Shown here: piece after piece, positions 1 through 64,000 of the stretch
Numbering within the stretch: the stretch's first letter is position 1
Layout of the letters: each line of letters begins with the position of its first letter
Assembly (NCBI GenBank): GCA_029260965.1
Contig: JAJDCG010000001.1
Span: forward strand, 445,803 to 509,802
DNA: 64,000 nucleotides
Reading direction: 5' to 3'
Source of the DNA: Candidatus Levyibacteriota bacterium
GTDB lineage: Bacteria; Patescibacteriota; Microgenomatia; Levybacterales; UBA12049
The notes under the pieces: generated by a model
Told to the model about the DNA's origin: nothing
Seen by the model: the letters and a program-made list of their open reading frames with translations, nothing else
Database searches by the model: none
Program-made: the position numbers and the translations under genes

Positions 1-447
1 AGAAAAGACTACAGTCAGAAGCAAGCTCAATCAGAACCATCCCCAACCCCAAGTCTGAAGACATATCACTCGGATTTCTTAGGTCTAACTTTTGAGTATC
101 CTCCAGAGTATGAGGTAGAGGAGGAGTTTACGAACGCTGTTTATCTTAAGCATAAAAATGGAACAGTAGAGATACATAGACTGTTTTCAAATCTTACAAA
201 TATAGAAGATTATTTAATAGGATATGATTCGCATAGGACGATAGAAATTCTGGATAAACAAAATTTGAAAATCGACGGATATAATGCGGTAAATAGGTTG
301 GAAAAATTTTCTGGTGGTCCAATTAATGAAGCAAAAGCTTATTTTATATTTATTCAAAATGTAGCAATTTATGTATTTTCAACAGATGACGAAAATCTCT
401 ATGACGATCTTGATCAGATAGCCAGATCATTCCGTTATGATCCTTGA
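1..447 (+). CDS. 3' end of a gene that starts upstream of the window; hypothetical protein
   Basis: Frame 1 is open from base 1 to the stop at 445-447. The track ORF 265..447 is only the part after an internal Met. No recognisable motif. Confidence 0.45.
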   Translation, partial: RKDYSQKQAQSEPSPTPSLKTYHSDFLGLTFEYPPEYEVEEEFTNAVYLKHKNGTVEIHRLFSNLTNIEDYLIGYDSHRTIEILDKQNLKIDGYNAVNRLEKFSGGPINEAKAYFIFIQNVAIYVFSTDDENLYDDLDQIARSFRYDP

Positions 448-463
448 TCTCAAGCAAAAATAA

Positions 464-3379
464 ATGAAACAAGCAAGAAAAATTATCCTCTTTTTGTTAT
501 CCCTCTTTTTACCATTTCTATTTGTAAGATTCACAGATAGTGTCCATGCAGAGACACTTAAAGTATGGGAAAAAGCAGAAAATACTATTTTTCCTCATAC
601 AATCCCCGAAAGTACAATATTACCCGGCGGGAATGTGATGGTGGTAGGTCAAGGTCTTGAATTTGAGAATGAAGCGGCTGAGATCTATGATCCAGGCACC
701 AACAGCTGGAAAGTATCAGTTGGTATTTCCCCACTTAGACTTGCCAATACAGTCACCTCGCTCAAAGACGGCAGGGTTTTGGTCGCAGGCGTAGGGTATA
801 GTCTGGAGGGTGATGAGCTGACATCAGAAATTTACGATCCGCAGACTGATACGTGGAGTGATGGAGGAGACATGAAAGAACTCCGGTTCATCCATGAGAC
901 AACCCTTCTTCAGGACGGCAGGGTACTGGTCACAGGTGGTCTTTGGTTTGATCGCATGAAAAGCGCTGAGATTTATGATCCCGAGACCAATCTGTGGTCA
1001 GATGCTGCACCTATGAGCAGGGAGAGGTTTTATCATACATCGACACTTCTTAATAATGGAAAAGTGTTGGTGGTAGGCGGTCAGTTCAATGGAGCTGAAT
1101 CCATAAAGAGTGCCGAACTATATGATCCCCAGACCAACAAGTGGTCGTCAGGAGGAAATATGCATGTGACAAGATACGCGCATACCGCGACTCTGTTGCA
1201 GGATGGCCGTGTGTTGGTGGCAGGAGGAGTAGAGGATGACAGTGTACGCTCAGTTGCCGAGATTTATGATCCTGTGACAGGTATATGGACCGAGACAGGT
1301 AGCATGAACACAACAAGATTTTCCCACAAAGCAACACTGCTACCTGATGGAAAGGTGTTGGTTACAGGTGGATCAACGCAGAATAATTTTAGTGACATTT
1401 TTTATACAAATACAGCTGAGATTTATGATCCCGCAACAAGAGAGTGGGAACTCATAAATGCCATGAATGATGGTAGGGTAGACCATGCGGCTGAGCTTTT
1501 ACCAAACGGAGACGTGCTGGTAATAGGAGGATTTGGGACTGGAGAGGATTGGCTGAGAAGTACTGAAATCCTGCGTTCATCAGTACCTGCTCCATTCCTA
1601 GATCTGCCGTGGGATTATGAAGGTCAAGGTAAGGAATTTGCGGATGTGGCGCTGGAGATAAATGCGTATTTTGATCATAGCTATCCTTTGTTTGGAAGTG
1701 GTTTGGGAGAGCCATTTGAGTATTTGAACCAGATAACCACATATATGGGCGAGAATACTATAAGGAAGCCTTACTCCCGTCACGATGGTTATGATTATGG
1801 TTCATATGCATCAGGTGTTAAAAATGGCGATTCTGTGTATCCTGCTGCTGCAGGTGTAGCCGAGTATGTTCGTGATCGGGCAGGCGGTCATGGCATTTTC
1901 ATAGATCATGGCAATGGATACCAGACAAGATATTATCATCTTCAGGATATAGGTTTAATTACAAAAACACCGGGTGTAAAAATATCTGTAAATAGAAATA
2001 CGGTGATTGGAAAAGTAGGATCAACAGGTGAGCACACAACAGGACCGCATATTCATATCGGTGTTTTTCAGGATAAGAATAAGGACGGAAATTTTGATGA
2101 TAATGTGCCAGATGGTGCGACTGATCCATTTGGTTGGCAATCAACCGAACCTGATCCTTGGGAGAATTATTCATTTTTACAAAACGGTGTGCAGAAGACA
2201 GGTAATAAAAGTTATTATCTATGGAAAAATAAAATACCAAATTTGAAGAAAGGGCTTTCCTCAAACGGCGGAGTATTTCATGTCGCGAACTTCGGTCTGA
2301 CATTCCCTGAGGATGAAAGTCTGGACGGCTTGACGCTGGAAGCAAAGCTCGGCCCTGTTGAGAGAGTTACCAATTCACTTGTCTCCCTGGGTCCGGTAAT
2401 TGATGTGATCCTAAAAGATCCGCTTGGAAGCCTCATAACTATTTTGACAAAACCACTTTTGGTGACAATTGATTTTAGTAAGGCAGATCTCTCTAGATTC
2501 AAACCCGGAACAATATCAATTTATTCAAGCAGTGACAACAGAAAAACCTGGACAAAAGAGGAGTCCTACGTTGATTATCTCAATAAAAAAGCATCTGCTG
2601 AGATGGACCATTTAACACATTTTGCGTTAATGGGTGAGCGGATAGATACACAGCCTCCCGCAACAACTGTGGGGCTTGACGGTCTCAAGGGTGAGAATAA
2701 TTGGTTCCGTTCGGATGTGGAAGTGTCATTGAAAACTAGTGATAATGAGGGTGGGCTTGGAGTAGAGATTGTTTTGTATAAAATCGAGGGAGGAGAATGG
2801 CAAGAGTACAAAGAGCCATTGAATTTCACTGAAAAAGGAGAATACAAAATAGAATATTATTCACAGGATAAAGATGGAAATTTAGAAGATCCAAAATCAA
2901 CGGAATTCCATATTGATAAAACAATACCTGAGGCAAAGATTTATTTTGACAGAAACAAAGGGGAGATGGTAATAGAGGGAGTGGATGATTCAGGAGATGT
3001 TGTCTTGGAGTATAAAGATTTAGAACGAAAGCGTGAGCAGATAGTGCTTGTTGACAAAGCAGGGAATAATCTTGTTATAGAAAATAGAGAAAAAGAAAAT
3101 GATAAAAGGCTAAAATTTGAAATTTACACGCTTACCTACAATCATACAGAGTTTTTGCAGGAAAAAAACAAATTTGAGGTTATGTATGAAGAAAAAAAAG
3201 GAGAAATAAAGAAGTTGGATCAAAATTTCAAGATAAAAGACCAGGAAAAAGTAAGCCTAAAATATGACATAAAAGACAACAAAACAAAAATTAAAGAAAA
3301 TAAAGAAAAAACAGAAGCAGACGGATTAAAAGCACTTATTTTGTTCACAGATCAGGGAGAGCTCAAGTATAGTTTTTAA
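464..3379 (+). CDS. secreted multidomain protein: N-terminal signal peptide, Kelch-type beta-propeller repeats, M23 (LytM-type) metallopeptidase domain, Lys/Glu-rich low-complexity tail
   Basis: N-terminus MKQARKIILFLLSLFLPFLFVRFTDSVHA is a signal peptide. About 7 repeats of the pattern DGRVLVxGG...EIYDP(x)T..W are typical of Kelch blades. HDGYDYG...GHGIFIDHGNGYQTRYYHL...GSTGEHTTGPHIHIG matches the M23 HxxxD / HxH zinc site. The C-terminal ~150 aa are K/E-rich. Confidence 0.7.
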   Translation: MKQARKIILFLLSLFLPFLFVRFTDSVHAETLKVWEKAENTIFPHTIPESTILPGGNVMVVGQGLEFENEAAEIYDPGTNSWKVSVGISPLRLANTVTSLKDGRVLVAGVGYSLEGDELTSEIYDPQTDTWSDGGDMKELRFIHETTLLQDGRVLVTGGLWFDRMKSAEIYDPETNLWSDAAPMSRERFYHTSTLLNNGKVLVVGGQFNGAESIKSAELYDPQTNKWSSGGNMHVTRYAHTATLLQDGRVLVAGGVEDDSVRSVAEIYDPVTGIWTETGSMNTTRFSHKATLLPDGKVLVTGGSTQNNFSDIFYTNTAEIYDPATREWELINAMNDGRVDHAAELLPNGDVLVIGGFGTGEDWLRSTEILRSSVPAPFLDLPWDYEGQGKEFADVALEINAYFDHSYPLFGSGLGEPFEYLNQITTYMGENTIRKPYSRHDGYDYGSYASGVKNGDSVYPAAAGVAEYVRDRAGGHGIFIDHGNGYQTRYYHLQDIGLITKTPGVKISVNRNTVIGKVGSTGEHTTGPHIHIGVFQDKNKDGNFDDNVPDGATDPFGWQSTEPDPWENYSFLQNGVQKTGNKSYYLWKNKIPNLKKGLSSNGGVFHVANFGLTFPEDESLDGLTLEAKLGPVERVTNSLVSLGPVIDVILKDPLGSLITILTKPLLVTIDFSKADLSRFKPGTISIYSSSDNRKTWTKEESYVDYLNKKASAEMDHLTHFALMGERIDTQPPATTVGLDGLKGENNWFRSDVEVSLKTSDNEGGLGVEIVLYKIEGGEWQEYKEPLNFTEKGEYKIEYYSQDKDGNLEDPKSTEFHIDKTIPEAKIYFDRNKGEMVIEGVDDSGDVVLEYKDLERKREQIVLVDKAGNNLVIENREKENDKRLKFEIYTLTYNHTEFLQEKNKFEVMYEEKKGEIKKLDQNFKIKDQEKVSLKYDIKDNKTKIKENKEKTEADGLKALILFTDQGELKYSF

Positions 3380-3463
3380 TTTTTTATTATCAATCCTTTA
3401 ACCTCAGAAATTAGAGTTATTTATTGCGTAGCCCTGGATAGTAAAAAGTGGTAAAATATCCCT

Positions 3464-4396
3464 ATGGTTTCTATAGTTGTACCTGTTTTTAATGAGGAAG
3501 AGTCAATTGGTGCTTTTTTTACTGAGTTAAAAAAAGTTTTCCCCAAGATTAATGATACATTTGAGACGATATTTATCGATGATGGATCAACAGACAGGTC
3601 TCTTGATCTACTTAAAAATATTTCTGAAACACACAAAAACGTGCGAGTTTTTTCGTTCCGCAGGAATATGGGAAAGTCTGAAGCTTTGACTCTCGGATTT
3701 GCAAAGGCACAGGGTGACTATATAGTTACACTCGATGCCGATTTGCAGGATAAGCCTTCTGAGATTCCCTCATTACTTAAAAAAGCCAAAGAGGGTGCTG
3801 GGCTTGTCTGCGGGTGGCGAAAGAAGCGAAAAGACAAGAAGAAAATGCTGGCAATATCCAGGATTTTTAATAAAACGATGAATACGATTTTTTCACTCGA
3901 CATTCATGATTATAATTGTGGATTCAAGGTCTATACAAAAGATCTTGCTAAGTCTCTTAGGCTTTATGGAGGACTTCATAGATTTATACCATTAATTGCA
4001 GCACAAAACGGTTTTAGTGTGGTGGAGGAAGAGGTGGTTCACGAGCAGAGAAAATTTGGTAAGTCAAAATATGGATTTTCAAAAGTCTTTAAAGACATTC
4101 CAGACATGTTCACGATGCTTTTCCTTGTAAAATATGGGAAAAGGCCCATGCATTTTTTCGGAATTTTTGGAGGTGGGATCGGGCTTGTGGGTTTTATCAT
4201 TTTGGTTTATTTAACAGTTCTTCGTTTTTTGGGATATGCAATCGGTGGCAGGCCATTGCTTCTTTTTGGAATACTTCTGTTTATTACAGGACTTCAAATA
4301 TTTTTTACAGGATTTTTGGCTGATCTATTTATCAATATATCGCAGAACCGACTGGACAGTAAGCAGAGTTTTCCTCTGAAATTTTCAAGCGAATAA
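3464..4396 (+). CDS. GT2 polyprenyl-phosphate glycosyltransferase (GtrB/ArnC/DPM1-like) with C-terminal TM helices
   Basis: VSIVVPVFNEEESI, IDDGSTDRS, RRNMGKSEAL and TLDADLQDKPSEIP are spaced as in the GtrB/ArnC DXD catalytic core. Two hydrophobic C-terminal segments (FFGIFGGGIGLVGFIILVYL, LLLFGILLFITGLQIFFTGFL). Confidence 0.8.
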   Translation: MVSIVVPVFNEEESIGAFFTELKKVFPKINDTFETIFIDDGSTDRSLDLLKNISETHKNVRVFSFRRNMGKSEALTLGFAKAQGDYIVTLDADLQDKPSEIPSLLKKAKEGAGLVCGWRKKRKDKKKMLAISRIFNKTMNTIFSLDIHDYNCGFKVYTKDLAKSLRLYGGLHRFIPLIAAQNGFSVVEEEVVHEQRKFGKSKYGFSKVFKDIPDMFTMLFLVKYGKRPMHFFGIFGGGIGLVGFIILVYLTVLRFLGYAIGGRPLLLFGILLFITGLQIFFTGFLADLFINISQNRLDSKQSFPLKFSSE

Positions 4397-4452
4397 CCTA
4401 GATTTAAGATGCATGATGCAAGAATGAATTTTGTGTCATCAACTCAAAATAT

Positions 4453-5028
4453 ATGAAAATAGGAATAGACATATCACAGACAGCATACGAAAATACAGGT
4501 GTTGCAAATTATGTGCGGAATTTGGTTGAGAATCTGGCAAAAATAGATAAGGAAAATGAATATATTCTTTTCTTTTCTTCTCTCAGAAAGGATATTCCCA
4601 GGTTTGTTAAGGATTTAATGAGGAATAATAAGAGATTTACTTTGAGAAGAAAAAGATTGCCCCCAACAATGTTGGATGTTTTTTGGAACAAGCTCCATGT
4701 AATGCCAATTGAAGATGTGGTTGGTGATGTGGATGTGTTTGTTTCAAATGATTGGGTTCAGCCCCCGACAAGACACGCAAAGATGGTTACTGTTTTGTAT
4801 GATTTGATCATTTATAAATATCCCGAAGAAACACACAATATGTTTAAATTTAATTTTAGAAGTATGAATATATCGCCAAATATAGTTGCATCGCAAAGAA
4901 AAAGATTGGATTGGGTAAAAAAGGAATGCGAGATGATCATTTGTATTTCTGAACAGACAAAAAAGGATGCAATTGAAATACTTGGTATTGAGGAGAATAG
5001 GCTGCGTGTGGTGAGGCCGGGGATTTAG
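4453..5028 (+). CDS. GT4 glycosyltransferase N-terminal domain only (191 aa); truncated paralog of the 14605..15726 gene, probably a gene remnant
   Basis: MKIGIDISQTAYENTGVANYVRNLVENLAKIDKENEYILFF is close to the N-terminus of ORF 14605 (MKIGIDCRLWSQTGVGRYIRNLVTELSKIDKTNEYVLFV). The ORF stops about where the C-terminal Rossmann domain (the EGFG motif region) should begin. Confidence 0.55.
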   Translation: MKIGIDISQTAYENTGVANYVRNLVENLAKIDKENEYILFFSSLRKDIPRFVKDLMRNNKRFTLRRKRLPPTMLDVFWNKLHVMPIEDVVGDVDVFVSNDWVQPPTRHAKMVTVLYDLIIYKYPEETHNMFKFNFRSMNISPNIVASQRKRLDWVKKECEMIICISEQTKKDAIEILGIEENRLRVVRPGI

Positions 5029-5070
5029 CCCCCTGGATGTAGGCATAGGATGTAGGATGTAAGATCTTAT

Positions 5071-5147
5071 ATAAATCATAAATCATAAATCATAAATCAT
5101 AAATCATAAATCATAAATCATAAATCATAAATCATAAATCATAAATC
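5071..5147. repeat. perfect heptanucleotide microsatellite (ATAAATC)x11 in the GT4-GT4 intergenic region, preceded by GGATGTAGG x2
   Basis: Read directly: 11 tandem copies of ATAAATC at 5071-5147, ending 5 nt before the ATG at 5153. GGATGTAGG occurs twice at about 5034-5055. Confidence 0.9.
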
Positions 5148-5152
5148 TAATT

Positions 5153-6334
5153 ATGTTAATAGGTATTGATGGAAATGAAGCGAACGTAGAAAAGCGTGTT
5201 GGAATAGGTCAGTATGCATCTGAACTATTGCGGGAGTTTAGTGTTAAGGATGATGCGTTAAGGGTGAAGTTTGTGGTTTATTTAAAAAATAAACCACTTT
5301 CTCATATGCCTGAAGAGACAGAAAATTTTAAGTATAGAGTTTTTGGTCCTGGCAAGTTCTGGACACAATGGAGGCTGCCTCTTGATTTATATACTCATTT
5401 GCCAAAGCCTGATGTTTTCTTCACACCCAGTCATTATGCGCCTCGCTTCTCACCTATACCCACTGTTATATCTGTTATGGATCTCTCCTACATATATTTT
5501 CCGCAGCTTTTTAATAAAAAAGACCTCAAACAGTTGACTGACTGGACTGAGTATTCAGTAAGACAAGCTAAAAGAATTATAACAATTAGTAATTTTAGTA
5601 AAAATGATATAATTAAAGAATACGGTTTAGCCTCGGATAAAATAGAGGTTACGTATCCTGGGATTAAAAATGATTTAGGATTTATGTCTTATGACTTGAG
5701 CAGTATGAATGATTTGAAGAAAAAATATAAAATAAGTGACAATTTTGTTCTTTTTGTTGGAACGCTCCAGCCTAGGAAAAATATTGTGCGTCTTGTCGAA
5801 GCTTTTTCAAAGATCAAGGATCAGACTTACCTGCCAGTACGGCAGGGATCTAAAAAAGATTCCTCGGCTGCGCCTCAGGATGATATTCAACTTGTGATTG
5901 TTGGTAAGAAGGGTTGGCAGTATGAGGAAATACTAGATGCGCCTCGTAAATTTGGTATAGAGAAATATGTAAAATTTCTTGATTCGGTTGATGACAGTGA
6001 CCTTTCTGTGTTATATAAGAATGCGGTTTGTTTTGTTCTTCCCTCACTTTACGAAGGGTTTGGTTTACCAGTGCTTGAGGCAATGCGCGAGGGATGCCCT
6101 GTTATTGCTAGCAATGTATCATCTCTTCCTGAGGCTGGTGGGGATGCGTGTCTTTACGTTGATCCAGAGGATGCGGATGATATTGCTCTTAAAATAAAGC
6201 AACTAATATCTGACAAGAAGTTGAGAAAATTATTGGTTGAAAAAGGTAAAAAACAAGTTTCACGTTTTGACTGGGAAAAAACGGCAAAACAAACACTAAG
6301 GGTTTTGGAAGAAGCAGCAAGGGACGATAAATGA
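5153..6334 (+). CDS. GT4 (GT-B fold) glycosyltransferase
   Basis: N-terminus MLIGIDGNEANVEKRVGIGQY. C-terminal domain has EGFGLPVLEAMREGCPVIASNVSSLPE, the GT4 nucleotide-sugar binding motif. Confidence 0.8.
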   Translation: MLIGIDGNEANVEKRVGIGQYASELLREFSVKDDALRVKFVVYLKNKPLSHMPEETENFKYRVFGPGKFWTQWRLPLDLYTHLPKPDVFFTPSHYAPRFSPIPTVISVMDLSYIYFPQLFNKKDLKQLTDWTEYSVRQAKRIITISNFSKNDIIKEYGLASDKIEVTYPGIKNDLGFMSYDLSSMNDLKKKYKISDNFVLFVGTLQPRKNIVRLVEAFSKIKDQTYLPVRQGSKKDSSAAPQDDIQLVIVGKKGWQYEEILDAPRKFGIEKYVKFLDSVDDSDLSVLYKNAVCFVLPSLYEGFGLPVLEAMREGCPVIASNVSSLPEAGGDACLYVDPEDADDIALKIKQLISDKKLRKLLVEKGKKQVSRFDWEKTAKQTLRVLEEAARDDK

Positions 6335-6386
6335 CTGAGGATATATGATGTGAAAAATCATAAACAATAGGTTACAGCTCTAAATT

Positions 6387-6980
6387 ATGAGAGACAAAGA
6401 AGGAAATAAGTTAACAACAGAACAAGTCTTGCAAAAAGGCTTAATTAGAATAAAAACAGTTGTTCTTGAGTTATGGGTATTTATACTTCACTTGGTAGGA
6501 TATTTACCATCACATGCTGTTAGAAAGTTCTTTTATAGGATTTCTGGTATGAAAATAGGAGTTGGTTCAGTTATCCATATGGGTGCGAGGTTTTATAATC
6601 CAGCAAACATAAAGATTGGTAATGACAGTATTATAGGTGAGGGCATAGTTCTTGACGGACGGGATAAGCTAGTTATTGGTAGTCATGTAGATATTGCATC
6701 TGAAGTTATGATTTACAATGCCCATCATGACATATCTGATCCCAACTTCAGTGCGGTAACTGCTTCTGTTGAGATAGGCGATTATGTTTTTGTAGGTCCA
6801 CGTGTTGTAATTCTTCCTGGTGTGAAGATAGGAAAAGGTTCTGTCGTGGCGGCAGGTGCAGTTGTGACAAAAGATGTAGCAGATGGAATAATAGTCGGTG
6901 GAGTTCCTGCAAGAGAAATCGGCCAGAGAAAGCTAGAAGAGTTTGGTTATAAGCTGGGTCGCGCTGCGTGGTTTAGGTAG
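6387..6980 (+). CDS. hexapeptide-repeat (LbH) sugar O-acetyltransferase, WcaF/WbbJ-like
   Basis: Left-handed beta-helix hexapeptide repeats IGNDSIIGEGIVLDG..VIGSHVDIASEV..VEIGDYVFVGPRVVILPGVKIGKGSVVAAGAVVTKDV; ends GGVPAREI. Confidence 0.75.
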   Translation: MRDKEGNKLTTEQVLQKGLIRIKTVVLELWVFILHLVGYLPSHAVRKFFYRISGMKIGVGSVIHMGARFYNPANIKIGNDSIIGEGIVLDGRDKLVIGSHVDIASEVMIYNAHHDISDPNFSAVTASVEIGDYVFVGPRVVILPGVKIGKGSVVAAGAVVTKDVADGIIVGGVPAREIGQRKLEEFGYKLGRAAWFR

Positions 6981-6984
6981 ATTT

Positions 6985-7869
6985 ATGTTGCTTTCAATTA
7001 TTATAGTAAATTATAAAAAGCCTGAAATGACTTTTTCCTGCATAGACTCTATTTATTCAAATTTAGGCAAGGAAATTGGGGCGAGCATTGTGGAGGTTGT
7101 TTTGGTGGACAACGGATCAGATAAAAATGATCTGGGAAAACTCCGAAGCCTACTGGGTGAGAGAAAATATAAAAATTTCTCCCTCATAATAAATAAAGAG
7201 AATGGTGGTTTTTCAATTGGTTGTAATACGGGTGCCAAGTCTGCGAAGGGTGATTTGCTACTATTTCTTAATAATGATACTATCATTACAGATCGACGCC
7301 TCATGGACATGGCGTTTTTTCTCAATAATGGAGGGCATATTTCTATACTTGGTGGCAGCATGGTCAATGCCGATGGAACAGACCAGTCTTCATTTGGTAA
7401 GTTTTATACACCGTTTTATGTAGCACTTTTTATTTTGGGATTGGAACGTTTGGGAACGGTTAGTAAAAGTCCAAAGGATGTTAGCAAAGTTGATTGGGTT
7501 AAGGGAAGTTTGCTCATGGTAAAGCGAAAAGTTTTTGAGGAATTAAATGGTTTTGATGAGAAGATATTTATGTATATGGAAGACGTGGAGTTTTGTTATA
7601 GAGCAAAAAATGCCGGTTTTGATACTTATTTTTATCCATATATTTCAATAATACATAAAGATCAAGGATCATCAAGTAGGAGTTTTGCAGTGGTCAATAT
7701 ATATAAAAGCCTTTTATATTTCTACAAAAAACATAGAGGTGTTGTTGAGTATTGGTTTGTGAAATACGCTCTCATGGTAAAGGCATTAATTTTGATTATC
7801 GTTGGTAGAATAATCAGAAATTCTTATTTAATTACAACTTATGAAAAAGCTCTTGCAGTTGCACGATAA
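6985..7869 (+). CDS. GT2 glycosyltransferase (paralog of 13672..14583)
   Basis: MLLSIIIVNYKKPEMT, VDNGSDKND, FLNNDT, EDVEFCYRAKNAGF. Start set at the ATG at 6985; the track start 6943 would overlap the acetyltransferase. Confidence 0.75.
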   Translation: MLLSIIIVNYKKPEMTFSCIDSIYSNLGKEIGASIVEVVLVDNGSDKNDLGKLRSLLGERKYKNFSLIINKENGGFSIGCNTGAKSAKGDLLLFLNNDTIITDRRLMDMAFFLNNGGHISILGGSMVNADGTDQSSFGKFYTPFYVALFILGLERLGTVSKSPKDVSKVDWVKGSLLMVKRKVFEELNGFDEKIFMYMEDVEFCYRAKNAGFDTYFYPYISIIHKDQGSSSRSFAVVNIYKSLLYFYKKHRGVVEYWFVKYALMVKALILIIVGRIIRNSYLITTYEKALAVAR

Positions 7870-10800
7870 ATATACATTAAAATTCTTGACAGCAGGACTG
7901 ATACTCTTTACAGTCCTTTACCCAAAATTACCATCCATTAATATCCTTAATACATGGGTGTATATTCGGCTTGAAGATTTTTTGATTCTTGGCACAACGA
8001 TAATTTGGTTTATTCAGTTAGTACGTAAAAAAGTCACAATATTCAAACCCATGCTTTCGGTTATTGGGACATACTGGTTGGTTGGTCTTGTTTCCTTAGT
8101 TTTTTCAATAATTTTTATTGCACCACAGCTCCCGCAACTTTTCCCGCATGTTGCAGTACTGTCATTTTTTAGAAGAATTGAATATATGATTCTTTTCTTT
8201 ATCGCCTTTTCAACGATAAGAAGCAAATCTGACATAAAGGATTATTTTGTAGTTTTGGCAGTGACTGTATTTTTAGCGTTTTTATATGGTATTGGGCAGC
8301 GTTATTATATAGTTCTTTGGAGTTTCTTTCCTCATATTAATCAAGCTCAATTTTGTTTTCCTTCTTTTCAGACAGGAAACGAGGAATTTGCCAAAGGGAT
8401 ACCTCTTTGTCTCCCACCAGGTGGCAGAATTACATCAACGTTTGGTGGATCATACGATCTAGCAGCATACACAGTCCTTGTTCTACCCATAATATTTGGT
8501 ACGTTTCTTTCTATTAGGCAAAAATTGTGGAAGCTCTTAACAGGTTTGGTTTTTTTGAGTGGAGTGATCCTTCTTGTGTTGACTGCACAGCGGGCTGCTT
8601 TTGTTGCATACATAATTGGAAGTATTTTTACACTAATTTTATATAAGAAGAAATGGTGGATAATACCCCTTTTGGTTGTTAGCTTTTCTTTTTTGATTCT
8701 TTTCAGTGAATCAACTGCAAAGAGATTTCTTTCAACCTTTAGGGTTACAAATGTAGTAGTTGATCAAGATGGGAGGCTGGTCGGGGATGCATCAATTGAT
8801 GATGAGATTGATCCTATTACAAAAACCAGACGTCCAAAATCCGGACAGGATTTACCTGAAGGATCAGCATTTTTAGGTTTAGTTCAGGATGAAGAAATAG
8901 AAACAGATACAGCACTTATTGAAAGAACGCTTACTCCAGAGGAGGCTAGGAGATTACGGCTTGAGAGTGGTAGCGTACAGATATCAACAATATCAGGAAG
9001 TTTTTTAGTAAGAAAAGTTTTGGTTTATGATATTTCATTCACTACGCGTTTTCAGGCAGAGTGGCCCAATGCCTGGCGCGCTTTTCAGAGAAATCCTGCG
9101 TTAGGAAGTGGTTATTCGAGTATTACTCTTGCAACGGATAATGACTATTTTAGAGCACTAGGTGAGACAGGCCTTTTCGGATTATTTAGTTTTATGGGAG
9201 TGTTTGTGATGCTCTGGGTGGTGTTTAGGAAGCTTGTGCCTTTATCTGGTAATTCGATAACAGCAGGATTTGCATACGGATTAGCAGGTGGAGTGATCGG
9301 ACTTCTTGTAAATGCAACACTTATTGATGTTTTTGAAGCATCAAAGGTCGCAGAGGGATTGTGGATTTTGGCAGGGGTTGCAGTTGGATCCCTATTATTG
9401 TATCAAAAAAAGAAAATATCGTACTCAAGTGAGTTTATTAAAACTCTGACTAGTAATACAGCATACATTTTTTATCTAATTCTTTTGATCTTATTCATTT
9501 TCTTACCGACAATGAGTAATTATTTTGTCGCAGATGATTTTACCTGGTTGAGGTGGGCAGCAGAGGACAGTCTCTCGGGATTGCCAAGTCACTTTATTAA
9601 TTCACAGGGATTTTTCTATAGACCACTTGATAAGATTGTTACTTATTTTCTATATACAGTTTTTTCATTCCAACCACATGGATATCATTTTTTCTTAATT
9701 TTCCTCCACCTCATTGCTATAATTGGAGTTTATTTTTTTGCAAAACAAATCACTAAGGATAAGTTATTTGCATTTTTGGTATCCTTGATTTTCGCAGTAC
9801 ACCCTACACATGCTGAGAATGTATTTTGGTACTCAGGGCTTTCTAGCGTTCTTTCTGCTGTTTTTATAATTTATGCAGCTATTTGTTTTTATAGATTTAG
9901 AGAGAGGAAATCTGTTTTTTCATATTTTTTGGCTTTTGTTCTGAGCATCTTTGCTTTTTCTTCCTATGAAATAGCAGTCTCAATTCCATTTTTGTTTCTT
10001 GTAATTGATATATTTTTATTTAAAGCAACAAAAAAGCTCAAATATTATTTGCCACATGTACTTTTTATTTTGCTTGTCCCTTTTTATTATTTACTCAGAG
10101 AGCTAACTAACACTTTCCAAAACGGAGGTGATTATTCATATAATTTAATCAAAATAGTACCAAATGTAATGGGTAACATCCTGGGCTATGTAGGAATGTT
10201 TATAAGCGGTGAGTCATTTATCCCTGTCTACAATCTCCTGAGGGGGTCTCTTAGGGAAAGCGCATTTTCTATTGGTATTGTATTGACCGTCTCATTAGCA
10301 GCTATCGGTTTTCTGTTTTATATAAACAGAAGTATTATGGGTAAGCTGTTGAAGAACCGCATGTCAGGACAGATAATGTTTGGAATAGCTTTTGCATTCT
10401 TTTCGCTTCTTCCCTTTCTGCCTCTTGGGAATATTGCCCCACGGTATCTTTATTTATCATCTGTTGGGTTTTCAATAAGTGCGGTACTCATCATGTATGT
10501 TCTATCTAGATATAAAAGATTTCTCTTGGTATTGGTTGTTGCTGTGATTGTAGCTATTGGCGCTATCCAGCTTGATAGGGCCAGTGACAGATGGAAAGAT
10601 GCAGGATATGTTACGCAAAATACTCTATATTTTTTCAGGAAAAACTATGACGATCTAAAACCAGCTGACAAAATCTATTTTGTTGACACTCCAGTGACTT
10701 ACAAAGGTATATGGACTTTCCCGACAGGATTAAATGATGCTCTTTGGTTTATTTATAGAGATGATCTTCCCCAAGTGAATTTGGCTGATTCAATAGAAGA

Positions 10801-10885
10801 TGCCAAGAGAAGAGCTTCTGATGATGAGCCTGACAACATCCACATATTTAGATTTGACGAGATAGGAGATGTGTCTAGAATTTGA
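7841..10885 (+). CDS. 1014-aa polytopic membrane protein: N-terminal half O-antigen ligase/polymerase-like (Wzy_C), C-terminal half GT-C-like (PMT/ArnT-like) domain
   Basis: At least 20 hydrophobic segments. TAQRAAFVAYIIGSIF and TDNDYFRALGETGLFGLFSF resemble the WaaL/Wzy motifs SR(S/G)A and HNxYLxxLxExGxxG. The second half (FVADDFTWLRWAAED..., many TM segments, large C-terminal soluble region) is GT-C-like. The domain call for the second half is an inference. Confidence 0.55.
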   Translation: MKKLLQLHDKYTLKFLTAGLILFTVLYPKLPSINILNTWVYIRLEDFLILGTTIIWFIQLVRKKVTIFKPMLSVIGTYWLVGLVSLVFSIIFIAPQLPQLFPHVAVLSFFRRIEYMILFFIAFSTIRSKSDIKDYFVVLAVTVFLAFLYGIGQRYYIVLWSFFPHINQAQFCFPSFQTGNEEFAKGIPLCLPPGGRITSTFGGSYDLAAYTVLVLPIIFGTFLSIRQKLWKLLTGLVFLSGVILLVLTAQRAAFVAYIIGSIFTLILYKKKWWIIPLLVVSFSFLILFSESTAKRFLSTFRVTNVVVDQDGRLVGDASIDDEIDPITKTRRPKSGQDLPEGSAFLGLVQDEEIETDTALIERTLTPEEARRLRLESGSVQISTISGSFLVRKVLVYDISFTTRFQAEWPNAWRAFQRNPALGSGYSSITLATDNDYFRALGETGLFGLFSFMGVFVMLWVVFRKLVPLSGNSITAGFAYGLAGGVIGLLVNATLIDVFEASKVAEGLWILAGVAVGSLLLYQKKKISYSSEFIKTLTSNTAYIFYLILLILFIFLPTMSNYFVADDFTWLRWAAEDSLSGLPSHFINSQGFFYRPLDKIVTYFLYTVFSFQPHGYHFFLIFLHLIAIIGVYFFAKQITKDKLFAFLVSLIFAVHPTHAENVFWYSGLSSVLSAVFIIYAAICFYRFRERKSVFSYFLAFVLSIFAFSSYEIAVSIPFLFLVIDIFLFKATKKLKYYLPHVLFILLVPFYYLLRELTNTFQNGGDYSYNLIKIVPNVMGNILGYVGMFISGESFIPVYNLLRGSLRESAFSIGIVLTVSLAAIGFLFYINRSIMGKLLKNRMSGQIMFGIAFAFFSLLPFLPLGNIAPRYLYLSSVGFSISAVLIMYVLSRYKRFLLVLVVAVIVAIGAIQLDRASDRWKDAGYVTQNTLYFFRKNYDDLKPADKIYFVDTPVTYKGIWTFPTGLNDALWFIYRDDLPQVNLADSIEDAKRRASDDEPDNIHIFRFDEIGDVSRI

Positions 10886-10909
10886 GTCATAAAATGACAA
10901 GCAGAAAGT

Positions 10910-12352
10910 ATGGATTTTAGAAAAAACCTTCATTTTATTCTTTTGATTTTTATTTTTTTAGTTGGTTTCGTACTGAGGCTTTACAGGATTGATAATCCGA
11001 TAGCTGATTGGCATAGCTGGCGACAAGCTGACACCTCATCAGTATCAAGAGAGTTGTTGAAAAGTGATTTCGATTTCTTGCACCCCCGTTATCATGACCT
11101 CTCGAATGTGCCATCAGGCATGGATAATCCAGAAGGCTACCGAATGGTCGAGTTTCCTATCTATAATGCTGTTCAAGCGGGATTGTTTACCTTGTTGGGT
11201 GGATTTACAATCGAACAATGGGGGAGGATTGTTAGTATTTTTTCATCGGTTTTTGTTGCGATGTTTTTGTATTTGATAGTCAGCCGTCATAGCAATAAAA
11301 ACCTTGGTTTTCTCGCAGCTGCATTTTATTTACTCATCCCCTACAATATTTACTACAATAGGACAATTCTGCCCGATACGATGATGGCAATGGCCATACT
11401 TGGAGGAATATTTTTCTTCAATCTCTGGATTGAATCAGATAACAAAAAGCAACAAACAAAAAGCAGCAGAAGTTTTTATTTTTTACTTTCGATAATCTTT
11501 ACCTCATCGAGTTTTCTACTTAAACCGTATGCACTTTTATTTACCCTACCTATGATAGTTTTGGTTTATCAAAAGTGGGGTTTTAAAGCGATAAGAAAGT
11601 GGCAACTCTGGATTTTTACTGGCGTTTCTCTTTTGCCCTTATTTTTTTGGCGGCAGTGGATACTTCAATTCCCGACAGGAATCCCTGAAAATTTTTGGCT
11701 CTATAACGGTAATGGAATTCGTTTTCGTCCTGCATTTTTTCGCTGGATCGGATATGAGAGAGTAATCAAGCTAATTGGTGGTTATTTGGGATCAATTTTA
11801 CTTTTGTATGGTATTTTGAAACTAAAAGATCTGAAAGAGTGGATATTTTTCTTTTCATTTCTTGTAAGTAGTGGGCTTTATGTCATGATATTTGCAACTG
11901 GGAACGTGCAGCATGATTATTATCAGATTCTCATCATGCCAACTCTGTCAATTTTTTTTGCAATCGGTGCATACTTTTTATATAGATGGAATTTAACTGG
12001 AAAAGCAATATTATTTGTCGCTGTTGTTGGTATGTTTTATTTTGGTTGGGATCAGGTAAAGGACTATTTTAATATAAATAATCGATCAATTATAATAGCA
12101 GGTGAGGCCGTTGATAGGCTAACTCCCCAAGACGCTTTGGTAATTGCAGAGTATGGAGGAGACACATCGCTTCTTTATCAAACCAAACGTCGTGGTTGGG
12201 CAAGTCAGCAAAATTCAATCCCAGAGATGGTAGAAAAAGGTGCTTCGTATATGGTAATAGTTAATCCGCCTGATGAGGCAGTAAGCTTTGCTAAGCAGTA
12301 CAAGATAATTGAAAGTACTCCGCAATACGTTATTTTTGACATCCGTAAATAA
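10910..12352 (+). CDS. GT-C-fold polytopic membrane glycosyltransferase (PMT/ArnT-like)
   Basis: 480 aa with about 11 TM segments. N-terminal loop YRIDNPIADWHSWRQADTSSVSREL carries the acidic/aromatic motif seen in GT-C enzymes that use polyprenyl-P-sugar donors; soluble C-terminal domain. Family is inferred. Confidence 0.45.
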   Translation: MDFRKNLHFILLIFIFLVGFVLRLYRIDNPIADWHSWRQADTSSVSRELLKSDFDFLHPRYHDLSNVPSGMDNPEGYRMVEFPIYNAVQAGLFTLLGGFTIEQWGRIVSIFSSVFVAMFLYLIVSRHSNKNLGFLAAAFYLLIPYNIYYNRTILPDTMMAMAILGGIFFFNLWIESDNKKQQTKSSRSFYFLLSIIFTSSSFLLKPYALLFTLPMIVLVYQKWGFKAIRKWQLWIFTGVSLLPLFFWRQWILQFPTGIPENFWLYNGNGIRFRPAFFRWIGYERVIKLIGGYLGSILLLYGILKLKDLKEWIFFFSFLVSSGLYVMIFATGNVQHDYYQILIMPTLSIFFAIGAYFLYRWNLTGKAILFVAVVGMFYFGWDQVKDYFNINNRSIIIAGEAVDRLTPQDALVIAEYGGDTSLLYQTKRRGWASQQNSIPEMVEKGASYMVIVNPPDEAVSFAKQYKIIESTPQYVIFDIRK

Positions 12353-12457
12353 AAAACTAGTAAGTTTTCAGTATAATTAATAGTTTCCTAGTCTATAGTC
12401 AACAGATGCGAAATTACCTATCGACACCTTAGCCTCATGTTTTGCTATAATCATTTT

Positions 12458-13660
12458 ATGAAGATATTAATCGTGTCGTCTTTTTTGCCATATCCACTTC
12501 ACTCTGGGGGGCATGTCAGGCTTTACAACCTAATCAAGGAATTGTCAAATAGGCATGAGATAACCCTTTTTTGTGAAAAAAGACCAAACCAGACAGTAGA
12601 GGAAATAAAGGCAGTTGAGAAGATTTGCAGGAAAGTCATAACTGTTGATAGGCGCAGACAGTGGTCACTGGAGAATATTCTCAAGAGTGCAATCTCAGTT
12701 CACTCATTTCTCATCAATGGACACACGCATCAGAAAATGAAGTATCTCTTAAAAAGAGAGTTGGAGAACGTAAAATACGATTTGATTCATATTGAAACAT
12801 TTTATGTTATGCAAAATCTTTCTCATACAAATATACCCAAAATTCTTGTAGAGCATAATATAGAATATAAAGTTTATAAGAAATTTTTATCCAGAGCACC
12901 ACATATTTTTAGACCACTTTTGGTGCTGGATGTTGTAAAAATCAAAAGAGAGGAGGAGAGGTTCTGGAAAAAAGCAGATAGACTGGTTGTGGTTTCAGAA
13001 GCTGATAGGAGGGTGATAAGAACTGCTGGATTTGATGCTGATATTGTTGCCAATGGAGTAGATATTGAGAAATTTGCATATAAGCAAAAAGCAATAAATG
13101 ATAAGCAAAAAGAAAGAAAAATTCTTTTTATTGGGGATTTTAAGTGGATACAAAACAGGGATTCTGTAAAATTTATAATTGAAGAGATCTGGCCATTGAT
13201 AAAGCAAAAAATAAAAAGTAATGAGCAAAAAGTAAATTTGTGGATTGTTGCTAGAGAAATTCCCCAATCAGTGAGAAAACTATCTGAAGACAATGATGTT
13301 ATTTTTGATGAAAAAAGCTCAGGATTGTCAACTGAGAAGATATTTCAAGCTGCTGATGTTTTACTTGCTCCAATAAGAGTTGGAGGTGGGACTAGTTACA
13401 AAATTTTAGAAAGTATGAGTTGTGGAACACCAGTTGTAACTACAAAAATGAGCGCAAACAGTCTGGGTGCAAAAGATAATGAAGACATTATGGCATCTGA
13501 TGAACCAATTGATTTGGCAACAAAAACCATAAATCTTTTGGAAGATGAAAAACTTTATGAAAAAATAAGTAAAAAGGGACGGAAGTTAGTAGAGGAAAAA
13601 TATACCTGGAAAGAGATTGCAAAAAAATTGAATGGGGTTTATGAAAGCGTTAGAAAATAG
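12458..13660 (+). CDS. GT4 glycosyltransferase
   Basis: MKILIVSSFLPYPLHSGGHVRLYNL and GGTSYKILESMSCGTPVVTT. Start moved to the Met after the track's short extension. Confidence 0.75.
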   Translation: MKILIVSSFLPYPLHSGGHVRLYNLIKELSNRHEITLFCEKRPNQTVEEIKAVEKICRKVITVDRRRQWSLENILKSAISVHSFLINGHTHQKMKYLLKRELENVKYDLIHIETFYVMQNLSHTNIPKILVEHNIEYKVYKKFLSRAPHIFRPLLVLDVVKIKREEERFWKKADRLVVVSEADRRVIRTAGFDADIVANGVDIEKFAYKQKAINDKQKERKILFIGDFKWIQNRDSVKFIIEEIWPLIKQKIKSNEQKVNLWIVAREIPQSVRKLSEDNDVIFDEKSSGLSTEKIFQAADVLLAPIRVGGGTSYKILESMSCGTPVVTTKMSANSLGAKDNEDIMASDEPIDLATKTINLLEDEKLYEKISKKGRKLVEEKYTWKEIAKKLNGVYESVRK

Positions 13661-13671
13661 TTATTAATTAT

Positions 13672-14583
13672 ATGATCGACCTATCAATAATTATTTTAAA
13701 TTATAATACTCGGGATTTGGCGCTTGGTTGCGTGAAATCGATTCAGGAAAATTATCCCCGTGAAGTTGCATCAGGAAAATTTGAAGTGATCTTGGCAGAT
13801 AACGCAAGTCCTGATGGATCTTTGGCTGCATTTGAGAAATTTGAAAAACAGACAAAAATTAAAACCTTTCAAGTTATTGATAATAAAAAAAATTTAGGCT
13901 TTGCTGCTGGCAATAACAGGGCAATTCCTTTCGCAAAAGGAAGATATGTGCTGTTTTTGAATCCAGATACTATTGTTGATTCAGTCACTTTGAGTCGCAT
14001 GATCGAGTTCATGGATAAAAATAAAGACGCTGGAGCAGCAACATGCAGGATAGAGTCATTTGATGGTCAATTTGACCAACCGTCTCATCGTGGATTTCCA
14101 ACCCCTTGGAATGCATTTACTCATTTTTCTCGGCTGGAGAAAGTCTTTCCAAAAACAAAATTGTTTGGTGGATATATTCAGGGCTTTAAAGATTTATCAA
14201 AAATTCACGAGGTTGATGTGATATCTGGTGCTTTTCTTTTTGTCAGACGAGATGCTGGAGAGAGAATTAATTGGTGGGATGAAGAATATTTTTTTTATGG
14301 TGAGGATATACAGTTTTGTTTTGATTTAAAAAAACAAGGATATAAAATTTATTTTGTTCCAGATGTCAGTATAACTCATCTGGGAAGCGCTGCATCAGGG
14401 ATTAGAAATAGAAATCATAATGAAATAACTGCTGATGCTTTTACTAAGAAAAAAATGCAAGCACATCGCTTTGACGCGATGAGAATATTTTATGAAAAAA
14501 ATTATAAAGATCATTATCCAAAGTTTGTAAATTGGATAGTCCATGTAGGAATAAATTTGCTCCACAAGAAACACTCCCAATGA
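13672..14583 (+). CDS. GT2 glycosyltransferase
   Basis: MIDLSIIILNYNTRDL, ADNASPDGS, FLNPDT, GEDIQFCFD. Confidence 0.75.
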   Translation: MIDLSIIILNYNTRDLALGCVKSIQENYPREVASGKFEVILADNASPDGSLAAFEKFEKQTKIKTFQVIDNKKNLGFAAGNNRAIPFAKGRYVLFLNPDTIVDSVTLSRMIEFMDKNKDAGAATCRIESFDGQFDQPSHRGFPTPWNAFTHFSRLEKVFPKTKLFGGYIQGFKDLSKIHEVDVISGAFLFVRRDAGERINWWDEEYFFYGEDIQFCFDLKKQGYKIYFVPDVSITHLGSAASGIRNRNHNEITADAFTKKKMQAHRFDAMRIFYEKNYKDHYPKFVNWIVHVGINLLHKKHSQ

Positions 14584-14604
14584 ACCCTGTGCTATACTTA
14601 GCCT

Positions 14605-15726
14605 ATGAAAATTGGAATTGATTGTCGACTTTGGTCTCAGACTGGAGTTGGACGGTATATCAGGAATTTAGTAACTGAACTTTCAAAAATTGATAAGACA
14701 AACGAGTATGTCTTGTTTGTCAGAAGTCGTGATTTACAAGGTGTAAAAAAGCAGGTGTCAAATATTAGAAGGTGGAAGATTGTAATCGCTGACATCAGAT
14801 GGCATACTGTTGATGAACAGTTAAAGCTCCCAAGAATTTTGAATAATGAAGAGCTGGATTTGATGCATTTTCCTTATTTCTCCGCACCTGTTTTTTATAA
14901 GAAACCATTTGTAATTACAATTCATGACCTCATTATTAATCATTTTCCTACAGGAAAGGCATCTACTCTGCCAAAAACTTTTTATCATATGAAAAGAGTT
15001 GGTTATCAGTATGTGATAAGGCGTGCGGTTGAGAAGGCAGAAAAAATAATAGTACCATTAAATGCGGTGAAGGAAGATCTTGTAAAAACTCTTGATGTAG
15101 CATCTAAAAAAATTGTTGTTACAACAGAGGGGTTTGATAAAAAGATTCTCAGTAAAAGAAAAAAATATCAAACTCCGACGACACGATATGTTCTGTATGT
15201 TGGTAACGCCTATCCACATAAAAATTTAGAAAGGTTGATCAGGGCTTTTTCCTTGTTTAGGCAGGAGGGTTTTGGAGATGTGCAGTTAATCCTTGCAGGA
15301 AAAGATGACTATTTTTATAAAAAATTGGAGGAAAAAATAGAGAGAGAAAATTACACTGGTATTAATTTTATTCACAATGTTACTGATTCTGATCTATCCT
15401 ATCTATATCAAAATTCCCAATTTTTTATATCTGCATCGTTAATGGAGGGATTTGGACTGGTAGCTCTTGAAGCGATGGCAAACTCATCTTTGGTTGTGCT
15501 TTCTGATATTCCATCATTTAGAGAAGTGTGCAGTGATGCGCCAGTTTATTTTGATCCTCAATCAATTACCGACATTAAGGATAAAATGGTTTCTGCGTAT
15601 AAAATGTCAAAAATGCAGAAAAATAATCACGCTGAAAAGGGGATAAGAAGAACTGAGATTTTTTCTTGGGAAAAAATGGCAAGACAAACATTGCAAGTTT
15701 ATGAAAATTGCTCTCGTTTACGATAG
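14605..15726 (+). CDS. GT4 glycosyltransferase (full-length paralog of the truncated 4453 ORF)
   Basis: MKIGIDCRLWSQTGVGRYIRNLV and EGFGLVALEAMANSSLVVLSDIPSFRE. Confidence 0.8.
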   Translation: MKIGIDCRLWSQTGVGRYIRNLVTELSKIDKTNEYVLFVRSRDLQGVKKQVSNIRRWKIVIADIRWHTVDEQLKLPRILNNEELDLMHFPYFSAPVFYKKPFVITIHDLIINHFPTGKASTLPKTFYHMKRVGYQYVIRRAVEKAEKIIVPLNAVKEDLVKTLDVASKKIVVTTEGFDKKILSKRKKYQTPTTRYVLYVGNAYPHKNLERLIRAFSLFRQEGFGDVQLILAGKDDYFYKKLEEKIERENYTGINFIHNVTDSDLSYLYQNSQFFISASLMEGFGLVALEAMANSSLVVLSDIPSFREVCSDAPVYFDPQSITDIKDKMVSAYKMSKMQKNNHAEKGIRRTEIFSWEKMARQTLQVYENCSRLR

Positions 15727-16783
15727 GGTAAATAAATGGGGAGGAGCTGAAAGAGTTTTGCTGGCTTTGCATGAACTTTTTCCTAATGCACCTCTGTATA
15801 CGTCTGTTTATGATAAAAGTGCTGCCCCCTGGGCAGATGTATTTGACATAAAAACCTCATTTCTTCAGAAAATTCCTTTTGCCAGATCGCGCCATGAATT
15901 CCTGGCAGCTTTCATGCCATTTGCATTTGGAAAATTTAATTTTGATAAATATGATCTGGTTATTTCAGTTACTTCTGAGGCTGCAAAAGGAATAAAGACA
16001 GGAAAAAATACGAAACATATCTGTTACTGTTTGACACCTACTCGTTATCTATGGAGCGGATATGATGAGTATTTTACCAGTAAGTTTTTTAAATTTTTGA
16101 CTTACCCTCTTGTTTGGGTATTGAGAAACCTGGATTTGAGATCTGCCAATAAGCCGGATAAGTATGTCGCTATTTCAAAAGAAGTACAAAAGAGAATTAG
16201 AAGATACTATCAAAGGGAATCGGATGTAGTCTATCCACCAGTGACCTTGGGGAAGAAAAACGCTTTACGCACAAATCCTAACCCTTCACCCTATTACTTG
16301 ATTGTTTCACGGCTCTCAAAGTTTACTAGGTACAAAAAAGTTGATTTAGCTGTAAAGGCTGCTAACAAATTAGGAATCTCGCTCAAAGTAGTTGGTGATG
16401 GTAATCTAAAAAAAGACCTTGAAGGGATGGCTGGGCCGACGGTTGCGTTTTTAGGAAGATTAAGCGACAAAAAATTGTCGGAGTATTATAAAAATTGTCG
16501 TGCACTTATTTTCCCTGGTTTTGAGGATTTGGGGCTTGTGATGATAGAGGCGCAGACGTTTGGAAGGCCAGTTGTTGCTTATGGAAAGGGTGGTGCGCTG
16601 GAATTGGTGAACAAAAAAACAGGAATTTTATTTGAGAATCAAACAATAGATTCGTTAGTAAGAGCAATTAAAAAATTTGAAAAGATAGATTTTGATTCAG
16701 CAGACTGCATAGAGAATGCTAAAAGATTTGATATGCAAAATTTCAAAAAAGACTTTTTAGCTGTTGTTAATGAGCTTTTTTGA
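15701..16783 (+). CDS. GT4 glycosyltransferase
   Basis: MKIALVYDRVNKWGGAERVLLAL and GFEDLGLVMIEAQTFGRPVVAYGKGGALE. Confidence 0.75.
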   Translation: MKIALVYDRVNKWGGAERVLLALHELFPNAPLYTSVYDKSAAPWADVFDIKTSFLQKIPFARSRHEFLAAFMPFAFGKFNFDKYDLVISVTSEAAKGIKTGKNTKHICYCLTPTRYLWSGYDEYFTSKFFKFLTYPLVWVLRNLDLRSANKPDKYVAISKEVQKRIRRYYQRESDVVYPPVTLGKKNALRTNPNPSPYYLIVSRLSKFTRYKKVDLAVKAANKLGISLKVVGDGNLKKDLEGMAGPTVAFLGRLSDKKLSEYYKNCRALIFPGFEDLGLVMIEAQTFGRPVVAYGKGGALELVNKKTGILFENQTIDSLVRAIKKFEKIDFDSADCIENAKRFDMQNFKKDFLAVVNELF

Positions 16784-16806
16784 TACTATAATAGTTAGAA
16801 TATATT

Positions 16807-17889
16807 ATGAAGGTTGTAATATTTGCAGGAGGTGTAGGCACAAGATTGTGGCCACTCTCAAGGAAAAATACTCCTAAACAATTCGGTAAAATAATTGGTG
16901 ACAAATCAACGCTGCAGCTTGCGTATGAACGGGTTGCTCCGATTGTTGATCCTAAAGATATTTATGTATCAACAGGCTCCAGGTACATAAATGTGATTAA
17001 AGATCAGCTGCCAAACATTCCAAATGAAAATTTTATTTTTGAACCTGAAATGCGTGATGTTGGAGCAGCAGTTGGCCTAATAGCTGCAATTTTGAATAAA
17101 GTCGCCCCTGATGAGCCATTTATTATTCTTTGGAGCGATCAAGTCGTAAAAGAAGAAGAAGTATTTAGGAATGTTTTGAAACATGTAGCTGATATGTTGA
17201 ATGAAGAAAAGAGCAAAATCGTTTTTATCGCTCATACTTCCCGATTTGCCAGTCAAAATCTTGGATGGATAGAGAGAGGGAATAAAGTAAAGTCATTAAA
17301 TGGTTTTGATATGTATGAGTTTAAAAGTTGGCATTATAGACCAGAGCCTACTCTTGCTGAAGAATTTCACAAGAGTGAGAATCATTATTGGAATCCAGGA
17401 TATTTTGGTACAACAGCAAAATTTTTATTTTCTCTTTTCGAAAAATATGCCCCAGAAATGCATGCAAAGTTAAAGGAGCTGGGAGATGCTTATGGAACTA
17501 ACCGGTTTGAGAAAAAGCTTGAAGAGCTTTATCCTTCACTCGAGAAGATATCTTTTGATAATCTTATTTTAGAGAAGATTGACCCCAGTGATGGGTATGT
17601 GATTGGTTCTGATTTTGGTTGGAGTGATGTGGGTGCTTGGGAGTCATTAAAAGAGGCATTGACAGATAGTGAAGAGGAAAATTTAACCAAAGGACGCGTC
17701 ATGTTGAATGATTCCAGGGATGTTCTGGTTTATAACTATACTGATCAGATGGTTGTTGGCATTGATCTTGAAAAATTCTTGGTAATTAATACCGGGGATG
17801 TGCTTCTGGTTTGTCCCAAAGATTCTGTGCCAAAGATAAAAAAGTTTGTTGAAAAACTCAGTGGAACTGAAAATGAAGACTTAATTTAG
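16807..17889 (+). CDS. manC: sugar-1-phosphate nucleotidyltransferase, mannose-1-phosphate guanylyltransferase-like
   Basis: MKVVIFAGGVGTRLWPLSRKNTPKQF is the characteristic GxGxRLxPLS N-terminus of ManC/GMP-family nucleotidyltransferases. Symbol is tentative. Confidence 0.6.
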   Translation: MKVVIFAGGVGTRLWPLSRKNTPKQFGKIIGDKSTLQLAYERVAPIVDPKDIYVSTGSRYINVIKDQLPNIPNENFIFEPEMRDVGAAVGLIAAILNKVAPDEPFIILWSDQVVKEEEVFRNVLKHVADMLNEEKSKIVFIAHTSRFASQNLGWIERGNKVKSLNGFDMYEFKSWHYRPEPTLAEEFHKSENHYWNPGYFGTTAKFLFSLFEKYAPEMHAKLKELGDAYGTNRFEKKLEELYPSLEKISFDNLILEKIDPSDGYVIGSDFGWSDVGAWESLKEALTDSEEENLTKGRVMLNDSRDVLVYNYTDQMVVGIDLEKFLVINTGDVLLVCPKDSVPKIKKFVEKLSGTENEDLI

Positions 17890-17890
17890 G

Positions 17891-18556
17891 ATGGCAAAAA
17901 GTAAAACTAAAAAAAATGGATTCTACGATATAGAAAAGAGAATAACGGATATATTTTTTTCCATAATCCTCATAATTACTTTTTTGCCGATTATTATCGT
18001 TGTTGCAATAGCAATAAAGCTTGATTCAGTCGGTACTATTTTTGCTGATACGCCTGAAAGAGTCGGGATGAAAGGGAAAACATTCAAAATGTATAAATTT
18101 CGTTCCATGGTAAAGGATGCACATATTCTTCTCAGAAATGACCCAAAATACAAAGAGCTATATGATACATATAAAAAGGGTAGTTATAAATTAAAAAATG
18201 ATCCACGTATCACTAGGATAGGTCGTGTTATCAGAAAATATTCGCTTGATGAATTACCACAATTTATAAATGTTCTCATGGGTGAAATGAGTATTGTTGG
18301 GCCTCGCGCTTATTATCCTGATGAGCTGACAGAGCAACAGAAAAAGTATCCCTATACAAAAGAGGCAGTGAAAGTAGTGCTTTCAGTGAAGCCTGGCATC
18401 ACAGGTTATTGGCAGGTTACAGGTAGATCGCAAATAAATTTTGATAAAAGAATCCAGATGGATGCAGATTATGCAAAAAAACGTTCTATTCTGTATGATT
18501 TTTGGATCATCCTCAAAACTCCATACGCTATGATTTCAGGTCGTGGCGCTCTATGA
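17891..18556 (+). CDS. polyprenyl-phosphate sugar-1-phosphate transferase (bacterial sugar transferase family, WbaP/WcaJ-like priming enzyme)
   Basis: Single N-terminal TM, then FKMYKFRSM...DELPQFINVLMGEMSIVGPRAY...GITGYWQV, the Bac_transf C-terminal catalytic signature. Confidence 0.8.
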   Translation: MAKSKTKKNGFYDIEKRITDIFFSIILIITFLPIIIVVAIAIKLDSVGTIFADTPERVGMKGKTFKMYKFRSMVKDAHILLRNDPKYKELYDTYKKGSYKLKNDPRITRIGRVIRKYSLDELPQFINVLMGEMSIVGPRAYYPDELTEQQKKYPYTKEAVKVVLSVKPGITGYWQVTGRSQINFDKRIQMDADYAKKRSILYDFWIILKTPYAMISGRGAL

Positions 18557-18625
18557 TTAGGATCAAAATTTTTCTGTCTTGTCAAGTTGACAATAACCTC
18601 AATATTTCAGTAATATTAAGATCTG

Positions 18626-20608
18626 ATGGGTGGATTTGATAAGATTGAGCTAGGTAAAAAAGAGGAATCTAGAAAAGATACACTGAGTAGTGGAGGTCAG
18701 GATTTTGCCCGCATGCAGAGCGGTACCAGTTTTATGAGTAGAAGAAGTGGGAAAAAGAAATTCAAATTTTCAAGAAAGAAAACCTCAATAATAGCAGGTG
18801 TGCTTGCTGCTATCCTGGTGTTGGTAGGAATTCCAGCATATCTTACTTACGATTCTGGTCTTAAGACATATAGGCAAGCAAAGCTGGTTGCAGCAGCCAT
18901 GGATACTCAGAATGTCGAGCAGGCATCAAAAGAAATTGAAATCACGAGAAAGCATCTTAAAAACACTCAACGCAGTTTTAAATTTCTCATTCCTTTTAAA
19001 TTTGTGCCTGTTATTGGTTGGTACTATAGTGATTTAGGGCATATGCTAAATGCTGGTTCACATGGGCTTGAGGCAGCAACTGTTGCTACAGATGCAATAA
19101 AACCATATGCAGACGTGTTGGGTCTCAAGGGAGAAGGAAGTTTTTCAGAAGGATCAGCAGAAGATAGGATAAAGACTGCTGTTCTGACAATAGGAAAGAT
19201 TACTCCTGAGGTTGATAGAATAGCTGTCTCTCTTGAGAAAGTTCAGGTCGAGATTGATGAAGTAAATCCTGATCATTATCCTGCGTTTTTGTTTGGTCCG
19301 AGTTTTAAATCTCGTCTTGAGAATCTTAAAAAAATAACAGATCAGGGAGTTAGTTTTGTGACAGATGCAAAACCTTTGGTAAAAGTGCTTCCATCGCTTC
19401 TTGGTGAGGAGGAACCAAAGAAATATCTAATTTTGTTCCAGAACGACAAGGAGCTTAGACCAACAGGAGGATTTATAACTGCATTTGCTATCTTCAATGT
19501 AGATAAGGGTGTTATAAAAATTGAGAGGTCTGATGATATATATGATCTTGATAATTCCATATCTGGTAAGCCTCCAGCACCTGATGCAATTCAGAGATAC
19601 CTGGCAAACGTATCGGTTCTCAATCTCCGTGACAGTAACGTTTCTCCTGACTTTATAGAGTCGATGGAGACGTTTAATTCTCTTTATGAAAAATCAGGAC
19701 AAAGCGTTGATGTGGACGGAATTATTGCGCTGGATACAAGTGTTTTGGTGTCAACCATAAAAGTTTTGGATGATCAGGTACAGGCAGGTGGCATGACATT
19801 TAATACACAGATTGACGAGCGTTGTGATTGTCCACAGGTTATTTATGAGTTAGAAAATACAATATCCCGTCCTGTAAATTATGTCAAAACAGATCGCAAG
19901 AGTTTGATTGGAGAGCTTTTGCAGGCTATTATGACCAAGGCATTCTCATCAAGCCCCAAGATTTATTGGGGACCACTATTTCAGACAATACTTACAGAGG
20001 CTGATCAGAAGCACGTACTTGTTTATCTCTACAACAAAGAGGCACAGCAGGGAATCGAGGCACTTAATTATGCAGGGCGCATCAGAGATTTTGAGGGTGA
20101 TTATCTACACATCAATGAGAGTTCTTTTTCTGGGGCAAAGGTAAATATCTTCCTTGAGGAGGAGGTCGAAAATAAATACGAGGTTGATAAAGAAGGTATT
20201 GTTACAAAGACTGTAACTATTACTTATAAAAATCCATACCCTCCGTCTGATTGTAATCTCGAGTCAGGAGGTTTATGTTTGAATGCTGAATATAGGGATT
20301 GGTTGAGGATTTATGTACCTCAGGGAAGTGAGTTGGTTGATAGCGAAGGTTCTCAGGTAAAAATAGAAACGTCTGAAGAGTTCGGAAAGACGCTTTTTGA
20401 AGGTTTTATTACGGTGAGACCTCAGGGTTCAAAGAAATTTTCTATCACATATAAGCTTCCATTTAAGCTTGAAAAAGGATCACCACTTCCTCTTATGATA
20501 CAAAAACAGCCAGGCACCCATGGTAATGTATATACAAATGTTGTTAATGGTAAGACTATTGAGACATTTCCTCTCTTGACAGATAAAGAAGCTTTGCTCA
20601 AGATATAA
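18626..20608 (+). CDS. hypothetical 660-aa N-terminally membrane-anchored extracytoplasmic protein (possibly DUF4012-like)
   Basis: Basic N-terminus, one TM (IIAGVLAAILVLVGIPAYLTY), then a large soluble domain with no catalytic motif I recognise. Sits at the edge of the glycan cluster. Confidence 0.5.
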   Translation: MGGFDKIELGKKEESRKDTLSSGGQDFARMQSGTSFMSRRSGKKKFKFSRKKTSIIAGVLAAILVLVGIPAYLTYDSGLKTYRQAKLVAAAMDTQNVEQASKEIEITRKHLKNTQRSFKFLIPFKFVPVIGWYYSDLGHMLNAGSHGLEAATVATDAIKPYADVLGLKGEGSFSEGSAEDRIKTAVLTIGKITPEVDRIAVSLEKVQVEIDEVNPDHYPAFLFGPSFKSRLENLKKITDQGVSFVTDAKPLVKVLPSLLGEEEPKKYLILFQNDKELRPTGGFITAFAIFNVDKGVIKIERSDDIYDLDNSISGKPPAPDAIQRYLANVSVLNLRDSNVSPDFIESMETFNSLYEKSGQSVDVDGIIALDTSVLVSTIKVLDDQVQAGGMTFNTQIDERCDCPQVIYELENTISRPVNYVKTDRKSLIGELLQAIMTKAFSSSPKIYWGPLFQTILTEADQKHVLVYLYNKEAQQGIEALNYAGRIRDFEGDYLHINESSFSGAKVNIFLEEEVENKYEVDKEGIVTKTVTITYKNPYPPSDCNLESGGLCLNAEYRDWLRIYVPQGSELVDSEGSQVKIETSEEFGKTLFEGFITVRPQGSKKFSITYKLPFKLEKGSPLPLMIQKQPGTHGNVYTNVVNGKTIETFPLLTDKEALLKI

Positions 20609-20629
20609 GTAAGTAGGGCTTTATTTCTA

Positions 20630-21172
20630 ATGCGTAATTTTAAAACAGAAGGTATTATTATCAAGAGGCGAAATTTTCAGGATCAGGACCGTATTCTGAC
20701 GATATTTACACCGTTTAATGGCAAGATTTCCGTCCGCGGTACAGGAGTACGCAAGATCACAAGTCGTAGATCAGGCCACATAGAGCTTCTTAACCACAGC
20801 ATGCTTACTTTATATCAGGGCAAATCCTTTCCTGTGCTTACTGAGGCTGCAACTATCAATAATTTTTCAGAAATAAAAAAAGATCTTGATACCATGGGGT
20901 TTGCGTATCATATTTGTGAATTGGTAGATGGTCTGTGTCCTGAGAATCAAGAAAATGTGCAAGTTTTCTCGCTTCTCAAAGATACGCTTATGAGTCTGGA
21001 GGCAGATCTGGACAAGAGATCAATTGTCAATGAGTTTGAGATGAAACTTCTTGCCATGCTTGGGTTTTGGAACAAGGTTGATTACGCTCAGGTATTTGAT
21101 ACTCAGAGTTTTATCGAGAACATCCTCGAGCGTCGTCTCAAATCCCGCAGAATCTTCACCAAAATTAACTAA
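20630..21172 (+). CDS. recO: DNA repair protein RecO (short form, 180 aa)
   Basis: EGIIIKRRNFQDQDRILTIFTPFNGKISVRGTGVRKITSRRSG...LTLYQGKSFPVLTEA aligns with the RecO OB-fold N-terminus (EGIVLR..YGESD.IV.LLT...GK...A.GAR). Confidence 0.7.
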   Translation: MRNFKTEGIIIKRRNFQDQDRILTIFTPFNGKISVRGTGVRKITSRRSGHIELLNHSMLTLYQGKSFPVLTEAATINNFSEIKKDLDTMGFAYHICELVDGLCPENQENVQVFSLLKDTLMSLEADLDKRSIVNEFEMKLLAMLGFWNKVDYAQVFDTQSFIENILERRLKSRRIFTKIN

Positions 21173-21212
21173 TTCAGTCTCAAACATTGACTATCGGGTG
21201 TATAATAAAGGC

Positions 21213-21461
21213 ATGAGAGAGAGGGGTTTATCCAGAATTGGTCAGGATCCAGAGCTTAAAGCAACATATGTTTTGCAAGAAGCGTTGGGAGGGTTTGATA
21301 GAAAGCTTAGAATGAATCCAGAAAGACGAGAGGGAGAAAGCCCACTAATTAATAATAGAGCTGGCGCAGAGGAACTAATTGGAAAAATAGGCGGAACTGC
21401 AGGTTTTATAAAGATTCTCAATGTGGTGGTTTTGAGCGATAGGAAAACTGTTAAAAAATAA
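21213..21461 (+). CDS. small hypothetical ORF (82 aa) in the recO-glyQS spacer
   Basis: Internal Met of track ORF 21051..21461; the long form would overlap recO. No motif. Could instead be non-coding. Confidence 0.2.
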   Translation: MRERGLSRIGQDPELKATYVLQEALGGFDRKLRMNPERREGESPLINNRAGAEELIGKIGGTAGFIKILNVVVLSDRKTVKK

Positions 21462-21544
21462 GTTTTTACTTCTAAATATTAAAAGAAATAGACTATTATT
21501 TCTTCACCCTTTACGCTTGAGCATCAACCCTTTATAATATCCAT

Positions 21545-23017
21545 ATGGCATCAGACAAGATGGAAAAGATTGTAGCACTGGCAAAGCGACGGGGATTTAT
21601 CTACCCTGGATCAGAAATTTACGGCGGGCTTGCCAATACTTATGATTACGGACCGCTTGGCACTGAGCTTCTCAGAAACATAAAAGACCTTTGGTGGAGG
21701 ATGTTTGTACAAAAACGTTCAGATATAGTTGGTCTTGATGCCAGTCTTATCTCACACCACAAGATCTGGGAAGCATCAGGTCATACTGCAGGCTTTGCCG
21801 ATGCGATGATAGATTGTAAGAACTGCAAGGCGCGGATGAGAGCCGATCATTTATTAGAAGATTGCATAAGCAAGGGTGTAAATTTTTCTTTATTAAAGCA
21901 GACTTTATTGTCTCCAAATAATAAAACATTTAATAATGCTGAAAAGAAAATATTAGATAGTGTTGTTACAACAAATAAGGTTGAAGGATTATCAGTTGAA
22001 ATATTAAATAAATTAATACTTTTTTTAAAACCAAAATGCCCAAATTGTGGGAAAATTGATTGGACAGATGTTCGCAAGTTTAATCAGCTTTTTCCTGTTC
22101 AGCTAGGGATAGTTGAGGGAGATAAAGGTTTGGCTTATCTGAGAGGAGAGACAGCACAGGGAATGTTTATCAATTTCAAAAATGTGGTTGATTCAACAAG
22201 AGTAAGACTTCCCTTTGGGATTGCGCAGCTTGGGAAAGGATTTAGAAATGAAATAACGCCAGGTAATTCGGTTTTTCGGACAATTGAGTTTGACATGGGT
22301 GAGATTGAGTATTTTTTTGATCCCAAGCAAAGTAACTGGCAGGAATTGTTTGAGGAATGGAAAGCAGAAATATGGGATTTTGTGATTAAAAAGCTGGGAA
22401 TTGATGAGACCAATCTCCGTTGGAGAGAACACGCAAATGAGGAAAGATCTTTTTACAGCGAGCGGACAATTGACCTGGAGTACAAATTTCCATTTGGCTT
22501 CAAAGAACTTTGGGGGCTTGCATATCGTACTGACTATGATCTAACTCAGCACATGGATCTTTCAAAGAAAGATTTGACAATAGTTGATCCTCAGACTGGG
22601 ATAAAGACTCTGCCTCATGTGATAGAGCCTGCAGTTGGAATTAACCGTTTGCTGCTTATGATTCTGGTAGATTCATATAGAGAAGAAGAAAATAGAGTTG
22701 TTCTCCAGATTCATCCCAAGCTTGCGCCATATAAAGTGGCTGTATTTCCGCTTCTTGGTAATAAAGAAGAGTTGATTACAAAGGCAAAAAACGTTTATGA
22801 TGATTTGAAAAAAGACTTTATGGTGGCATTTGACGATCGGGGGAATATAGGCAAGCGGTACATGAGCCAGGACGAGGCAGGAACGCCCTGGTGCGTGACA
22901 GTTGATTTTGACACGCTTGATGATGACACAGTGACAATCAGAGACCGCGACACAGCCGAGCAGGAAAGGGTAAAAATAAAGGATTTGGCTGATTATTTTT
23001 CTAAAAAACTTCAATAG
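21545..23017 (+). CDS. glyQS: glycine--tRNA ligase, dimeric class II (GlyQS type), with a Cys4 insertion
   Basis: IYPGSEIYGGLANTYDYGPLGTELLRNIKDLWW...HHKIWEASGHTAGFAD is the GlyQS N-terminal signature. Anticodon-binding C-terminus present. Insertion containing CKNCK...CPNCGK. Confidence 0.85.
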   Translation: MASDKMEKIVALAKRRGFIYPGSEIYGGLANTYDYGPLGTELLRNIKDLWWRMFVQKRSDIVGLDASLISHHKIWEASGHTAGFADAMIDCKNCKARMRADHLLEDCISKGVNFSLLKQTLLSPNNKTFNNAEKKILDSVVTTNKVEGLSVEILNKLILFLKPKCPNCGKIDWTDVRKFNQLFPVQLGIVEGDKGLAYLRGETAQGMFINFKNVVDSTRVRLPFGIAQLGKGFRNEITPGNSVFRTIEFDMGEIEYFFDPKQSNWQELFEEWKAEIWDFVIKKLGIDETNLRWREHANEERSFYSERTIDLEYKFPFGFKELWGLAYRTDYDLTQHMDLSKKDLTIVDPQTGIKTLPHVIEPAVGINRLLLMILVDSYREEENRVVLQIHPKLAPYKVAVFPLLGNKEELITKAKNVYDDLKKDFMVAFDDRGNIGKRYMSQDEAGTPWCVTVDFDTLDDDTVTIRDRDTAEQERVKIKDLADYFSKKLQ

Positions 23018-23066
23018 AGTCCTATAGCTCTTGAAAAAATGAATTTCTTGAGTTATAATTCGCATA

Positions 23067-24161
23067 ATGAATGCACCGGATAGGCTCTGTGCTTATGCTC
23101 CACAAGATGAACGCAATGCCCGTCGTTCATTACTTCCAGCTGTCATTACTATCTACATAAACGAAGCTGTGAAAAGGGCAAGAAGAACACCAGCTGTAAA
23201 CGAAGTTTTTCAATTTCCATTACGGAATGCTAAGATTGAGGGTATAAATTTTTGTCCAGCCGTTACAAGCACTTTTGCTATTTTTACAAAAGCAGCACAT
23301 GTATTAGGGGATGGATGGCAGATGAGCGAGATCTTAACAGATGATCAAAGAAATATCCTAGATGGAGCCATAGAATTTGGCGCTGATGTTCCAGACAATC
23401 ACTTTAAGAATAATTTTTTAACATCATATCCTTTATTTGCTTTAGGCTTGTTACACGAGTTAATATATGCAGGTGAAATAGAAAAACCCGAAACTGTAAG
23501 GCAAGTGCTTGAGTTATTGAAAGATACTGATCTGCATGGTTTAATGCGGGAGGGAATGCATACTGCAAGTCGGGTGTGGAGTCAGGAAGCTAAAACAAGT
23601 CCGTGGGAAATTTTTCGTAATTTTAGACATTTATATAACTATGGCAAAGAGTCGCCATTTATAATCAATAATGATGGGTCTCGTTCTTTTAAATCGGAGA
23701 TTACTACTCATCTTCATGCAAAAATGAGGGCAGTAAACCAAAAGGGAGAACGCGCAGCTGTAAGTTGCCCAATTGCAGTTCGGACAATTTACGATATTAG
23801 TAACGATCCAAGTTCCTGTGCATACATTAGCGAAGACCAAAGAAGGAGCTTGATTACTCCAGATCCAAAATCAGGTCTTCCTTTGGCAACGCAGAATGAA
23901 AAAGGTGCTATCCATATTGAGTTTGATGCGCTAAATGCTTTAAGTGACTTTTTTTTAGAATTTGCTGAAAACGTAATTACGCAAAGAGGCGTACCTGTTC
24001 TGATAGATTGTAGAGGATGGCCTCACAAAGATGGCATAATTTATATTGATCAAAATGAATCTGTTCCTTCTGCATTAAAGCATGAGCCTAGGCCTGATTG
24101 CCCACTAAATAGCGATGAGAACATAATATTTGGAAATAAGCCTTGTTCTTGCGCAGCTTAG
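23067..24161 (+). CDS. hypothetical protein (364 aa), compositionally atypical
   Basis: No TM, signal or motif recognised. The 5' part is about 50 % GC against a roughly 33-36 % local background. Confidence 0.5.
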   Translation: MNAPDRLCAYAPQDERNARRSLLPAVITIYINEAVKRARRTPAVNEVFQFPLRNAKIEGINFCPAVTSTFAIFTKAAHVLGDGWQMSEILTDDQRNILDGAIEFGADVPDNHFKNNFLTSYPLFALGLLHELIYAGEIEKPETVRQVLELLKDTDLHGLMREGMHTASRVWSQEAKTSPWEIFRNFRHLYNYGKESPFIINNDGSRSFKSEITTHLHAKMRAVNQKGERAAVSCPIAVRTIYDISNDPSSCAYISEDQRRSLITPDPKSGLPLATQNEKGAIHIEFDALNALSDFFLEFAENVITQRGVPVLIDCRGWPHKDGIIYIDQNESVPSALKHEPRPDCPLNSDENIIFGNKPCSCAA

Positions 24162-24164
24162 CCT

Positions 24165-24302
24165 TCAAGTCACCCGTTTGATTCTTTGCACTGTTCGGAT
24201 GTTTCGTTTCAACCGTCTTGCGTACTCCTTTTTCGAGATACCAACTTTTAACCACGCACTAAGTAACTCTCTTTCTGTTTGAGTAAGTTTCTTGTGTTTC
24301 AT
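24165..24302 (-). pseudogene. remnant of an IS30-family transposase: N-terminal HTH only (45 codons)
   Basis: Minus-strand ORF MKHKKLTQTERELLSAWLKVGISKKEYARRLKRNIRTVQRIKRVT* matches the IS30 HTH_38 pattern LTxxERxxIxxLxxxGxSxxxIAxxLxRxxSTIxREIxRN. A GGAGGTG RBS lies 8 nt upstream. There is no DDE catalytic domain downstream. Confidence 0.5.
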
Positions 24303-24411
24303 TTATTCACCTCCCTTCTACCTCAGAAAAGCAAATTGTGCCTTAACAAGAACCTTTAGGGGATGGCGATCGTTTCTAGAACTTGGGCTTTTAAATCTGT
24401 AGAATTTACAA

Positions 24412-24420
24412 TGATATAAT
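24412..24420 (+). promoter_or_regulatory. extended -10 element TGATATAAT (second TGTATAAT at 24442-24449) upstream of ORF 24523
   Basis: Read directly; consensus TGnTATAAT. Confidence 0.3.
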
Positions 24421-24522
24421 CATTTCCCAACGCACTGTATTTGTATAATTTCACGATTAAATTATAACAGAAATTTTTCGCTTGACAGGGAGGCAGGATT
24501 TAGGATATTCTAAATTATACAA

Positions 24523-25029
24523 ATGTTTGAGAAACTAAAAAAAGATAGAAAAAGCCAAATCGTTGCCGTTATTATAGCGGTTCTTTTATTGGCTAGTGGA
24601 TATTTGCTTTTTGCAGGTAAATCCGCTCCTGAGCCTGAGGACGAAGATATAGAGACCAATATTATAGAGAAACTCACAGCTGAGGAGCTGGGGCTTACTA
24701 TGGAAGCAAAACCTGATGGTAAAGCAGTCAAGTTCATTATTGAGAATACAGAAGGAATAGAAACTATAGAATACTCTCTTTCATATGAGGCTGATTCAAC
24801 TTCACAAGAAATTGCAGAAGGGGGAGATCCTAGGGTAGGCCGTGGGATAATAGGTGAATCAGAAATAGATAACGATACGGAGCCGTTTGAATCAGAGTGG
24901 CTTGATCTTGGGTCGTGCTCCAAAAATGTTTGTCGTTATGATTCAGGTGTTGAGTCAGTTGAGCTGACACTCAAGATAGAAAAATCAGACGGAAAAATTT
25001 ATTCAGCAGAAGCCTCACTGGAGCTCTAA
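24523..25029 (+). CDS. hypothetical small acidic membrane-anchored protein (168 aa)
   Basis: Single N-terminal TM (IVAVIIAVLLLASGYLLFAG), then an acidic soluble region. No known motif. Confidence 0.5.
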   Translation: MFEKLKKDRKSQIVAVIIAVLLLASGYLLFAGKSAPEPEDEDIETNIIEKLTAEELGLTMEAKPDGKAVKFIIENTEGIETIEYSLSYEADSTSQEIAEGGDPRVGRGIIGESEIDNDTEPFESEWLDLGSCSKNVCRYDSGVESVELTLKIEKSDGKIYSAEASLEL

Positions 25030-25146
25030 AAGCTTTCTTACATAATTCTTACATTTTCAACACTACATTTTGTACTTTTGGGTATTCGCATACACTAGAG
25101 ACCCTTTGTTTTTTGTTGACATTAATCATCAAACAGCGCAATATAT

Positions 25147-25177
25147 AAAAGTAGTCCAAAATAGGAAAAAGTAGTCC
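25147..25177 (+). promoter_or_regulatory. direct repeat AAAAGTAGTCC x2 (20-bp period), 50-80 bp upstream of mraZ; candidate MraZ operator
   Basis: Read directly at 25147-25157 and 25167-25177. MraZ proteins are known to bind spaced direct repeats upstream of their own gene. A TTGACA-18-AATATA promoter-like element sits just upstream (about 25117-25146). Confidence 0.3.
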
Positions 25178-25226
25178 TCTGCAAATGCAAAGCAGATTTA
25201 TTTTGGCTAAATATAGAGGCAGGAAT

Positions 25227-25661
25227 ATGTTAATAGGACAACATGATGGCAAGGTTAGCAATAAACATCAAACAGCATTACCCAAAAAGTTCAGAAAAGA
25301 ACTTGGAGATAGGCTGATTATTACAAAAGGATTTGAGAATTGTTTGATAATTGTGTCTGAAAAAAGCTGGAAGACGCTTTTGGAAGGTACAGAGGGAAGA
25401 CCTTTTACACAGAAAAATACAAGAGAGTTGCAGAGATTTTTGCTTGGAAACGCGACAGATGTTGATCTTGATGCAAAAGGAAGATTTGTGCTTCCTGAAT
25501 ACCTGAGGAGGTTTGCAGGGCTTGAGACTGAGATAATTTTTGCAGGAATTGAGAGATTTGTTGAGGTTTGGGACAGAAAGACTTGGGATGCGCATCAGAA
25601 GTCATTGGGAGAGAGTATAGAAACAATAGCAGAAAAACTGTCTAACGAAAAAGATTTATGA
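25227..25661 (+). CDS. mraZ: transcriptional regulator MraZ
   Basis: Two copies of the MraZ motif (ALPKKFRKELGDRLIITKG and LDAKGRFVLPEYLRRFAGL). Start set at MLIGQ; the track start is 25185. Confidence 0.85.
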   Translation: MLIGQHDGKVSNKHQTALPKKFRKELGDRLIITKGFENCLIIVSEKSWKTLLEGTEGRPFTQKNTRELQRFLLGNATDVDLDAKGRFVLPEYLRRFAGLETEIIFAGIERFVEVWDRKTWDAHQKSLGESIETIAEKLSNEKDL

Positions 25662-26560
25662 ATTATGACAAAGGACAGGACAACTTTCATAAAAGCGTAC
25701 TTTTAAAAGAAGTAATAGATTATTTAAGAATTAAAAAAGGAAGAAAGTATATTGATGCGACATTGGGTGGAGGAGGACACACAGGTGCAATATTGGAAAA
25801 AGGGGGTATTGTTTTGGGCCTGGATATTGATCATGACGCACTTAGATACGTTAGAAAAAATTTCCAATTCGCAATTTCCAATCTGCAATTGAAGATTTCG
25901 AAAGGGAATTTTAGAGAGATTGACAAAATAGCAATTGAAAACAGTTTTGACAATGTAGATGGAATCATATTAGACCTTGGGGTTTCCAGTTATCAGTTGG
26001 ATACCGCTTCTAGAGGGTTTAGCATAAAAAATGCTGGCCCTCTGGATATGCGGATGGATAAAGATTTGTCCATTAGCGCATATGATCTGATAAAAATTTT
26101 AACAAAAAAAGAATTGTATGAATTATTTAATAGATTTGGTGAAGAAGTTAATGCTCGTGCCATCTCTGAGGGTATTGTCAGTGCCCGTAAACTAGAAGAC
26201 ATACAGACAACTGATCAGTTGGCAGAAATCGTTAAAAGATCGGTTCGCAGGAGTAACAAAAAAATTCATCCTGCAACGCTTGTTTTTCAAGCACTTAGAA
26301 TTGCAGTAAATGACGAGTTGGGTAGTCTGATGACAGCACTGCCGAAAGCATTTGAACTCTTGGGTTCAAAAGGTAGATTAGCAGTTATATCTTTTCACTC
26401 GTTGGAGGATAGGATCGTCAAACAGGAGTTTAGAAAATGGCATGAAATAGGAAAAGGAAAGATAGTAGCGAAGAAGCCAGTTATGGCAAGTAGTCTGGAG
26501 ATGGAAAATAATCCACGCTCAAGGAGCGCAAAGTTAAGAGTTATAGAAAAAAATGAATAG
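25658..26560 (+). CDS. rsmH: 16S rRNA (cytosine1402-N4)-methyltransferase RsmH (MraW)
   Basis: HKSVLLKEVIDYL, YIDATLGGGGHTGAIL, ILDLGVSSYQLD..RGFS. Confidence 0.9.
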   Translation: MNYDKGQDNFHKSVLLKEVIDYLRIKKGRKYIDATLGGGGHTGAILEKGGIVLGLDIDHDALRYVRKNFQFAISNLQLKISKGNFREIDKIAIENSFDNVDGIILDLGVSSYQLDTASRGFSIKNAGPLDMRMDKDLSISAYDLIKILTKKELYELFNRFGEEVNARAISEGIVSARKLEDIQTTDQLAEIVKRSVRRSNKKIHPATLVFQALRIAVNDELGSLMTALPKAFELLGSKGRLAVISFHSLEDRIVKQEFRKWHEIGKGKIVAKKPVMASSLEMENNPRSRSAKLRVIEKNE

Positions 26561-26837
26561 ACCAATAAAACTAATAATTATAATGCTAACTCTAATTATA
26601 GGGCTTTCGATAGTCAAGGTCAGTGTTGAGAATAGCATGTCAACAACAGGAGCTGAATTATCGCACTTGCAGGATGAGGTAGATAAATACAAAAAAGAAA
26701 ATAGTCTTTTGAAAGAGCGCTATTTAACTAGTGCTTCCCTGACAGAGATTGCTTCAAAAGCAGCAACCACAGGTTTTGCATCCTCAAGCAGCGAAATTAA
26801 TCTAGCTGGACCCCTTCCGCTTGCTGTAAATAGATAG
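26553..26837 (+). CDS. ftsL: FtsL-like small bitopic cell-division protein
   Basis: 94 aa with one TM (IKLIIIMLTLIIGLSIV) and a short coiled-coil. Position between rsmH and ftsI. Confidence 0.6.
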   Translation: MNRPIKLIIIMLTLIIGLSIVKVSVENSMSTTGAELSHLQDEVDKYKKENSLLKERYLTSASLTEIASKAATTGFASSSSEINLAGPLPLAVNR

Positions 26838-26863
26838 TGTTGTAATTGATACTGAGTTGAGAG

Positions 26864-28606
26864 TTGCATCTATTGAATAGTAGACTTGTGTACCACTTGA
26901 TGCTCGTGGTACTCTTGAAATATATGAATTGGCGCTATAGAATAATCCTTTACTTTTTTCTGTTTGCTTTTTTTCTCGTTGCAGTCAGGCTTTTTTACTG
27001 GCAAGTGGTGAGGGCTGAGGAGTTGAGCAACATGGGGCGCGCGCAGTATGGTAGGCAAGTTTTGTTGTCTGCAAAACGTGGGGAAATCAAGACTTCTGAT
27101 AGCTATTCTATAGCTGCAAATAAAATTTTATATCTTCTTTTTGCTAATCCTAAACTAATTAAAGACAAAGAGGATTTGTCAAAAAGGCTGTCTTTATATA
27201 TTAATGAGGATGAGGCGACAATCAGTGCAGCACTTAAGTATGAAGATAGATATTGGGTTCCTGTCAAAAGCAAACTAGACAGTAAAATAAAAGAAAAAAT
27301 TGACAGCTTGAGTCTTCCAGGTATTGGATTTGAGGAGCAATCTGTGAGGTTTTATCCAGAAGCATCACTGGCTGCAAAAGTGCTTGGATTTGTGGGAAAG
27401 GATGAGTATGGTTCAGATAAAGGTTATTTCGGCTTGGAGGGCTTTTATGATCGTCAGCTTCGCGGGAAATCTGAGCTAGCAGTTGTGATCCAAGATGCTA
27501 CAGGGCGTCCTATTTTGTCTAAGCTTGAGGATGTCTCTGGAAAATCCGATGGGCGCAGCCTAATTCTTCATATGGATAGGAGTATTCAGTTTTTATTGGA
27601 CGGTATTCTAAAAGAAAGTGTTTTGAAATACGGCGCAAAAGGAGCAATGGCTGCAGTAATGGATCCCAAAACAGGTGGAATTATCGCTATGTCATCACAT
27701 CCCACATTTGACCCCAGAGAGTATGAAAAGTACTCAGATGATTTCTACAAAAATCCGTTTATTACTGATACTTATGAACCTGGATCTACATTTAAGCCTT
27801 TAATTATGGCAGCAGCGCTTGATGCAGGTCTTGTGAAAGCAGATACGAAATGTAATATTTGTGCAAAACCTGTGGAAATAGGAGGATACACTATAGAGAC
27901 TTGGAATGATAAATATGCTGCAAACTCAACAATGGCAGATGTCATAAAAAATTCTGATAATACAGGCATGGTATTTGTGGGACAAAAACTTGGACTTGAT
28001 CTGATGATAAGCTATCTTGAAAAATTCGGTTTTGGTCAAATGACTGACATAGATCTTCAGGGTGAGGTAACACCACAAATAAGACCTAGAGATAGTTGGT
28101 ATCCAATTGATCTGGCAACAGCAAGTTTTGGTCAAGGAATATCTGTTACTCCAATTGAGCTTTTGACTGCATTTTCAGCAATTGCTAATGGCGGTAAGAG
28201 AATGGAACCGCATATGGTTGCAAGAATAGAAACACCAGATGGCGAAATTATAGATATTGAGCCGAAAATTTTGAGTCGGCCTATATCAGAACGTGCTGCA
28301 AAGATAACAACAGAAATGATGGTTAATGCGGTAAATAATGGTGAGTCCAAATACTTAAAGCCAGAAGGCTATAGAGTAGCTGGAAAGACGGGAACCGCAC
28401 AGATTCCTGTTGAGGGTCATTATGATCCAAATAAAACTATTGCGTCATTTGTGGGGTTTGCGCCAGCAGATGATCCAGCATTTTTGATGTTGGTTGTGGT
28501 TGATAGACCTAGCACGTCAATATATGGATCTGAAACTGCGGCACCGATATTTTTTGAGGCAGCACAAAAGATACTTACGTACTATGGCATATCACCTACA
28601 GAATAG
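26864..28606 (+). CDS. ftsI: penicillin-binding protein 2 / FtsI-type transpeptidase
   Basis: N-terminal TM and PBP dimer domain. Transpeptidase motifs STFKP (SxxK), SDN (SxN) and KTGTA (KTG). True start may be the Met at 26924 (MNWRYRIILYFFLF). Confidence 0.85.
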   Translation: MHLLNSRLVYHLMLVVLLKYMNWRYRIILYFFLFAFFLVAVRLFYWQVVRAEELSNMGRAQYGRQVLLSAKRGEIKTSDSYSIAANKILYLLFANPKLIKDKEDLSKRLSLYINEDEATISAALKYEDRYWVPVKSKLDSKIKEKIDSLSLPGIGFEEQSVRFYPEASLAAKVLGFVGKDEYGSDKGYFGLEGFYDRQLRGKSELAVVIQDATGRPILSKLEDVSGKSDGRSLILHMDRSIQFLLDGILKESVLKYGAKGAMAAVMDPKTGGIIAMSSHPTFDPREYEKYSDDFYKNPFITDTYEPGSTFKPLIMAAALDAGLVKADTKCNICAKPVEIGGYTIETWNDKYAANSTMADVIKNSDNTGMVFVGQKLGLDLMISYLEKFGFGQMTDIDLQGEVTPQIRPRDSWYPIDLATASFGQGISVTPIELLTAFSAIANGGKRMEPHMVARIETPDGEIIDIEPKILSRPISERAAKITTEMMVNAVNNGESKYLKPEGYRVAGKTGTAQIPVEGHYDPNKTIASFVGFAPADDPAFLMLVVVDRPSTSIYGSETAAPIFFEAAQKILTYYGISPTE

Positions 28607-28638
28607 AATTATAAATTAGAAATTAAGGGGTAATTGCT

Positions 28639-28974
28639 TTATAAAATTTTTGCGCCGTTTGGGGTCTTAGATTTTGGTTTGAGTGGCGATGGTATACCAT
28701 TTTTGCCATCGGCTGCCAATAGCATCCCTTCTGAGAGTTCTCCCATCATCTTGCGTGGTTCTAGGTTGATCACAAAAACGAATTGTCTGTTCTTTAGATT
28801 CTGAGGCTTGTGCCATTGTTTTATGCCAGAGAGGATATTACGTTTTCCCTCATCGCCGAAATCAACAGTTAACCTGAGTAGTTTATCAGAGCCTTCTTTT
28901 TCGACGCATTCTATAATCGTGCCGACTCTCATATCAAGTTTGGTAAAATCATCAATTGTAATAACCCCCTTCAT
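28639..28974 (-). CDS. csaA: tRNA-binding domain protein (CsaA/Myf-like OB fold)
   Basis: MKGVITIDDFTKLDMRVGTIIECVEKEGSDKLLRLTVDFGDEG..RNILSGI matches the CsaA / MetRS C-terminal tRNA-binding domain. Opposite strand to the dcw genes. Confidence 0.65.
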   Translation of the reverse strand: MKGVITIDDFTKLDMRVGTIIECVEKEGSDKLLRLTVDFGDEGKRNILSGIKQWHKPQNLKNRQFVFVINLEPRKMMGELSEGMLLAADGKNGIPSPLKPKSKTPNGAKIL

Positions 28975-29039
28975 GAGTTTATTGTAGCACACTATTTAGG
29001 AATAACACCTCATATTTTGATATACTATACAGGCTGATT

Positions 29040-30278
29040 ATGTGGCAAAGGGTAAAAAATCATTATCATCTCGGGCAGGCAATCTTAGCAAACCTTTTGT
29101 ACTGGTTTCCATCAAGGAAGTTGAAAGTAATAGGAGTCACTGGTACAGACGGTAAGACCACTACCTCAAGTATGATTTATCATATTCTTGATAATGCAGG
29201 TTATAAGGCTGCGCTAATCTCATCAGTAGGTGCTGTTATAAATAATAATGCATCAGACATTGGTTTTCATGTTACAACTCCCGGTAGGTTTGCTCTTCAG
29301 TCATATTTGAAAAAATCCAAAAAACAAGGCGTAGAGTATGTAGTTATTGAACTGACTTCTCACGCGCTTGATCAGTATAGGGCATATGGCATACCAGTTG
29401 AAGTGGGAGTTCTCACTAATATATCAAATGAGCATTTGGATTATCATAAGACTTATGAAAAGTATGTGAAGGCAAAAGCAAGACTTTTCAAGATTTCAAA
29501 AATTGTTGTTTTAAACAAGGATGATAAATCATATGAAATGGTAAAAAAATATGTAAAAAACAAAAAAGTAATAACCTATGGTCTAGGTAAGAGTTCAGAT
29601 GTAAATCCGAGTAATTTTTTATTCAAAGTAAAACTTATAGGGAAGTTCAATATGTATAATAGTCTTGCAGCAGTATCAGCATTAAGATCTATAAAAATGT
29701 CTGATGCTCAGATTAGAAAGGGGATTGAGAGCTTTAGGCTCCCTGCAGGTCGACAAGAAATAATATACGACAAAGAGTTTTTAGTGATAAATGATTTTGC
29801 ACATACTCCAAATTCTTTTTTGAGTGTTATTCCTGAGATAAAAAAACTTTCTAAAGGTAAGCTCATACATGTTTTTGGAGCTGCTGCAAAAAGAGATACC
29901 TATAAACGCTCAGAAATGGGAAAAATATCTTCGGAAAGTGCAGACATAATAATTTTGACAGCAGAAGATTCAAGGGGTGAAAGTGTTGAGGAGATTAATA
30001 AAGAGATAATTAGTGGTATTAAAAATTTGGAATTCGAAACTATCAACTTGAAACAATTTAAAAATACTCAAATACAAAAAAATAAAAAATATGTTTTTAG
30101 CATTCCAAACAGAAAAGAAGCGATAAAATTTGCTATAGCTATTGCTCAAAAAGGTGATGTAGTTCTACTAACAGGAAAAGGACACGAGAAGTCAATTAAT
30201 TATGGTAGAGGTGAGGAACCGTGGAATGAAAGCATGGTTGCCCTTGAGGCAATAAAGCAAATAAGAACAAAAGGTTAA
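29040..30278 (+). CDS. murE: Mur ligase family protein, MurE-like, apparently lacking the N-terminal domain
   Basis: IGVTGTDGKTTTSSMIYHIL (P-loop), ELTSHALDQ and LTAEDSRGE (like the MurE DNPR motif). The GKT motif is already at residue ~35, so the usual N-domain is absent. Confidence 0.55.
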   Translation: MWQRVKNHYHLGQAILANLLYWFPSRKLKVIGVTGTDGKTTTSSMIYHILDNAGYKAALISSVGAVINNNASDIGFHVTTPGRFALQSYLKKSKKQGVEYVVIELTSHALDQYRAYGIPVEVGVLTNISNEHLDYHKTYEKYVKAKARLFKISKIVVLNKDDKSYEMVKKYVKNKKVITYGLGKSSDVNPSNFLFKVKLIGKFNMYNSLAAVSALRSIKMSDAQIRKGIESFRLPAGRQEIIYDKEFLVINDFAHTPNSFLSVIPEIKKLSKGKLIHVFGAAAKRDTYKRSEMGKISSESADIIILTAEDSRGESVEEINKEIISGIKNLEFETINLKQFKNTQIQKNKKYVFSIPNRKEAIKFAIAIAQKGDVVLLTGKGHEKSINYGRGEEPWNESMVALEAIKQIRTKG

Positions 30279-30932
30279 TTGAATATGGATATTTTTAAAT
30301 TTAAATTACTTGAAAAAGAATCTGACATAAAGCATGGTATTTCGACTAAGGCCTTTGGAAGTATGAAGAAATCTGACAATTCCTTGAGTAGAAAAAATAT
30401 TGAAAGTTTTCTTGAAAAATTAAATATGCCAAAGAACGCAGTTTGTATGCATCAGGTGCATGGATCACGAGTAGGAGTTGTAGAAAATAGTCAAGTATGG
30501 CAGATCCAGGATGTTGACGGATTGATAACAAATAAAAAAAATATTCCACTCTGTGTAGTTGTGGCTGATTGTTTGCCTTTATTTTTTTATGATAGAAAAA
30601 AAGAAGTAATAGGAATAGGACATGGTGGCAGAAGGGGAATAGAACTTGGACTTGTTGAAAACATGATAAGCAAAATCAGATCAGAGTTTGGGTCAAGCCC
30701 TGCGGATATAGTAATTGGTATAGGACCTGGGATTGAACAAGAATGTTATGAGGTTGATGGTGTTTTTATGGATTTGCGGAAAATAGTAATTGATAAGCTT
30801 TTGCTTGCAGGAGTTGAAAAAGGGAATATCGAAAGTATGGATATGTGCACAAAAGATAACCCCGAGCTTTTTTATTCATACCGTGCAGGGGACGTTTTCA
30901 AGCGGTTTATAGGAATTATTTCGCTAATATGA
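30279..30932 (+). CDS. pgeF: peptidoglycan editing factor PgeF / YfiH (DUF152, laccase-domain) family
   Basis: MHQVHGSRVGVV...DGLITNKKNIPLCVVVADCLPLFFYD...GIGHGGRRG...CYEVD is the YfiH His/Cys/His signature. Confidence 0.75.
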   Translation: MNMDIFKFKLLEKESDIKHGISTKAFGSMKKSDNSLSRKNIESFLEKLNMPKNAVCMHQVHGSRVGVVENSQVWQIQDVDGLITNKKNIPLCVVVADCLPLFFYDRKKEVIGIGHGGRRGIELGLVENMISKIRSEFGSSPADIVIGIGPGIEQECYEVDGVFMDLRKIVIDKLLLAGVEKGNIESMDMCTKDNPELFYSYRAGDVFKRFIGIISLI

Positions 30933-32344
30933 AAAAATTAAAAATACATTTTACAGGAATAAAAGGAGTTGGCATGACGCCTCTAGCAATTATTGCAAAA
31001 GAAGCAGGTTTCTCAGTAACAGGCTCTGATATCGGTGAGGAATTTATAACCGATAAGGCTTTGGAAACAGTCGGTATTCATGTAAACAAAGGGTTTGCAG
31101 AAGAAAATGTAGGAGAATCTGACCTCCTAATTACAACAACAGCACATGGTGGATTAAATAATCCTGAGGTAGTTTTTGCAATATCCAAAAATATAAAAGT
31201 TGTTACACAGGGTGAAGCTGTTGGTTTATTTATGAAAGGCGAAATATTTGGAAAAGAGTTTAGGGGAATTTCAGTTGCTGGTACACATGGCAAGACAACT
31301 ACAACTGGTATGATAGCAACTATTTTTAAATCAGCAGAATATGACCCTTCTTATGTGATAGGCACTGGAGATGTGGGTTCGCTAGGACTACCAGGGCATT
31401 TTGGAAAAGGTAAGTATTTTATAGCGGAGGCAGACGAGTATGCTGTTGATCCCAAAAATAATAAGACAGCTAAATTCCTTTTGCAAAAACCAAACATTGC
31501 TGTAATCACAAATGTAGAGTTTGATCATCCAGACATCTACTTATCTATAGATGAGTTGAAAAGCGCCTTTTCTGTATTCGCAAATCAGGTAACCGAAAAA
31601 GGTGTGCTTGTCGTGTGTGGTGATGATCACGAAATAAAAAGTTTGTCAATAGAAAATAAAAATAAAGTAATTACATATGGATTTAATCTAGAAAATGATT
31701 ATGTAATAAAACGCGTTAGCCCTTCAGGAGATAGCACTTTTTTTTGGGTTAGTGTAGGGGGTGCTGATTTAGGAGAATTTATGATCGGTGTTGCTGGTGA
31801 GCACAATGTGCAAAATGCTTTGGCGTCAATTATTGTTTCGCTTGAGTCAGGTCTTTCAATTGATGAAATAAAAAAGGGAATAAAAAAGTTTGTTGGTTCA
31901 AGAAGAAGACTTGAATTTATGGGTATGCTTGGAAGCGGAGCTTTGGTTTATGATGACTATGCTCATCACCCGACTGAGATAAAAAAGACGTTATCATCCT
32001 TAAAGCTTAGGTATCCCAGAAAAAAGATAATCTGTATCTTTCAACCACATACATATTCTCGTACAAAAAAATTGTTTGATGAGTTTATTAGATCATTTTC
32101 AGGTGTTGAAACCGTATTGGTAACAGATATATATACATCTCTAAGAGAGGAGCCTGATTCGTCTGTTTCTTCAAAAATCTTATGTGAAGAAATAAATAAG
32201 TTTAACAAGGAGGCTATCTACCTCCCATCACTTTCTGATGTGATAAAATATCTCGATAAAACAAAGCCTCGCTCAGATAATATTATTGTCACAATGGGTG
32301 CAGGAGACATATATAAAATTCATTCTGAATTAAGTTTTGAATAA
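30929..32344 (+). CDS. murC: UDP-N-acetylmuramate--L-alanine ligase MurC
   Basis: HFTGIKGVGMTPLAIIAKEAGFSVTGSD (MurC N-domain) and ISVAGTHGKTTTTGMIATIF. Confidence 0.8.
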   Translation: MKKLKIHFTGIKGVGMTPLAIIAKEAGFSVTGSDIGEEFITDKALETVGIHVNKGFAEENVGESDLLITTTAHGGLNNPEVVFAISKNIKVVTQGEAVGLFMKGEIFGKEFRGISVAGTHGKTTTTGMIATIFKSAEYDPSYVIGTGDVGSLGLPGHFGKGKYFIAEADEYAVDPKNNKTAKFLLQKPNIAVITNVEFDHPDIYLSIDELKSAFSVFANQVTEKGVLVVCGDDHEIKSLSIENKNKVITYGFNLENDYVIKRVSPSGDSTFFWVSVGGADLGEFMIGVAGEHNVQNALASIIVSLESGLSIDEIKKGIKKFVGSRRRLEFMGMLGSGALVYDDYAHHPTEIKKTLSSLKLRYPRKKIICIFQPHTYSRTKKLFDEFIRSFSGVETVLVTDIYTSLREEPDSSVSSKILCEEINKFNKEAIYLPSLSDVIKYLDKTKPRSDNIIVTMGAGDIYKIHSELSFE

Positions 32345-32346
32345 GT

Positions 32347-33675
32347 ATGGAAAAGTTGATTATAAAAGGAGGTAATAGATTAACAGGAGAGGTGAGGGTG
32401 TTGGGTGCAAAGAACGCAGCGCTTAAGGCGCTTGTTGCTGCCTGCATGACAGAAGAGAGGGTGATCATTAGAAATGTACCTCTGATTGCAGATGTTTTTG
32501 TAATGATTGAGATAATGAGGGATCTTGGCGCAGTAGTATCCATGAAAGGGCATGCTGTTGAAATAGAAATGAAAAAGTTTTCATCCTCTACAATACCTCT
32601 TGATAAAGCAGTTCTTGCCCGTACATCATCTATGTTTTTAGCACCACTTCTATCTCGGGTTGGTCAGGCGAGTATACCAAATCCAGGAGGATGCAGGCTT
32701 GGTGCCAGACCGATAAATAGAACTATTGATGGGGTAAAAAAACTAAATGTTGACATAGGCTATTATAGTGAAGATGGTTATTTTCGTTGCAAAACAGATG
32801 GTTTGAGGGGTGCACTTTATACTTTCCCTAAAAATACACATACAGGAACAGAGACAATGATACTTTCTGCAGTACTAGCAAAGGGTAAGACCATTCTTCG
32901 AAACGCTGCTGAAGAACCAGAGATTGATGATCTTATAAAGCTGCTCAATAAAATGGGAGCCAAGATAAAAAGAACTGCACCAAGGGAGATAACGATAGAT
33001 GGGGTTGAGAAGCTCAATGGAACAGAATATGAGATTGGCCCGGACAGGATTGAGGTAGTTACTTTTGCGATCGCTGCTATTTTGACTAAGGGTGATATCT
33101 TTGTAAAAGACGCACAGGGGGCTGAGATTGGTGATTTTTTAGCAAAATTGAAAAAGACAGGCGCAGGTTTTGAGATTAAAAATGATGGGATAAGATTTTA
33201 CGGCAATGGCACACTCAAGGCAACTGATATTACAACAGGAATCCACCCTGGTTTTTTGACTGATTGGCAGGCACCATGGGCTGTTCTTATGACGCAGGCA
33301 GATGGGGAATCCATAATTCATGAAACAGTTTTTGAAAATAAACTTGGCTACATAGCTGATCTTAAAAAGATGGGCGCCAACGCAAAGCTTTTTAATCCTG
33401 AAGTAAAAGACTCTGAAAACATATATAATTTTAATTTGGAGGATGATAGTCCTGAGTACTTTCACGCAGTTAAAATAAAAGGACCTAAAAAACTTCATAA
33501 TGCCGTGATGACAATGCACGATATCCGAGCTGGGGCTGCAGTAGTTCTTGCGGCATTGATAGCAAGTGGCACCTCGACAATTTTTGGGGTTGAGAAATTA
33601 GATCGTGGATATGAAGTATTGGATAAAAGACTTGAGATGCTTGGTGCAGAAATAAAGAGAGTTGAGGAGGAATAA
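32347..33675 (+). CDS. murA: UDP-N-acetylglucosamine 1-carboxyvinyltransferase MurA
   Basis: MEKLIIKGGNRLTGEVRVLGAKNAALKALVAAC. Length and EPT-family architecture. Confidence 0.85.
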   Translation: MEKLIIKGGNRLTGEVRVLGAKNAALKALVAACMTEERVIIRNVPLIADVFVMIEIMRDLGAVVSMKGHAVEIEMKKFSSSTIPLDKAVLARTSSMFLAPLLSRVGQASIPNPGGCRLGARPINRTIDGVKKLNVDIGYYSEDGYFRCKTDGLRGALYTFPKNTHTGTETMILSAVLAKGKTILRNAAEEPEIDDLIKLLNKMGAKIKRTAPREITIDGVEKLNGTEYEIGPDRIEVVTFAIAAILTKGDIFVKDAQGAEIGDFLAKLKKTGAGFEIKNDGIRFYGNGTLKATDITTGIHPGFLTDWQAPWAVLMTQADGESIIHETVFENKLGYIADLKKMGANAKLFNPEVKDSENIYNFNLEDDSPEYFHAVKIKGPKKLHNAVMTMHDIRAGAAVVLAALIASGTSTIFGVEKLDRGYEVLDKRLEMLGAEIKRVEEE

Positions 33676-33678
33676 TTT

Positions 33679-34452
33679 ATGAAATTAGCACAAAATAGAA
33701 ACCTAGGTGCAATTATATTAGCTGCAGGAAAAGGAAAAAGAATGAACTCGACTGACAAGAATAAAGTTACACTTTCTCTTGTCGATAAACCAATAATTCT
33801 GCATATTGTAAAATTTATGAAAAAGCTTGCAGCATCAAGTATTGTAGTGGTGGTTGGTTTTGCGAAGGAATCAGTTATGAAAGTTCTGGAAGGTGAAAAT
33901 GTGATTTTTGCAATACAAAAAGATCTTCTTGGTACAGGTCATGCAACAAGAGTGGCGCTTAAGAAATTACCCAAAAATATCACAGATGTGATTGTTGTTT
34001 ATGGAGATGACGGAGTAATATATATAGATAAGCACCTTCCGATAATCAATAGTCTTTTTGAAAAACATTTTCAAACAAATTCGGAGTTTAGTTTTTTAAC
34101 GATTGAAAAGGATGATCCAACAGGACTTGGGAGAATAGTAAGAGACAAAAAGGGCAAGCTGCAGGAAATTGTTGAGGAAAAAGATGCAGATCTTGAGCAA
34201 AAGAAAATAAAAGAAATTAACCCTGGTTGTTTTATTTTTAAAGTTTCTTTCCTGAACAAATATTTGCCAAAATTAGAAAAAAGCAATGCAACAGGTGAGT
34301 ATTATTTAACCAGTTTAATAGATGTTGCAATAAATAACATGGAGAAAGTAGAGACCCTAAGAGGAGGAAAGATGGTTTGGCGTGGTGTAAATACGCGGGA
34401 AGAACTTGAAGAAGCAGAAAGGCTGTATCGATCTTATTTGAAAGATCGCTAG
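33679..34452 (+). CDS. sugar-phosphate nucleotidyltransferase resembling the GlmU N-terminal pyrophosphorylase domain (no acetyltransferase domain)
   Basis: GAIILAAGKGKRMNSTDKNKVTLSLVDKPIILHIV resembles GlmU ILAAGKGTRM...PKVL. 257 aa. Confidence 0.6.
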   Translation: MKLAQNRNLGAIILAAGKGKRMNSTDKNKVTLSLVDKPIILHIVKFMKKLAASSIVVVVGFAKESVMKVLEGENVIFAIQKDLLGTGHATRVALKKLPKNITDVIVVYGDDGVIYIDKHLPIINSLFEKHFQTNSEFSFLTIEKDDPTGLGRIVRDKKGKLQEIVEEKDADLEQKKIKEINPGCFIFKVSFLNKYLPKLEKSNATGEYYLTSLIDVAINNMEKVETLRGGKMVWRGVNTREELEEAERLYRSYLKDR

Positions 34453-34475
34453 CAAATGAGGTATAATAGATAGGT

Positions 34476-35483
34476 ATGGAGCGATTTCTCGGGCTTATTA
34501 TATCATCAGCAGTAATTACAGCTATCCTGCTTGTGCCATTTATTGATTTTCTCTACCGCATTAAGCTGAGGCGTGCAAATCAAACCACCAAAGATATTTT
34601 TAATAAAAGAACACCTATTTTTGATAAATATAATGCATGGAAGGTGGGAACTCCATTTGGCGGTGGCATATTGATTGTTCTTATTGTAACCATCTGGACA
34701 TTTTGGGCTTATGGTGTCTTTAATACCAGGGTTGTTCCATGGGAACTTTTTGTTATCTTCTTCTCATTTATAAGTTTTGGTCTGTTGGGATTTTATGACG
34801 ACTTCAAAAAATTGGTAGGAGGCAGTGAGGGATTTTTCGGTCTTAGATTCAGATATAAATTTATTATTCAGATAATACTTGCGCTTATTATCTCAACTGT
34901 TTTTTATTTTCAACTTGGTTATGATTTTATATTTATTCATGGTTTTGGGCAATTACCTCTAGGTTTTCTTTTCGTTCCATTTGGCGCACTTGTCATAGTT
35001 TCTTTTGTTAATGCATTCAATATTACAGATGGTTTAGATGGTTTGGCATCGGGTCTTTTTTTCATCTGCCTTGCTGCATTTCTGGTTATAAATTCTGCGC
35101 AAATTGACGAGTCACTGGGCATGTTTATATCTGTGATGATGGGATCAGTTATGGCGTTTTTATATTTTAATATTTATAAGGCTAGGATTTGGCTAGGAGA
35201 TGTAGGATCGCTTTCGCTTGGTGCAGCACTCGCTGTGATTGGTCTTCTGACTGGAAAGGTTTTGGCATTGGTAGTAATAGGCGGTGTGTTTGTAATTGAA
35301 GCAGGGTCATCTCTTATCCAGCTTCTTGGTAAGAAATATCTTGGTCGCAAGATTTTTCCTGCCGCACCGTTACATCTGTACTTGCAAAAAAGGGGTTGGG
35401 AGGAGCCCAAGATTGTTATGCGCGCTTGGCTCGCAGGATTTTTCCTGGCAATTTTAGGTATTTTTGTTGCGTTTATTAGATGA
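34476..35483 (+). CDS. mraY: phospho-N-acetylmuramoyl-pentapeptide transferase MraY
   Basis: NAFNITDGLDGLASG. 10 TM segments. Confidence 0.9.
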   Translation: MERFLGLIISSAVITAILLVPFIDFLYRIKLRRANQTTKDIFNKRTPIFDKYNAWKVGTPFGGGILIVLIVTIWTFWAYGVFNTRVVPWELFVIFFSFISFGLLGFYDDFKKLVGGSEGFFGLRFRYKFIIQIILALIISTVFYFQLGYDFIFIHGFGQLPLGFLFVPFGALVIVSFVNAFNITDGLDGLASGLFFICLAAFLVINSAQIDESLGMFISVMMGSVMAFLYFNIYKARIWLGDVGSLSLGAALAVIGLLTGKVLALVVIGGVFVIEAGSSLIQLLGKKYLGRKIFPAAPLHLYLQKRGWEEPKIVMRAWLAGFFLAILGIFVAFIR

Positions 35484-36550
35484 GAAAAATTGAGCTTGCC
35501 CACCTTGTTGTTTTGGTGCTTGTAACCCTTTTTGGGCTGCTTATGGTGTATGATTCCTCATCGGTTATTGCATTTGAACAATTTGGTGATAAATATAATT
35601 ACATAAAAGATCAGTTAGTATGGGCAATGATTGGTTATACTGGGTTCATATTTTTTTACTTTTTTGACTATCGCAAACTTTTTAACTTCGCATTACCCGC
35701 ACTTCTTGGTGCGTTAGTTCTGCTGTTTTTGGTTTTTATCCCTGGAATCGGATCGGAAGCTAAGGGTGCAAGTCGTTGGATAAATATCGCATCATTTAGG
35801 TTGCAGCCTGCAGAATTCGTAAAACTATCACTCGCTTTATATTTTGCAGCATGGTTTTCTCAAAAAGAAAAGGGTAGATTTCTGGCTTTTTCTCTTCTCC
35901 TTGGAGCCATACTTCTTCTCGTGATGTTGCAACCGGATATGGGAACCGCATCGATTATACTCGTTGAGGCGATAACTGTTTATTTTCTCTCAGGAGGAAG
36001 CCTTCTTTATTTTGCTGCTGCGATTCCCGTGATCTTAGGAGGAGGTTATTTGCTTATCAAATCAGCTCCATACAGAGCTGCGCGTCTTGCAAGTTTTTTG
36101 CAAGTTGATAGATCAATTGAGGATGCTTCATACCACGTACGCCAAATACTTATTGCTCTTGGGTCTGGTGGTTTATTTGGTTTGGGGGTTGGGAATTCGA
36201 TTCAAAAATATTCGTATCTCCCAGAAAGTGTGACTGATTCAATTTTTCCTATTATCGCAGAAGAATTTGGATTTGTAGGTTCTTTGATTTTGATCTTGGC
36301 ACTAATGTTTATTGTCTGGCGTGGGTTTTATATCGCTGCAACAGCGCGAGATAAATTTGGTAAACTTCTGGCTGGTGGAATTATGTCATTTATTGGTGCA
36401 CAAATTCTCATAAACCTGGCAGCTATGACGATCTTGCTTCCTCTGACAGGCGTGCCTCTTCCATTCATTTCCTATGGCGGATCAGCTCTCATCGTTAACC
36501 TCTCGGCAATGGGAATAGTCTTTAACATCTCTCGCCAATCTCATTATTAG
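35480..36550 (+). CDS. ftsW: SEDS-family peptidoglycan glycosyltransferase FtsW
   Basis: PDMGTASIILV and GxSRW motifs, 10 TM. Position between mraY and murG. Confidence 0.8.
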   Translation: MRKIELAHLVVLVLVTLFGLLMVYDSSSVIAFEQFGDKYNYIKDQLVWAMIGYTGFIFFYFFDYRKLFNFALPALLGALVLLFLVFIPGIGSEAKGASRWINIASFRLQPAEFVKLSLALYFAAWFSQKEKGRFLAFSLLLGAILLLVMLQPDMGTASIILVEAITVYFLSGGSLLYFAAAIPVILGGGYLLIKSAPYRAARLASFLQVDRSIEDASYHVRQILIALGSGGLFGLGVGNSIQKYSYLPESVTDSIFPIIAEEFGFVGSLILILALMFIVWRGFYIAATARDKFGKLLAGGIMSFIGAQILINLAAMTILLPLTGVPLPFISYGGSALIVNLSAMGIVFNISRQSHY

Positions 36551-36587
36551 ATTAGATAAACTCCTTCTCAGTTGATATAATCCAAGT

Positions 36588-37127
36588 ATGAAGTTGTTGA
36601 TTGTTGCAGGGGGTGGGGGGCATTTTGCCCCAGCACTCTCCGTTATAGAAAAGCTCCCCAAAGATTGGGATTTGCTTCTTGTTGGGCGCAAGTACTCGTT
36701 GGAGGGGGATGCAGCACTGTCCCTAGAGTACCAGACTGCTGAGCGGATGCATATACCTTTTCGCATGCTTACAACTGGTAGGATACAACGGAAGCTTACA
36801 CGTCATAGTTTACTTTCTCTTCTCAAGACTCCCATTGGTATGGTTCAGGCCTTGAGCATATTGAGAGATTTCAAACCCGACGTCGTTTTGTCATTTGGAG
36901 GATATGTTGCAGTACCATTGGTTCTTGCTGCGCATTTTTTGAGAATTCCTATCATTATTCATGAGCAGACATTTGGTGCAGGACTTGCCAATAAAATTTC
37001 CAGCCGTTTCGCTGACAAAGTTTGTATATCTTGGGAGGAGTCTCGTAAATATTTTCCTAACGGGAAAGTTGTGGTAACAGGAAATCCTGTTCGAAAATTT
37101 CAAATTTCAAATTTCAAATTTCAGTAG
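36588..37127 (+). CDS. murG: murG N-terminal segment; frame ends inside an (AAATTTC)x4 repeat
   Basis: MKLLIVAGGGGHFAPALSV (G-loop 1), IIIHEQTFGAGLANK, VVTGNPVRKFQISNFKFQ*. The same gene continues in another frame. Confidence 0.8.
   Translation: MKLLIVAGGGGHFAPALSVIEKLPKDWDLLLVGRKYSLEGDAALSLEYQTAERMHIPFRMLTTGRIQRKLTRHSLLSLLKTPIGMVQALSILRDFKPDVVLSFGGYVAVPLVLAAHFLRIPIIIHEQTFGAGLANKISSRFADKVCISWEESRKYFPNGKVVVTGNPVRKFQISNFKFQ
37095..37122. repeat. heptanucleotide tandem repeat (AAATTTC)x4 at the murG frameshift
   Basis: Read directly: tcga + 4 x aaatttc + ag + tag. Confidence 0.9.
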
Positions 37128-37129
37128 AC

Positions 37130-37690
37130 CTGCCACTTCTTTATGTAACAGGGGGGAGTGCCGGGGCGCATGGAGTTAATGTTCTTATCGAGGGGTGTCT
37201 AGAAGTGCTCCTTAAAAATTACAATATTATTCACCAGACAGGTGATGCACAAGAGTTTAAAGATTTTGATCGACTTAAAAACCTGAAAAACACATTGCCG
37301 AAAGATTTGCAAGAAAGGTATTTTTTAACAAAATTTGTAGACCCACAGGATATTTCAGGAATTTTGGAAAAAGCGGATCTTGTGATAAGTCGTTCGGGGA
37401 TAAATACGGTAACTGAAATCCTTTATTTTGGAAAACCATGCATTTTGATACCACTTCCTCATAGTCAGGCTCAAGAGCAAGAGATAAATGCTAGATTTGT
37501 TCAGGATCAAGGTCTTGGATTGGTGGCAGATCAGGGTAGCTTAAATCCAGAAAAATTAACAGCCATTATCCAGACGGTTTCAGGAAATCTTGATAAGTAT
37601 AAGAAAGCTGCAAAAAAGACGAAAAGTTTAATCAAAGAGGATGCATCTGATAGGATTATAAGTGTTGTTAAAAAATGCGTGAAAAAATAA
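37130..37690 (+). CDS. murG: murG C-terminal segment (frame +2 relative to the N-terminal segment); the frame is open from 37130 and the track lists it from 37205
   Basis: The frame upstream of the track ORF reads VDLPLLYVTGGSAGAHGVNVLIEGCLEVLLK..., i.e. the conserved second G-loop GGSxGA of the MurG C-domain. Confidence 0.75.
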   Translation: MPLLYVTGGSAGAHGVNVLIEGCLEVLLKNYNIIHQTGDAQEFKDFDRLKNLKNTLPKDLQERYFLTKFVDPQDISGILEKADLVISRSGINTVTEILYFGKPCILIPLPHSQAQEQEINARFVQDQGLGLVADQGSLNPEKLTAIIQTVSGNLDKYKKAAKKTKSLIKEDASDRIISVVKKCVKK

Positions 37691-38109
37691 AAAGAAAAAA
37701 AAATTTAAGAAAAAATCAAAAATTCGAAAAAGTATTTATTATTATTGTTGTTGTCGTATCAATCGTTTTGGGAATAGGTAGCTTTTTTTTATTTCAACAA
37801 ATTAACAGTAGTTATAAATACCTCAGTCCCCTTGCAAACAGTTCTTCGATGACAGATGAATCAAGAGAAGTTAAAAAAAGTCAGGTAGAAGAATTGCTTT
37901 TGAAACAAAAAATAAAGTTTGATAGTGTGTCTGCATCAAGTAGCGCGATAATTGTGCAGTTTGAGGATGATTCTGTCGCGATTTTGTCAACTAAAAAAGA
38001 GATGAAAAAACAAATATCCTCTTTACAATTCATACTTACTAGGCTTACAATGGAAGGTAGGTCGTTTACACGACTTGATATGCGTTTTGACAAGCCAGTC
38101 ATACGTTAG
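37675..38109 (+). CDS. ftsQ: short FtsQ/DivIB-like bitopic protein (tentative)
   Basis: Basic N-terminus, one TM, small extracytoplasmic domain. Position between murG and ftsA. Weak sequence evidence. Confidence 0.4.
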   Translation: MREKIKRKKNLRKNQKFEKVFIIIVVVVSIVLGIGSFFLFQQINSSYKYLSPLANSSSMTDESREVKKSQVEELLLKQKIKFDSVSASSSAIIVQFEDDSVAILSTKKEMKKQISSLQFILTRLTMEGRSFTRLDMRFDKPVIR

Positions 38110-38119
38110 TTTTTTTGTT

Positions 38120-39421
38120 ATGAATGATGGAAAAATAATAGTCGGAATTGACGTTGGGACGTACAAGATAGTAACTGTAATAGCACGAGTAACAGAGGAT
38201 TCTATCAATGTGCTTGGTGCATCTGAAGTCAAATCACAGGGAATTAAAAGAGGCCAGGTAGTTGACATTGAAGAAGCGGTAGTTGCTATAAATAATTCAC
38301 TGGAAGGTGCGGAGCGAATGGCTGGATATAGTGCTTCGCATGTAATTGTATCCTTGAGTGGTTCACAAATTGAATGTCAAAATTCTCGTGGGGTTGTGGC
38401 TGTCTCGACGCCAGAGGGTGAAATAACAAGTGCAGATCTAGCGCGGGTAATAGATGCTGCAAAAGCCGTATCTGTCCCATCTACTCGTGAGATAATTCAT
38501 GTTCTTCCCAGGAGTTTCATAGTTGATGGCCAGGAAGGCATCAAAGATCCTGTTGGGATGTCAGGAACTAGACTTGAGGTTGATACCCATATCATTACTG
38601 CAAATAGTGTCTCAATCCGCAATCTGGAAAAGGCTTTTTCAGAGGTGGGTGTTGATGTTGATAGTTTTTCTCACTCAGGTTATGCCAGTTCTCTTGCAAC
38701 ACTTTCCGATACTGAGCGTGAGCTTGGGGTAGTATTGGTTGATATGGGAGCTGGAACTACAGATATTTCTATATATGTTGATGGGTCTGTTGCCTATTCA
38801 TCAGTACTCGCAATAGGCGCGCGTCACGTTACAAATGATTTGGCTATAGGGCTGAGGATCTCGATTGAGTCAGCTGAGAGAATAAAGCTTTTCCTGTCAG
38901 AGGCTACCTCAGGTAGAAAAGTAATTCGCGTTGGGGATGAAAAAGAAGATGAAGAGGGTCATCAATCAAATCCTGATGAGATAGATCTTACATCTTTAAA
39001 TCTTTCAGAAGAGATACGTAAAGTCTCAAAAAAAACTTTAGTAGAAGGCATTATCAGGCCTAGGCTAAATGAGATTTGTACGATGATAGGTATGGAGATC
39101 AGAAAATCAGGTTTTGGAGGACAGACGCCTGCTGGGGTTGTGATAACGGGTGGGGGTGCACTCACGGTTGGTATCAAGGAGGCAGCGCGTCGTACTCTAG
39201 CTATGCCAGTGAGGATAGGTGTTCCGACTGAGGTAAAAGGTATTATTGACGAGGTGCAGCATCCTGCATTTTCGACAAGCATCGGTCTTATCCGTTACGG
39301 TGCCAGTAACGTTAGGGCTTCCAAATCTTCTTTCCACTTGCCAATTCCTGGTGTATCCAAACTCGGCGGACAGAAATTTTTCAAAAAAGTTCTCAACCTC
39401 ATAAAATCATTTATACCTTAG
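38120..39421 (+). CDS. ftsA: cell division protein FtsA
   Basis: [30 protein letters not shown], actin-fold motifs [24 protein letters not shown]. Confidence 0.9.
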
Positions 39422-39491
39422 ATTTTCCTATATTTTTCTCTATTGCATTTGGTATCCACATCTGGTAGGATTTGGTCAAACTAAACACTAT

Positions 39492-40670
39492 ATGTTAATT
39501 CGTCCTCAATCAACAAATTCTGCCAAAATAAGAGTTGTCGGTATTGGCGGTGGGGGTACCAATGCGATTAATTCTATGATTGCCAATAGTTCCATAAGTG
39601 GTGTTGATTTCGTCGCTATCAACACAGACTCCCAAGCACTTCTTTTGAACAAAGCCGATTCCAAAATCCAAATAGGTGAGAATATTACCAAGGGTCTCGG
39701 ATCAGGAGGAGATCCAGAGATGGGAAGACAAGCAGCTGAAGAATCAGCAGAAAAAATAAAGAATATGCTTGAGGGATCAGACATGGTTTTTCTCACAGCA
39801 GGTATGGGTGGAGGAACAGGGACAGGAGCAACATCTGTTGTCGCCAGCATTGCAAAGGAAATAGGAGCACTGACAGTAGTTGTTGTAACCAAGCCGTTTC
39901 TTTTTGAAGGGACTCGTCGCATGGTTACAGCAGAAGAAGGTCTGGAGAGTCTTAAGGACAAAGCAGACACACTCATAGTTATTCCTAACCAGAGAATATT
40001 AGATGTGGTGGACCGTAAGCTCTCGCTTCTGGATGCATTCAAAGTGGCTGATAGCGTACTTACACAGGGAGTTCAGGGAATATCAGAAATAATTACACAA
40101 CCAGGACTTATAAATGTTGATTTTGCTGACGTACGCACGATTATGTCTGATGCTGGATCATCATTGATGGGGATTGGGTCTGGAATTGGTGAGAACAGAG
40201 CAGAATCAGCAGCGCGTGCAGCTATTTCAAGTCCGCTACTTGAGCTTTCTATGGATGGAGCTCGTGGGGTTCTTTTCAACATAGTCGGTGGTGAGGATCT
40301 AACCATGACAGAGGTTGATGAGGCAGCAAAGATTATTTCCAATGCAGCAGATCCAGATGCAAATATTATATTTGGTGCAACTATTGACGAGACCATGCAT
40401 GACCAGATCCGCATCACGGTGGTGGCAACTGGATTTGACCAGAACAAACAGCGACTGCAACAGTTCATGGTAGAACAGCCTGATCCACAGGTAGTCAGAA
40501 ATCAACAGGGAGCAAATCAAAACCAGAACCCATCCCAACAGGCAGTAGGTGAAAATGGGTCATCTGAGGATCAGGATTCTGGTAATAATGGAGATCCAGT
40601 AGTTACTAAAAAAGAAGAAAGCACAGAAGACGATTGGGACATCCCCGCATTCCTGAGGCAAAGGAATTAG
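39492..40670 (+). CDS. ftsZ: cell division GTPase FtsZ
   Basis: [28 protein letters not shown]; C-terminal tail [10 protein letters not shown]. Confidence 0.95.
40641..40670. repeat. left copy (ftsZ 3' end) of an imperfect 30-bp direct repeat; partner at 44283..44312
   Basis: atccccgcattcctgaggcaaaggaattag versus atccccgcatttctaagacagagaaattga: 23/30 identical. Both encode IPAFLRQRN*. Confidence 0.85.
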
Positions 40671-41647
40671 CTTAGTTCTTCAATCAGGCTTTTGTGCCCC
40701 AAGCTTATCCAATATTCTGTTTCTTTAGTATCGTTCCTGTTTATATACTTTTCTTGGTAACCTCCGAGGAGCTCCATTGCAACACCAGCTACTGTGTAAT
40801 CGTATAGCCATTTTCGTTCCTGTGGAGTTAATTTATTAAATTTATCATACTCATTTGCTATTAGCTCTATGCGGCTTCTCAGTGTCATTACGCTATTGTC
40901 ATCATGCATGAGATTTGCTGCTATTACTGCAATTTCTTGAATTCGTGGATACCAGTTAGCTACAGAAAAATCTAAAATATAAATATCTCCTTTTTTGCTC
41001 TTCAAGACATTCGCTTTTGTAAAATCTCCATGGACAAATGCATGTGGTAAATCGTCAGCGGGGATTGACTTATATCTTTTTATTGTTTGTTCTACGAGAG
41101 GTATGTCTTCTGGTTTTAAGTATTGTTTTGTTTTATCAAACAGTATTTGAATATTTGGGATTGCCCAACTATCGAAAATATATGTTGGTTTGTAGTCAAT
41201 TTTATTCACTTTTGCAGCTTGTTCAATAATTGATTTTCTTTCTTCATTATTTGGGGGACGATTTAGCTCAAAAAAAGTATTCCCATCTATATAATCCATT
41301 AATATAAGATTTAATCCGTTTGCTTGTTTGTCCGAATAAACAATACCACCATCGTGTTTTTGGAGGAGAGATGGGTGATTAACTCCAGAGGCGATTGCCC
41401 GTTCCATGATGGTGGTGTATCGATCTATATCCTCTGGAGTTCTGTCTTTCTGAAAGATTTTTGCTAGGTATTTATCTTTCCCTACATATATTATGACATT
41501 GCAGTCTTCATATCCAACTTCAATAACAGAAAAATCATCAGGTATTCCTATCGTATACGCTTTACTAAGTCTGTTGATAACTGGTTTGAGGTCTCCTGAA
41601 TAATTAAGTCTATTTATAGGCGTTCTTTTATTAATTTTTCCTGTCAT
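40667..41647 (-). CDS. phosphotransferase (APH/choline-kinase-like) family kinase
   Basis: YLAKIF (beta3 Lys), [12 protein letters not shown] (Brenner HGDxxxxN catalytic loop), [10 protein letters not shown] (metal-binding D). Confidence 0.7.
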
Positions 41648-44282
41648 AGTGTAATTATATCAAGATATACTTAAATTATCTAACGGGAAGACATTTGTTA
41701 TAATTAATCCGATGAAGAATAACATTTTATATATCCTAACAGGGAGGTCGTCTACTGGGAAATGATGCTACTCACCCAGACCCGAGTGATGAAGGCGTAT
41801 CAATGGAGGAGGCAAGGGACGTAATACAATTTTTAGATTATTTAACTGAATATCTTTTTGACCTTCCCAAAAGGATTACTGATTATAGAAACCGATCGGA
41901 AAGAGAATAAAAATATCTCATAATAAATTAGCTAGCCTTGAGAGAATTTTAATCTATATAATTTAGCCTCAAATATATGTCGTACTAGCTCCATTATGCG
42001 ACATAAATTAGGAATGCGAATAAATACTTTGTTTACAATATTACTTCTGAAAAGAGACAGCAATGATGATATAATTTGCTAAATGTCCATACAGAAACAA
42101 GTAAAAATAAATAATGCTAGCGTAGAGCAAGCTGGCTTATCAAGAGATTTTTCAGCAGACATAGCGGAATTCATTTGGAATGGATTCGATGCAGGAGCAA
42201 GTGAGGTAAGAATTGCTTATATAATAAATGAAATTAAAGGGGTAGAATCTTTATCTATTGAAGATAACGGAGAGGGAATTGATTACTCTACAATAGAGAA
42301 AACGTTTGGAATTTTATTAGACTCAAGTAAGAGTTCTCTTGCGGGATCATCATCATACGTTCACGGCAAAAGAGGAATTGGGCGTTTTTCTTTTAAGTAT
42401 TTTGCTCACATTGCAGAATGGATTAGTGTTTTCAAAAAGGATAATAAAAAATATCGTTTTTCTATTAAAATCTCAGCAGACAATAAAGAAAAGTATTCTA
42501 TATCAGATGATCTGGAAGATGTTAAAGATGTTGACATTTCTACCGGATGCAGGGTGAACTTTTCAGTTCTTAACGATTCTTCCGTTAATGAGTTAGTCAC
42601 CCCTTCATTCATTGAATCATTGAGGAGAGAATTCGGTTGGTATCTTCATCTGAATAAAGAACGAGGGTTTAAGCTGTTTATAAATGATAAGGTTTTGGAC
42701 TATGAATCAAGCATTATAGATAGTGACGAAAAGAAGGTAAAAATATCTCATGGTAAAGAATCCTATATCTTTGGCTTAAATTATATTGAATGGAAGAAGA
42801 ATACAGGAGATGATTATTATTATAATTATTTTCTAGACACAAACTATATAGAAAAAGGCAAAAAAACAACCTCGTTCAATAAAAATGGGATTAATTTTCA
42901 TCATAGCGTTTATATAGTTAGTAGTTTTTTTGAAAATTACAGTCCATCATCAAACAAGCAGGAAAATAAAAGTAGTTTGTTTGAAGACGATTTTATTTTT
43001 AAGGAGCTTAATAAGGAGCTGCACCTTTTCTTACAAGAAAAACAAAAGAAATTTATAAATAGAAATGCGGAAATTTTAATACAGGAGCTTGAACAGGAAA
43101 AAGTTTTCCCTGAATTTGAAAATAATGAATTAGGAGAAGACAGAAAAAGAGAATTTGTTAACTTAACAAAATCACTTTATCGTTTAGAGCCAAAGTTATT
43201 TATAAAGGTGAGCCCCTTACAAAAAAGATCGTTTCTTTCTTTTCTAAAACTTTCGATTGACTCAAATGAAAGAGAAAATGTAGTAAAAATTATTGAATCT
43301 ATTGTTGATATGACAGCAGAAGAAAGGGCAGAGCTTGCAAAAATATTGCAAGTTACAACTTTAAGCAATATAGTTTATGTTATGAAAGATATTGTAGGTA
43401 GAATAAAAAATGTAGAAATACTTAAAAGCCTAGTTAATGATTTTGAAAAGTATACTAACGAAAGAGATAATATTCAAAAAATAATGGAGAAATGTTTCTG
43501 GTTATTTGGAGAACAATATACTGTTGTTTCATCAGACAAGAGTTTTACCTCGGCTTTGCAGAAATATTACATAGACATATTGAATGAAGATTTATCTCAT
43601 GAATTAAAATTATCTCTAGATCATAAGGATAGTAAAAAAAGACCAGACCTATTCCTTTGCAGGCAATATCCCCTCACCCAGACGCCTACACGCCTTTCTG
43701 AAGACAATATAATTATAGAATTAAAAAGACCAAGTGTAGATATAGGCATTACTCAAATGAGGCAATTAGAGGATTATATGGATTTTATAGTTAAGAGTTC
43801 AAATTTTAGTGGCACAATTCGCAACTGGAAATTTTATATTGTTGGTAAAAATTTAACAGGTGAGGTACAAGCTCGTGTTGATGAGAATAAAAATAAAGGA
43901 GAAGAGCAATTTCTTTATCTAAGAATAAAGAATTTTGCTATATATGCATTGAATTGGGATGATTTATTCCAGTCATTTAAGTTAAAAGCTGGATTTATCC
44001 TTAGCAAACTAGATATAAAAACAGAAGTGATAATTGATGAATTAAAAAAGGAGAATATATCGCCGGCAGGCATGCCTGATTATTTGACAAAAATAGTATC
44101 TAATGAGAAATCTGTTTCTTCTCCTCCCGCAAATCCTATGTAATTAGTGTTCGGATAGTTTAGTATTGACTTAGATGTTTTTCTCTGTTAAATTCTACTT
44201 GTACTTTGATGACATAGAAAGGCTATTTATTCAAAGGTGCTTTTTGGAAAACCTGAAGCGAGACATGGGGTTTGTCTATAAA
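40671..44282. mobile_element. putative integrated accessory segment (about 3.6 kb) between the two ftsZ-3'-end repeats; carries the APH-like kinase and the GHKL-nuclease gene; no integrase present
   Basis: Flanking imperfect direct repeat of the 3' end of a protein-coding gene. Accessory-type cargo. Removing the segment gives a convergent ftsZ -> <- HK arrangement. Confidence 0.4.
42083..44143 (+). CDS. 686-aa fusion protein: N-terminal GHKL (Bergerat-fold, MORC/MutL-like) ATPase, helical middle region, C-terminal PD-(D/E)xK nuclease-like domain
   Basis: ADIAEFIWNGFDAGASEVRI (motif I, ExxxNxxDA), IEDNGEGIDYSTIEKTFG (motif II, DNGxG), HGKRGIGRFS (motif III, GxxGxG). C-terminus: KKRPDLFLCRQ...NIIIELKRPSV...QMRQLEDY (D...ExK...Q). 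Confidence 0.65.
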   Translation: MSIQKQVKINNASVEQAGLSRDFSADIAEFIWNGFDAGASEVRIAYIINEIKGVESLSIEDNGEGIDYSTIEKTFGILLDSSKSSLAGSSSYVHGKRGIGRFSFKYFAHIAEWISVFKKDNKKYRFSIKISADNKEKYSISDDLEDVKDVDISTGCRVNFSVLNDSSVNELVTPSFIESLRREFGWYLHLNKERGFKLFINDKVLDYESSIIDSDEKKVKISHGKESYIFGLNYIEWKKNTGDDYYYNYFLDTNYIEKGKKTTSFNKNGINFHHSVYIVSSFFENYSPSSNKQENKSSLFEDDFIFKELNKELHLFLQEKQKKFINRNAEILIQELEQEKVFPEFENNELGEDRKREFVNLTKSLYRLEPKLFIKVSPLQKRSFLSFLKLSIDSNERENVVKIIESIVDMTAEERAELAKILQVTTLSNIVYVMKDIVGRIKNVEILKSLVNDFEKYTNERDNIQKIMEKCFWLFGEQYTVVSSDKSFTSALQKYYIDILNEDLSHELKLSLDHKDSKKRPDLFLCRQYPLTQTPTRLSEDNIIIELKRPSVDIGITQMRQLEDYMDFIVKSSNFSGTIRNWKFYIVGKNLTGEVQARVDENKNKGEEQFLYLRIKNFAIYALNWDDLFQSFKLKAGFILSKLDIKTEVIIDELKKENISPAGMPDYLTKIVSNEKSVSSPPANPM

Positions 44283-44312
44283 ATCCCCGCATTTCTAAGA
44301 CAGAGAAATTGA
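44265..44312 (+). CDS. 15-codon mini-[18 protein letters not shown] whose last 9 codons and stop copy the FtsZ C-terminal tail; probably the displaced original ftsZ 3' end
   Basis: Read directly. Could be a non-expressed att-like remnant. Confidence 0.25.
   Translation: MGFVYKIPAFLRQRN
44283..44312. repeat. right copy of the imperfect 30-bp ftsZ-3'-end direct repeat
   Basis: See 40641..40670. Confidence 0.85.
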
Positions 44313-44315
44313 GCT

Positions 44316-45443
44316 TTACTTCCCCCGGGGTTTTTTGGTGATAGGGAGTTCTATTGTGAATGTCGATCCTGCTCCTTCACGGCTTTGGATTTTTATATTT
44401 CCACGATGTGCCTTTATTATTTGTGACGTGATATAGAGCCCGACACCCAGGCCTTTGTGTCCGTTGGCATTTCCACGTTCAAATCTTTCAAAAATCCGTT
44501 CCTTTTCATCTGTAGGTATACCTATTCCCTGATCAATAACTGTAATATACGCATTTGATCTACGTTTTTCAGTTCTTATTTCAATGGGTTTCCCCTCGCC
44601 ATATTTGATTGCGTTTGCGAGCAGGTTGCTTATAGCTTGTTCAATTCTTAGTTTGTCCCAGTAGCCATTGATTGGTCCCTTGATATCCAATTTTATTTTA
44701 TATCCATCATGTTTGATTTTTTCACTAAATCTATCTGCTACATCTTTGGTTAGTTTCGCAATGTCAATTTCTTCCTTTTCCAGGCTCAGCTTGCCTGTTG
44801 TGATGAGAGAGACGTTGAGAAGATCGCTTATCATACGTGAGAGACGAAGCGATTGTTGCTCAGTGCTTTCAAGCATTTTCATCAGCTTGGCAACGGAGAA
44901 ATTGGCAAGTGAGACACTTTTTATATTATGTAGCGCAGTCTGGAGCTGGAGGAGCATAGCTGAGAGCGGTGTTTTGAGTTCATGGGAAGCGATAGATAGG
45001 AATTCATCTCTGGCCTGGATTTCTTTTTTGTCTTTTATTTTTTCAGCCTGAAGCTTCTCGATTAGTGCTAGATTTTCCTTCTCTCTTTTTTTGAATGCAG
45101 CGGATTCATTCGTATTTGCTAGTTTGTCGATTAAGAGGCAGGTAATGTAACCAGCAATTATAAAAATTACAGTCCGTACCAAAAATACCGCGAAGCTGGA
45201 AGAAGAGTTATTTGGGAAAAAGAAAAAGTAGTATGAGCCAAGCGTGATGAGTATTATGCTAAAGATTCCAGCGCGTATTCCCCTTAGATAAGCAGCAATC
45301 ACTATTGCCAGGAAGTTGAAAGCAAAAAAATTATCTCCAGTAATTGGTAAAAAAGCCCATGTAAGACCAATTGAAGCAATACCTATGAATGTTGCAACTC
45401 CATAAGTATTGAAAAAATTACGTACGTTTTCTTTACTTATCAT
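44316..45443 (-). CDS. sensor histidine kinase (membrane-anchored, HisKA + HATPase_c); no response regulator nearby
   Basis: ASHELKTPLSAM (H-box), LLANAIKYGEG (N-box), DQGIGIP (G1), GLGVGLYI (G2); N-terminal TM bundle. Start set at MISKEN so that it does not overlap ileS. Confidence 0.8.
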   Translation of the reverse strand: MISKENVRNFFNTYGVATFIGIASIGLTWAFLPITGDNFFAFNFLAIVIAAYLRGIRAGIFSIILITLGSYYFFFFPNNSSSSFAVFLVRTVIFIIAGYITCLLIDKLANTNESAAFKKREKENLALIEKLQAEKIKDKKEIQARDEFLSIASHELKTPLSAMLLQLQTALHNIKSVSLANFSVAKLMKMLESTEQQSLRLSRMISDLLNVSLITTGKLSLEKEEIDIAKLTKDVADRFSEKIKHDGYKIKLDIKGPINGYWDKLRIEQAISNLLANAIKYGEGKPIEIRTEKRRSNAYITVIDQGIGIPTDEKERIFERFERGNANGHKGLGVGLYITSQIIKAHRGNIKIQSREGAGSTFTIELPITKKPRGK

Positions 45444-45534
45444 ACGTTTATTGATATCCACAATATAGCACAAATACCCTAAAAGTCCAGTAGTGAGCTT
45501 GAATAAATTGGGAATTTGAACTAGAATTAAGCAT

Positions 45535-48357
45535 ATGTTCAAGCCGGTAAAAAGCGCTGTTAACTTTCCAGAGCAGGAGGAAAAACTGATAAAATTTTGG
45601 AAAAAAAATAAGATTTTTGAAAAATCAGTTGAAAAAGATGCGCCAAATGGTTCGTGGACTTTTCTGGACGGACCGCCTTTTGTAACAGGTATGCCTCATT
45701 ATGGATCGCTTTTATCCAGTCTTCCAAAAGATTTATTTGGTAGGTATTTTACCATGAAGGGATATAGTGTCAGGCGTGTTTGGGGATGGGATGGACACGG
45801 ACTTCCAATTGAAAACAAAGTTGAGCAGGAACTTGAAATTCAAAGTAAAAAAGATATCGAAGAAGTGGTAAGTGTTAAGAAGTTTATTGATGAGTGCAAG
45901 CATTATGTAAATATGGTTTCAAGTGACTGGGAATGGTATGTGGATAGGATTGGCAGATGGGTAGATTTCAAAAATGCATATAAAACTTGGGACAGAGATT
46001 ATATGGAGTCTGTGATGTGGGTTTTTAAACAAATGTATGACAAGGGATTTGTGTACAAGGGGCTTCGGGTTTCACTTTATTGTCCTCATTGCGTAACGCC
46101 AATTTCTAATTTTGAAGTTGCGATGGATTCAGATAATTACAAAGATGCACTTGATCCATCTACAATTTACAAATATGAGCTGGAAGGCGAAAAAGATACT
46201 TACATCCTTGCATGGTCAACAACTCCCTGGAATAAAATAGCAACACCAGCTCTTGCTGTTAATCCCAAAATGAAGTACGTGAAAGTTAAGCAGGGAAAGG
46301 AATTTTATGTTTTGGCTGAGACGACACAAAAAGCGCTTGATGGGGAATCTGAAATCGTTGGGAGATTAACAGGTAAAGATCTAGTTGGTAAAAAATTTGT
46401 TCCGCATTATGATTATTACAAAAATCGTGCAAAAGGAAAAGTATTTGAAATATTGGGAGGAGATTTTGTGACTGCTGAGGAGGGAACAGGTGTTGTGACA
46501 ATTGCTGCTTATGGTGAAGAAGATATGAAGCTGATGAAAGAAGAAGGGGTTCACACTGAGCTTCATCTTGATGAGGAAGGACATGTTAAAGAAGACGTGC
46601 CTATTTTTGGCGGAATGTATTATCTCAAAGCCAACAAGGCAGTTGATGAAGATCTTGAAAAGCGTGGTCTTATTTATAAAAAAGTTGATTATACTCACCG
46701 GGTTCCTCTTTGTTGGAGATGTCACACTAGGCTTTACTATGCGCCAATTGATGCATGGTTTGTAAATGTTCAGGATCTCAAGCCTCTGATGAAAAAAACA
46801 AACTCTGATATTGGTTGGTACCCAAAGCATTTTAAAAATGGAAGATTTTTAAAAAGTTTGGAAAATGCGCCTGATTGGAATATTTCTCGCAATAGATACT
46901 GGGGTTCTCCTGTTCCTGTTTGGGAATGTGAGTGCGGGGAGAGATTTGTTCCTGGATCCATAAAAGAACTCGAGGATGCATCAGGCAGAAAAGTGACCGA
47001 GCTTCACAAGCCTGATATTGATGAGGTAATGGTTAAGTGTAAGAAGTGTGGTAAGGATGCAAAGCGAGTAAGTGAGGTTTTGGATAGTTGGATTGAGGCA
47101 GGATCTGCTTCTTTTGCAGAGCGACATTTTCCGTTTAAAAAGGATGAAAAACTAGATGATTTTTTTCCTCCTGATTTTATTGCTGAATATACGGGTCAGA
47201 TCAGAGCTTGGTTTTATGTACTTCATGTGATTGGCGCTGCGATTTATAAATCTCCTTCATTTAAAAATGTTTTGGTCGAGGGTGTGATACTTGGAACAGA
47301 TGGCAGAAAAATGAGTAAGAATTTTAAAAATTATCCAGATCCTCGAGAAATGCTTGATAAGTACGGCGGAGATGCGTTGAGGTTCTATCTGCTTGGTTCA
47401 CCCGTGATGAAGGGTGAGGATATCTTGATTTCAGAGGATGCGTACAAATCCCAAATAAGAGGAACCATGCTTATTCTTTGGAATACATATAATTTTTTTG
47501 TAACTTATGCCAATTTGGACGCTTGGCATCAGGCAAAAAACATCAAGCAAAAAGAAATAAGTAAAAACATTTTGGATATTTGGGTTTTAGCGTTGCTAAA
47601 TAATTTAATTTCTGATGTGACAAAAAGCTTAGATAATTATGATACAGTAACGGCAATTGAATCGATAAAAAAATTCGTTGATGATTTTTCAACTTGGTAT
47701 GTTAGAAGAAGTAGGAACAGGGTTGGGCCAAGCGCAACTGATCAAGATGATAAAGATGCATTTTATTCTACCTCTTTTGAGGCATTAACTACTCTTTGTA
47801 AATTGCTTGCGCCAATTGCGCCTTTTATATCTGATTCAATTTATAAAAATTTGACAGAGGAAGAATCAGTGCATTTAGCTGATTGGCCTTTGTCAAACTC
47901 AAAACTTACAACACAAAACTCAAAACTGATTAATGATATGAAAATGGTTAGAAAAATTGTTGAGATGGGATTGTCCGTTAGAAAAGATGCAGGTATAAGA
48001 GTAAAACAACCACTCTCAAGCCTTACTGTTTTGGGTACAGATGAATCTATACTAGATGAAGCTTTGCATTTTCTTATAAAAGATGAGGTTAATGTAAAAG
48101 ATGTAAAATTTGAAAAAGCAAAAGAGTTAAAAGTTGATCTAGATACAAAAATAACACCAATTCTTGAAGCAGAAGGAAAAGCGCGTGATATTATCAGAAT
48201 GATTCAGGAAGAGAGGAAAATGCTTAGTACTGCACTTGATGAAAAGGTGGATGTATTTTTGCCTGAATGGCCCGTTATGTGTGAAGAAGAAATAAAAAGA
48301 AAAGCGCTTATAAATGAATTGTTAAATGGAGACTTTAAAGTCAAAAGATTGTCATGA
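45535..48357 (+). CDS. ileS: isoleucine--tRNA ligase (type 2-like)
   Basis: PPFVTGMPHYGS (HIGH-region variant), GWDGHGLPIE, DWNISRNRYWGSPVPVW, RKMSKNFKN (KMSKS). 940 aa. Confidence 0.8.
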   Translation: MFKPVKSAVNFPEQEEKLIKFWKKNKIFEKSVEKDAPNGSWTFLDGPPFVTGMPHYGSLLSSLPKDLFGRYFTMKGYSVRRVWGWDGHGLPIENKVEQELEIQSKKDIEEVVSVKKFIDECKHYVNMVSSDWEWYVDRIGRWVDFKNAYKTWDRDYMESVMWVFKQMYDKGFVYKGLRVSLYCPHCVTPISNFEVAMDSDNYKDALDPSTIYKYELEGEKDTYILAWSTTPWNKIATPALAVNPKMKYVKVKQGKEFYVLAETTQKALDGESEIVGRLTGKDLVGKKFVPHYDYYKNRAKGKVFEILGGDFVTAEEGTGVVTIAAYGEEDMKLMKEEGVHTELHLDEEGHVKEDVPIFGGMYYLKANKAVDEDLEKRGLIYKKVDYTHRVPLCWRCHTRLYYAPIDAWFVNVQDLKPLMKKTNSDIGWYPKHFKNGRFLKSLENAPDWNISRNRYWGSPVPVWECECGERFVPGSIKELEDASGRKVTELHKPDIDEVMVKCKKCGKDAKRVSEVLDSWIEAGSASFAERHFPFKKDEKLDDFFPPDFIAEYTGQIRAWFYVLHVIGAAIYKSPSFKNVLVEGVILGTDGRKMSKNFKNYPDPREMLDKYGGDALRFYLLGSPVMKGEDILISEDAYKSQIRGTMLILWNTYNFFVTYANLDAWHQAKNIKQKEISKNILDIWVLALLNNLISDVTKSLDNYDTVTAIESIKKFVDDFSTWYVRRSRNRVGPSATDQDDKDAFYSTSFEALTTLCKLLAPIAPFISDSIYKNLTEEESVHLADWPLSNSKLTTQNSKLINDMKMVRKIVEMGLSVRKDAGIRVKQPLSSLTVLGTDESILDEALHFLIKDEVNVKDVKFEKAKELKVDLDTKITPILEAEGKARDIIRMIQEERKMLSTALDEKVDVFLPEWPVMCEEEIKRKALINELLNGDFKVKRLS

Positions 48358-49430
48358 TTAAACCTTCAACCATTGATTGGCGTCTCTTCGGACCGGTTTT
48401 AATACTTATTGTCATAAGTCTAATTACACTTTTTGCTATCGATTCTCAATTTTTCTATAGTCAGATAGTAGCACTTTTTATATCATTTTGTGTTTTTTTT
48501 ATATTTTCAAAAATTAACATTGAATTTTTGAAAAGTTTTCAACTATACTATTATATTGGTTCAGTTATTCTTCTTTTATCACTATTGGTTTTTGGACAGG
48601 ACATAAGGGGTGCGACAAGATGGTTTGATCTGTTTGGTGTACAGATTCAAATATCAGAAGTAGTAAAGCCGATTCTTGCACTTTCTCTTGCTTCATTTAT
48701 TGCAGACAATTCCCAAAAAGGAATCCGCGCGTTCTTAATGCCTTTTGTTTTTTTAGTGCCAGTATTTGTCTTGATATTTTTGCAGCCTGATTTGGGTAGT
48801 GCTGTTATATATTTACTAACTTTGATTTTTGTTCTTTTTTTTGTGGGGTTTCCTATCAAGTGGCTTTTGTTTTCTGCACTTCCGTTTTTGGCAATCTCTC
48901 CAATTGTCTGGTTCAGGCTTCACGATTTTCAGAGACAGCGGATACTAACTTTTTTAAATCCAGGCAATGATCCCCTGGGCACATCATACAATGCAGTTCA
49001 GTCAATAATTGCTGTTGGGTCTGGGGGGATTTTCGGGAGGGGATTGTCAGAGGGAACACAATCTGTTTTGAAATTTCTCCCAGAGAGACAGACCGATTTT
49101 ATTTTTGCTACAATTGCTGAGGCCCTGGGGTTCTTGGGTGCAAGTATAGTTGTCGCCTCTTTTATGTTTTTTATCTTTAGATTGTATGAAATCTTCAAAG
49201 AATGCGAAGGAGTTTTCGAGAAAGTTTTCATTGCGTCAACTATTGGAATCTTCATGATGCAGGGGATTGTGAATATGGGAATGAACATGGGAATTTTTCC
49301 TATTGTTGGCATAACTTTGCCTTTTGTTTCTCTGGGGGGGTCATCACTTTTGTCAAGTTTCATATTTTTGGGAATCATTTCGTCAATAGCACGCAGTAAC
49401 AAAAAAGACGCTGTACTTCAAATAGGGTAG
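48354..49430 (+). CDS. rodA: second SEDS-family protein (RodA/FtsW-like)
   Basis: PDLGSAVIYL and RW motifs, about 10 TM. Symbol is tentative. Confidence 0.65.
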   Translation: MIKPSTIDWRLFGPVLILIVISLITLFAIDSQFFYSQIVALFISFCVFFIFSKINIEFLKSFQLYYYIGSVILLLSLLVFGQDIRGATRWFDLFGVQIQISEVVKPILALSLASFIADNSQKGIRAFLMPFVFLVPVFVLIFLQPDLGSAVIYLLTLIFVLFFVGFPIKWLLFSALPFLAISPIVWFRLHDFQRQRILTFLNPGNDPLGTSYNAVQSIIAVGSGGIFGRGLSEGTQSVLKFLPERQTDFIFATIAEALGFLGASIVVASFMFFIFRLYEIFKECEGVFEKVFIASTIGIFMMQGIVNMGMNMGIFPIVGITLPFVSLGGSSLLSSFIFLGIISSIARSNKKDAVLQIG

Positions 49431-49478
49431 TTGCTGATTGATCAACCTCGAGTATTTTGCTATAATTGTGAAATTGAT

Positions 49479-49826
49479 ATGAAATACGCTGTAGTGCAAA
49501 CAGGTGGAAAACAATATAAGGTAGAGGAAAATCAATTTTTAGAAGTTGAAAGACTTGACTCAAAAGTGGGTAGTAGTTTTGATTTTGAAAAGGTTCTTCT
49601 TTTTGTAGAAAACGATGAAGTTAAAATAGGTACACCTTATTTGAGTGGCGTAGTTGTTTCAGCAAAGGTTGTTGAGGAAAAAAGAGGCGAAAAGATAAGG
49701 GTAGCAAGGTTCAAGGCAAAGGCTCGTGTTAGAACCATAAAAGGGCATAGGCAAAGTCTCACAAAGCTCCAGGTCACCAAGATTGCATCAGGCAAGGTTA
49801 AAGCAGAGAAGGAACAAGCAAAATAG
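49479..49826 (+). CDS. rplU: 50S ribosomal protein L21
   Basis: MKYAVVQTGGKQYKVEENQFLEVERL resembles MYAVIETGGKQY(R/K)V. Confidence 0.85.
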   Translation: MKYAVVQTGGKQYKVEENQFLEVERLDSKVGSSFDFEKVLLFVENDEVKIGTPYLSGVVVSAKVVEEKRGEKIRVARFKAKARVRTIKGHRQSLTKLQVTKIASGKVKAEKEQAK

Positions 49827-49837
49827 CTTGATTTATC

Positions 49838-49866
49838 TTGACAATCGTGAAAAGTTGTCGTAATAT
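49838..49866 (+). promoter_or_regulatory. sigma70-like promoter TTGACA-17 bp-TAATAT upstream of rpmA
   Basis: TTGACA at 49838-49843 and TAATAT at 49861-49866, 17-bp spacer, 25 bp before the rpmA ATG. Confidence 0.35.
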
Positions 49867-49891
49867 TGAGCAGATTTCACAATAGTAAAAT

Positions 49892-50143
49892 ATGGCACAT
49901 ACAAAAGCACAAGGATCAGTAAAAGGTAACCGCGATTCGCGTCCAAAAATGAGGGGAGTGAAGCTCTTTGGTGGGGAAAAAGCGAAAGCGGGAAGCATAA
50001 TTGTTAGACAAAAAGGAGGTAAGTTTAAGGCTGGAAAAAACGTTTCAACCGGAAAAGATTTCACTCTATTTGCATTAGCTGAGGGTAATGTTAGGTTCAA
50101 AACTCTCAAGGGAAAAAAGTTTGTAGAAGTTGTAAATGGATAA
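49892..50143 (+). CDS. rpmA: 50S ribosomal protein L27
   Basis: [51 protein letters not shown]. Confidence 0.9.
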
Positions 50144-50954
50144 TCCAACAGAACATATTTATCGGCTAGAGACTGTTAATCTTCAGTCGAATCCCTTGCA
50201 ACCTCGTGGTGTTATAACTCCAGATTCTCTTACAGATCTCGTTGAATCAATTCGTGAGCAGGGAATACTAGAACCCATTGTTGTTGCTGAGACACCAGCA
50301 GGTTATCAGATAATTGCAGGAGAGAGGCGTTGGAGGGCAGCTAAAATACTCGGTTTAAAGGAAGTTCCAGTTGTTGTTAAGAAAACAACTCCTCAGGGCA
50401 TGCTTGAGATGTCTATTGTCGAGAATGTCCAAAGAGAAGATCTTAATCCTATTGAAAAAGCTTTAGCTTATAAAAGACTTATTGATGAATTTGGATTGGG
50501 TACAACAGAAGTGGCTAAAAGAGTAGGAAAGAGTTTGCCAGCAGTATCCAATACTATTAGACTTCTCTCTCTCCCAGATGCAGTTAAGGACGCACTGGTT
50601 GCAGGTGTAATAACAGAAGGTCATGTTCGTCCTCTACTCTCGCTTGGCGAGCACAAGTTGATGCTTGAGGTCTTTAAGACAATATTACGAGAAAACTACA
50701 CTGTCAGACAAACTGAAGAGTTAGCAAGGAAAATGAAAGGTGAACTCCAAAAAAAGGAACCGACTTCTGAAAAAGATCAAATATGGGTACCAGAACAAGA
50801 CGAAATGGCCAGTAGAATTGAAAAAAAACACGGTTTTGATAATGTAAAGATATTCCAATCCAGCAAGCTTGCTCGTATAACATTGGTAGTAAAAGGTGAT
50901 CCAGAGACAACAAGTAAAAAGTTGAAAGAGGTACACGACATCCTTATTCGTTAA
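50136..50954 (+). CDS. parB: ParB/Spo0J partition protein (no adjacent parA)
   Basis: [26 protein letters not shown]...[18 protein letters not shown] (ParB box), HTH region. Start overlaps the rpmA stop (ATGGATAA). Confidence 0.8.
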
Positions 50955-50959
50955 ATTCT

Positions 50960-51523
50960 TTATTCCCCGTAAGGATTTGAGATCCCCCTGATGTTGTTGA
51001 GTGGCCAGTAAACAAGCATTGATTTTCCAATAATTTTTTTAGTTTCTAGAAATCCCCATTCTCTAGAGTCTGAAGAGAAAGGACGATTGTCACCAAAAAC
51101 TAGATAATTATCTGGTGGTACGGTAACTGGAATTCCTTCATGCATAAATCCACCTCCGAAAGTTTTAACACCATTTGAGAGATACGCACTTTCATCAATT
51201 TTTTTACCATTTACGAAGACTGCGCCGTCTTGTATGTAAACGGAATCACCATGAATTCCGATAATTCGTTTTATAAAATCTTTGTCAGGCTCTGTTGGAG
51301 ACTTAAATACTATTACATCCCCTCTTTCTAAGTCTTCGAATTTCAGGCTGATAAGACTAGTTAAGATATATTCCTTATTCTTAAATGTAGGGTCCATAGA
51401 TTGTCCACTTACCTGAAACGGTCTGAATAAAAAAATGTATATAGCCAGGAAAATTGAGGCTGCCAAAAGCAGTGTTTGAAGGGTGTCTAGTGTCAAGTTA
51501 TATATTTTTTTAAGTATTTCCAT
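50960..51523 (-). CDS. lepB: signal peptidase I
   Basis: SGQSMDPTF (catalytic Ser), KRIIGIHGD (catalytic Lys), GDNRPFSSDSREWGF. Confidence 0.85.
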   Translation of the reverse strand: MEILKKIYNLTLDTLQTLLLAASIFLAIYIFLFRPFQVSGQSMDPTFKNKEYILTSLISLKFEDLERGDVIVFKSPTEPDKDFIKRIIGIHGDSVYIQDGAVFVNGKKIDESAYLSNGVKTFGGGFMHEGIPVTVPPDNYLVFGDNRPFSSDSREWGFLETKKIIGKSMLVYWPLNNIRGISNPYGE

Positions 51524-51569
51524 TCGATTATTATCTGATGTCTTATGTTATTTGTCAATTTGATTACAA

Positions 51570-52322
51570 TTATCTAATTGTATTCTGCTTGAACGGAGGT
51601 GGAATTCGGAACCAAACAGTATAAACATACCCTAGAGCGTACTCATATAATGTTTTAACAATGCCCTTTTTCCATCTTCTAGGAGAATTTTCAATTATGA
51701 GGTTTCTTTTAAATACAACTTTTCCGTACTGTTTTAATCTCAAGCCTAGGTCGACTTCAAAGCTCATCTTAAATTTTAGATCCATACCATTTATTAAACT
51801 AAAATAATCTTTTTTAATAGCAAAATTAAAGCCAGATATATGTGGCTTGCCAATCAAGAAATTAAAACTAACAAAAAGAGAATAGAGATGTCCAAGTAAC
51901 TCGCTTAGTATTTTTGAGTTTGTAATTACAATTGCAGATCCTGTAACTGCAATAACGTCATCTCTGGAGAGAGTGGATGCGATTTTTTCTAGCCAATTTT
52001 TTCTTGGTTGAGAATCTGCATCTGTGATTGCTACGATCCTGGTGGTACTCATTCTTATTCCTGTATCGTATGCAAATACCGCCCCTTGTCTTTTTTCATA
52101 TATTATTTTTGCACCGTATTTTTTTGCTATCTCTACAGTTTTATCAGTTGAATTATTGTCGACAACCGTGATAATAAAATTTTTATAGCTTTGGTTTCGG
52201 ATAGATTCAAGAGTTTTGCCAATTAAATCCTCCTCATTGTATGCTGGAATCACCACCGATATTTTCGGGTAATTATTTATTTTGATTCTTTTATTTTGAT
52301 CCTCTAGATTGTTGTTATTCAT
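51570..52322 (-). CDS. GT2 glycosyltransferase
   Basis: ISVVIPAYNEEDLIGKTLESI, VVDNNSTDKT, ITDADS. Confidence 0.75.
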   Translation of the reverse strand: MNNNNLEDQNKRIKINNYPKISVVIPAYNEEDLIGKTLESIRNQSYKNFIITVVDNNSTDKTVEIAKKYGAKIIYEKRQGAVFAYDTGIRMSTTRIVAITDADSQPRKNWLEKIASTLSRDDVIAVTGSAIVITNSKILSELLGHLYSLFVSFNFLIGKPHISGFNFAIKKDYFSLINGMDLKFKMSFEVDLGLRLKQYGKVVFKRNLIIENSPRRWKKGIVKTLYEYALGYVYTVWFRIPPPFKQNTIR

Positions 52323-52373
52323 TTATAGCTATTATATAATAAGCAATAGACTTTTTTTGCAAGAATTTATAAG

Positions 52374-53594
52374 ATGAGGATAGGATTTTTTACAGACGGT
52401 TATTTGCCTGCGTTAGGGGGGATTGTTACCTCAGTTAGGATAACAGCTGAGGCACTCGAAAAAAGAGGACACAAAGTTTATATTATTGCTCCCAAACATC
52501 CAAAGTATAAAGATAAAGGTAAAAATGTTTATAGATTAACCTCAATTAAGTTTTTAACCACACCCGAGGTGAGACTTGCCTTACAATTGCCAGAAAGGTC
52601 AATGATAAGAGTTTTTAGACATAATTTTGATGTTATACATGGTCATGGAGGTGGTCCGATTACTTTTTTGGGACTTCAGACTGCTAGGTTGAAAGGCATT
52701 CCATACATAGCAACTTATCACACACTGTGGAACAGATATACACATTATTTTTTAAAAGGAAAGGTTATTCCTACCAAAATGGCGGACATAGGAAGTCGTA
52801 TGTTTGGAAATGTCTGTGATTCTATAATTGCCCCATCTGAAATTATAAAAAGGAAATTAGTTTCATATGGAGTGAAAAGTCCGATTAAAGTATTACCAAC
52901 AGGAATAAATATAAATAGTTTTCGTTCAATAGAAAAAGAATTTGTCCAAAAAAAGATAAAAATTAAAAACAAGAAAAAAATTCTTTTATATGTAGGAAGA
53001 TTAGGAAAAGAAAAATCAGTTGATTTCTTGATTAATGCTTTTAGTTTAATTTATAAAAAAGATAAAAACACTTGCTTGGTATTAGTTGGAAATGGAAATG
53101 AATCAAAAACTTTAAAGCAAGCAGCAAAGGATTTAGGTTTATCAGATAAAATATTTTTTTTGGGTGCTGTGAATAATGATGACATACCAAAAGTTTATGC
53201 AGATGCAGATGTTTTCATTTTTGCTTCAAAAACTGAGACACAAGGGATGGTGCTTTTGGAATCATTTGCATCAGGAGTTCCAGTGGTTGCAGTTAGTGAT
53301 CATGCGTTCAGAGGTGTGTTAAAAAACGGAATTAATGGATATGCAGTTAAGAATAATTATAATGATTTTGCAGAAAAAACTCTGCACCTTATTAATAATC
53401 CTAAGACTTACAAATCAATGTCTGATGAAGCGAAAAAAACTGCTGAAGAATTCTCAGCTGATATCATCGCAGAGAGACTGGAGAAGATTTATCTAAAAAT
53501 GATTAGAGATCATGCAAAAAGGTCAAAAGACAAAATTAAAAATTCATATTTTAGAACACTGCTAGCTAAAATTCGAGAGCAAATGAAAAACTAA
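52374..53594 (+). CDS. GT4 glycosyltransferase
   Basis: MRIGFFTDGYLPALGGIVTSV and ETQGMVLLESFASGVPVVA. Confidence 0.75.
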   Translation: MRIGFFTDGYLPALGGIVTSVRITAEALEKRGHKVYIIAPKHPKYKDKGKNVYRLTSIKFLTTPEVRLALQLPERSMIRVFRHNFDVIHGHGGGPITFLGLQTARLKGIPYIATYHTLWNRYTHYFLKGKVIPTKMADIGSRMFGNVCDSIIAPSEIIKRKLVSYGVKSPIKVLPTGININSFRSIEKEFVQKKIKIKNKKKILLYVGRLGKEKSVDFLINAFSLIYKKDKNTCLVLVGNGNESKTLKQAAKDLGLSDKIFFLGAVNNDDIPKVYADADVFIFASKTETQGMVLLESFASGVPVVAVSDHAFRGVLKNGINGYAVKNNYNDFAEKTLHLINNPKTYKSMSDEAKKTAEEFSADIIAERLEKIYLKMIRDHAKRSKDKIKNSYFRTLLAKIREQMKN

Positions 53595-53598
53595 ATGC

Positions 53599-54657
53599 AT
53601 GAATATTATTTTTATTACACGAAGATTTTACCCACAAATAGGAGGAGTTGAAACTCATGTACTCCAATTATCAAGAGAGCTTATTTCAAGGGGACACTCA
53701 GTGACAGTCATTACAGAAATGCCCAAGAACCTTAGAAACAAAAAAAAAGATAAATATCAAGGAATAGACATAGTGAGGATCAATGTAGGAGAGGAAGGAT
53801 TTTTAAAAAAATTTAAAGTCTGGAATGAAATTCTCAAATTTAATTCTTTAATAAAAAAATCGGATATAGTTCACTGTCATGATGTTTTTTTCTGGTATTT
53901 ACCGTTTCGTTTTATTTTTCCTAACAAAAAAGTATATACGACATTCCATGGATATGAGACTAGGTTTCCTGTCAGTAAAAAGGCTGTTGTCGTCAGAAAA
54001 ATAAGTGAGTTTTTGTCACATGGGAACATTTGCGTTGGAGACTATATTTCAAAATATTATGGTACAAAACCAGGTTTTGTTATTTATGGAGGAGTAGATG
54101 AAGCTTATAAAAAATCTAATACAAAAAAAGTTAACAGCATAAGTAATAAAATTAAAATCGTTTTAATAGGAAGATTGGATTTTGATACTGGTGTTGAGAC
54201 ATATCTAAGGGCATTGAGCTTGTTGAAGAAGAAAAAAATTGGCTATGAATTTAGAAGTTATGGAGATGGAATATTTAAAGCAGATGCTAGAAAGTATGGA
54301 ATGACTAGCGGTTTTGTATTAAATGTAAAAAAAGAAATTGGGAAGTCTGATATTGTTTTTGCATCATCATATCTGATAATACTCCAGGCGCTTATTATGA
54401 AGAAAAAGATAATTGCCATTTTTGACAATCCTCTCAAAGAAGATTATCTAAAAATGTCTCCAATGGGTAAATATATTTACCTTTGTAAAAATGAAACAGA
54501 GATTGTTGAAGTCGTAAAGTCAATAAAACGTGATCCATGGAAATCAGATTCTATGATCGAGCAGGGATATAAATGGGCCAAAATGCAAACGTGGGAAAAA
54601 ATATTAAATGTATATCTGAATCTTTGGAATCAGGGAATCAAAATAATTAATGCATGA
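53599..54657 (+). CDS. GT4-like glycosyltransferase
   Basis: MNIIFITRRFYPQIGGVETHVLQLSRELISRGHSV (GT4 N-domain). The C-domain is divergent. Confidence 0.6.
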   Translation: MNIIFITRRFYPQIGGVETHVLQLSRELISRGHSVTVITEMPKNLRNKKKDKYQGIDIVRINVGEEGFLKKFKVWNEILKFNSLIKKSDIVHCHDVFFWYLPFRFIFPNKKVYTTFHGYETRFPVSKKAVVVRKISEFLSHGNICVGDYISKYYGTKPGFVIYGGVDEAYKKSNTKKVNSISNKIKIVLIGRLDFDTGVETYLRALSLLKKKKIGYEFRSYGDGIFKADARKYGMTSGFVLNVKKEIGKSDIVFASSYLIILQALIMKKKIIAIFDNPLKEDYLKMSPMGKYIYLCKNETEIVEVVKSIKRDPWKSDSMIEQGYKWAKMQTWEKILNVYLNLWNQGIKIINA

Positions 54658-55601
54658 AAATTTCATTTATTGCAACCGTTTATAATGAGGAAAGGAATAT
54701 TGAATCCCTACTGGATTCATTGTTAAAGCAATCTATATTGCCAGATGAGATTATAATCGTTGATGGGGACAGTACGGATGCTACTGCTTCGATATTATCT
54801 AATTTTAAACTTCAAGTTTCAAATAATCGAATTAAATTTTTGGTAAAAAAAGGGAATAGATCGGTAGGGCGAAATGAGGCTATTGCTAATGCATCAGGAG
54901 ATATTATTGTGTGCTCGGACGCAGGGTGTATTTTGGATAAAAAATGGTTAGAAAATATTACAAAACCTTTCGATAATGAAAAGGTTGATGTAGTGGCAGG
55001 CTATTATAGGGGACTGTCTAGAAATATTTTTCAGAAATGTTTAATTCCTTATGTTCTTGTAATGCCTGATAAGGTTAATTCAAACAACTTTTTACCTGCA
55101 GCACGCTCAATGGCTTTTAAAAAATCTGTATGGAAAAGGATTGGTGGATTTCCAGAGCAGTTCTACGATAACGAAGACTACGTATTTGCAAAAAAATTAA
55201 AAGAAAAAAAAATGATGATTTTTTTCGCGAAAGACGCAATTGCAGAATGGATACCAAGGGAGAATATGAAAGAGGCATTTATTATGTTTTATAGGTTTGC
55301 ACGTGGAGATGCACAAGCTCAAATTTATAGACCAAAAGTTCTTTTTATCTTTGCTAGATATGTAACTGGAATAATTTTATTGTTTTTATTTTTTCAGTTA
55401 AATTCATACTTTATACTTAGTGCTTTATACTTTATACTAATAATATATTTTGTTTGGGCAGTAACAAAAAATTACAGATACATAAAAGATTTAAGAGCTA
55501 TATTGATTTTGCCAGTGCTTCAGATAATATCTGAGGTTGCTGTTATAACAGGTACAATTTCAGGAGTAATTAAATTATGGGCTACACAAAAGACACAGTA
55601 A
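54654..55601 (+). CDS. GT2 glycosyltransferase with C-terminal TM segments
   Basis: MKISFIATVYNEERNIESLL, IVDGDSTDAT, CSDAGC; hydrophobic C-terminus. Confidence 0.7.
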   Translation: MKISFIATVYNEERNIESLLDSLLKQSILPDEIIIVDGDSTDATASILSNFKLQVSNNRIKFLVKKGNRSVGRNEAIANASGDIIVCSDAGCILDKKWLENITKPFDNEKVDVVAGYYRGLSRNIFQKCLIPYVLVMPDKVNSNNFLPAARSMAFKKSVWKRIGGFPEQFYDNEDYVFAKKLKEKKMMIFFAKDAIAEWIPRENMKEAFIMFYRFARGDAQAQIYRPKVLFIFARYVTGIILLFLFFQLNSYFILSALYFILIIYFVWAVTKNYRYIKDLRAILILPVLQIISEVAVITGTISGVIKLWATQKTQ

Positions 55602-56794
55602 AGGGCGTTTCCTGGCTTGGTTTTCTTCGTGTTGCGATACGTGGAGTTTCATATGTTAGGATTGCTATATTAGCGCGTCTTTTGACTCCTCTTCAGTTCG
55701 GCATTTCTGATATCGCACTTTTAGTATTAGGAATAACTGAGATATTTACTGAGACAGGCATAAATCTTTTTCTTATTCAGCAAAAAGAAAAAATAGATAA
55801 ATATATAAATACTGCCTGGATAATTTCCCTTGTCAGAGGATTTATTATATCAATTCTTATTTTATTGAGCGTAAAGGTGGTTGCAGATTTTTTTAATAAT
55901 CCTTCTGTTGTGCAGTTTCTAGTACTAACAGCAGTAATTCCAATTGTTCGAGGGACAATAAACCCATCAGTGGTTAAGTTGGTTAAGGATTTAAATTTTA
56001 AAAAAGAGTTTTTTTATAGATCTTTAATATTTTTTGTAGAGGTCCTTGTGAGTGTGTATCTCGCTTTTAAGATGAAATCAGCAATTGCAATAATTGCTGG
56101 AGTTTTGGCAGGAGCAGTAGTTGAGAGCATTGTTTCTTTTTTTATCATAAAACCACGACCCAGTTTTTCTTTCAAGCTCAGTATTTTTAATGAAATAGTA
56201 AAGAAGGGTAAATGGTTTACGGCTACAGGAATTTTCAGTTACCTCTATCACAATGGGGATAATGTAGCAGTTGGAAGAATGCTCGGTGCGTCATCGCTGG
56301 GTATATATCAAAGAGTATACAGCATATCAATTCTCCCCATTACAGAGGTTTCAGACGTGATTATGAAGGTTACATATGCTGTTTTCGTAAAAATATCATC
56401 AGACGTAAATAGGCTTAGAAGCGCATTTATTAAATCAATAGTCTCTGTAATTTTTCTGGTTGTTCCAATCGGACTCTTATTTTTTATTTTTCCAACAGAA
56501 ACAATACGTATTATCCTGGGTGAGCAATGGATCGGTGCATCAGAAGTTTTGAAAGTTCTTGCTGTATTTGGGGTACTGCGTGCGATATCTCTTTCTTCTG
56601 TTGCTCCCTTTTATGCGTTAAAAAGACAAGATCTCGTCACTAGAATTACATTTGTTTCATTTGTTGGTTTGGTTGTAACAATTGTTCCTTTTGTTTCTAG
56701 GTGGGGTATAATTGGTGCTGCTTATTCTGCCTTGGTGGGTGTTGTTGTTGCGATTCCTTTGACGATCTACTACTTGTTTAAAATTTTGAAATGA
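55577..56794 (+). CDS. Wzx-like oligosaccharide flippase (MOP/PST family polysaccharide biosynthesis protein)
   Basis: About 12 TM, 405 aa. N-terminal layout typical of Wzx-type polysaccharide exporters. Context inside a GT cluster. Confidence 0.6.
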   Translation: MGYTKDTVKGVSWLGFLRVAIRGVSYVRIAILARLLTPLQFGISDIALLVLGITEIFTETGINLFLIQQKEKIDKYINTAWIISLVRGFIISILILLSVKVVADFFNNPSVVQFLVLTAVIPIVRGTINPSVVKLVKDLNFKKEFFYRSLIFFVEVLVSVYLAFKMKSAIAIIAGVLAGAVVESIVSFFIIKPRPSFSFKLSIFNEIVKKGKWFTATGIFSYLYHNGDNVAVGRMLGASSLGIYQRVYSISILPITEVSDVIMKVTYAVFVKISSDVNRLRSAFIKSIVSVIFLVVPIGLLFFIFPTETIRIILGEQWIGASEVLKVLAVFGVLRAISLSSVAPFYALKRQDLVTRITFVSFVGLVVTIVPFVSRWGIIGAAYSALVGVVVAIPLTIYYLFKILK

Positions 56795-57534
56795 TAAGTG
56801 TGGTAATTCTTACTAAAGATGAAGAAAAAAATATAAAGGACTGTATCAAGTCTGTTGAATGGTGCGACGAAATAATAGTTATCGATGATATCTCAACAGA
56901 CAAAACTGTGAGTATTGCAGAAAAAATGGGAGCCAAAGTTTATAAAAAAGATCTAGATAGTAATTTTTCTGCACAACGCAATATGGGGCTTAGCAAGGCA
57001 AAGGGCGATTGGGTTTTTTTTGTTGATGCAGATGAAAGGGTTTCTTCGGCGCTTTGGTATGAGATTATGGGAAGGACAACAAATCAACTCGACAATATAA
57101 AGGGATTTTATATAAAAAGATTAGATAACATGTGGGGTAGGAATTTAACTCATGGAGATACCAAGGGAGCAAAGTTTTTAAGGCTTGCAAAAAAAAGTGC
57201 TGGAGAATGGTTTGGTACAGTTCATGAAGAGTGGAGAATAGAAGGAGCAACAGCAACTCTAAACAATGTTTTAAATCACTTTCCTCACCAAAGTGTTGCT
57301 GGATTCATAAATGAAATAAATTTTTATTCCTCTCTACGGGCAAAAGAATTGCATAATAAAAATACAAAAGTTAATTTTTTTTCAATAGTATTGTATCCCA
57401 ATGCAAAATTTATAAAAGATTATGTTGTGCTTGGGGGATTTATGGATGGTCTACCTGGTTTTGTGCATGCGGTGCTTATGTCTATGCATTCTTTTTTGGT
57501 ACGTAGTAAGCTTTTTTTACTTCAGAATAAATAA
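56791..57534 (+). CDS. GT2 glycosyltransferase
   Basis: MISVVILTKDEEKNIKDCIKSV, IVIDDISTDKT, FFVDADE. Confidence 0.75.
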   Translation: MISVVILTKDEEKNIKDCIKSVEWCDEIIVIDDISTDKTVSIAEKMGAKVYKKDLDSNFSAQRNMGLSKAKGDWVFFVDADERVSSALWYEIMGRTTNQLDNIKGFYIKRLDNMWGRNLTHGDTKGAKFLRLAKKSAGEWFGTVHEEWRIEGATATLNNVLNHFPHQSVAGFINEINFYSSLRAKELHNKNTKVNFFSIVLYPNAKFIKDYVVLGGFMDGLPGFVHAVLMSMHSFLVRSKLFLLQNK

Positions 57535-57535
57535 T

Positions 57536-58738
57536 ATGAAATTTATTTGGATTCTTCTTGTAACAAGTATTTTATTAATAGTTTTTGGGGAACTAATAAG
57601 AATCGATTTTGGAAATGATATTTTTCTTAAACCACTCGACTTATTTGTGTCATTGACAGCCTTCTCATATTTAGGTTATAAAATTATTAAACGTGAACGA
57701 TTTCCAAAATCTGAACTGACTAAATCTATACTTATTTTTATCGGAGTAGCAATTGTTTCACTTTTGATTAATTCTTCGTATTTAACTGCAGATCAATTCC
57801 TGGTGGCATTTCTTTATTGGCTCCGTTTTACATCATTGTTAACTGTTTATTTTATAATACTTGATTTAGATATGAAAAGTTCTAAAAAAATACCTATTAT
57901 TTTATATCTAAGCGGTTTTATTTTGTTTTTGGGAGGAGTAGTGCAATATATTTTTTATCCGAATCTTAGAAATCTATATTATTTGGGTTGGGATGAGCAT
58001 AACTATAGATTGTTTTCTTCTTTTTTAGATCCAAATTTTGCAGGAGTTTCTTTGACTTTGTTTTTTGTATTTCTAAGCGTGATGATAAAAACATCAAGCA
58101 AATACAAATATTTACTTATAGCTGTTGCAGTATTGACCTTTGTATCAATTTTTCTAACCTATTCAAGAAGCGCTCTTTTGATGCTCGTTACAATTATTGT
58201 CACCTACCTGTTGTTGGTTAATAAAAAAAGATGGATATTTAGTTTTATTATATTTGCTACAATTGGCATGGTGCTTATTTCTTCGACTTTTACGACTGAA
58301 AATACTAATCTTTTTAGAACAACATCAAGTTTTGCGCGTATTGATTCATACAAAAAAGCAATCGATACTGTTATTGAATATCCTGTTTTTGGAGTAGGAT
58401 TCAATGCATATAGGTATCTACAGGTAGGTGGCGTTTCTAGCGTTACGAAGTCAAAATATCAAGACCATGCAGGCTCAGGTGTAGATAGTAGTCTTTTATT
58501 TGTTGCAGCAACCACTGGGATTGTTGGGTTCGTTGCGTATGTTTACCTCTGGTATAAGATAATTAAAAATGCATTTTCTATCTATTACAGATATACCAGT
58601 AGATTATCATTGATTGTAATTTGTTCTTGTATTGGGTTATTGGTTAATTCTTTGTTTATCAATAGCCTTTTTTATCCGCCAGTTCTGCTCTGGTTGTGGG
58701 TAGTTGTTGGATTAATGGACAAAGAATTCCGAAATTAA
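57536..58738 (+). CDS. O-antigen ligase/polymerase-like (Wzy/WaaL family) membrane protein
   Basis: About 10 TM. SRSALLMLV and an extracytoplasmic loop between TM segments, as in the Wzy_C family. Start set at MKFIWILL; the track start would overlap the GT2. Confidence 0.55.
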   Translation: MKFIWILLVTSILLIVFGELIRIDFGNDIFLKPLDLFVSLTAFSYLGYKIIKRERFPKSELTKSILIFIGVAIVSLLINSSYLTADQFLVAFLYWLRFTSLLTVYFIILDLDMKSSKKIPIILYLSGFILFLGGVVQYIFYPNLRNLYYLGWDEHNYRLFSSFLDPNFAGVSLTLFFVFLSVMIKTSSKYKYLLIAVAVLTFVSIFLTYSRSALLMLVTIIVTYLLLVNKKRWIFSFIIFATIGMVLISSTFTTENTNLFRTTSSFARIDSYKKAIDTVIEYPVFGVGFNAYRYLQVGGVSSVTKSKYQDHAGSGVDSSLLFVAATTGIVGFVAYVYLWYKIIKNAFSIYYRYTSRLSLIVICSCIGLLVNSLFINSLFYPPVLLWLWVVVGLMDKEFRN

Positions 58739-58739
58739 G

Positions 58740-59447
58740 TTATTCGATCTCAACTCTTATTTCTTTTAGAGTCTCATTGCCAGCTTCATCAGTTGCGACA
58801 ATTCTAAGCGTATTGTTGTCGTCCTTGAGATTGTAAGCATAGGTGAATTTGCCATCATTGTCTGATATTGCCCAAAAACCATTCACAGTTACTTTTACTC
58901 CTTGATCGCTTTGGCCACTTACTGTAATGGGGCTTTGGTCTTTTTTGAATTTTTGTCCGTCTGATGGTTCTTGTATTTCTAGTTTTGGTGGATCGTTGAG
59001 ATATTTGATTTTGACAATTTTTGAAAAATTGCTTTCATCACCATTTTTCATAATACTACGTGCTTCGATATCATTTTCACCTTTTGATAGAGATACTGAT
59101 AAGAAAGTAAAAATGTTACCTTCTTTTAAAGAAGTTTTTTCAACTTTTTTTCCATTTACATACAATGCTACTGCTGATGCTTCTCCAGGCGAGTAACCAG
59201 TTATGTCAATTGTTTCTTCTTTGGTAGCAGCCGGAAGTGGATCTATGACTGGCGGGGCAATATAGTCAACTGTGGTTGTTTCTATACTTGTGTCATTTGA
59301 TCCTTGGAAAAAAACGATTACTGAACTGAGTCCGATTAGGAGTTTTGTTCCAAAAAATCCAAGTAAGGCAATTATCAGGATAATTCCAATTATAGCTTTT
59401 TTATTCTGTTTTTTTATACTCGTTTTTGCACGCGATCTCATCAGCAT
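58740..59447 (-). CDS. hypothetical N-terminally anchored secreted protein with Ig-like/beta-sandwich repeats
   Basis: Basic N-terminus and a TM (IIGIILIIALLGFFGTKLL), then beta-rich repeats. No catalytic motif. Confidence 0.45.
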   Translation of the reverse strand: MLMRSRAKTSIKKQNKKAIIGIILIIALLGFFGTKLLIGLSSVIVFFQGSNDTSIETTTVDYIAPPVIDPLPAATKEETIDITGYSPGEASAVALYVNGKKVEKTSLKEGNIFTFLSVSLSKGENDIEARSIMKNGDESNFSKIVKIKYLNDPPKLEIQEPSDGQKFKKDQSPITVSGQSDQGVKVTVNGFWAISDNDGKFTYAYNLKDDNNTLRIVATDEAGNETLKEIRVEIE

Positions 59448-59645
59448 TATTGTAGCAAATTTTGATCAAATTTGACATATTGATTAAACAGCACTTGGGA
59501 TATTTTTAAAAAACATTATTAAAAGTAGGAAGAACTATCAATATTCCTGTCATCTATTTATGTTTGAGTTGAAGAGCAAAACGTAATGTTAATTAGATAT
59601 GCAAAATAATCTTTTAGTTGTTATTTTTGACAAGGGCTTGTTGGG

Positions 59646-59718
59646 AGCCAGCAGTGGGAATCGAACCCACGACCTCTGCTTTACGAAAGCATTGCTCTAC
59701 CGACTGAGCTATGCTGGC
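59646..59718 (-). tRNA. tRNA-Thr (anticodon CGU)
   Basis: Folded by hand: GCCAGCA TA GCTC AGTCGGTA GAGC A ATGCT TTCGTAA AGCAG AGGTC GTGGG TTCGATT CCCAC TGCTGGC T. 7-bp acceptor, 4-bp D stem, 5-bp T stem, U33, A37, anticodon CGT. CCA is not encoded. Confidence 0.85.
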
Positions 59719-59814
59719 AAGTAGTTGTATTCTATTTAAATTTTAATAGATTGGCAAATTGAATTAGTGGATCCCAATAATTTTATTGGGAATGATACTA
59801 GAAATACGAAGAGC

Positions 59815-60234
59815 TTATCTATTGTGACGTTTTTTGTGTGATCCTGCGATATGGAGATCAAGAAGCGCACGTCTAAGCTCAGCTTGAGCTTGTCTGAGAT
59901 CTTCCTGGGGGAGTTGGTCTGCTTTGTTTTTGATTATCTCCTCAGCTCTTTTCTTGGCAGCCTCAGCGACTTGAGTGTTGACTTCATCAGCCTGAGCTGC
60001 GTAATCTGCCAGAATTGTTATTTGGCTGTCTTTTACTTCAAGAAATCCACCCGTTAAGCCAAAAAGTTTTTCTCTATCTTTTATTTTTATTATAAGTTCA
60101 CCATCTGTAAGTGATGTTACTAGATTAATATGATGGGGAAGTATACCAATTTGTCCATTTAGGGTAGGTGCAAGTACTTCCTCAACCTCACCGTTAAATA
60201 CTGATTTTTCAGGAGTGATTATTTGTAAATACAT
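59815..60234 (-). CDS. atpC: F0F1 ATP synthase epsilon subunit
   Basis: MYLQIITPEKSVFNGEVEEVLAPTLNGQIGILPHH. Confidence 0.85.
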   Translation of the reverse strand: MYLQIITPEKSVFNGEVEEVLAPTLNGQIGILPHHINLVTSLTDGELIIKIKDREKLFGLTGGFLEVKDSQITILADYAAQADEVNTQVAEAAKKRAEEIIKNKADQLPQEDLRQAQAELRRALLDLHIAGSHKKRHNR

Positions 60235-60285
60235 ACGTGCGTGTTAAGTATTGTAGCGAATGCTTGATATATTTTGTTCTTTATA

Positions 60286-62545
<2,260 letters not shown>

Positions 62546-62607
62546 AATCTTATTTTTAGTTTTTAATTGTTAGTACTTATTTGCTTGTGATTGCTGGGCA
62601 CGAGCAA

Positions 62608-64000
62608 TTATTTAAACCCTTTTTTAAACTCGCTTACTATTTTTTCCAGCTCACCAAGAGTTTTTTCGTCAGGTTTGTCGCCTGTGTCCAATTTTTCTAT
62701 TAGCTTACCAGCATGTGTTTTGACATATTCATGAAGCTCCGCTTCAAAACGACCCACTTCTTCAACTGGTATTTCATCAAGAAAACCATTTGTAACAGAC
62801 CAGATGCTGACAATCTCAAGACTTTCTGGAAGGGGAGAGTATTGTGGTTGTTTAAGAATCTCTACTGATCTTTTACCGCGTTCAAGCTGCTTGGTTGTTG
62901 ACTCATCTAGTTCTGAACCAAATTGTGCAAAAGCAGCAAGGGAGTTGTATTGAGCAAGTTCAAGCCTAAGCTTGCCTGATACAGATTTGATTGCTTTTGT
63001 TTGGGCTGCACCACCTACACGTGATACAGAATTTCCTGGATTTATAGCAGGACGAATTCCTAGGTTGAAAAGGTCAGGTTGGAGATAAATCTGTCCATCA
63101 GTGATAGAGATAACATTTGTTGGGATATAGGCTGAAATATCGCTTGCCTGTGTTTCGATAATTGGAAGTGCAGTTATGGATCCTCCACCATTTTTATCAT
63201 TCAGCCTTACTGCTCGCTCAAGAAGGCGAGAGTGAAGATAAAAAATGTCTCCAGGGTATGCTTCGCGTCCTGCCGGCCGTTTAAGAACAAGAGAAAGCTG
63301 ACGGTAAGCCCAAGCGTGTTTTGTAAGATCGTCATAGACTATTAATACATCCTCTCCCTTTTCCATAAAATATTCTCCGATCGAAACTGCTGCGTATGGA
63401 GCTAAATATTGCATGGATGCAGGATCAGATGCGCCTGCAACTACAACTATGGTGTAATCAAGTGCCTTTTCTGCCTTGAGTTTATCAACGACTTGTGAAA
63501 CAGTACTTTGTTTTTGGCCAATTGCTGCATAAATACAAATAACTCTTTTCTTACCTTTGACTTTCCTTTTTTGGTTAATGATTGTATCTACTGCAATTGC
63601 TGTTTTTCCCAATCCGCGATCTCCTATAATTAGCTGTCTTTGTCCGCGTCCAATTGGTATCATCGCATCTATTGCCTTAATTCCAGTTTTGAGAGGTGTA
63701 TCAACAGGTTGGCGTTCTATCACACCTGCAGCGATTTTCTCAAGGGGCATTGGTTTACCTTTTTTGATTTTCGGTCTCCCATCTAGTGGATTTCCTATGG
63801 TATCTATAACTCGCCCTAGAAGATCTTCTCCCGCATCAATGCTCAAAAGTTTTCCAGTACTTTTTACTTTATCACCTTCCCTGATATTTGTTCCCCCCTC
63901 TAGAAGTGAGATAGAAACACTATCTTCAGAAAGGTTTAACACAACACCACGTTCTCCCATGGTAAATTCTACCATTTCTCCCATCTGAACTCTGGCGAGA
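62608..64000 (-). CDS. atpA: F0F1 ATP synthase alpha subunit, 5' end beyond the window edge
   Basis: [11 protein letters not shown] (Walker A). The N-terminal beta-barrel aligns with AtpA. The reading frame is still open at 64000. Confidence 0.85.

Follow-up and report, generated by a model that had tools for sequence, protein, structure and literature searches.

In a stretch of 64,000 nucleotides from a Candidatus Levyibacteriota bacterium (the window), we found a conserved gene for a stand-alone N-terminal domain of a GT4 glycosyltransferase, here called Ndom, which is separated from a complete GT4 gene by a spacer carrying eleven perfect units of the heptamer ATAAATC. Taken as a whole, the proposal that this slippage-prone intercistronic repeat uncouples or grades the expression of the GT4 gene behind the conserved Ndom is almost evenly balanced between right and wrong. 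For the array, a classic on/off switch is less likely than a mutable dial on expression or a neutral by-product. The locus is composed of the following features.

Positions 3464 to 4396, + strand: GT2 glycosyltransferase gene (Pfam Glycos_transf_2, 5e-34).
Positions 4453 to 5028, + strand: Ndom, a stand-alone GT4 N-terminal (Rossmann) domain protein of 191 aa (PF13439 only).
Positions 5029 to 5152, + strand: intercistronic spacer of 124 nt (junction survey; -7 to +19 nt is usual in relatives).
Positions 5035 to 5065, + strand: degenerate GGATGTA array of 4.6 copies (TRF), homologous to the G-rich 5' hairpin arm of related species.
Positions 5071 to 5147, + strand: (ATAAATC)x11, a perfect, non-coding heptanucleotide microsatellite (TRF), at the site of the relatives' 3' hairpin arm.
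Positions 5153 to 6334, + strand: complete GT4 glycosyltransferase of 393 aa (PF13439 and PF00534), the usual downstream partner of Ndom.

TRF described the tract at 5071-5147 as an array of period 7 with 11.0 copies and 100% matches (score 154; length 77 nt), and by direct reading five nucleotides, TAATT, lie between its end and the ATG at 5153. The two approaches agreed on what the sequence-only reading had claimed, namely eleven perfect units 5 nt before the next start codon. The Ndom ORF ends with a TAG stop codon at 5026-5028 (direct reading), and the spacer that follows is almost wholly repetitive, as had also been stated, with TRF arrays at 5035-5065 and 5071-5147. Direct reading placed two copies of GGATGTAGG in the spacer, at 5035-5043 and 5048-5056. 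Within the 64-kb window the exact occurrences of the 14-mer ATAAATCATAAATC were confined to the array, and no shuffled sequence reached its count. Every frame of both strands is closed in the array, by TAA on the + strand and by TGA on the - strand (direct reading); as 7 and 3 have no common factor, stops occur in all frames within three units and the tract is non-coding. Frameshift switching by the array is impossible.

In 634 kb of related DNA the array had the top TRF score of all tandem arrays. The ATAAATC unit was sought in 120 related loci and was absent from them; the only other finds were scattered microsatellites in 31 unrelated viral contigs. A widespread dispersed element, against which the sequence-only reading had guarded, could be ruled out since the unit is absent from the 120 related loci. 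Searches of the spacer (5029-5152) gave no meaningful match in Rfam and no terminator. When the spacer was folded as RNA the result was no better than for shuffled sequence (z +0.6 to +1.15). The ATAAATC array was entirely unpaired in the MFE and centroid folds, and the remaining structure was a 9-bp stub hairpin at 5050-5072.

Ndom matched Pfam Glyco_transf_4 (PF13439) over positions 3-166 of 170 (1.3e-7, above the cut-off), and its ORF had neither a Pfam match nor an HMM hit for a C-domain. It therefore has the N-domain homology of a GT4 but not the two Rossmann domains, as the Glycos_transf_1 half is missing. The observation that the ORF stops where the C-domain should begin was accurate: it ends exactly at the interdomain linker, with a C-terminus ...PG(I/L/F)* common to all aligned members. 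In a search of 1.84 billion representatives, 1,585 matches were obtained at E<=1e-3. The best 120 homologs were 176-229 aa long, all but one of them at most 200 aa, with 54-71% identity. The nearest full-length GT4s (360-390 aa) were 40-54% identical over their N-halves. Ndom is thus a member of a family of about 1,500 stand-alone Patescibacteria proteins of ~180-190 aa, and no NCBIfam model covers it. Judging from dN/dS values of 0.075, 0.114, 0.156 and 0.10 in four informative pairs, Ndom is under purifying selection. The AlphaFold (AF2) model (pLDDT 87, pTM 0.82) matched the N-halves of MshA, PglA and WbnH in Foldseek, and the predicted fold is that of a GT-B N-domain.

The earlier description of the ORF as a truncated GT4 paralog fits its architecture, which is N-domain only, but not a recent decay. 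A pseudogene or recent truncation was rejected because dN/dS is 0.07-0.16 and because length and C-terminus are the same throughout the conserved family. Ndom is very probably a functional protein, that is, a conserved and selected stand-alone GT4 N-domain. Its closest paralog in the window is ORF 14605 (E 4e-12), so that the resemblance noted to the N-terminus of that ORF is real in rank, but the identity is just 26%.

An indication of where Ndom comes from was given by one related locus (L120), in which a full-length GT4 45% identical to Ndom lies directly upstream of the ortholog of the 393-aa GT4. There the two genes overlap by 4 nt (-4), and the ortholog of GT4 5153 (42%, E 6e-115) is followed by a hexapeptide transferase. 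By this gene order, Ndom is the positional ortholog of a full-length GT4 and the loss of its C-domain is ancient. In the ancestor of the Levybacteria-type lineage a full-length GT4 would have stood directly upstream of the GT4 now at 5153, and after the ancient loss of its C-domain the N-domain would have been kept by selection as Ndom.

A separately encoded GT-B N-domain beside a related gene resembles Alg14, which is a GT-B N-domain that pairs with the C-domain-only Alg13. In contrast to that pair, the neighbour of Ndom is a complete two-domain GT4, and the 64-kb window holds no C-domain-only ORF; the C-domain HMM matched only five full-length GT4s there, by which a C-domain-only partner was ruled out within the window. 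A further difference from Alg14/Alg13 is that Ndom stands without any GT4 gene beside it in about 6-7 species, indicating that it is an autonomous gene. Ndom may act as a non-catalytic partner or adaptor.

ORF 5153-6334 is full length with both GT-B domains (PF13439 and PF00534, 1.4e-36). Full-length orthologs of it are known, and those downstream of Ndom in 63 loci were 41-62% identical; no NCBIfam equivalog reached its cut-off. The genes of the cluster are all co-directional and encode, in order, GT2, Ndom, GT4, a hexapeptide acyltransferase, GT2, a 1,014-aa Wzy_C-like membrane protein and PMT_2, followed by more GT4 and GT2 genes, a nucleotidyltransferase and a Bac_transf initiating transferase. 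The order GT2-Ndom-GT4 was repeated in about 13 species representatives, and the names on homologs and related loci were Levybacteria or Patescibacteria. The placement of the GT4 within a GT2/GT4/Wzy_C/PMT_2/Bac_transf glycan cluster agrees with a surface or envelope function, and the adjacency of a non-triplet microsatellite to a surface-glycan glycosyltransferase gene, on which the sequence-only reading was built, is genuine.

Next we surveyed the junction in the 63 loci where a GT4 ortholog lies downstream of Ndom. In 41 of them (about two-thirds) the spacer measured -7 to +19 nt, including 12 with a 4-nt ATGA-type overlap and 12 with a 2-nt gap. L024, the nearest relative by Ndom, has just 2 nt between the two genes. 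Among the expanded junctions, an octamer array (AAATTGCT)x6 occupies the whole 47-nt spacer of L010, and degenerate 7/8-nt arrays were found in the spacers of L092, L031, L049 and L014. Strong hairpins (z -3.2 to -5.9) were predicted in L012, L036, L049, L064, L084, L103 and the L165 species. In other species 23S_rRNA_IVP (PF05635) or Fic genes are inserted at the junction with repeat arrays on their flanks, and membrane-protein genes are likewise among the cassettes. The expanded spacers are heterogeneous and independent of each other. The comparison of orthologous loci that had been suggested thus showed that expansion is recurrent but involves differing repeats, and that a tight joint is usual.

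Arrays with a TRF score of at least 50 were then counted in the Ndom-GT4 junctions and in the other gaps of the same loci. They were present in 9/63 junctions and in 13/459 other gene gaps (Fisher p 4e-4), and with only gaps >20 nt considered, in 9/23 and 13/203, respectively (p 5e-5). The two top-scoring arrays of the 634 kb, that of the window and that of L010, are both at this junction. These data bear on the main rival explanation, in which these genomes are strongly biased towards heptamer/octamer slippage and the tract is the longest tolerated array of this kind, a neutral by-product without regulatory role. We regard this as a possible reading, though one that falls clearly short of probable. 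The 6- to 9-fold enrichment of arrays at the junction over neighbouring gaps argues against it, and the tight joint kept in two-thirds of the species suggests that spacing matters. The unrelated cassettes (23S_rRNA_IVP, Fic, membrane proteins) found at the same junction speak in its favour; as whole cassettes insert there in other species, the junction may be tolerant of insertions rather than selected for variability.

The species represented by L164-L173 (71% Ndom identity) is the closest relative with long contigs. Its spacer of 79 nt was invariant across nine spanning contigs save for one SNP, and that of L165 folded at -33.9 kcal/mol (z -5.9). The degenerate GGATGTA array of the window aligns with the G-rich 5' arm of the L165 spacer and with the L031 spacer, and the perfect ATAAATC array occupies the expected place of the 3' arm. 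ATAAATC and the 3'-arm heptamer of the relatives, TTAAGTC, are alike at 5/7 positions (direct reading). From this alignment and likeness it could be argued that the array is the relic of a hairpin or cassette, a runaway expansion of the 3' arm, and that any function lay in the hairpin now lost. Similar stem-loops of inverted heptamer arrays are seen in L165, in L103 (z -5.9 as well) and on the flanks of 23S_rRNA_IVP cassettes, and 6 of 12 expanded spacers, in addition to L165, were at z <= -3.2. Such a relic would account for the origin of the array and not for its present effect, and it is compatible with the explanation that we prefer; moreover, the window spacer does not fold, and the closest Ndom relative has only 2 nt at this place. 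As the sole explanation we consider it quite unlikely.

Intercistronic stem-loops and 23S rRNA intervening-sequence elements are linked to RNase III. The junctions of the relatives, with hairpins or IVP cassettes between inverted heptamer arrays, resemble these elements, whereas in the window spacer the complementary arm is gone and no such structure forms. The window spacer was rejected as an inverted-array hairpin element, having no inverted arms and a fold no better than shuffles.

The expression signals of the region were also analysed. A Shine-Dalgarno-like motif, even a 4-mer, was found before 7/54 genes, and the genome makes sparse use of such sites. Hexamers resembling a -10 element lie 6-8 nt before the start codon of 13/53 genes as compared to about 1.3 expected, which is a leaderless-mRNA layout. 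TGgTAAAAT, 6 nt before the ATG of the GT2 gene at 3464, is at this genome-typical leaderless-type -10 position. No -10-like hexamer was present at 6-8 nt before 5153 or 4453, no Shine-Dalgarno site before GT4 5153, and no -35/-10 match on the + strand of the spacer. At -10 distance before 5153 the best hexamers were CATAAA and AATCAT with 4/6 positions each, and none reached 5/6 with A2 and T6. A minus-strand match, TTAACA-17-TATGAT, was seen at 5159->5131, with a spacing that is unaffected by copy number. A + strand promoter in the array was rejected for want of a promoter match and of a -10-like hexamer at 6-8 nt.

These results weigh on the classic promoter type of phase variation, in which a change in unit number alters promoter spacing and switches the GT4 on or off. 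A perfect non-triplet repeat directly upstream of a surface-glycan glycosyltransferase gene is what such a mechanism would look like, and promoters abut start codons in this genome, with the array occupying that very place. Yet the + strand hexamers are poor, a 77-nt array is too long to fit between a -35 and a -10 element, and, the array being periodic, its last unit stays equally far from the ATG whatever the copy number. The junctions of the relatives, in addition, leave no room for a promoter. We therefore regard promoter-type switching as very unlikely, and the mechanism put forward in the sequence-only reading, by promoter-to-start spacing or phasing, found no support in an array of 77 nt with no flanking -35/-10 and no -10 before 5153.

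The transcription unit that holds Ndom, the array and the GT4 probably begins with the GT2 gene at 3464. With neither terminator nor promoter in the spacer and with the -10 hexamer of the GT2 gene, the array is most likely transcribed in an mRNA starting near 3464. Its place inside a polycistronic mRNA, also the most likely one, is suggested by the tight junctions of the relatives together with the absent terminator. Many operon-internal genes abut or overlap the preceding gene. Since the array is untranslatable and lacks promoter elements, in a genome with sparse Shine-Dalgarno sites and abutting genes, a post-transcriptional effect is the most likely one.

We propose that the ATAAATC tract is a lineage-typical heptamer microsatellite grown in the normally tight Ndom-GT4 joint, where it would put 124 nt of unstructured AU-rich RNA between the Ndom stop and the GT4 start. 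Such a long spacer may uncouple GT4 translation from that of Ndom, and slippage of the tract would then grade GT4 output in steps of 7 nt, as a dial and not as an on/off switch. That tract length affects GT4 expression is a tentative suggestion, which we put somewhat below an even chance. The effect could also be nil: SD-less gaps of 50-84 nt precede other genes of the same cluster, which favours the neutral by-product and means that a long spacer need not impair translation. Of the phase-variable locus that had been proposed, the slippage-prone repeat beside a surface-glycan glycosyltransferase gene stood, the switch mechanism found no support, and a graded or uncoupling effect is now the plausible form.

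For the mutability of heptamer arrays we made a census of tandem arrays that covered the window and 101 related loci. In total 116 of 221 arrays had periods that are multiples of 7, and wherever the window matched itself exactly over 12 nt or more, the lag was 7, 14 or 21. Period-7 arrays are found everywhere and mostly inside genes (95 coding vs 20 intergenic), which again is in line with a neutral by-product, whereas eleven perfect units imply a recent or ongoing expansion and not a slow drift. At 11.0 perfect copies the ATAAATC repeat is as long as slippage in a contingency locus calls for. A second perfect array allowed a comparison between assemblies.

Positions 36588 to 37690, + strand: murG, split in this assembly (PF03033, 1e-28; PF04101, 1e-25).
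Positions 37095 to 37123, + strand: sister array (AAATTTC)x4.1 in the murG interdomain linker (TRF).

Apart from the ATAAATC tract, (AAATTTC)x4.1 is the one array in the window that is perfect and has four or more units. Frame 0 holds the murG N-domain ORF (36588-37127), and the C-domain is read in frame 2; one additional unit would restore a single ORF of 369 aa, and removal of two units a single ORF of 362 aa. The exact 369-aa MurG with 5 units was found in the Logan assembly of run SRR15505512, in a contig that aligned with the window over 7,110 nt with 0 mismatches and one 7-nt gap in the murG array. The best 120 MurG homologs were all full length, so that the 4-unit murG is a frameshift allele and not a lineage trait. 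It is the one perfect array that is comparable between assemblies, with 4 units in the MAG and 5 in Logan. As arrays of 29-36 nt are trivial for 150-nt reads, both alleles are presumably present in the SRR15505512 reads; in principle the difference could be the choice of the assembler rather than true heterogeneity.

Imperfect arrays did not differ between the MAG and Logan assemblies, and the decayed arrays of other species were stable across up to 10 contigs. A difference of 7 aa in the GT4 paralog at 12437 between assemblies was merely a different start-codon call. The L010 octamer array, where Logan contigs also stop, had 6 copies in two assemblies; these are themselves 100% identical and hence not independent, and the lack of a copy-number difference is to that extent in favour of a neutral by-product. 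Genome and metagenome scans gave no contig of the same species, and among the metagenome loci no near-identical pair was informative on arrays. By analogy with the murG array, the ATAAATC array is probably hypermutable.

In the only other assembly, Logan (k=31), both contigs end k-1 nt inside the ATAAATC array, which any tandem repeat longer than k makes them do. Since assemblies break or collapse at repeats that exceed k, short-read assembly could be suspected of having produced the array or its number of copies. At both contig ends, however, the unit and the unique flanks are those of the window, and 77 nt can be spanned by ordinary reads. The uncertainty is limited to the exact number (11) and does not concern the existence of the array, and an artefact is extremely improbable.

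The nearest documented analogue of the array is the (ATCTTTC)n tract of hmw1A/hmw2A in H. influenzae. Expression there is inversely proportional to repeat number, and the tract acts via a repeat-containing hairpin and RNase III (PMC12721329). The units at that locus are of 7, 8 or 9 nt depending on the strain (PMC2651432). Both are long non-coding heptamer microsatellites upstream of a surface-related gene, and unit length varies at one locus in both cases, with the heptamer in the window and the octamer in L010. In contrast, the hmw repeats lie ~70-100 bp upstream in a monocistronic 5'-UTR, while the window array is between two cistrons, 5 nt from the ATG, predicted to be unpaired and in a sparse-SD genome.

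A rheostat of the hmw type would work through transcribed repeats that pair with the G-rich left arm in a hairpin cut by RNase III. With 11 heptamer units beside a G-rich segment upstream of a surface-related gene, the window has a similar layout to hmw, where 10 repeats and a G-rich arm take part in the hairpin (PMC12721329). A hairpin of repeats and G-rich arm was not found for the window array, which was wholly unpaired in the predicted fold with an MFE no better than shuffles, and direct reading gave 5/7 paired positions for GAUGUAG-AUAAAUC, in blocks of 2-3 bp. Action by an hmw-type hairpin is hardly to be expected here.

Slipped-strand contingency loci of LOS/LPS glycosyltransferase genes carry the repeat either within the ORF or between the -35 and -10 elements, and slippage by whole units alters expression. 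The ATAAATC array shares with them the tie of a simple repeat to a glycan glycosyltransferase but is at neither of these places, and its owner is an environmental member of the Patescibacteria, as compared to host-adapted pathogens. More similar is the murG array, where a whole-unit change (4 vs 5 units) toggles the reading frame. The LOS/LPS loci of Haemophilus, Neisseria and Campylobacter are reviewed in PMC11868660. For Patescibacteria, our literature search gave nothing relevant on SSR contingency loci, on heptamer repeats or on phase variation; the closest case was a Gracilibacterium gene with a hypervariable in-frame 9-mer (PMC6851277).

As a signature of a lineage, tandem heptamers spread over the genome also resemble the cyanobacterial STRR. 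Those consist of a few fixed heptanucleotide units and are mostly intergenic, whereas the present units are of many kinds, AT-rich, and for the most part lie within genes.

Ndom represents a previously uncharacterised family, a widespread and selected GT4 N-domain without a catalytic half or a curated family model. It is a more speculative thought, and on balance an unlikely one, that heptamer slippage is a lineage-wide generator of diversity in Levybacteria-type Patescibacteria, acting through the loops, linkers and junctions of envelope glycosyltransferase genes. If true, arrays would toggle frames, as in murG with 4 vs 5 units, or tune the coupling of cistrons, as at the Ndom-GT4 junction. 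This would be a contingency-locus system in tiny, probably host-attached cells, while such systems are so far mainly those of host-adapted pathogens. Bacteria of the candidate phyla radiation are believed to live fixed to other cells, so that the glycans of their envelope probably play a part in attachment and phage evasion. If the heptamer arrays vary appreciably, they would systematically give rise to apparent frameshifts and to broken contigs in MAGs, murG being split in the deposited genome and intact in another assembly, and they would offer very small genomes a cheap source of surface and cell-wall heterogeneity.

Tandem repeats with periods of 7, 14 and 21 nt were dominant in the window and the 101 related loci (634 kb in total), where they made up 116 of the 221 arrays. 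The arrays were mostly intragenic, and their repeat units were AT-rich and diverse. In the window a weak genome-wide rise in self-identity was also seen at lags 7 and 21. Considering all loci, roughly one intergenic tandem array in two ends at most 8 nt from the next start codon.

One intragenic array lies in murG, which is split in the window:
Window 36588-37690: murG, split
Window 37095-37123: (AAATTTC)x4.1 array in the interdomain linker
In an independent assembly (Logan assembly of run SRR15505512) the array has 5 units and encodes an intact MurG of 369 aa, with the rest identical across 7.1 kb. MurG was full-length in all 120 of the 120 closest homologs.

The junction between the stand-alone GT4 N-terminal domain gene (Ndom) and the complete GT4 glycosyltransferase gene was found to be occupied differently in other species. 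In another Levybacteria species (L010 4006-4054, same as L104 and L105), (AAATTGCT)x6 constitutes the whole spacer from stop codon to ATG, and looks like an ancestral spacer of about 8 nt multiplied in tandem. Elsewhere the junction carries inserted genes:
L013, L029, L045, L055, L058: 436-458 nt
L033, L044: about 1.1 kb
L009, L056: 1.6-2 kb
One type of insert encodes a 23S rRNA intervening-sequence protein (PF05635), in some cases flanked by inverted AAGTATT/AATACTT arrays, another encodes Fic+HTH proteins and is preceded by 10-nt TGGAAATAT arrays, and a third encodes large membrane proteins. In the related contigs L164-L173 the junction (8538-8616 in L165) forms a 79-nt intercistronic hairpin made of inverted heptamers (-33.9 kcal/mol, z -5.9), conserved in 9/9 contigs spanning it. 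Only two short indels were detected among these strains over 16.5 kb, namely a 24-nt segment within a PMT_2 gene, in a region of heptamer arrays, and a single nucleotide adjoining a 1.4-kb rearrangement. Separately, in L092 (1223-1709) about 30 GT4 codons with an adjoining AAAGTCA repeat are followed by an unrelated dehydrogenase-like frame. The contig may be chimeric, or a heptamer array may have been the site of a rearrangement.

Across all gene starts in the window, SD-like motifs were found upstream of only 7 of 54 genes. Hexamers resembling a -10 element (TATAAT and variants) lie 6-8 nt upstream of the start codon at 13 of 53 starts, which points to widespread leaderless mRNAs in this genome. 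On the minus strand, a promoter-like TTAACA-17-TATGAT (10/12; window 5159 to 5131) reads out of the initial codons of the GT4 gene into the (ATAAATC)x11 array. TATGAT is present on that strand in each array unit, making antisense transcription toward Ndom conceivable. Among viral contigs, 31 unrelated ones, including several giant-virus MAGs, carry (ATAAATC)x4 or longer, which indicates that this unit has arisen as a microsatellite elsewhere too. Directly upstream of the glycan cluster, window 464-3379 encodes a 971-aa protein with Kelch beta-propeller repeats and a Peptidase_M23 domain.

Heptamer arrays also encode the most variable loop of the Ndom protein itself (residues ~46-57):
L003 7596-7626: Ndom-loop array
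L012 1147-1178: Ndom-loop array
L013 7135-7165: Ndom-loop array
L037, L039, L073, L076: Ndom-loop arrays
Three heptamers in this loop yield a 7-residue peptide repeat (KFKIQNS-like). A perfect (AATTTTC)x4.4, translated as NFQFSIFNFQS, is common to five species in which synonymous sites elsewhere are saturated, and this suggests maintenance or homogenisation acting on the DNA repeat itself.

Follow-up and report, generated by a model that had tools for sequence, protein, structure and literature searches.

Within a 64,000-nt stretch of DNA from Candidatus Levyibacteriota bacterium (hereafter the window; all positions and strands refer to it), we found murG broken in the linker between its two domains at a perfect heptanucleotide array, and we found that the same population carries an otherwise identical locus with one more repeat unit and an intact gene. 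The difference is one unit in a slippage-prone repeat, not a fixed pseudogene. Our favored reading, to which we give about an even chance, is that unit number in the linker array varies by slippage and that the four-unit form is a real, co-existing allele. On this model the MurG inter-domain linker would be a 7-nt-unit array whose unit number rises and falls through slipped-strand mispairing, five units would be functional and the window would represent a four-unit allele. Loss of one unit would shift the frame by −1, such that translation would end at a TAG (37125-37127) after the N-domain, the C-domain would then have no canonical start upstream of its GGSAGA loop, and little or no functional MurG would be made from this allele; the intact five-unit allele is itself found in this population.

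The array, (AAATTTC)x4.1 at 37095-37123 on the + strand (period 7, 100% matches by Tandem Repeats Finder, and also read directly), encodes part of the MurG inter-domain linker. The murG N-terminal ORF (179 aa, 36588-37127, +) runs through it, its C-terminus reading ...GNPVRKFQISNFKFQ* with the repeat-encoded end peptide KFQISNFKFQ followed by the TAG, which in the five-unit allele is read through within GTA GAC. This ORF matches the profile of the N-terminal GT28 domain of MurG, a UDP-GlcNAc:lipid I transferase (PF03033, E=1e-28), and retains the GGxGGH and GGY loops and the HEQ motif, which correspond to invariant columns G10 G11 H12, G104 G105 Y106 and H125 E126 Q127 of a 41-sequence alignment. 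The C-domain reading frame (37130-37690, +; stop TAA at 37688-37690) reads VDLPLLYVTGGSAGA..., matches PF04101 (E=2e-31, profile positions 2-165 of 166) and holds the GGSAGA G-loop at 37151-37168, part of the GGS.G donor loop whose columns T190 G191 G192 S193 G195 are invariant in the same alignment; the best PDB matches are MurG structures (7d1i, 3s2u, 1f0k). Codons start at 0 mod 3 in the N frame and at 2 mod 3 in the C frame, and the C-domain therefore lies in the −1 (= +2) frame, with the reading frame restored by +7 nt or by −14 nt. An earlier note on this DNA had placed the break exactly in a heptanucleotide repeat, with the C-domain continuing from 37130 in the +2 frame, and the position of the stop, the translation and the profile match bear out both statements.

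The gene order mraY-ftsW-murG-(144 aa)-ftsA-ftsZ is the position expected of murG in the cell-division/cell-wall (dcw) cluster, after ftsW and ahead of ftsQ/ftsA/ftsZ, and the neighbors are intact, as the same note had claimed. Upstream on the + strand (34476-36550) lie mraY (34476-35483, supported by PF00953 in the identical Logan locus) and ftsW (35480-36550, PF01098), and downstream (37675-40670, +) a 144-aa ORF overlapping the murG stop is followed by ftsA and ftsZ, their Pfam marks being taken from that identical Logan locus. Exact look-ups of the 179-aa N ORF, FtsW, the 161-aa C ORF and MurA returned no match; the 179-aa product is identical to P0123 and the 161-aa C ORF to P0199, both from one 549,591-bp NCBI contig.

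Chance does not account for the array, as 200 first-order Markov shuffles of the window yielded no array of period at least 6 with at least 3 perfect copies and the window itself has two, both of period 7 (37095-37123 and 5071-5147). The second of these, a perfect (ATAAATC)x11 array at 5071-5147 (+), had also been pointed out as a sign that such tracts are a feature of this genome; it is indeed perfect, though intergenic and not coding, with 5 nt separating its end from the ATG with which a GT4 glycosyltransferase gene begins. Further arrays of the AAANTTC type were absent from the window.

The five-unit allele was found on Logan contig SRR15505512_300956, which aligns to window positions 34499-45641 along 11,150 nt, showing 0 mismatches and a single 7-nt gap, carries 5.1 units of AAATTTC (one extra) and encodes an intact 369-aa murG with both domains on one polypeptide, which the window does not. 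A second Logan contig (L163) equals window positions 5119-12334 over 7,216 nt with zero differences, and the sole difference between window and Logan in 18,366 compared bases is one AAATTTC unit. A literature search on the run itself, SRR15505512, gave no result. A fifth copy had been predicted to restore the frame and to give an uninterrupted protein with a linker of plausible length, and the Logan contig encodes residue for residue the protein that had been written out, ...KFQISNFKFQISVDLPLLYVTGGSAGA..., the fused form containing the peptides FQISNFK/FQISVDLPLLYVTGGSAGAHGVNVLIEGCLEVLLK. Its linker resembles those of homologues in length and local sequence (e.g., P0011 KFQISNFKFQIYNEN and P0010 KFPISNFQFPISNEK, in frame), and one further linker (L147) carries (AAATTTC)x4.7, also in frame. 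The other half of that prediction, that two copies would serve as well, fared less well: the two-unit version is in frame, but it leaves a GNP-to-TGGS spacing of 22 residues, shorter than in all 120 closest homologues (minimum 28), and we rejected it as too short, leaving five units as the functional state.

Since an intact five-unit allele exists in this population, the organism does not lack murG, the gene is no fixed pseudogene and the locus can be explained with no appeal to recoding. That the lineage has lost MurG and peptidoglycan synthesis altogether, as the broken gene in the deposited assembly might suggest, seems to us next to negligible: both halves are otherwise undamaged and keep all invariant MurG residues, mraY, ftsW, ftsA and ftsZ are intact, and the intact gene in an identical population already contradicts it. 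Since a five-unit allele exists and repair takes a single 7-nt unit, the window murG should be neither scored as a pseudogene in annotation nor read as absence of a cell wall, and at this linker site spurious or misleading losses of murG will go on being called by pipelines for metagenome-assembled genomes (MAGs).

MurG is essential for lipid II synthesis, and the principal competitor to a real four-unit allele is an assembly or consensus artefact, in which every cell has five units and one was lost in assembly or polishing; we regard this as a serious candidate at clearly less than an even chance. As in known tandem-repeat errors of MAGs, otherwise identical assemblies disagree here only on the copy number of the repeat, and the five-unit run (36 nt periodic) in the k=31 graph must stem from real reads, because a 29-nt run yields no purely periodic 31-mers. 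We take k=31 to be the value with which Logan was built, and the second Logan contig agrees with this in starting 29 nt inside the 77-nt (ATAAATC) array. Multi-k assemblers begin at k ~21, where a 36-nt period-7 run would form a cycle, and all other perfect arrays in our survey of 159 murG loci are in frame. Against an artefact, the murG array (29-36 nt) is far below the 77-nt perfect period-7 array that the same assembly resolved in yielding a 549-kb contig, which argues for a final k or read length far above 36 nt and for good coverage, and hence for an assembly that could span a 36-nt array and for a real four-unit allele. The 18 kb compared also hold no homopolymer or other indel differences, so the assembly does not appear error-prone. 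Both the existence of four-unit molecules in cells and their origin by slippage are inferences. Against such an allele, a knockout that reaches consensus frequency in nature is hardly to be expected of an essential gene, five units are short for high slippage rates, and five units in an otherwise identical independent assembly are also what an assembly miscount predicts. Between them, the assembly collapse and the slipped-strand variation that the earlier note had listed hold most of the probability.

Out-of-frame linker alleles occur in three independent assemblies, and for one of them k-mer collapse can be excluded. In GCA_016204475.1 (L165) the array counts 3 units and murG is divided into 172 + 194 aa; in GCA_964613075.1 (L166) it counts 5 and the gene is unbroken at 378 aa, the two differing over 6.5 kb by 1 SNP and one 14-nt gap. 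The exact repeat at this site is only 13 nt, too short for de Bruijn collapse at k of at least 21 to give the 14-nt deletion, and we therefore conclude from the sequence that real unit-number alleles occur at the murG linker. An ENA contig (L164) carries GAAATTC x3.9 (−7 nt) as compared with x4.9 in 97%-identical relatives (L036 and L120), although this contig is short, probably of low coverage, and also has a nonsense codon in ftsW, making it weak evidence.

Comparison with related murG genes, which had been suggested as a check, places the repeat site across the clade, with copy number varying. Tandem Repeats Finder arrays of period 7, 14 or 21 were present in 44 of 138 Levybacteria murG linkers, as against a single period-7 match in 546 control windows from the same genes, and 16 of 134 linkers, but no control, held a perfect array of at least 2.5 units. 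Across 1.02 Mb of Levybacteria DNA, perfect arrays of period at least 6 number 12, all of them of period 7, and 10 of the 12 lie in the murG linker, where they reach about five units. The units vary by lineage (AAATTTC, AAAGTTC, GAAATTC, AATTTTC, AGTTCAC, AAAGTCG and others) and the carriers share only 47-66% identity over the remainder of MurG, so each array must have been homogenized in its own lineage, the signature of ongoing slippage. The idea that selection on the protein gave rise to the repeat was rejected, since the units encode dissimilar peptides (KFQISNF, KVQSSKF, FEIRNSK, KVESRKS), as was an array of sequence-specific binding sites, since the units differ between lineages as their peptides do. 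What emerges is an essential cell-wall gene that, throughout a CPR phylum, bears at a single fixed position a microsatellite prone to frameshifts, in units homogenized lineage by lineage, which is unusual among bacterial coding microsatellites. N and C domains share one frame in 158 of the 159 surveyed loci, arguing that the on state is the norm, and the sole exception (L123) has a frameshift inside the C domain, away from the linker. Array length did not vary among three near-identical members of the P0011 cluster, nor between L036 and L120, and no in-frame variants of ±7 aa were seen within 90% clusters.

We next set the locus against known simple-sequence-repeat contingency loci, for which passages of PMC2651432, PMC8262952 and PMC5084427 describe the tetranucleotide repeats of H. 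influenzae LPS genes, the 7-bp repeats of hmw1A/hmw2A and the phasomes of Neisseria and Campylobacter. Like these, the (AAATTTC)x4.1 array has a unit that is not a multiple of three inside a coding sequence, such that a change of one unit switches between in-frame and truncated, and unit number differs between near-identical genomes (4 vs 5 with 0 mismatches in 18 kb, 3 vs 5 in L165/L166, 3.9 vs 4.9 in L164/L036). Unlike them, murG encodes an essential housekeeping enzyme and is neither a surface nor a restriction-modification gene, its array, located in the linker between two domains, has no more than a modest length of five units, reversibility is here a candidate property, and the site is kept phylum-wide with lineage-specific units in a CPR bacterium; our literature searches found nothing joining CPR or Patescibacteria with phase variation or repeats. 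In Mycobacterium tuberculosis, glpK is an example of a reversible homopolymer frameshift. Passages of PMC10334774 describe such reversible homopolymer-tract frameshifts in growth-relevant genes of this species. As there, slippage at murG would affect a core growth gene, and the consequence of an off state would be slowed or arrested growth, not a changed surface antigen; the M. tuberculosis tracts, however, are homopolymers with experimentally proven reversibility, whereas the murG array has a 7-nt unit and a putative reversibility. The contingency locus that the earlier note had also proposed is possible, though we judge it unlikely that murG is a genuine Levybacteria slippage switch, its array kept because unit number reversibly stops peptidoglycan synthesis or toggles between fused and split, Alg14/Alg13-like MurG. 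Were it so, −1 slippage on A_AAU_UUC could provide a leaky rescue, and some of these episymbiotic cells would form subpopulations that do not grow or have an altered wall. The murG linker in any case offers a concrete locus for asking whether slippage in core genes is put to use by CPR bacteria or just tolerated.

A different proposition is that the four-unit allele is tolerated because its break lies exactly between the two Rossmann domains, the halves being translated apart and joining into a working MurG much as Alg14 and Alg13 form a heterodimer. Of these, Alg14 is the counterpart of the N part of MurG and Alg13 that of the C part, and split and fused forms both occur in nature, including bacterial EpsE/EpsF (PMC8993221); murG is likewise split at the boundary between the N-terminal acceptor/membrane and the C-terminal UDP-GlcNAc domains (PMC8993221, PMC9527342). 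Consistent with this, the frameshift falls in a coil linker between the Rossmann domains (model residues 164-185; PDB alignments), the N ORF has a weaker match to Alg14 itself (PF08660, E=2e-7), and the C-domain ORF of L165 restarts at a TTG 20 nt past the N-ORF stop with the entire C domain included. But Alg14/Alg13 and EpsE/EpsF are stable, separately initiated genes, and a C-domain ORF with its own start and a complete donor-binding loop, present in L165, is absent from the window: from the upstream stop to 37205 the C frame has no ATG, GTG or TTG, only ATT (37097, 37118) and CTG (37130), and the longest C-domain ORF that opens on a canonical codon (GTG; 161 aa, 37205-37690, +) excludes the GGSAGA loop. 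The fused form is moreover the norm in the Levybacteria clade, with no split murG among the 159 surveyed loci, and we know of no experiment showing a split bacterial MurG to be active, so that we consider a split enzyme very improbable.

The last way of obtaining MurG from four units would be programmed −1 ribosomal frameshifting on A_AAU_UUC, giving a full-length 367-aa protein. As in frameshift sites of the dnaX and IS911/IS3 type, the N frame holds an in-phase X_XXY_YYZ heptamer (A_AAT_TTC at 37109-37115, +, codons TCA AAT TTC) 9 nt before the 0-frame stop, and the −1 frame runs directly into the functional C domain (...KFQISNF-QISVDLPLLYVTGGSAGA), the product spanning ...SNFQISVD.... Unlike those sites, no hairpin, pseudoknot or SD-like element was detected at murG: a structured RNA stimulator was rejected because the RNA folds no better than 200 shuffles (MFE z −0.46 for the downstream 100 nt, −1.15 with the array included), and the only AGGA upstream, read from the sequence, lies ~27 nt from the heptamer, too far for the dnaX type. 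E. coli heptamers without a stimulator reach at most 10x a 0.055% background (PMC4066793). Any array of at least three 7-nt units contains an in-phase unit, and the heptamer is thus a by-product of the repeat; relatives have units that misfit X_XXY_YYZ (AAAGTTC, AGTTCAC, AAAGTCG), and since all of them keep the frame through the linker they show no conserved need for a frameshift; an unshifted, intact allele also exists. Programmed frameshifting accordingly finds no support beyond the in-phase slippery heptamer and appears to us exceedingly improbable, and the recoding site that had been offered as an explanation is likewise unsupported.

Several other apparent breaks were set aside as unrelated to the array. 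One candidate (L167) has coverage of 1.6 and unrelated sequence upstream of its array, another (L168) has about 55 aa deleted within the N domain, and the C-domain frameshift of L123 was excluded likewise; the truncated proteins P0132, P0148 and P0196 are merely cut by read or contig ends. Additional cases of a split gene may be represented by three ORFs that cover the C-domain alone (P0203, P0206 and P0217).

The dcw (cell-division/cell-wall) cluster of the window runs mraY, ftsW, murG, a 144-aa ORF, ftsA and ftsZ (G+C ~37%), and murG is split within a perfect heptanucleotide array, (AAATTTC)x4.1 at 37095-37123, seen both by TRF and by direct sequence reading. The N-domain ORF (36588-37127, 179 aa; PF03033, E=1e-28) ends ...GNPVRKFQISNFKFQ* at the TAG of 37125-37127, and the C-domain frame (PF04101, E=2e-31) opens at 37130 and reads VDLPLLYVTGGSAGA... 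Because codons start at 0 mod 3 in the N frame and at 2 mod 3 in the C frame, the C domain lies in the -1 frame, and reading would therefore be restored by +7 nt or -14 nt. Perfect arrays of period at least 6 with at least 3 copies appeared in none of 200 Markov shuffles of the window, which itself holds two, both of period 7. Together, TRF, ORF ends, Pfam matches and shuffles uphold the earlier note in placing the break within the array, and the neighbours of murG are, as it also held, all intact. The 179-aa product and a 161-aa product of the window are on record (P0123 and P0199, from a 549,591-bp NCBI contig). The nearest genomes are Candidatus Levyibacteriota MAGs (Microgenomates, Candidate Phyla Radiation, CPR), and the best homologues of the repaired MurG are only ~61% identical. 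The 144-aa ORF (37675-38109) overlaps the murG stop and occupies the ftsQ position; neither it (weak BAG, E=0.007) nor its counterparts in the related loci L165, L166 and L168 gave a significant Pfam match.

It had been proposed that either five or two copies would yield an uninterrupted protein, and only the first of these held. Aligning the five-unit reconstruction with 40 homologues revealed that the repeat-encoded peptide spans the interval from the invariant TGNP to YxTGGS at a length equal to that of relatives, some of which carry near-identical linker peptides (P0011 KFQISNFKFQIYNEN, P0044 KFQISNSKFQIPNDN, P0010 KFPISNFQFPISNEK). The GNP-to-TGGS spacing is 29 residues with five units, 30 in array-type relatives and at minimum 28 among 120 homologues, against only 22 for the two-unit repair, which we rejected. 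AlphaFold modelling (mean pLDDT 88.9) gives a coil (pLDDT ~73) at residues 164-185, joining the final strand of the N domain to the first of the C domain, and HMMER alignments place the repeat peptide at the inter-domain linker of MurG structures 7d1i and 3s2u too.

An exact look-up of the FtsZ of the window matched one Logan contig, SRR15505512_300956 (23,350 bp), on which one gene of 369 aa is predicted for murG. Over 11,150 nt against window 34499-45641 this contig shows 0 mismatches and one gap, an extra AAATTTC unit, and it encodes exactly the protein that the earlier note had predicted for a fifth copy. A further Logan contig of that run is identical to window 5119-12334 along 7,216 nt and starts 29 nt inside the (ATAAATC) array. 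Logan graphs are built at k=31, which this start point fits; reads with a 29-nt run cannot build a 36-nt periodic run in such a graph, and the five-unit molecules are therefore real. The murG of the window is thus not a fixed pseudogene, a reading contradicted by the intact gene in otherwise identical sequence: this population does carry an intact copy, so recoding is unnecessary to explain MurG production.

Comparing murG across related genomes, we surveyed 80 genome loci and 80 metagenome loci encoding MurG relatives and found linker arrays clade-wide, with lineage-specific units repeated up to about five times. N and C domains share a frame in 158/159 loci, the exception (L123) carrying a frameshift within the C domain, away from the repeat. 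Of 138 linkers, 37 gave TRF arrays of period 7, 5 of period 14 and 2 of period 21, against a single period-7 match in 546 control windows of equal size drawn from these genes; 16/134 linkers and 0 controls had perfect arrays of at least 2.5 units. Perfect arrays of period at least 6 numbered 12 in 1.02 Mb of Levybacteria DNA; every one had period 7, and 10 lay in the murG linker. Arrays start at one fixed codon after the GNPxR motif and reach 31-36 nt, or ~five units. Besides AAATTTC (window, L147), units include AAAGTTC (L011), GAAATTC (L036/L120), AATTTTC (L042, L113, L125), AGTTCAC (L091) and AAAGTCG (L064), among further lineage-specific ones. Carriers share 47-66% identity across the remainder of MurG, and in their nearest neighbours the arrays are often degenerate or interrupted. 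The peptides that the arrays encode are highly dissimilar, so the periodicity is a property of the DNA, and point changes have repeatedly spread to every unit of an array, the pattern that ongoing slippage and homogenisation would be expected to produce. A slippage-prone repeat at the murG linker is widespread in Levybacteria, and the interruption in the window amounts to a one-unit length difference in it.

In many species a short, GC-rich palindrome such as TCCGCCAGCTGGCGGA or CCTGCC-GGCAA-GGCAGG takes the place of the array middle (L001, L010, L012, L033, L034, L039, L045, L049, L095, L130) and encodes Pro/Ala/Gly/Ser loops. Other linkers encode the motifs VIASKAKQS...ARNDEK and SRLRGNDK, which we take to be of the kind typically encoded by small palindromic repeat elements. 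Of the murG linkers, 14% contain perfect stems of at least 7 bp, vs 3.3% of control windows.

Querying the protein collection with the window N ORF alone revealed two further truncated products ending in repeat-encoded peptide, P0135 and P0133. The first (172 aa; GCA_016204475.1, L165) falls into one 90% cluster with the intact 378-aa P0192 (GCA_964613075.1, L166), and a 6.5-kb comparison of both loci shows a single SNP, at position 104, and a single gap, of 14 nt, in the array, which reads GAATTTA GAATTAA GAATTAT GAATTAA GAATTAA in L166 vs GAATTTA GAATTAA GAATTAA in L165. The exact direct repeat there is only 13 nt; the deletion is probably not an assembly-graph collapse, because junction-spanning k-mers of at least 21 must come from reads. 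The L165 C-domain ORF has a TTG restart 20 nt past the stop and includes the whole C domain. P0133 (ENA contig L164) has GAAATTC x3.9 vs x4.9 in the 97%-identical L036 and L120; L164 is weak evidence, because the contig is short and its ftsW (256-1320) is also interrupted, an in-frame TGA splitting it into 131 + 201 aa. Either the contig is of low quality or its lineage has damage in two cell-wall genes. Away from the repeat, murG of L168 (2037-3115; GCA_009772455.1 WNFI01496810.1) is broken with ~55 N-domain residues missing (PDVVVGF/FPKEK). Some linker arrays (in L022, L046, L132 and L016) are perfect at period 14, two 7-mers alternating, as in AATTCAAAGTTCAA x2.5, which points to duplication two units at a time; L165 and L166 likewise differ by one 14-nt step.

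The unit loss in L165 is a precedent for taking the four-unit murG as a genuine, co-existing slipped-strand allele, as is consistent with a source assembly that resolved a 77-nt period-7 array and built a 549-kb contig, and with 18 kb compared without any other indel; we give this reading about an even chance. An assembly or consensus miscount of five real units is a somewhat less likely alternative, for which speak the essentiality of murG, the in-frame state of all other perfect arrays and the five units in a second assembly of identical sequence.

Programmed -1 frameshifting, raised in the earlier note as recoding, would draw on the unit at 37109-37115, which stands in A_AAT_TTC phase such that a -1 slip would enter the C domain; however, this phase is automatic in any array of at least three 7-nt units, the predicted folds of the downstream RNA are no more stable than those of shuffled sequence (z -0.46, -1.15), and the units of relatives fall outside the X_XXY_YYZ pattern and are in frame. 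Heptamers without a stimulator reach at most ~10x a 0.055% background in E. coli (PMC4066793). Flat folds, non-fitting units and low unstimulated rates, beside the intact gene elsewhere, therefore leave recoding unsupported, though slippage might still rescue the four-unit murG in traces. The break also coincides exactly with the boundary at which relatives of MurG are naturally split, as Alg14/Alg13 in eukaryotes and EpsE/EpsF in bacteria (PMC8993221), and the N ORF matches PF08660 (Alg14), but a functional two-piece enzyme is unlikely in the window because no canonical start precedes the GGSAGA loop of the C frame.

Given an ORF-internal repeat whose unit is not a multiple of three, and unit numbers that vary between near-identical genomes, the mechanism at murG would be that of simple-sequence-repeat contingency loci. 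Unlike in classical cases, murG is essential, its array is short and placed in an inter-domain linker, the site is kept across the phylum with lineage-specific units, and the host is a CPR bacterium; our literature search returned no paper joining CPR/Patescibacteria with phase variation or repeat terms. That the array is a true switch on cell-wall synthesis is a minority reading that we consider improbable. The break itself is ordinary, and the interest lies in a repeat site persisting across the phylum with recurring out-of-frame alleles.

Outside murG linkers, the only perfect period-7 arrays found were (AGTTCAA)x4.6 in L029 (1298-1329), in frame within an ORF for a membrane protein that lies upstream of murG in a different Levybacteria genome, its unit a rotation of the AAAGTTC of L011, and (ATAAATC)x11 at window 5071-5147. 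The latter follows a degenerate (GGATGTA)x4.6 array (5035-5065) and ends 5 nt ahead of the start codon (ATG) of a full-length GT4 gene (5153-6334), the first of a surface-glycan cluster (GT4, hexapeptide transferase, GT2, a 1014-aa Wzy_C-like protein, PMT_2), such that the arrays at 5035-5147 are a candidate promoter or 5'-UTR repeat controlling the glycan locus. Just upstream, a 191-aa ORF (4453-5028) encodes a GT4 glycosyltransferase N domain only (PF13439, covering 3-166 of the 170 profile positions) and ends exactly at the N/C domain boundary (...RVVRPGI*), making it a candidate for a second GT-B enzyme interrupted between its domains beside 7-nt arrays.

Follow-up and report, generated by a model that had tools for sequence, protein, structure and literature searches.

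A synonymous repeat of the ftsZ 3' end in a Levybacteria genome as a probable mark of site-specific element integration into the codons of the FtsZ C-terminus

Results

The ftsZ locus and its repeat

The DNA analysed here (the window) is a stretch of 64 kb from a Candidatus Levyibacteriota bacterium in which the last 30 nucleotides of ftsZ recur, in imperfect form, on the near side of a convergent histidine kinase gene. The features of the locus are as follows.

39492..40670, plus strand: ftsZ, the presumed target gene (Pfam Tubulin and FtsZ_C), after ftsA in a conserved dcw-type cluster
40641..40670, plus strand: proximal (attL-type) copy, which is the functional ftsZ terminus, the last 9 codons (IPAFLRQRN) and the stop
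40644-40651, plus strand: likely crossover region CCCGCATT, within the proximal copy
40667..41647, minus strand: APH-family phosphotransferase gene (Pfam PF01636), whose TAA stop overlaps the ftsZ stop by 4 nt
41740..41907, plus strand: short open reading frame remnant of 56 codons in the APH-GHKL spacer, with no start codon and no Pfam match
41913..42008, plus strand: conserved non-coding block 5' of the GHKL gene, with a blastn match to the L193 element
42083..44143, plus strand: cargo gene for a 686-aa GHKL (HATPase_c_3) ATP-binding protein (Pfam PF13589)
44160..44282, plus strand: right arm of the element (attR arm), 91% identical to L193 16597-16723
44166-44194, inside the right arm: conserved promoter-like TTGACT-N17-TAAATT
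44283..44312, plus strand: distal copy (IPAFLRQRN and stop), the putative attR core and displaced ftsZ terminus
44316..45542, minus strand: histidine kinase gene (Pfam HisKA and HATPase_c), convergent with the distal copy and outside the bracketed segment
45535..48357, plus strand: ileS, which bounds the variable region on its far side and in relatives is the conserved gene downstream of ftsZ (tblastn across loci)

The right arm also contains two TTGA(A/T)G boxes. The G+C content of the bracketed segment is 27-34%, compared with 40-45% for ftsA/ftsZ and the histidine kinase gene.

The two copies, ATCCCCGCATTCCTGAGGCAAAGGAATTAG at the end of ftsZ and ATCCCCGCATTTCTAAGACAGAGAAATTGA at 44283-44312, are identical at 23 of 30 bases and encode the same nine residues. 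An earlier sequence-only reading of this DNA had described the repeat, the purely synonymous nature of its internal differences, the unlike stop codons and the close convergence of the distal copy with the histidine kinase gene, and each of these points was borne out. All five internal differences (TTC/TTT, CTG/CTA, AGG/AGA, CAA/CAG and AGG/AGA) lie in third codon positions and are synonymous, the stops are TAG in the proximal copy and TGA in the distal one, and the distal TGA (44310-44312) lies 3 nt from the minus-strand stop of the histidine kinase gene (44316-44318). When both strands of the window are searched with the 30-mer from the end of ftsZ, these are the only two sites with at least 20 of 30 matches, and in 500 shuffled versions of the window the best site has 22 matches, so that none of the 500 reaches 23. 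In an ungapped comparison the similarity ends at the repeat, the neighbouring 30-mers of the two copies being alike at only 8-11 of 30 positions. The arrangement is identical in an independent Logan assembly of SRR15505512. The segment is flanked on both sides by a direct repeat, and one of the two repeats doubles as the functional 3' end of a gene.

Copies of the FtsZ tail in related genomes

A tail copy is defined here as a match to at least 6 of the 9 amino acids of the host's own FtsZ tail, followed by a stop. In addition to the window, extra copies of this kind are present in L002, L005, L009 (two), L013, L086 (two), L088 and L089 (three). These extra copies are always downstream of ftsZ, sometimes in arrays, with none in the 10 kb upstream, and their hosts are all Microgenomates, with FtsZ identities of 62-76%. 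Further copies are found in L192, L193, L195, L201 and L205. The copies follow the tails specific to their hosts (RHRN, RQKN, RQRS). Among 17 copy pairs from 12 loci, 63 of the 64 codons that differ are synonymous, a fraction which is inflated by the detection of the copies through amino acid identity; a replacement end that preserves the protein is therefore a feature both of the window (5/5) and of these pairs. The 5' limit of homology is CCGCATT or CCCGCNTT in every copy of every genome, and in over 15 independent copies it falls inside CCCGCATT, a stretch of about 8 nt.

Units bounded by this core but devoid of an integrase are numerous and range from 0.04 to 3.7 kb, including single-gene and toxin-antitoxin cassettes as well as "solo arm" units of 38 and 87 nt. 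One such cassette, MazE-Fic, is about 68% identical between genomes, which equals the identity of ftsZ, and no single cassette was seen at differing array positions with an identity above that of the host genes.

Integrases at the ftsZ 3' end

In all nine contexts examined (L008, L101, L165, L163, L192, L193, L195, L204 and L205/206), tyrosine integrases (PF00589) directly adjoin the ftsZ 3' end or its copy. One of these contexts, L165, is a prophage with the gene order ftsZ-int-terminase-portal-capsid, and five complete integrase-bearing elements of 6-9 kb are located between the end of ftsZ and a far copy (L193, 7.9 kb; L195, 6.5 kb; L192, 7.0 kb; L163, 5.9 kb; L205, 9.4 kb). The attL termini of these elements and their terminator-containing left arms are near-identical across hosts (30 of 30 bases between the proximal termini of L193 and L195), while the attR termini vary. 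The presence of a near-identical terminus and left arm in different hosts favours a model in which the terminus comes from the element and the original one is displaced. The integrase family has more than 300 close homologs, and some sources annotate the integrases as "XerD". Pattern scans of IMG/VR yielded integrated or array forms only, with no free attP or circular junction.

The window segment as a member of the element family

An integrase adjacent to the att site, present in the integrase contexts named above, is absent from the window: tblastn and HMM searches of the segment and of the entire 64 kb detect neither an integrase nor a remnant of one, as the earlier reading had claimed for the segment. 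The relationship to the integrase-bearing members is instead apparent at the right end, where the arm of about 130 nt and the far copy of the window share 91% identity with the right end of L193 over 127 nt, while the flanking ftsA, ftsZ and ileS of the two hosts are only 73-75% identical. This right arm is alignable across 8 elements, with partners that include L163, L195, L192, L009, L089 and L205. No conserved left arm was found in the window and no canonical terminator in the segment, so that the demonstrably element-derived part is the right end only. Within the segment, the block at 41913..42008 matches the integrase-bearing L193 element at 73% over 96 nt (blastn, E = 2e-8), where its counterpart sits upstream of a zeta-toxin gene. 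The right arm, the core and this non-coding block all have homologs in integrase-bearing elements, and 40671-44282 is best regarded as a member or derivative, lacking an integrase, of the family of elements found at ftsZ ends. As it has no integrase, it would be either a decayed derivative or one that is mobilised in trans.

The cargo genes and the unoccupied site

The claim that the segment holds only accessory-type genes stands for the identity of the genes, since Pfam upholds both the minus-strand APH call and the plus-strand GHKL call, but not for the accessory status of the APH gene. Homologs of the latter are 57-72% identical across CPR classes, and the 4-nt stop overlap between an APH gene and a displaced ftsZ terminus also occurs in L201/L203; a cassette array in another Levybacteria genome ends distally in such a unit. 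Homology to this unit of L203, which consists of its second far copy and APH, begins at window position 40644. The amino acid identities between the window and L203 (APH 68%, FtsZ 67%, IleRS 65%) indicate about equal divergence, and the L203 homolog lies beyond the last far copy. The junction of ftsZ and APH could therefore be old or resident instead of element-borne, which complicates a history of a single insertion, and the APH gene is perhaps not plain cargo. The GHKL ATPase, for which PADLOC returned no match, is cargo of the defence-island type; its homologs are distributed over many phyla in defence-type neighbourhoods (type III R-M, AAA_15 with DUF4276, a serine recombinase).

Removal of the segment had been expected to leave an empty site in which ftsZ is directly followed by the convergent histidine kinase gene. 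No relative compared has this junction, and none has an ortholog of the histidine kinase near ftsZ. The recurrent unoccupied state, detected by tblastn across loci in many Microgenomates, is one in which ileS directly follows ftsZ with a gap of 44-430 nt, none of these genomes being of the same species or near-identical. The histidine kinase gene, rather than being an ancestral neighbour, was therefore probably added between ftsZ and ileS at some earlier time.

Discussion

Integration into the codons of the FtsZ C-terminus

The integrase-bearing elements and the prophage at the exact site in relatives, together with the homology of the arm, support the proposal of the sequence-only reading that an element integrated into the 3' end of ftsZ and brought a replacement terminus, and the two copies in the window can be regarded with considerable confidence as the attL and attR cores produced by site-specific integration into the last codons of the gene. 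The tyrosine-integrase elements of Microgenomates (CPR), a family that has small 6-9 kb islands and one or more prophages among its members, would use as attB the conserved C-terminal-peptide codons of ftsZ (…IPAFLRQ[RK]N and the stop). The attP site would carry a synonymous version of these codons, and strand exchange, probably inside CCCGCATT, would join the body of ftsZ to the terminus encoded by the element. Intact elements would place their own intrinsic terminator after the supplied terminus, and the earlier terminus would be pushed to the far end, preceded by the conserved right arm of about 135 nt; in the window the native copy would presumably be the distal one. Repeated integration would then generate the cassette arrays between ftsZ and ileS. 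The low G+C content of the segment and the unoccupied ftsZ-ileS junctions of relatives also favour this reading; the missing integrase, left arm and terminator, the uncertain age of the ftsZ-APH junction and the lack of a free attP or circular junction in the IMG/VR scans speak against it.

Alternative explanations

A different account of the missing integrase is that the segment never had one of its own, and that the cassette is mobilised in trans by the integrases of co-resident elements in a CIME-, IMEX- or integron-like capture, in which case the arrays would be a gene-capture platform and not a set of decayed elements. The abundance of core-bounded units without an integrase, down to the solo arms, fits this account, as do the intact and highly conserved right arm and core of the window. 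It is opposed by the decay remnants in the spacer of the window, by the lack of a resident integrase there, and by the failure to see any cassette at differing array positions with an identity above that of the host, MazE-Fic being no more similar between genomes than ftsZ. The account is less likely, and the same degree of doubt attaches to its extension to Microgenomates as a whole, where the end of ftsZ would be an integron-like platform at which cassette and phage integrases act in trans on core-bounded segments. If this were true, cassettes without integrases like that of the window would be shuffled, excised and re-inserted, and each terminus would periodically be the real FtsZ C-terminus. 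Such periodic service would explain why displaced copies differ only synonymously, even in cassettes that seem as old as the splits between hosts with about 70% ftsZ identity.

DNA uptake followed by homologous or homology-facilitated illegitimate recombination anchored in ftsZ, with no site-specific recombinase and with the repeat as a by-product, would suit the lack of an integrase in the window and the competence machinery that CPR genomes often encode, but it is improbable in view of the confinement of the homology limit to one stretch of about 8 nt in more than 15 independent copies, the conserved arm attached to the repeat and the dedicated integrase family at the site. It is more doubtful still that the distal copy is a functional mini-gene for a 15-residue peptide (44265-44312), or an RNA, which is under selection to mimic the C-terminal peptide of FtsZ, for example by competing for FtsA binding. 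The in-frame ATG six codons upstream in the window, the strongly kept amino acid sequence of the copies and the promoter-like site in the arm, which points toward the copy, would agree with such a role, but L193 has ATC in place of the ATG, an in-frame TAA directly precedes the Ile codon in L009_f2, L089_f1 and L205, the Ile-Pro codons are missing from L005, L013 and L088, and there is no Rfam match. Equally remote is a dif-like site for chromosome-dimer resolution at which the host Xer recombinase acts and the inserts are IMEX elements, for which integrase-less inserts and tandem arrays are typical. The "XerD" annotation given by some sources is in keeping with this reading, but the integrase gene lies within the bracketed variable element and is missing from most ftsZ loci, and the GC skew is positive throughout the 64 kb window, with no switch of the terminus type; the assignment to the IMEX and dif/Xer class was rejected on these grounds.

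Two other classes were considered and rejected. Integrons do not match because ftsA and ftsZ are upstream, there is no intI, and no GTTRRRY occurs in the ATCCCCGCATT…AAT core on either strand. Tn7-like elements, which have TnsABC(D) and a 5-bp duplication, do not match because the genes of the segment are only the APH kinase and the GHKL ATPase and the duplicated stretch is coding sequence of about 30 nt.

Significance and comparison with known systems

The CPR (Patescibacteria) have tiny genomes, few characterised mobile elements and scarce genetic tools. Site-specific integration at the end of ftsZ would provide them with a new integration system that combines a widespread integrase family with a short, defined attB in an essential and universally present gene, and the integrase with its attP and attB could serve for site-specific integration in these organisms. 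An attB in ftsZ would explain the recurrent hypervariable spot between ftsZ and ileS that gathers defence and toxin-antitoxin genes, and it would show how an essential division gene can be targeted safely, through synonymous codons for the FtsA-binding C-terminal peptide and an own terminator. For annotation, short ftsZ-tail "pseudogenes" 3' of ftsZ would be att scars that delimit islands.

The mechanism would be a classical one, like that of phage 21 and e14 in the icd gene of E. coli, although neither the ftsZ C-terminal-peptide codons as a target nor this host clade seems to have been described before. In phage 21 and e14 a tyrosine integrase uses an attB within the 3'-terminal part of a protein gene that is essential or conserved. 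A synonymous replacement of the icd 3' end leaves the protein unchanged, and the host's own end comes to lie at the far junction. The target at ftsZ is about 27 nt of C-terminal-peptide codons and the stop, compared with about 165 nt of icd, and the ftsZ system differs further in its CPR Microgenomates hosts, its arrays of small cassettes and the integrase-less copy in the window.

Among integrative mobilisable elements and their relatives, SGI1 occupies the 3' end of trmE and forms tandem arrays (PMC2297512; review PMC5704250), and Tn5253 integrates in rbgA (PMC8571831). Integrative mobilisable elements and CIMEs share with the ftsZ-end elements the site-specific integration at the 3' end of a conserved gene, the tandem accretion at a regenerated att site and the att-flanked derivatives without an integrase; the ftsZ-end elements are much smaller, use another target gene and another integrase clade, and no conjugation or mobilisation genes were seen in them. 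The tycheposons of the cyanobacterium Prochlorococcus are small tyrosine-recombinase elements that target tRNA genes (bioRxiv 10.1101/2020.12.28.424599), and they resemble the ftsZ-end elements in targeting the 3' ends of conserved genes, in their partial target repeats, and in their cargo islands in streamlined genomes and integrase-less satellites. The ftsZ target is protein-coding, not a tRNA gene, and its repeats therefore exhibit the synonymous-only pattern. The likeness to integrons consists in co-oriented arrays of short cassettes, often with a single gene or a toxin-antitoxin pair, each of which ends in a recombination site, but the ftsZ-end arrays have no adjacent intI, GTTRRRY core or attC-type imperfect palindrome; their site is a mimic of coding sequence, and the integrase, if there is one, is inside the cassette.

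The repeat and the bracketed segment

The end of ftsZ recurs downstream of the gene in the same orientation, and the segment between the two copies carries two genes:

40641-40670, plus strand: ftsZ end (proximal copy), ATCCCCGCATTCCTGAGGCAAAGGAATTAG, reading IPAFLRQRN*
40667-41647, minus strand: APH-family phosphotransferase gene (APH)
42083-44143, plus strand: gene for a 686-aa HATPase_c_3 protein (GHKL)
44283-44312, plus strand: distal copy, ATCCCCGCATTTCTAAGACAGAGAAATTGA, reading IPAFLRQRN*

The copies are identical at 23 of 30 bases; the five internal differences are all synonymous third-position changes, and the stops differ. No further site matches the ftsZ-end 30-mer at 20/30 or better on either strand of the whole window, none of 500 shuffled windows reached 23/30, and no additional remnant of the core, that is, of the ftsZ-terminus codons proposed as the att site, exceeds 19/30 within 40000-46000. 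The imperfect, synonymous-only direct repeat described in the sequence-only reading is thus confirmed, as is the 3-nt distance between the TGA of the distal copy and the stop of the convergent histidine kinase gene (HK), which is followed by ileS. An independent Logan assembly has the identical structure. The HK open reading frame, called from a TTG start, overlaps the ileS start head to head by 8 nt (45535-45542), and the gene caller used on the Logan assembly extends it to 441 aa.

The G+C content is 27-34% in the segment versus 40-45% in the flanks. No integrase or integrase remnant is present in the segment, as had been noted, or elsewhere in the window, and a permissive Rfam search of 40400-45000 returned no relevant RNA family. 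PADLOC gave no match for the GHKL protein, whose homologs occur in many phyla in defence-type neighbourhoods, and only weak kinase-type matches for APH. The spacer between the two genes contains a start-less open frame of 56 codons (41740-41907, plus strand; …MEEARDVIQFLDYLTEYLFDLPKRI…) which resembles the C-terminal end left by a decayed gene; its identification as a DUF4145 fragment is unsupported, as Pfam gave no match.

The ftsZ-ileS interval in relatives

The closest FtsZ proteins (60-82% identity) are from Levyibacteriota, Gottesmanbacteria and other Microgenomates (CPR), and the gene order across these genomes is ftsA, ftsZ, a variable gap and ileS. The gap is only 44-430 nt in many of them (loci L092, L094, L098, L100, L097, L096, L090, L014 and L024), 1-7 kb in other relatives and 4.9 kb in the window. 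Since the gap varies in this way, and since no ortholog of APH, GHKL or HK lies beside ftsZ in the 159 loci first examined, the interval is a hot spot in which gene content varies, and HK is probably not an ancestral neighbour of ftsZ, which corrects the earlier expectation of an empty site with ftsZ next to HK.

Both strands of every locus were scanned, and a 27-mer was counted as a copy when a stop came next and its translation shared at least 6 of 9 residues with the FtsZ tail of the same locus. Besides the window, extra copies were found in L002, L005, L009 (two), L013, L086 (two), L088 and L089 (three), all of them in Microgenomates and downstream of ftsZ, with none in the 10 kb upstream; later-found copies are in L192 (two), L193, L195, L201/203 (two) and L205. 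The copies track host-specific tails: RHRN in L086, RQKN in L005, L013, L089 and L192, and RQRS in L205. When the 17 copy pairs are compared over the seven codons A-F-L-R-x-x-N, 64 codons differ, and 63 of these differences are synonymous; this fraction is inflated by detection through amino-acid identity, yet the threshold by itself would impose far less. In every copy homology ends on its 5' side inside ATC CCC GCA TT, and this constancy argues for a defined exchange site and not for illegitimate joins.

The sole inverted copy (L002, ~12842-12871, minus strand) lies 1.7 kb downstream of ftsZ in the closest GTDB relative (FtsZ 76%), follows membrane-protein and class-IV aminotransferase-like genes, and possibly arose by inversion. 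The L089 array with three far copies also contains three paralogous small ORFs (11210-11524, 13419-13793 and 17620-17889; sequence MITDADVTKLKKTFATKDDLK…) with KFATKDDLK repeats.

Integrases and complete elements at ftsZ ends

A degenerate pattern scan of IMG/VR identified one contig, IMGVR_UViG_3300027835_000014 (L162/L163/L188), in which the ftsZ tail is present twice but the body of the gene is missing. The two tails enclose a 5.9-kb element whose genes include those for a tyrosine integrase (int2) and an Mrr-type nuclease; genes for another integrase (int1) and for phage tail and lysis functions lie outside this element. In positions 1-7400 of this 34.8-kb contig the two tyrosine integrases, which are unrelated (29% identity), stand on either side of one ftsZ-terminus copy; the arrangement points to a tandem of a prophage and a satellite-like island, or to integration of an island into the phage's own attP.

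Homologs of int2 lie directly 3' of the ftsZ stop in L008, L101 and L165, the last of which is a prophage, since terminase-like, portal, Mu-F and major capsid genes follow its integrase. A database search returned more than 300 close int2 homologs (64-77% identity) in Patescibacteria, and all five that were looked up adjoin ftsZ (L192, L193, L195, L204 and L205/206). With L163 this makes nine independent contexts, and in all nine the integrase is next to an ftsZ end or copy. Five elements are complete, and their cargo includes a KAP NTPase, a zeta toxin, HTH regulators, TerB_N and an Mrr nuclease.

Complete elements, from the ftsZ end to the far copy
L193: 7.9 kb
L195: 6.5 kb
L192: 7.0 kb
L163: 5.9 kb
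L205: 9.4 kb

No free attP was found in the degenerate IMG/VR pattern scans, in which the sole relevant contig carries two integrated-type copies; matches in L197/L198 proved to be unrelated coding matches in GC-rich phage.

Relation of the window segment to the elements

The host of L193 is the closest relative found (FtsZ 82%, FtsA 79% and IleRS 77% amino acid identity), and its flanking DNA is 73-75% identical to that of the window. The stretch 44185-44310, which comprises the far copy and the conserved DNA just left of it (the right arm), is 91% identical to the right end of the L193 element, and the right arm can be aligned across eight elements from six genomes. These matches, together with the integrases found at the site, support the assignment of the window segment to the family of ftsZ-end integrase elements, and hence the earlier proposal of integration into the ftsZ 3' end; of the segment, only the right end is demonstrably element-derived.

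Two TTGA(A/T)G boxes in the right-arm alignment could be arm-type binding sites. The arm also contains a conserved promoter-like sequence, TTGACT-N17-TAAATT with a TG extension (44166-44194, plus strand; equivalent position in L163, L193 and L195), which is oriented outward over the att core and could drive the integrase in a circular form, where the two are co-directional, or restore expression of downstream host genes. A separate 96-nt non-coding block (73% identity) is shared between window 41913-42008, upstream of GHKL, and L193 15582-15676, upstream of the zeta toxin; it includes a short inverted repeat, ATGTCG…CGACAT, and may act as a promoter or operator module for the cargo.

Probable direction of replacement and alternative origins

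In the integrase-bearing elements the ftsZ-attached terminus (…GCATTCCTAAGACAGAGGAATTAA) and the left arm, the conserved DNA after the ftsZ stop with its hairpin AGCACC-loop-GGTGCTTTTTT, are nearly identical across different hosts. The attached termini of L193 and L195 agree at 30/30 positions, and the L163 and L192 termini (L163_A, L192_f1) are 1-2 nt off both, while the distal termini, unlike the proximal ones, vary from host to host. The simplest reading of these comparisons is that strand exchange would occur in CCCGCATT, with the last six codons, the stop and the terminator supplied by the element and the previous ftsZ terminus displaced to the far end; attP would then consist of the right arm, ATCCCCGCATT and the left arm. 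This reading agrees with the earlier proposal that the element brings a replacement terminus and displaces the original. The window retains the diagnostic codon difference, with TTC in the proximal and TTT in the distal copy, but next to its proximal terminus stands the APH gene in place of the canonical left arm.

A translated mimic of the FtsZ tail, expressed from a mini-ORF, is unlikely: its start is unconserved, with ATC in L193 where the window has the upstream ATG, and several copies have an in-frame TAA ahead of them or are missing the codons for Ile-Pro. A dif/Xer site is likewise unlikely, given that GC skew is positive across the window and that the integrase lies inside the variable elements, and an integron is rejected because intI is absent and the site lacks a core of attC type. 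Acquisition by homologous or illegitimate recombination alone would leave the fixed exchange point, the conserved arm and the dedicated integrase unexplained.

The APH gene

APH proteins are 57-72% identical across CPR classes. A Levybacteria genome (L201-203) contains an array in which ftsZ is followed by a MazE-Fic cassette, copy 1, ORF247 and copy 2, and then by a convergent APH, LapA, NUDIX and ileS. The stops of copy 2 and APH overlap by 4 nt, the geometry of ftsZ and APH in the window, and homology between the two loci begins at window 40644, within the core, so the terminus and the convergent APH were inherited or moved as a block, in line with the rule that each terminus moves together with its right-hand DNA. 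The earlier description of the segment genes as purely accessory cargo therefore needs correction for APH, which pairs with a displaced ftsZ terminus in L201-203 and may not be simple cargo. It is possible that terminus, APH, GHKL and arm formed one composite cassette put into an older convergent ftsZ-HK junction, or that the history was more complex, with an old ftsZ-APH junction; since APH (68%) is about as diverged between the window and L201-203 as the core genes are (65-67%), neither history is favoured. In CPR genomes, genes for NUDIX and HIT hydrolases recur alongside APH homologs (L199 3867-6800; L202/L203 7094-8981), which suggests a conserved nucleotide-related module and not an antibiotic kinase.

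Integrase-less units

The integrase-less units comprise the window segment, toxin-antitoxin and NYN cassettes, and "solo arm" units of 38 and 87 nt, and they are possibly either mobilised in trans or relics. Mobilisation would agree with the fact that the distal termini of the MazE-Fic cassette still encode the FtsZ tail, which hints at periodic re-use of the termini by excision and re-insertion, or at some other constraint on them. However, the cassette is no closer between genomes (~68%) than ftsZ is (~70%), so a recent transfer of it is not supported. In L013, L192 and L201 the MazE/AbrB-Fic/Doc cassette adjoins the ftsZ stop and opens with TTGACA and a palindromic operator, GTTATAACATGTTATAAC, so that a toxin-antitoxin promoter abuts the division gene.

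A second arm class, a GC-rich hairpin (GGCGAGGCTCC.GCTTCGCAGCGAGGCGAGCGCC…), takes the form of 20-40 nt units of a solo arm and a degenerate terminus immediately 3' of ftsZ, which have the look of emptied or collapsed cassettes that belong to a different element family with the same core. Its sites are:

L086, 9351-9418
L086, ~11885-11950
L085, right after the ftsZ stop
L013, 11066-11112

A cassette ORF of 741 aa in L086 (9568-11793) contains three repeats, WLGGFFDTSGS, LAGIFDSKSVF and WLSGMFEIGSE, which by eye seem to resemble LAGLIDADG-type motifs.

Comparison with known systems

The ftsZ-end elements resemble phage 21 and e14, which integrate into the 3' end of the protein gene icd and supply a replacement end. 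The same likeness, 3'-end integration into a protein gene with a replacement end, extends to SGI1, which integrates into trmE and forms tandem arrays (PMC2297512), to Tn5253, inserted in rbgA (PMC8571831), and to CIME/IME derivatives (PMC5704250), and in genome-ecology terms the elements are like tycheposon islands (10.1101/2020.12.28.424599). In the literature searched, neither an attachment site in ftsZ nor the int2-type integrase family was described, and nothing linked integron-type gene cassettes with Patescibacteria. With the corrections for HK, for APH and for the right end, the integration interpretation is supported; the mechanism matches known 3'-end integration, and, by the literature searched, what is new is the target, the codons for the FtsA-binding C-terminal peptide of an essential division gene, and in the host clade, with the formation of arrays.

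Follow-up and report, generated by a model that had tools for sequence, protein, structure and literature searches.

A gene carried close to the 3' end of ftsZ, in the 64-kb stretch of CPR/Patescibacteria DNA analysed here (the window), appeared on first inspection to encode a GHKL ATPase and a PD-(D/E)xK nuclease in a single protein. The question raised by this locus is whether such a protein represents a new kind of DNA-targeting system, a member of a class already known, or a component of some other process.

Domain architecture

The gene is complete, and a protein identical to its product is recorded in NCBI and in Logan. Its features are the following.

42083..44143, + strand: GHKL-ATPase / PD-(D/E)xK-nuclease gene, complete (open reading frame with ATG start, 686 aa)
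42140..42577, + strand: GHKL (Bergerat-fold) ATPase domain, aa ~20-165 (Pfam HATPase_c_3, PDB profile matches, invariant columns)
42578..42958, + strand: GHKL-associated middle (transducer-like) domain, aa ~166-292, beta-rich (model secondary structure, Foldseek, hhalign)
42980..43492, + strand: helical region, aa ~300-470, whose last helix bears the invariant residues R440 and E460 (model secondary structure, conservation)
43496..44017, + strand: PD-(D/E)xK nuclease core, aa ~472-645, with W473-x-F-G, D522, E546-x-K548, Q561 and Y565

One polypeptide combines the GHKL ATPase and the PD-(D/E)xK nuclease, both intact, with a middle domain and a helical region between them, and all four regions are conserved across about 1,000 sequence clusters. 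The fusion proposed in the initial annotation is confirmed by the match to Pfam HATPase_c_3 and by the conserved catalytic residues, and every motif string quoted there is found in the translation: IAEFIWNGFDAGASEV at aa 27-42, IEDNGEGID at 59-67 and GKRGIGRFS at 95-103 for the ATPase, and RPDLFL at 520-525, NIIIELKRP at 542-550 and QMRQLEDY at 558-565 for the nuclease.

Profile searches place the N-terminal domain inside the GHKL superfamily, with HATPase_c_3 matching aa 27-139 (E=1.5e-15, 57.9 bits against a cutoff of 25) and with a profile of the family, when compared with the PDB, matching the N-domains of Mlh1, PMS1, MutL and Topo VI-B. The ATPase motifs can be assigned as I (E29xxxN33), II (D61xGxG65), III (G95xxG98xG100R101) and IV (G155-C156). 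Residues N33, D61, G63, G65, G98, G100 and R101 are invariant in 71 relatives, with E29 kept in at least 90%. In motif IV, residue 156 is Cys in the window protein but Thr in at least 90% of relatives, a difference that we count against a role in defense. Because this Cys is common to the two closest full-length relatives, the alignment suggests that it is a tolerated trait of the lineage.

The two catalytic domains were originally described as joined by a helical linker of ~350 aa, a description that has to be revised, since aa ~166-292 form a beta-rich middle domain and only aa ~300-470 are helical. Foldseek aligns the predicted model over 380-467 columns with the N and M domains of Hsp90/TRAP1, and the hhalign alignment to the VcSduA family discussed below extends through aa 292, which is to say across the middle domain. 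This domain also carries an invariant W237 and a conserved TSFN...HSxYxxSxxF block.

The D and ExK residues of the C-terminal nuclease are conserved in homologs. The upstream acidic residue that is kept family-wide is the invariant E460, located at a helix start, while E477 is conserved only in the branch comprising Bacteroidota, Firmicutes and CPR bacteria. Pfam DUF4263 (PF14082) gives no match in the window protein or in any of the 71 relatives at E<=10; in its place, HSDR_N_2 is matched in 53 of the 71.

Family extent and genomic contexts

Clustered at 50% identity, the sequences recovered with the family profile at E<=1e-30 form about 1,003 clusters, and the window protein belongs to this separate and large lineage. 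Scans of the window protein return no family assignment from NCBIfam and neither a defense assignment nor an SduA-model match from PADLOC. Among the 71 relatives, the PADLOC SduA model PDLC00401 matches 32, although weakly (best E=2.9e-5), and five further SduA models each match between 1 and 8; these weak matches cover the last ~60 residues of the helical region and the WLFG motif. PDB sequence searches that used the full-length protein, the family profile and a pair of C-terminal profiles recover GHKL N-domains only and no Shedu chain, and a homolog search seeded by the Vibrio relative returned no V. cholerae protein. Truncated family members that lack the nuclease also occur, such as P0117, which has no adjoining nuclease gene. 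Databases name relatives "ATP-binding protein" and, in some cases wrongly, "DNA mismatch repair protein".

We examined seven neighborhoods, namely those of the window gene and of six other family members. Instead of the conserved housekeeping contexts that would have argued against defense, the relatives lie in defense islands or mobile elements. The Vibrio relative is near SIR2-HerA and an integrase, the Elizabethkingia relative is in an integrase-bearing element with SocA/Panacea, and the Terrisporobacter relative follows smpB and is accompanied by an IS91-like gene. Two further relatives are found near an ABC-ATPase+DUF4276 pair, an HTH protein and a resolvase (P0005), and adjoining a SNF2/ResIII helicase with a PHP-AAA_21 protein nearby (P0006). 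No conserved partner gene recurs in the seven neighborhoods. These standalone contexts match the account given in 2008 of nuclease-bearing paraMORC3 proteins, which were described as standalone genes found mainly in Proteobacteria and Bacteroidetes (PMC2292703).

Cassette insertion at the ftsZ 3' end

The initial annotation placed the gene on an apparently horizontally acquired segment. The dip in GC content is real (0.30 against ~0.37), and acquisition is established independently by direct repeats, one copy being at the live ftsZ end and the other in a relic copy. The corresponding features are the following.

40641..40670, + strand: 3' end of the live ftsZ, left direct-repeat copy (attL-like core; repeat D2, alignment)
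40667..41647, - strand: APH/homoserine-kinase-like phosphotransferase gene, 326 aa (Pfam APH E=5.6e-14; inside the repeat-bracketed segment)
44203..44312, + strand: relic element, attR-like right boundary of the cassette (repeat search, alignment)

The relic element consists of a conserved arm of ~80 nt (TTGAAGACTTAAAAA…GGGGAT…) followed by an orphan, in-frame FtsZ tail, IPAFLRQRN*, at 44283-44312. The repeats at 40641-40668 and 44283-44310 are identical at 23 of 28 nt, and all five differences are synonymous, such that each copy translates to IPAFLRQRN*, and the target gene, ftsZ, has its 3' end restored. The kinase and nuclease genes were carried in on a 3.6-kb cassette inserted at this position. 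No integrase or tyrosine recombinase was found in the 64-kb window by tblastn. Rfam matched no family in the region, and promoter and terminator scans there were at chance level.

In related bacteria integrase-bearing elements occupy the same ftsZ site, the integrase being present there in L015, L097, L110, L101 and L112. The relic element also occurs two times in L016 and, with a looser pattern, in 21 metagenome contigs, and its copies always follow ftsZ and precede ileS wherever the contig is long enough; the strict relic pattern gave no match in metagenome or viral contigs. As an observation in its own right, the 3' end of ftsZ is a recurrent attachment site in Microgenomates-type bacteria, serving both integrase-bearing elements and integrase-less cassettes. 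This is a by-product of the analysis, and one more unexpected than the result for the nuclease.

The divergent kinase gene reported next to the nuclease is indeed present, and is APH-like, on the opposite strand and in the same cassette. The two genes are the sole cargo of the cassette and diverge from a shared spacer of 436 bp. The best matches of the kinase are generic APH/homoserine-kinase models, all under NCBIfam cutoffs, and its matches to the PADLOC PD-T4-6 kinase models are weak (best E=6.8e-5). None of the six other family members examined has a kinase beside the nuclease gene, and this holds for the closest relatives (51% and 42% identity) as well. The kinase is co-inserted cargo and not a recurrent partner. 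We also considered CapK/CapS (PMC13373217) for this gene and rejected it, since CapK is an anti-sigma-factor-type kinase and not APH-like.

Predicted function

The association of a GHKL ATPase with a restriction-type nuclease in one protein is an already known architecture, and the suggestion that it matches no named defense system does not hold. A single polypeptide with GHKL, middle and restriction-endonuclease-fold nuclease domains was described in 2008 as paraMORC3 (PMC2292703), and in 2023 the same architecture was assigned to Shedu as type I-D (10.1101/2023.08.10.552793). In 2025, the V. cholerae protein VcSduA was reported to block T1-like phages in a manner that requires both the ATPase and the nuclease, with E27A and K557A each abolishing defense, and to be sufficient alone in E. 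coli; it was also modelled better as a dimer (PMC12137116). When aligned by hhalign, aa 7-292 of the window protein match aa 3-304 of VcSduA with a probability of 99.3% (E=8e-21, 264 columns, 14% identity), a comparison that covers the GHKL domain and the linked middle domain (N24) and not the VcSduA nuclease, as the sequences in the VcSduA homolog table end at ~400 aa. By this profile alignment, the GHKL and middle module of the window protein is homologous to that of VcSduA.

We predict, with a probability of about 65%, that the product of the window gene is a DNA nuclease of the paraMORC3 or Shedu type I-D kind, acting against phages or plasmids as a single protein from a standalone gene. 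This prediction is drawn from the domains and their catalytic residues, the homology to VcSduA, the equivalence of E29 and K548 to the residues required there, the genomic contexts of the family and the mobile origin of the gene. The analogy to VcSduA, Shedu and other GHKL enzymes suggests that ATP binding would cause dimerization through the GHKL domains, and that the middle domains might then engage DNA as a clamp or within a cavity. The C-terminal nuclease, otherwise kept inactive, would be gated by ATP binding and hydrolysis, and by the same analogy it would cut invading DNA directly rather than kill the host.

A different possibility is that the protein is the ATPase-nuclease component of an R-M-like or DNA-repair system whose partners, such as a methyltransferase or SF2 helicase, are encoded elsewhere. 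Such a role is the one proposed for most MORC and paraMORC proteins, and Iyer, Abhiman and Aravind, who found paraMORCs mainly in R-M operons, left unlinked R-M partners or a repair function possible for standalone paraMORC3 proteins (PMC2292703). The helicase adjoining P0006 and the mismatch-repair names given to some relatives point in the same direction. Nevertheless, we judge this unlikely: the cassette has neither a methylase nor a helicase, no partner recurs in the seven neighborhoods, and VcSduA acts alone in E. coli (PMC12137116). Identity as a MutL mismatch-repair protein was rejected, as the NCBIfam model TIGR00585 scores 17.5 bits against a cutoff of 180 and matches aa 29-72 only, and the C-terminus is a PD-(D/E)xK domain instead; Topo VI-B family models are also far below cutoff for the window protein.

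The gene might alternatively be mainly a selfish addiction or toxin module that stabilizes the cassette, or a decaying, non-functional remnant. The cassette either lost its integrase or never had one, motif IV carries Cys in place of the usual Thr, and nuclease-less truncated members such as P0117 exist. However, the open reading frame is not truncated and has lost none of its catalytic residues, the Cys is that of the two closest full-length relatives, and no antitoxin-like small open reading frame is evident between 41647 and 44316, so that this explanation seems improbable. Finally, it is very doubtful that the two genes work together as one system, with the APH-like kinase controlling the GHKL-nuclease or modifying the target of the latter: their exclusive sharing of the cassette and spacer and the weak PD-T4-6 matches would fit, but neither the six other members examined nor the generic affinities of the kinase do.

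Under the defense-nuclease prediction, a family of ~1,000 clusters becomes assignable to the GHKL-nuclease defense class, whose present defense-finder models miss the window lineage. Work on a single member could reveal whether the ATP-gated nuclease mechanism put forward for VcSduA also holds across a divide of 14% identity and in CPR bacteria, whose immune repertoires are little known. A broader synthesis, which we offer only tentatively and hold to be rather less than even in likelihood, is that a separate ~1,000-cluster GHKL-nuclease family marked by AExIWNGFDA has been missed by Pfam DUF4263, PADLOC 2023 and the VcSduA model, has a trigger or action perhaps unlike that of VcSduA, and has spread in Patescibacteria via an undescribed class of element targeting the last nine codons of ftsZ.

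Comparison with known systems

The similarity of the nuclease to those of FokI, NucS and BspD6I is at the fold level only (9-15% identity), and the partner domains and biology of these enzymes are unrelated to those of the window protein. Canonical Shedu SduA proteins (B. cereus 8TI8/8TI9; E. coli 8PS4) differ in having N-terminal sPC4/Whirly-like or NRF folds, assemble as a tetramer or octamer, and show no sequence-level match between their solved chains and the window family. For the N-terminal half, sequence and fold are matched best by MutL, MORC, Hsp90 and Topo VI-B, which like the window protein have a Bergerat-fold ATPase followed by a middle or transducer domain; they lack a PD-(D/E)xK nuclease, however, and the window gene is mobile rather than housekeeping.

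Closer in architecture are the paraMORC3 proteins, which by their published description resemble the window family in having intact GHKL ATP motifs, a following domain and a C-terminal restriction-endonuclease-fold nuclease with E-D-ExK, and in being standalone and mainly found in Proteobacteria and Bacteroidetes, with a sporadic distribution for which lateral transfer was suggested. In paraMORC3 the domain after GHKL is of the S5 type; its putative counterpart in the window protein is the middle domain, which aligns with those of Hsp90/TRAP1 and VcSduA.

VcSduA (AWB73059.1, WASA lineage) shares with the window protein a length of ~670-690 aa and the order of GHKL, middle, helical and C-terminal PD-(D/E)xK regions, and its gene is likewise standalone and in a genomic island. 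Residues E29 and K548 of the window protein are the equivalents of E27 and K557 in VcSduA, with a spacing of 519 and 530 residues, respectively. In contrast, motif I reads AExIWNGFDA in the window family and P(L/V)FEAVVNSI in VcSduA, and the IWNG signature, near-invariant in the window family, is found in none of the 543 listed VcSduA homologs (an indirect test of the published MacSyFinder profile). VcSduA is also reported to carry DUF4263, for which the window family has no Pfam match. Because of the 14% identity and the absence of IWNG among the 543 homologs, the trigger and mode of action may differ from those of VcSduA. Sequence comparison thus presents the window protein as a distant relative of known GHKL-nuclease defense proteins, with a predicted function.

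A GHKL-ATPase fused to a nuclease

Features in the window
40641-40670: live ftsZ end, attL-like, encoding 10 protein letters (not shown)
40667-41647, minus strand: APH-like kinase, with a 4-nt antisense overlap at the ftsZ stop codon
42083-44143, plus strand: GHKL-nuclease open reading frame, ATG start, 686 aa
42548-42550: codon of Cys156, GHKL motif IV
44203-44312: ~80-nt conserved arm and in-frame orphan ftsZ tail (10 protein letters, not shown), attR-like
44316-45542, minus strand: histidine-kinase gene directly after the orphan tail, overlapping the ileS start by 8 nt

Every sequence string quoted in the initial annotation, which had proposed a GHKL ATPase joined to a PD-(D/E)xK nuclease, is present in the 686-aa product, and an identical protein is recorded in both an NCBI assembly (549-kb contig) and an independent Logan assembly. 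Pfam, profile, structure-model and alignment results on each half bear out both folds and the retention of catalytic residues across relatives. Residues 27-139 match Pfam HATPase_c_3 (E=1.5e-15, far over the curated cutoff), and a PDB search with a 37-relative profile recovered the N-terminal domains of Mlh1, PMS1, MutL, Topo VI-B and PMS2; the only NCBIfam matches, to Topo VI-B and MutL, are far sub-threshold. In an alignment of 71 sequences covering both family branches, N33, D61, G63, G65, G98, G100 and R101 are invariant, with E29 conserved in at least 90%. Motif IV is G155-C156 in the window protein and its two closest relatives (P0002 and P0005), with threonine in at least 90% of the family.

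The region between the two halves had been described as a helical linker of 350 aa. This holds for residues ~300-470, which are helical in a full-length AlphaFold model (pLDDT 80), but not for ~166-292, modeled as a beta-rich domain beyond the GHKL fold. Because Foldseek also aligned 380-467 columns to the N-terminal and middle domains of Hsp90/TRAP1 (E~1e-11), this stretch is a GHKL-associated middle domain, a predicted counterpart of the transducer-like element that had been suggested as a check.

For the C-terminal half, Pfam returned a single weak match to HSDR_N_2 (E=0.043), a PD-(D/E)xK clan model that matches 53 of the 71 relatives (best E=1.5e-6). W473, F524, K548, P550, Q561 and Y565 are invariant, and D522 and E546 are conserved in at least 90%. 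Among upstream acidic residues, E460 is conserved throughout the family and E477 only in the Bacteroidota/Firmicutes/CPR branch.

A cassette at the 3′ end of ftsZ

The 3′-terminal stretch of ftsZ at 40641-40668 recurs as a 28-nt direct repeat in the spacer beyond the GHKL-nuclease gene (44283-44310). There, 3.6 kb past the live end, sits an orphan copy of the last nine ftsZ codons and stop (IPAFLRQRN*). The repeat copies differ at five nucleotides, all synonymous, and enclose exactly two genes, the APH-like kinase and the GHKL-nuclease; G+C is the lowest of the neighbourhood at the latter (0.30 versus ~0.37). We read the copies as the attL/attR pair of an element whose integration at the ftsZ 3′ terminus leaves the gene restored. 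No integrase was found within the whole 64-kb window.

Related Patescibacteria conserve the order ftsA-ftsZ-ileS-rodA, ftsZ and ileS lying 32 bp to 6.8 kb apart, and both cassette genes are absent from the compared genomes with this order. Relics encoding exactly the same orphan tail do recur.

Tail relics and recombinases in related loci
L016 (Gottesmanbacteria), 12475-12514 and 14610-14649: two relics in tandem
L009 (closest relative), ~12842-12871, minus strand: one inverted relic
L092-L112: relics in 21 metagenome contigs
L097, 1019-2101, minus strand: tyrosine recombinase
L110, 5750-6772, plus strand: tyrosine recombinase
L015, 11294-12316; L101, 111-731; L112, 62-589: tyrosine recombinases

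In every relic the upstream frame is dead (0-22 codons) and synonymous codons vary, and wherever the contig shows it, the relic follows ftsZ and precedes ileS. The relics have in common the ~80-nt upstream arm, which live ftsZ ends do not carry. The recombinases of the five loci belong to one family and sit directly downstream of ftsZ (the two complete copies match Pfam Phage_integrase at E=1.7e-30 and 6e-32). L110 also encodes a filamentous-phage-type (Phage_CRI-type) rolling-circle replication initiator, and the cargo of L111 includes an Mrr-type (Mrr_cat) endonuclease and a DUF5615 protein.

Given the bracketing repeat, the recurring relics, the same-site integrases and the integrase-free window, the kinase and nuclease are cargo of an integrase-less cassette whose att site lies inside the last ftsZ codons. 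The earlier suggestion of a horizontally acquired segment is therefore confirmed, as the relatives' ftsZ-ileS loci lacking both genes also indicate. The histidine-kinase gene lies outside the cassette, since a distant homolog (28% identity) holds the same post-relic position in two metagenome contigs (L097 7350-8027 and L099 2570-3247); no response regulator adjoins the window gene. The ftsZ 3′ end seems to be a hot spot where cassettes repeatedly accumulate, inside an essential cell-division gene, and a limited literature search found no description of it. This attachment site is a more surprising observation than the GHKL-nuclease itself.

Elsewhere in the window, murG occupies two reading frames (36588-37127 and 37205-37690), whereas L006, an independent assembly of this locus, carries an additional AAATTTC (seven bases) near window ~37090 and a single 369-aa murG. 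The split reflects an error of assembly or a genuine 7-nt frameshift from a change in repeat number.

Family distribution and gene neighbourhoods

In word-indexed searches we recovered 125 and 244 relatives. Searching exhaustively with a profile gave 1,003 cluster representatives (clustering at 50% identity; E<=1e-30), mostly 650-690 aa. In databases the relatives are named merely "ATP-binding protein", now and then "DNA mismatch repair protein". Their taxa include Bacteroidota (Elizabethkingia, Tenacibaculum, Sphingobacterium), Clostridia (C. difficile, Terrisporobacter), many Proteobacteria (Vibrio, Aeromonas, Pseudomonas, Shewanella, Acinetobacter) and the CPR phyla Magasanikbacteria and Amesbacteria. 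A set of members of 412-456 aa (P0107-P0119; Sphingobacterium and others) have the GHKL, middle and partial helical regions without the nuclease domain; they are degraded copies or else a variant form that has no nuclease. P0117 (456 aa) has no nuclease gene alongside, and the gene following the truncated form in L007 (6001-7371) is a TetR regulator.

Neighbourhoods of relatives
Vibrio vulnificus: adjoins SIR2-HerA, integrase nearby
Elizabethkingia: within an integrase-bearing element that also has a SocA/Panacea gene
Terrisporobacter: immediately 3′ of smpB, IS91-like gene close by
P0005 (51% identical): near an ABC-ATPase and DUF4276 pair, an HTH protein and a resolvase
P0006 (42% identical): adjoins a SNF2 helicase, a PHP-AAA_21 protein and a phosphatase

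The N-terminal domain falls within GHKL, the D/ExK residues are conserved and the relatives examined do not sit in conserved housekeeping contexts, the three points on which the initial annotation had staked its reading.

Proposed function

We assign a probability of roughly 0.65 to the window gene being a single-protein GHKL-nuclease defence system that works by the scheme set out below. Its product has intact ATPase and nuclease catalytic residues in a four-part architecture and an N-terminal module homologous to that of VcSduA, a Vibrio cholerae defence protein; the family is standalone and mobile in distribution, and the gene arrived in a cassette. A component of restriction-modification or repair with unlinked partners is improbable. 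It is equally doubtful that the kinase and nuclease work as a pair: across seven neighbourhoods, the window's own included, neither a kinase nor any other partner gene recurs. The kinase does share the cassette; its matches to the NCBIfam model of type II homoserine kinase (E=3e-14) and to the PD-T4-6 kinase models of PADLOC (E=6.8e-5) are both sub-threshold. With the catalytic residues intact, an addiction module or decaying remnant is likewise very unlikely.

Under the defence reading, ATP would drive dimerisation of the GHKL domains, the middle-domain clamp would capture DNA, and the nuclease, released under ATP gating, would cleave invading DNA directly. This scheme draws on the genetics and modelling of VcSduA, on Shedu biochemistry describing a nuclease held back by the N-terminal domain, and on the general mechanics of GHKL proteins such as MutL, Hsp90 and type II topoisomerases.

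Comparison with known systems

The initial annotation, right about the gene, its motifs and its folds and partly so in interpretation, erred in matching the fusion to no named defence system, because three precedents had been published. Iyer, Abhiman and Aravind defined paraMORC3 in 2008 as GHKL and S5 domains with a conserved C-terminal restriction-endonuclease-fold nuclease bearing E-D-ExK motifs, the nuclease-bearing subset being standalone genes without conserved neighbours, chiefly in Proteobacteria and Bacteroidetes (PMC2292703). Shedu type 1D (Gu et al., 2023) comprises DUF4263 nucleases with enzymatic N-terminal domains, including HATPase_c_3 with an Hsp90/MORC-like middle domain, named N24 (bioRxiv 10.1101/2023.08.10.552793). 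VcSduA (GHKL and DUF4263) guards E. coli from T1-like phages at every multiplicity of infection tested and loses protection in E27A (ATPase) and in K557A (nuclease); in models it forms an entwined dimer whose middle domain resembles a clamp (Adams et al., Nat Microbiol 2025; PMC12137116).

PADLOC gave no match for the window protein, and Pfam DUF4263 matched neither it nor any of the 71 relatives; the commonest recurring defence match in the family is to Shedu SduA models (PDLC00401 in 32 of 71, best E=2.9e-5), and solved Shedu chains were out of sequence reach of the C-terminal profiles. We compared VcSduA and its listed homologs over the first ~400 residues (bioRxiv supplement sequences). 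The family's IWNG signature in motif I occurs in 0 of the 543 homologs listed, and the profile-profile match to VcSduA (99.3% probability, E=8e-21) takes in both the GHKL and the middle domain (264 columns, 14% identity). From these sequence comparisons we conclude that the window family has its architecture and N-terminal two-domain module in common with VcSduA, and that it is a distinct and distant lineage, its formal membership of Shedu through DUF4263 being putative. The window gene adds a member, from a distinct lineage that lacks annotation, to an already known kind of single-protein GHKL-nuclease defence system.
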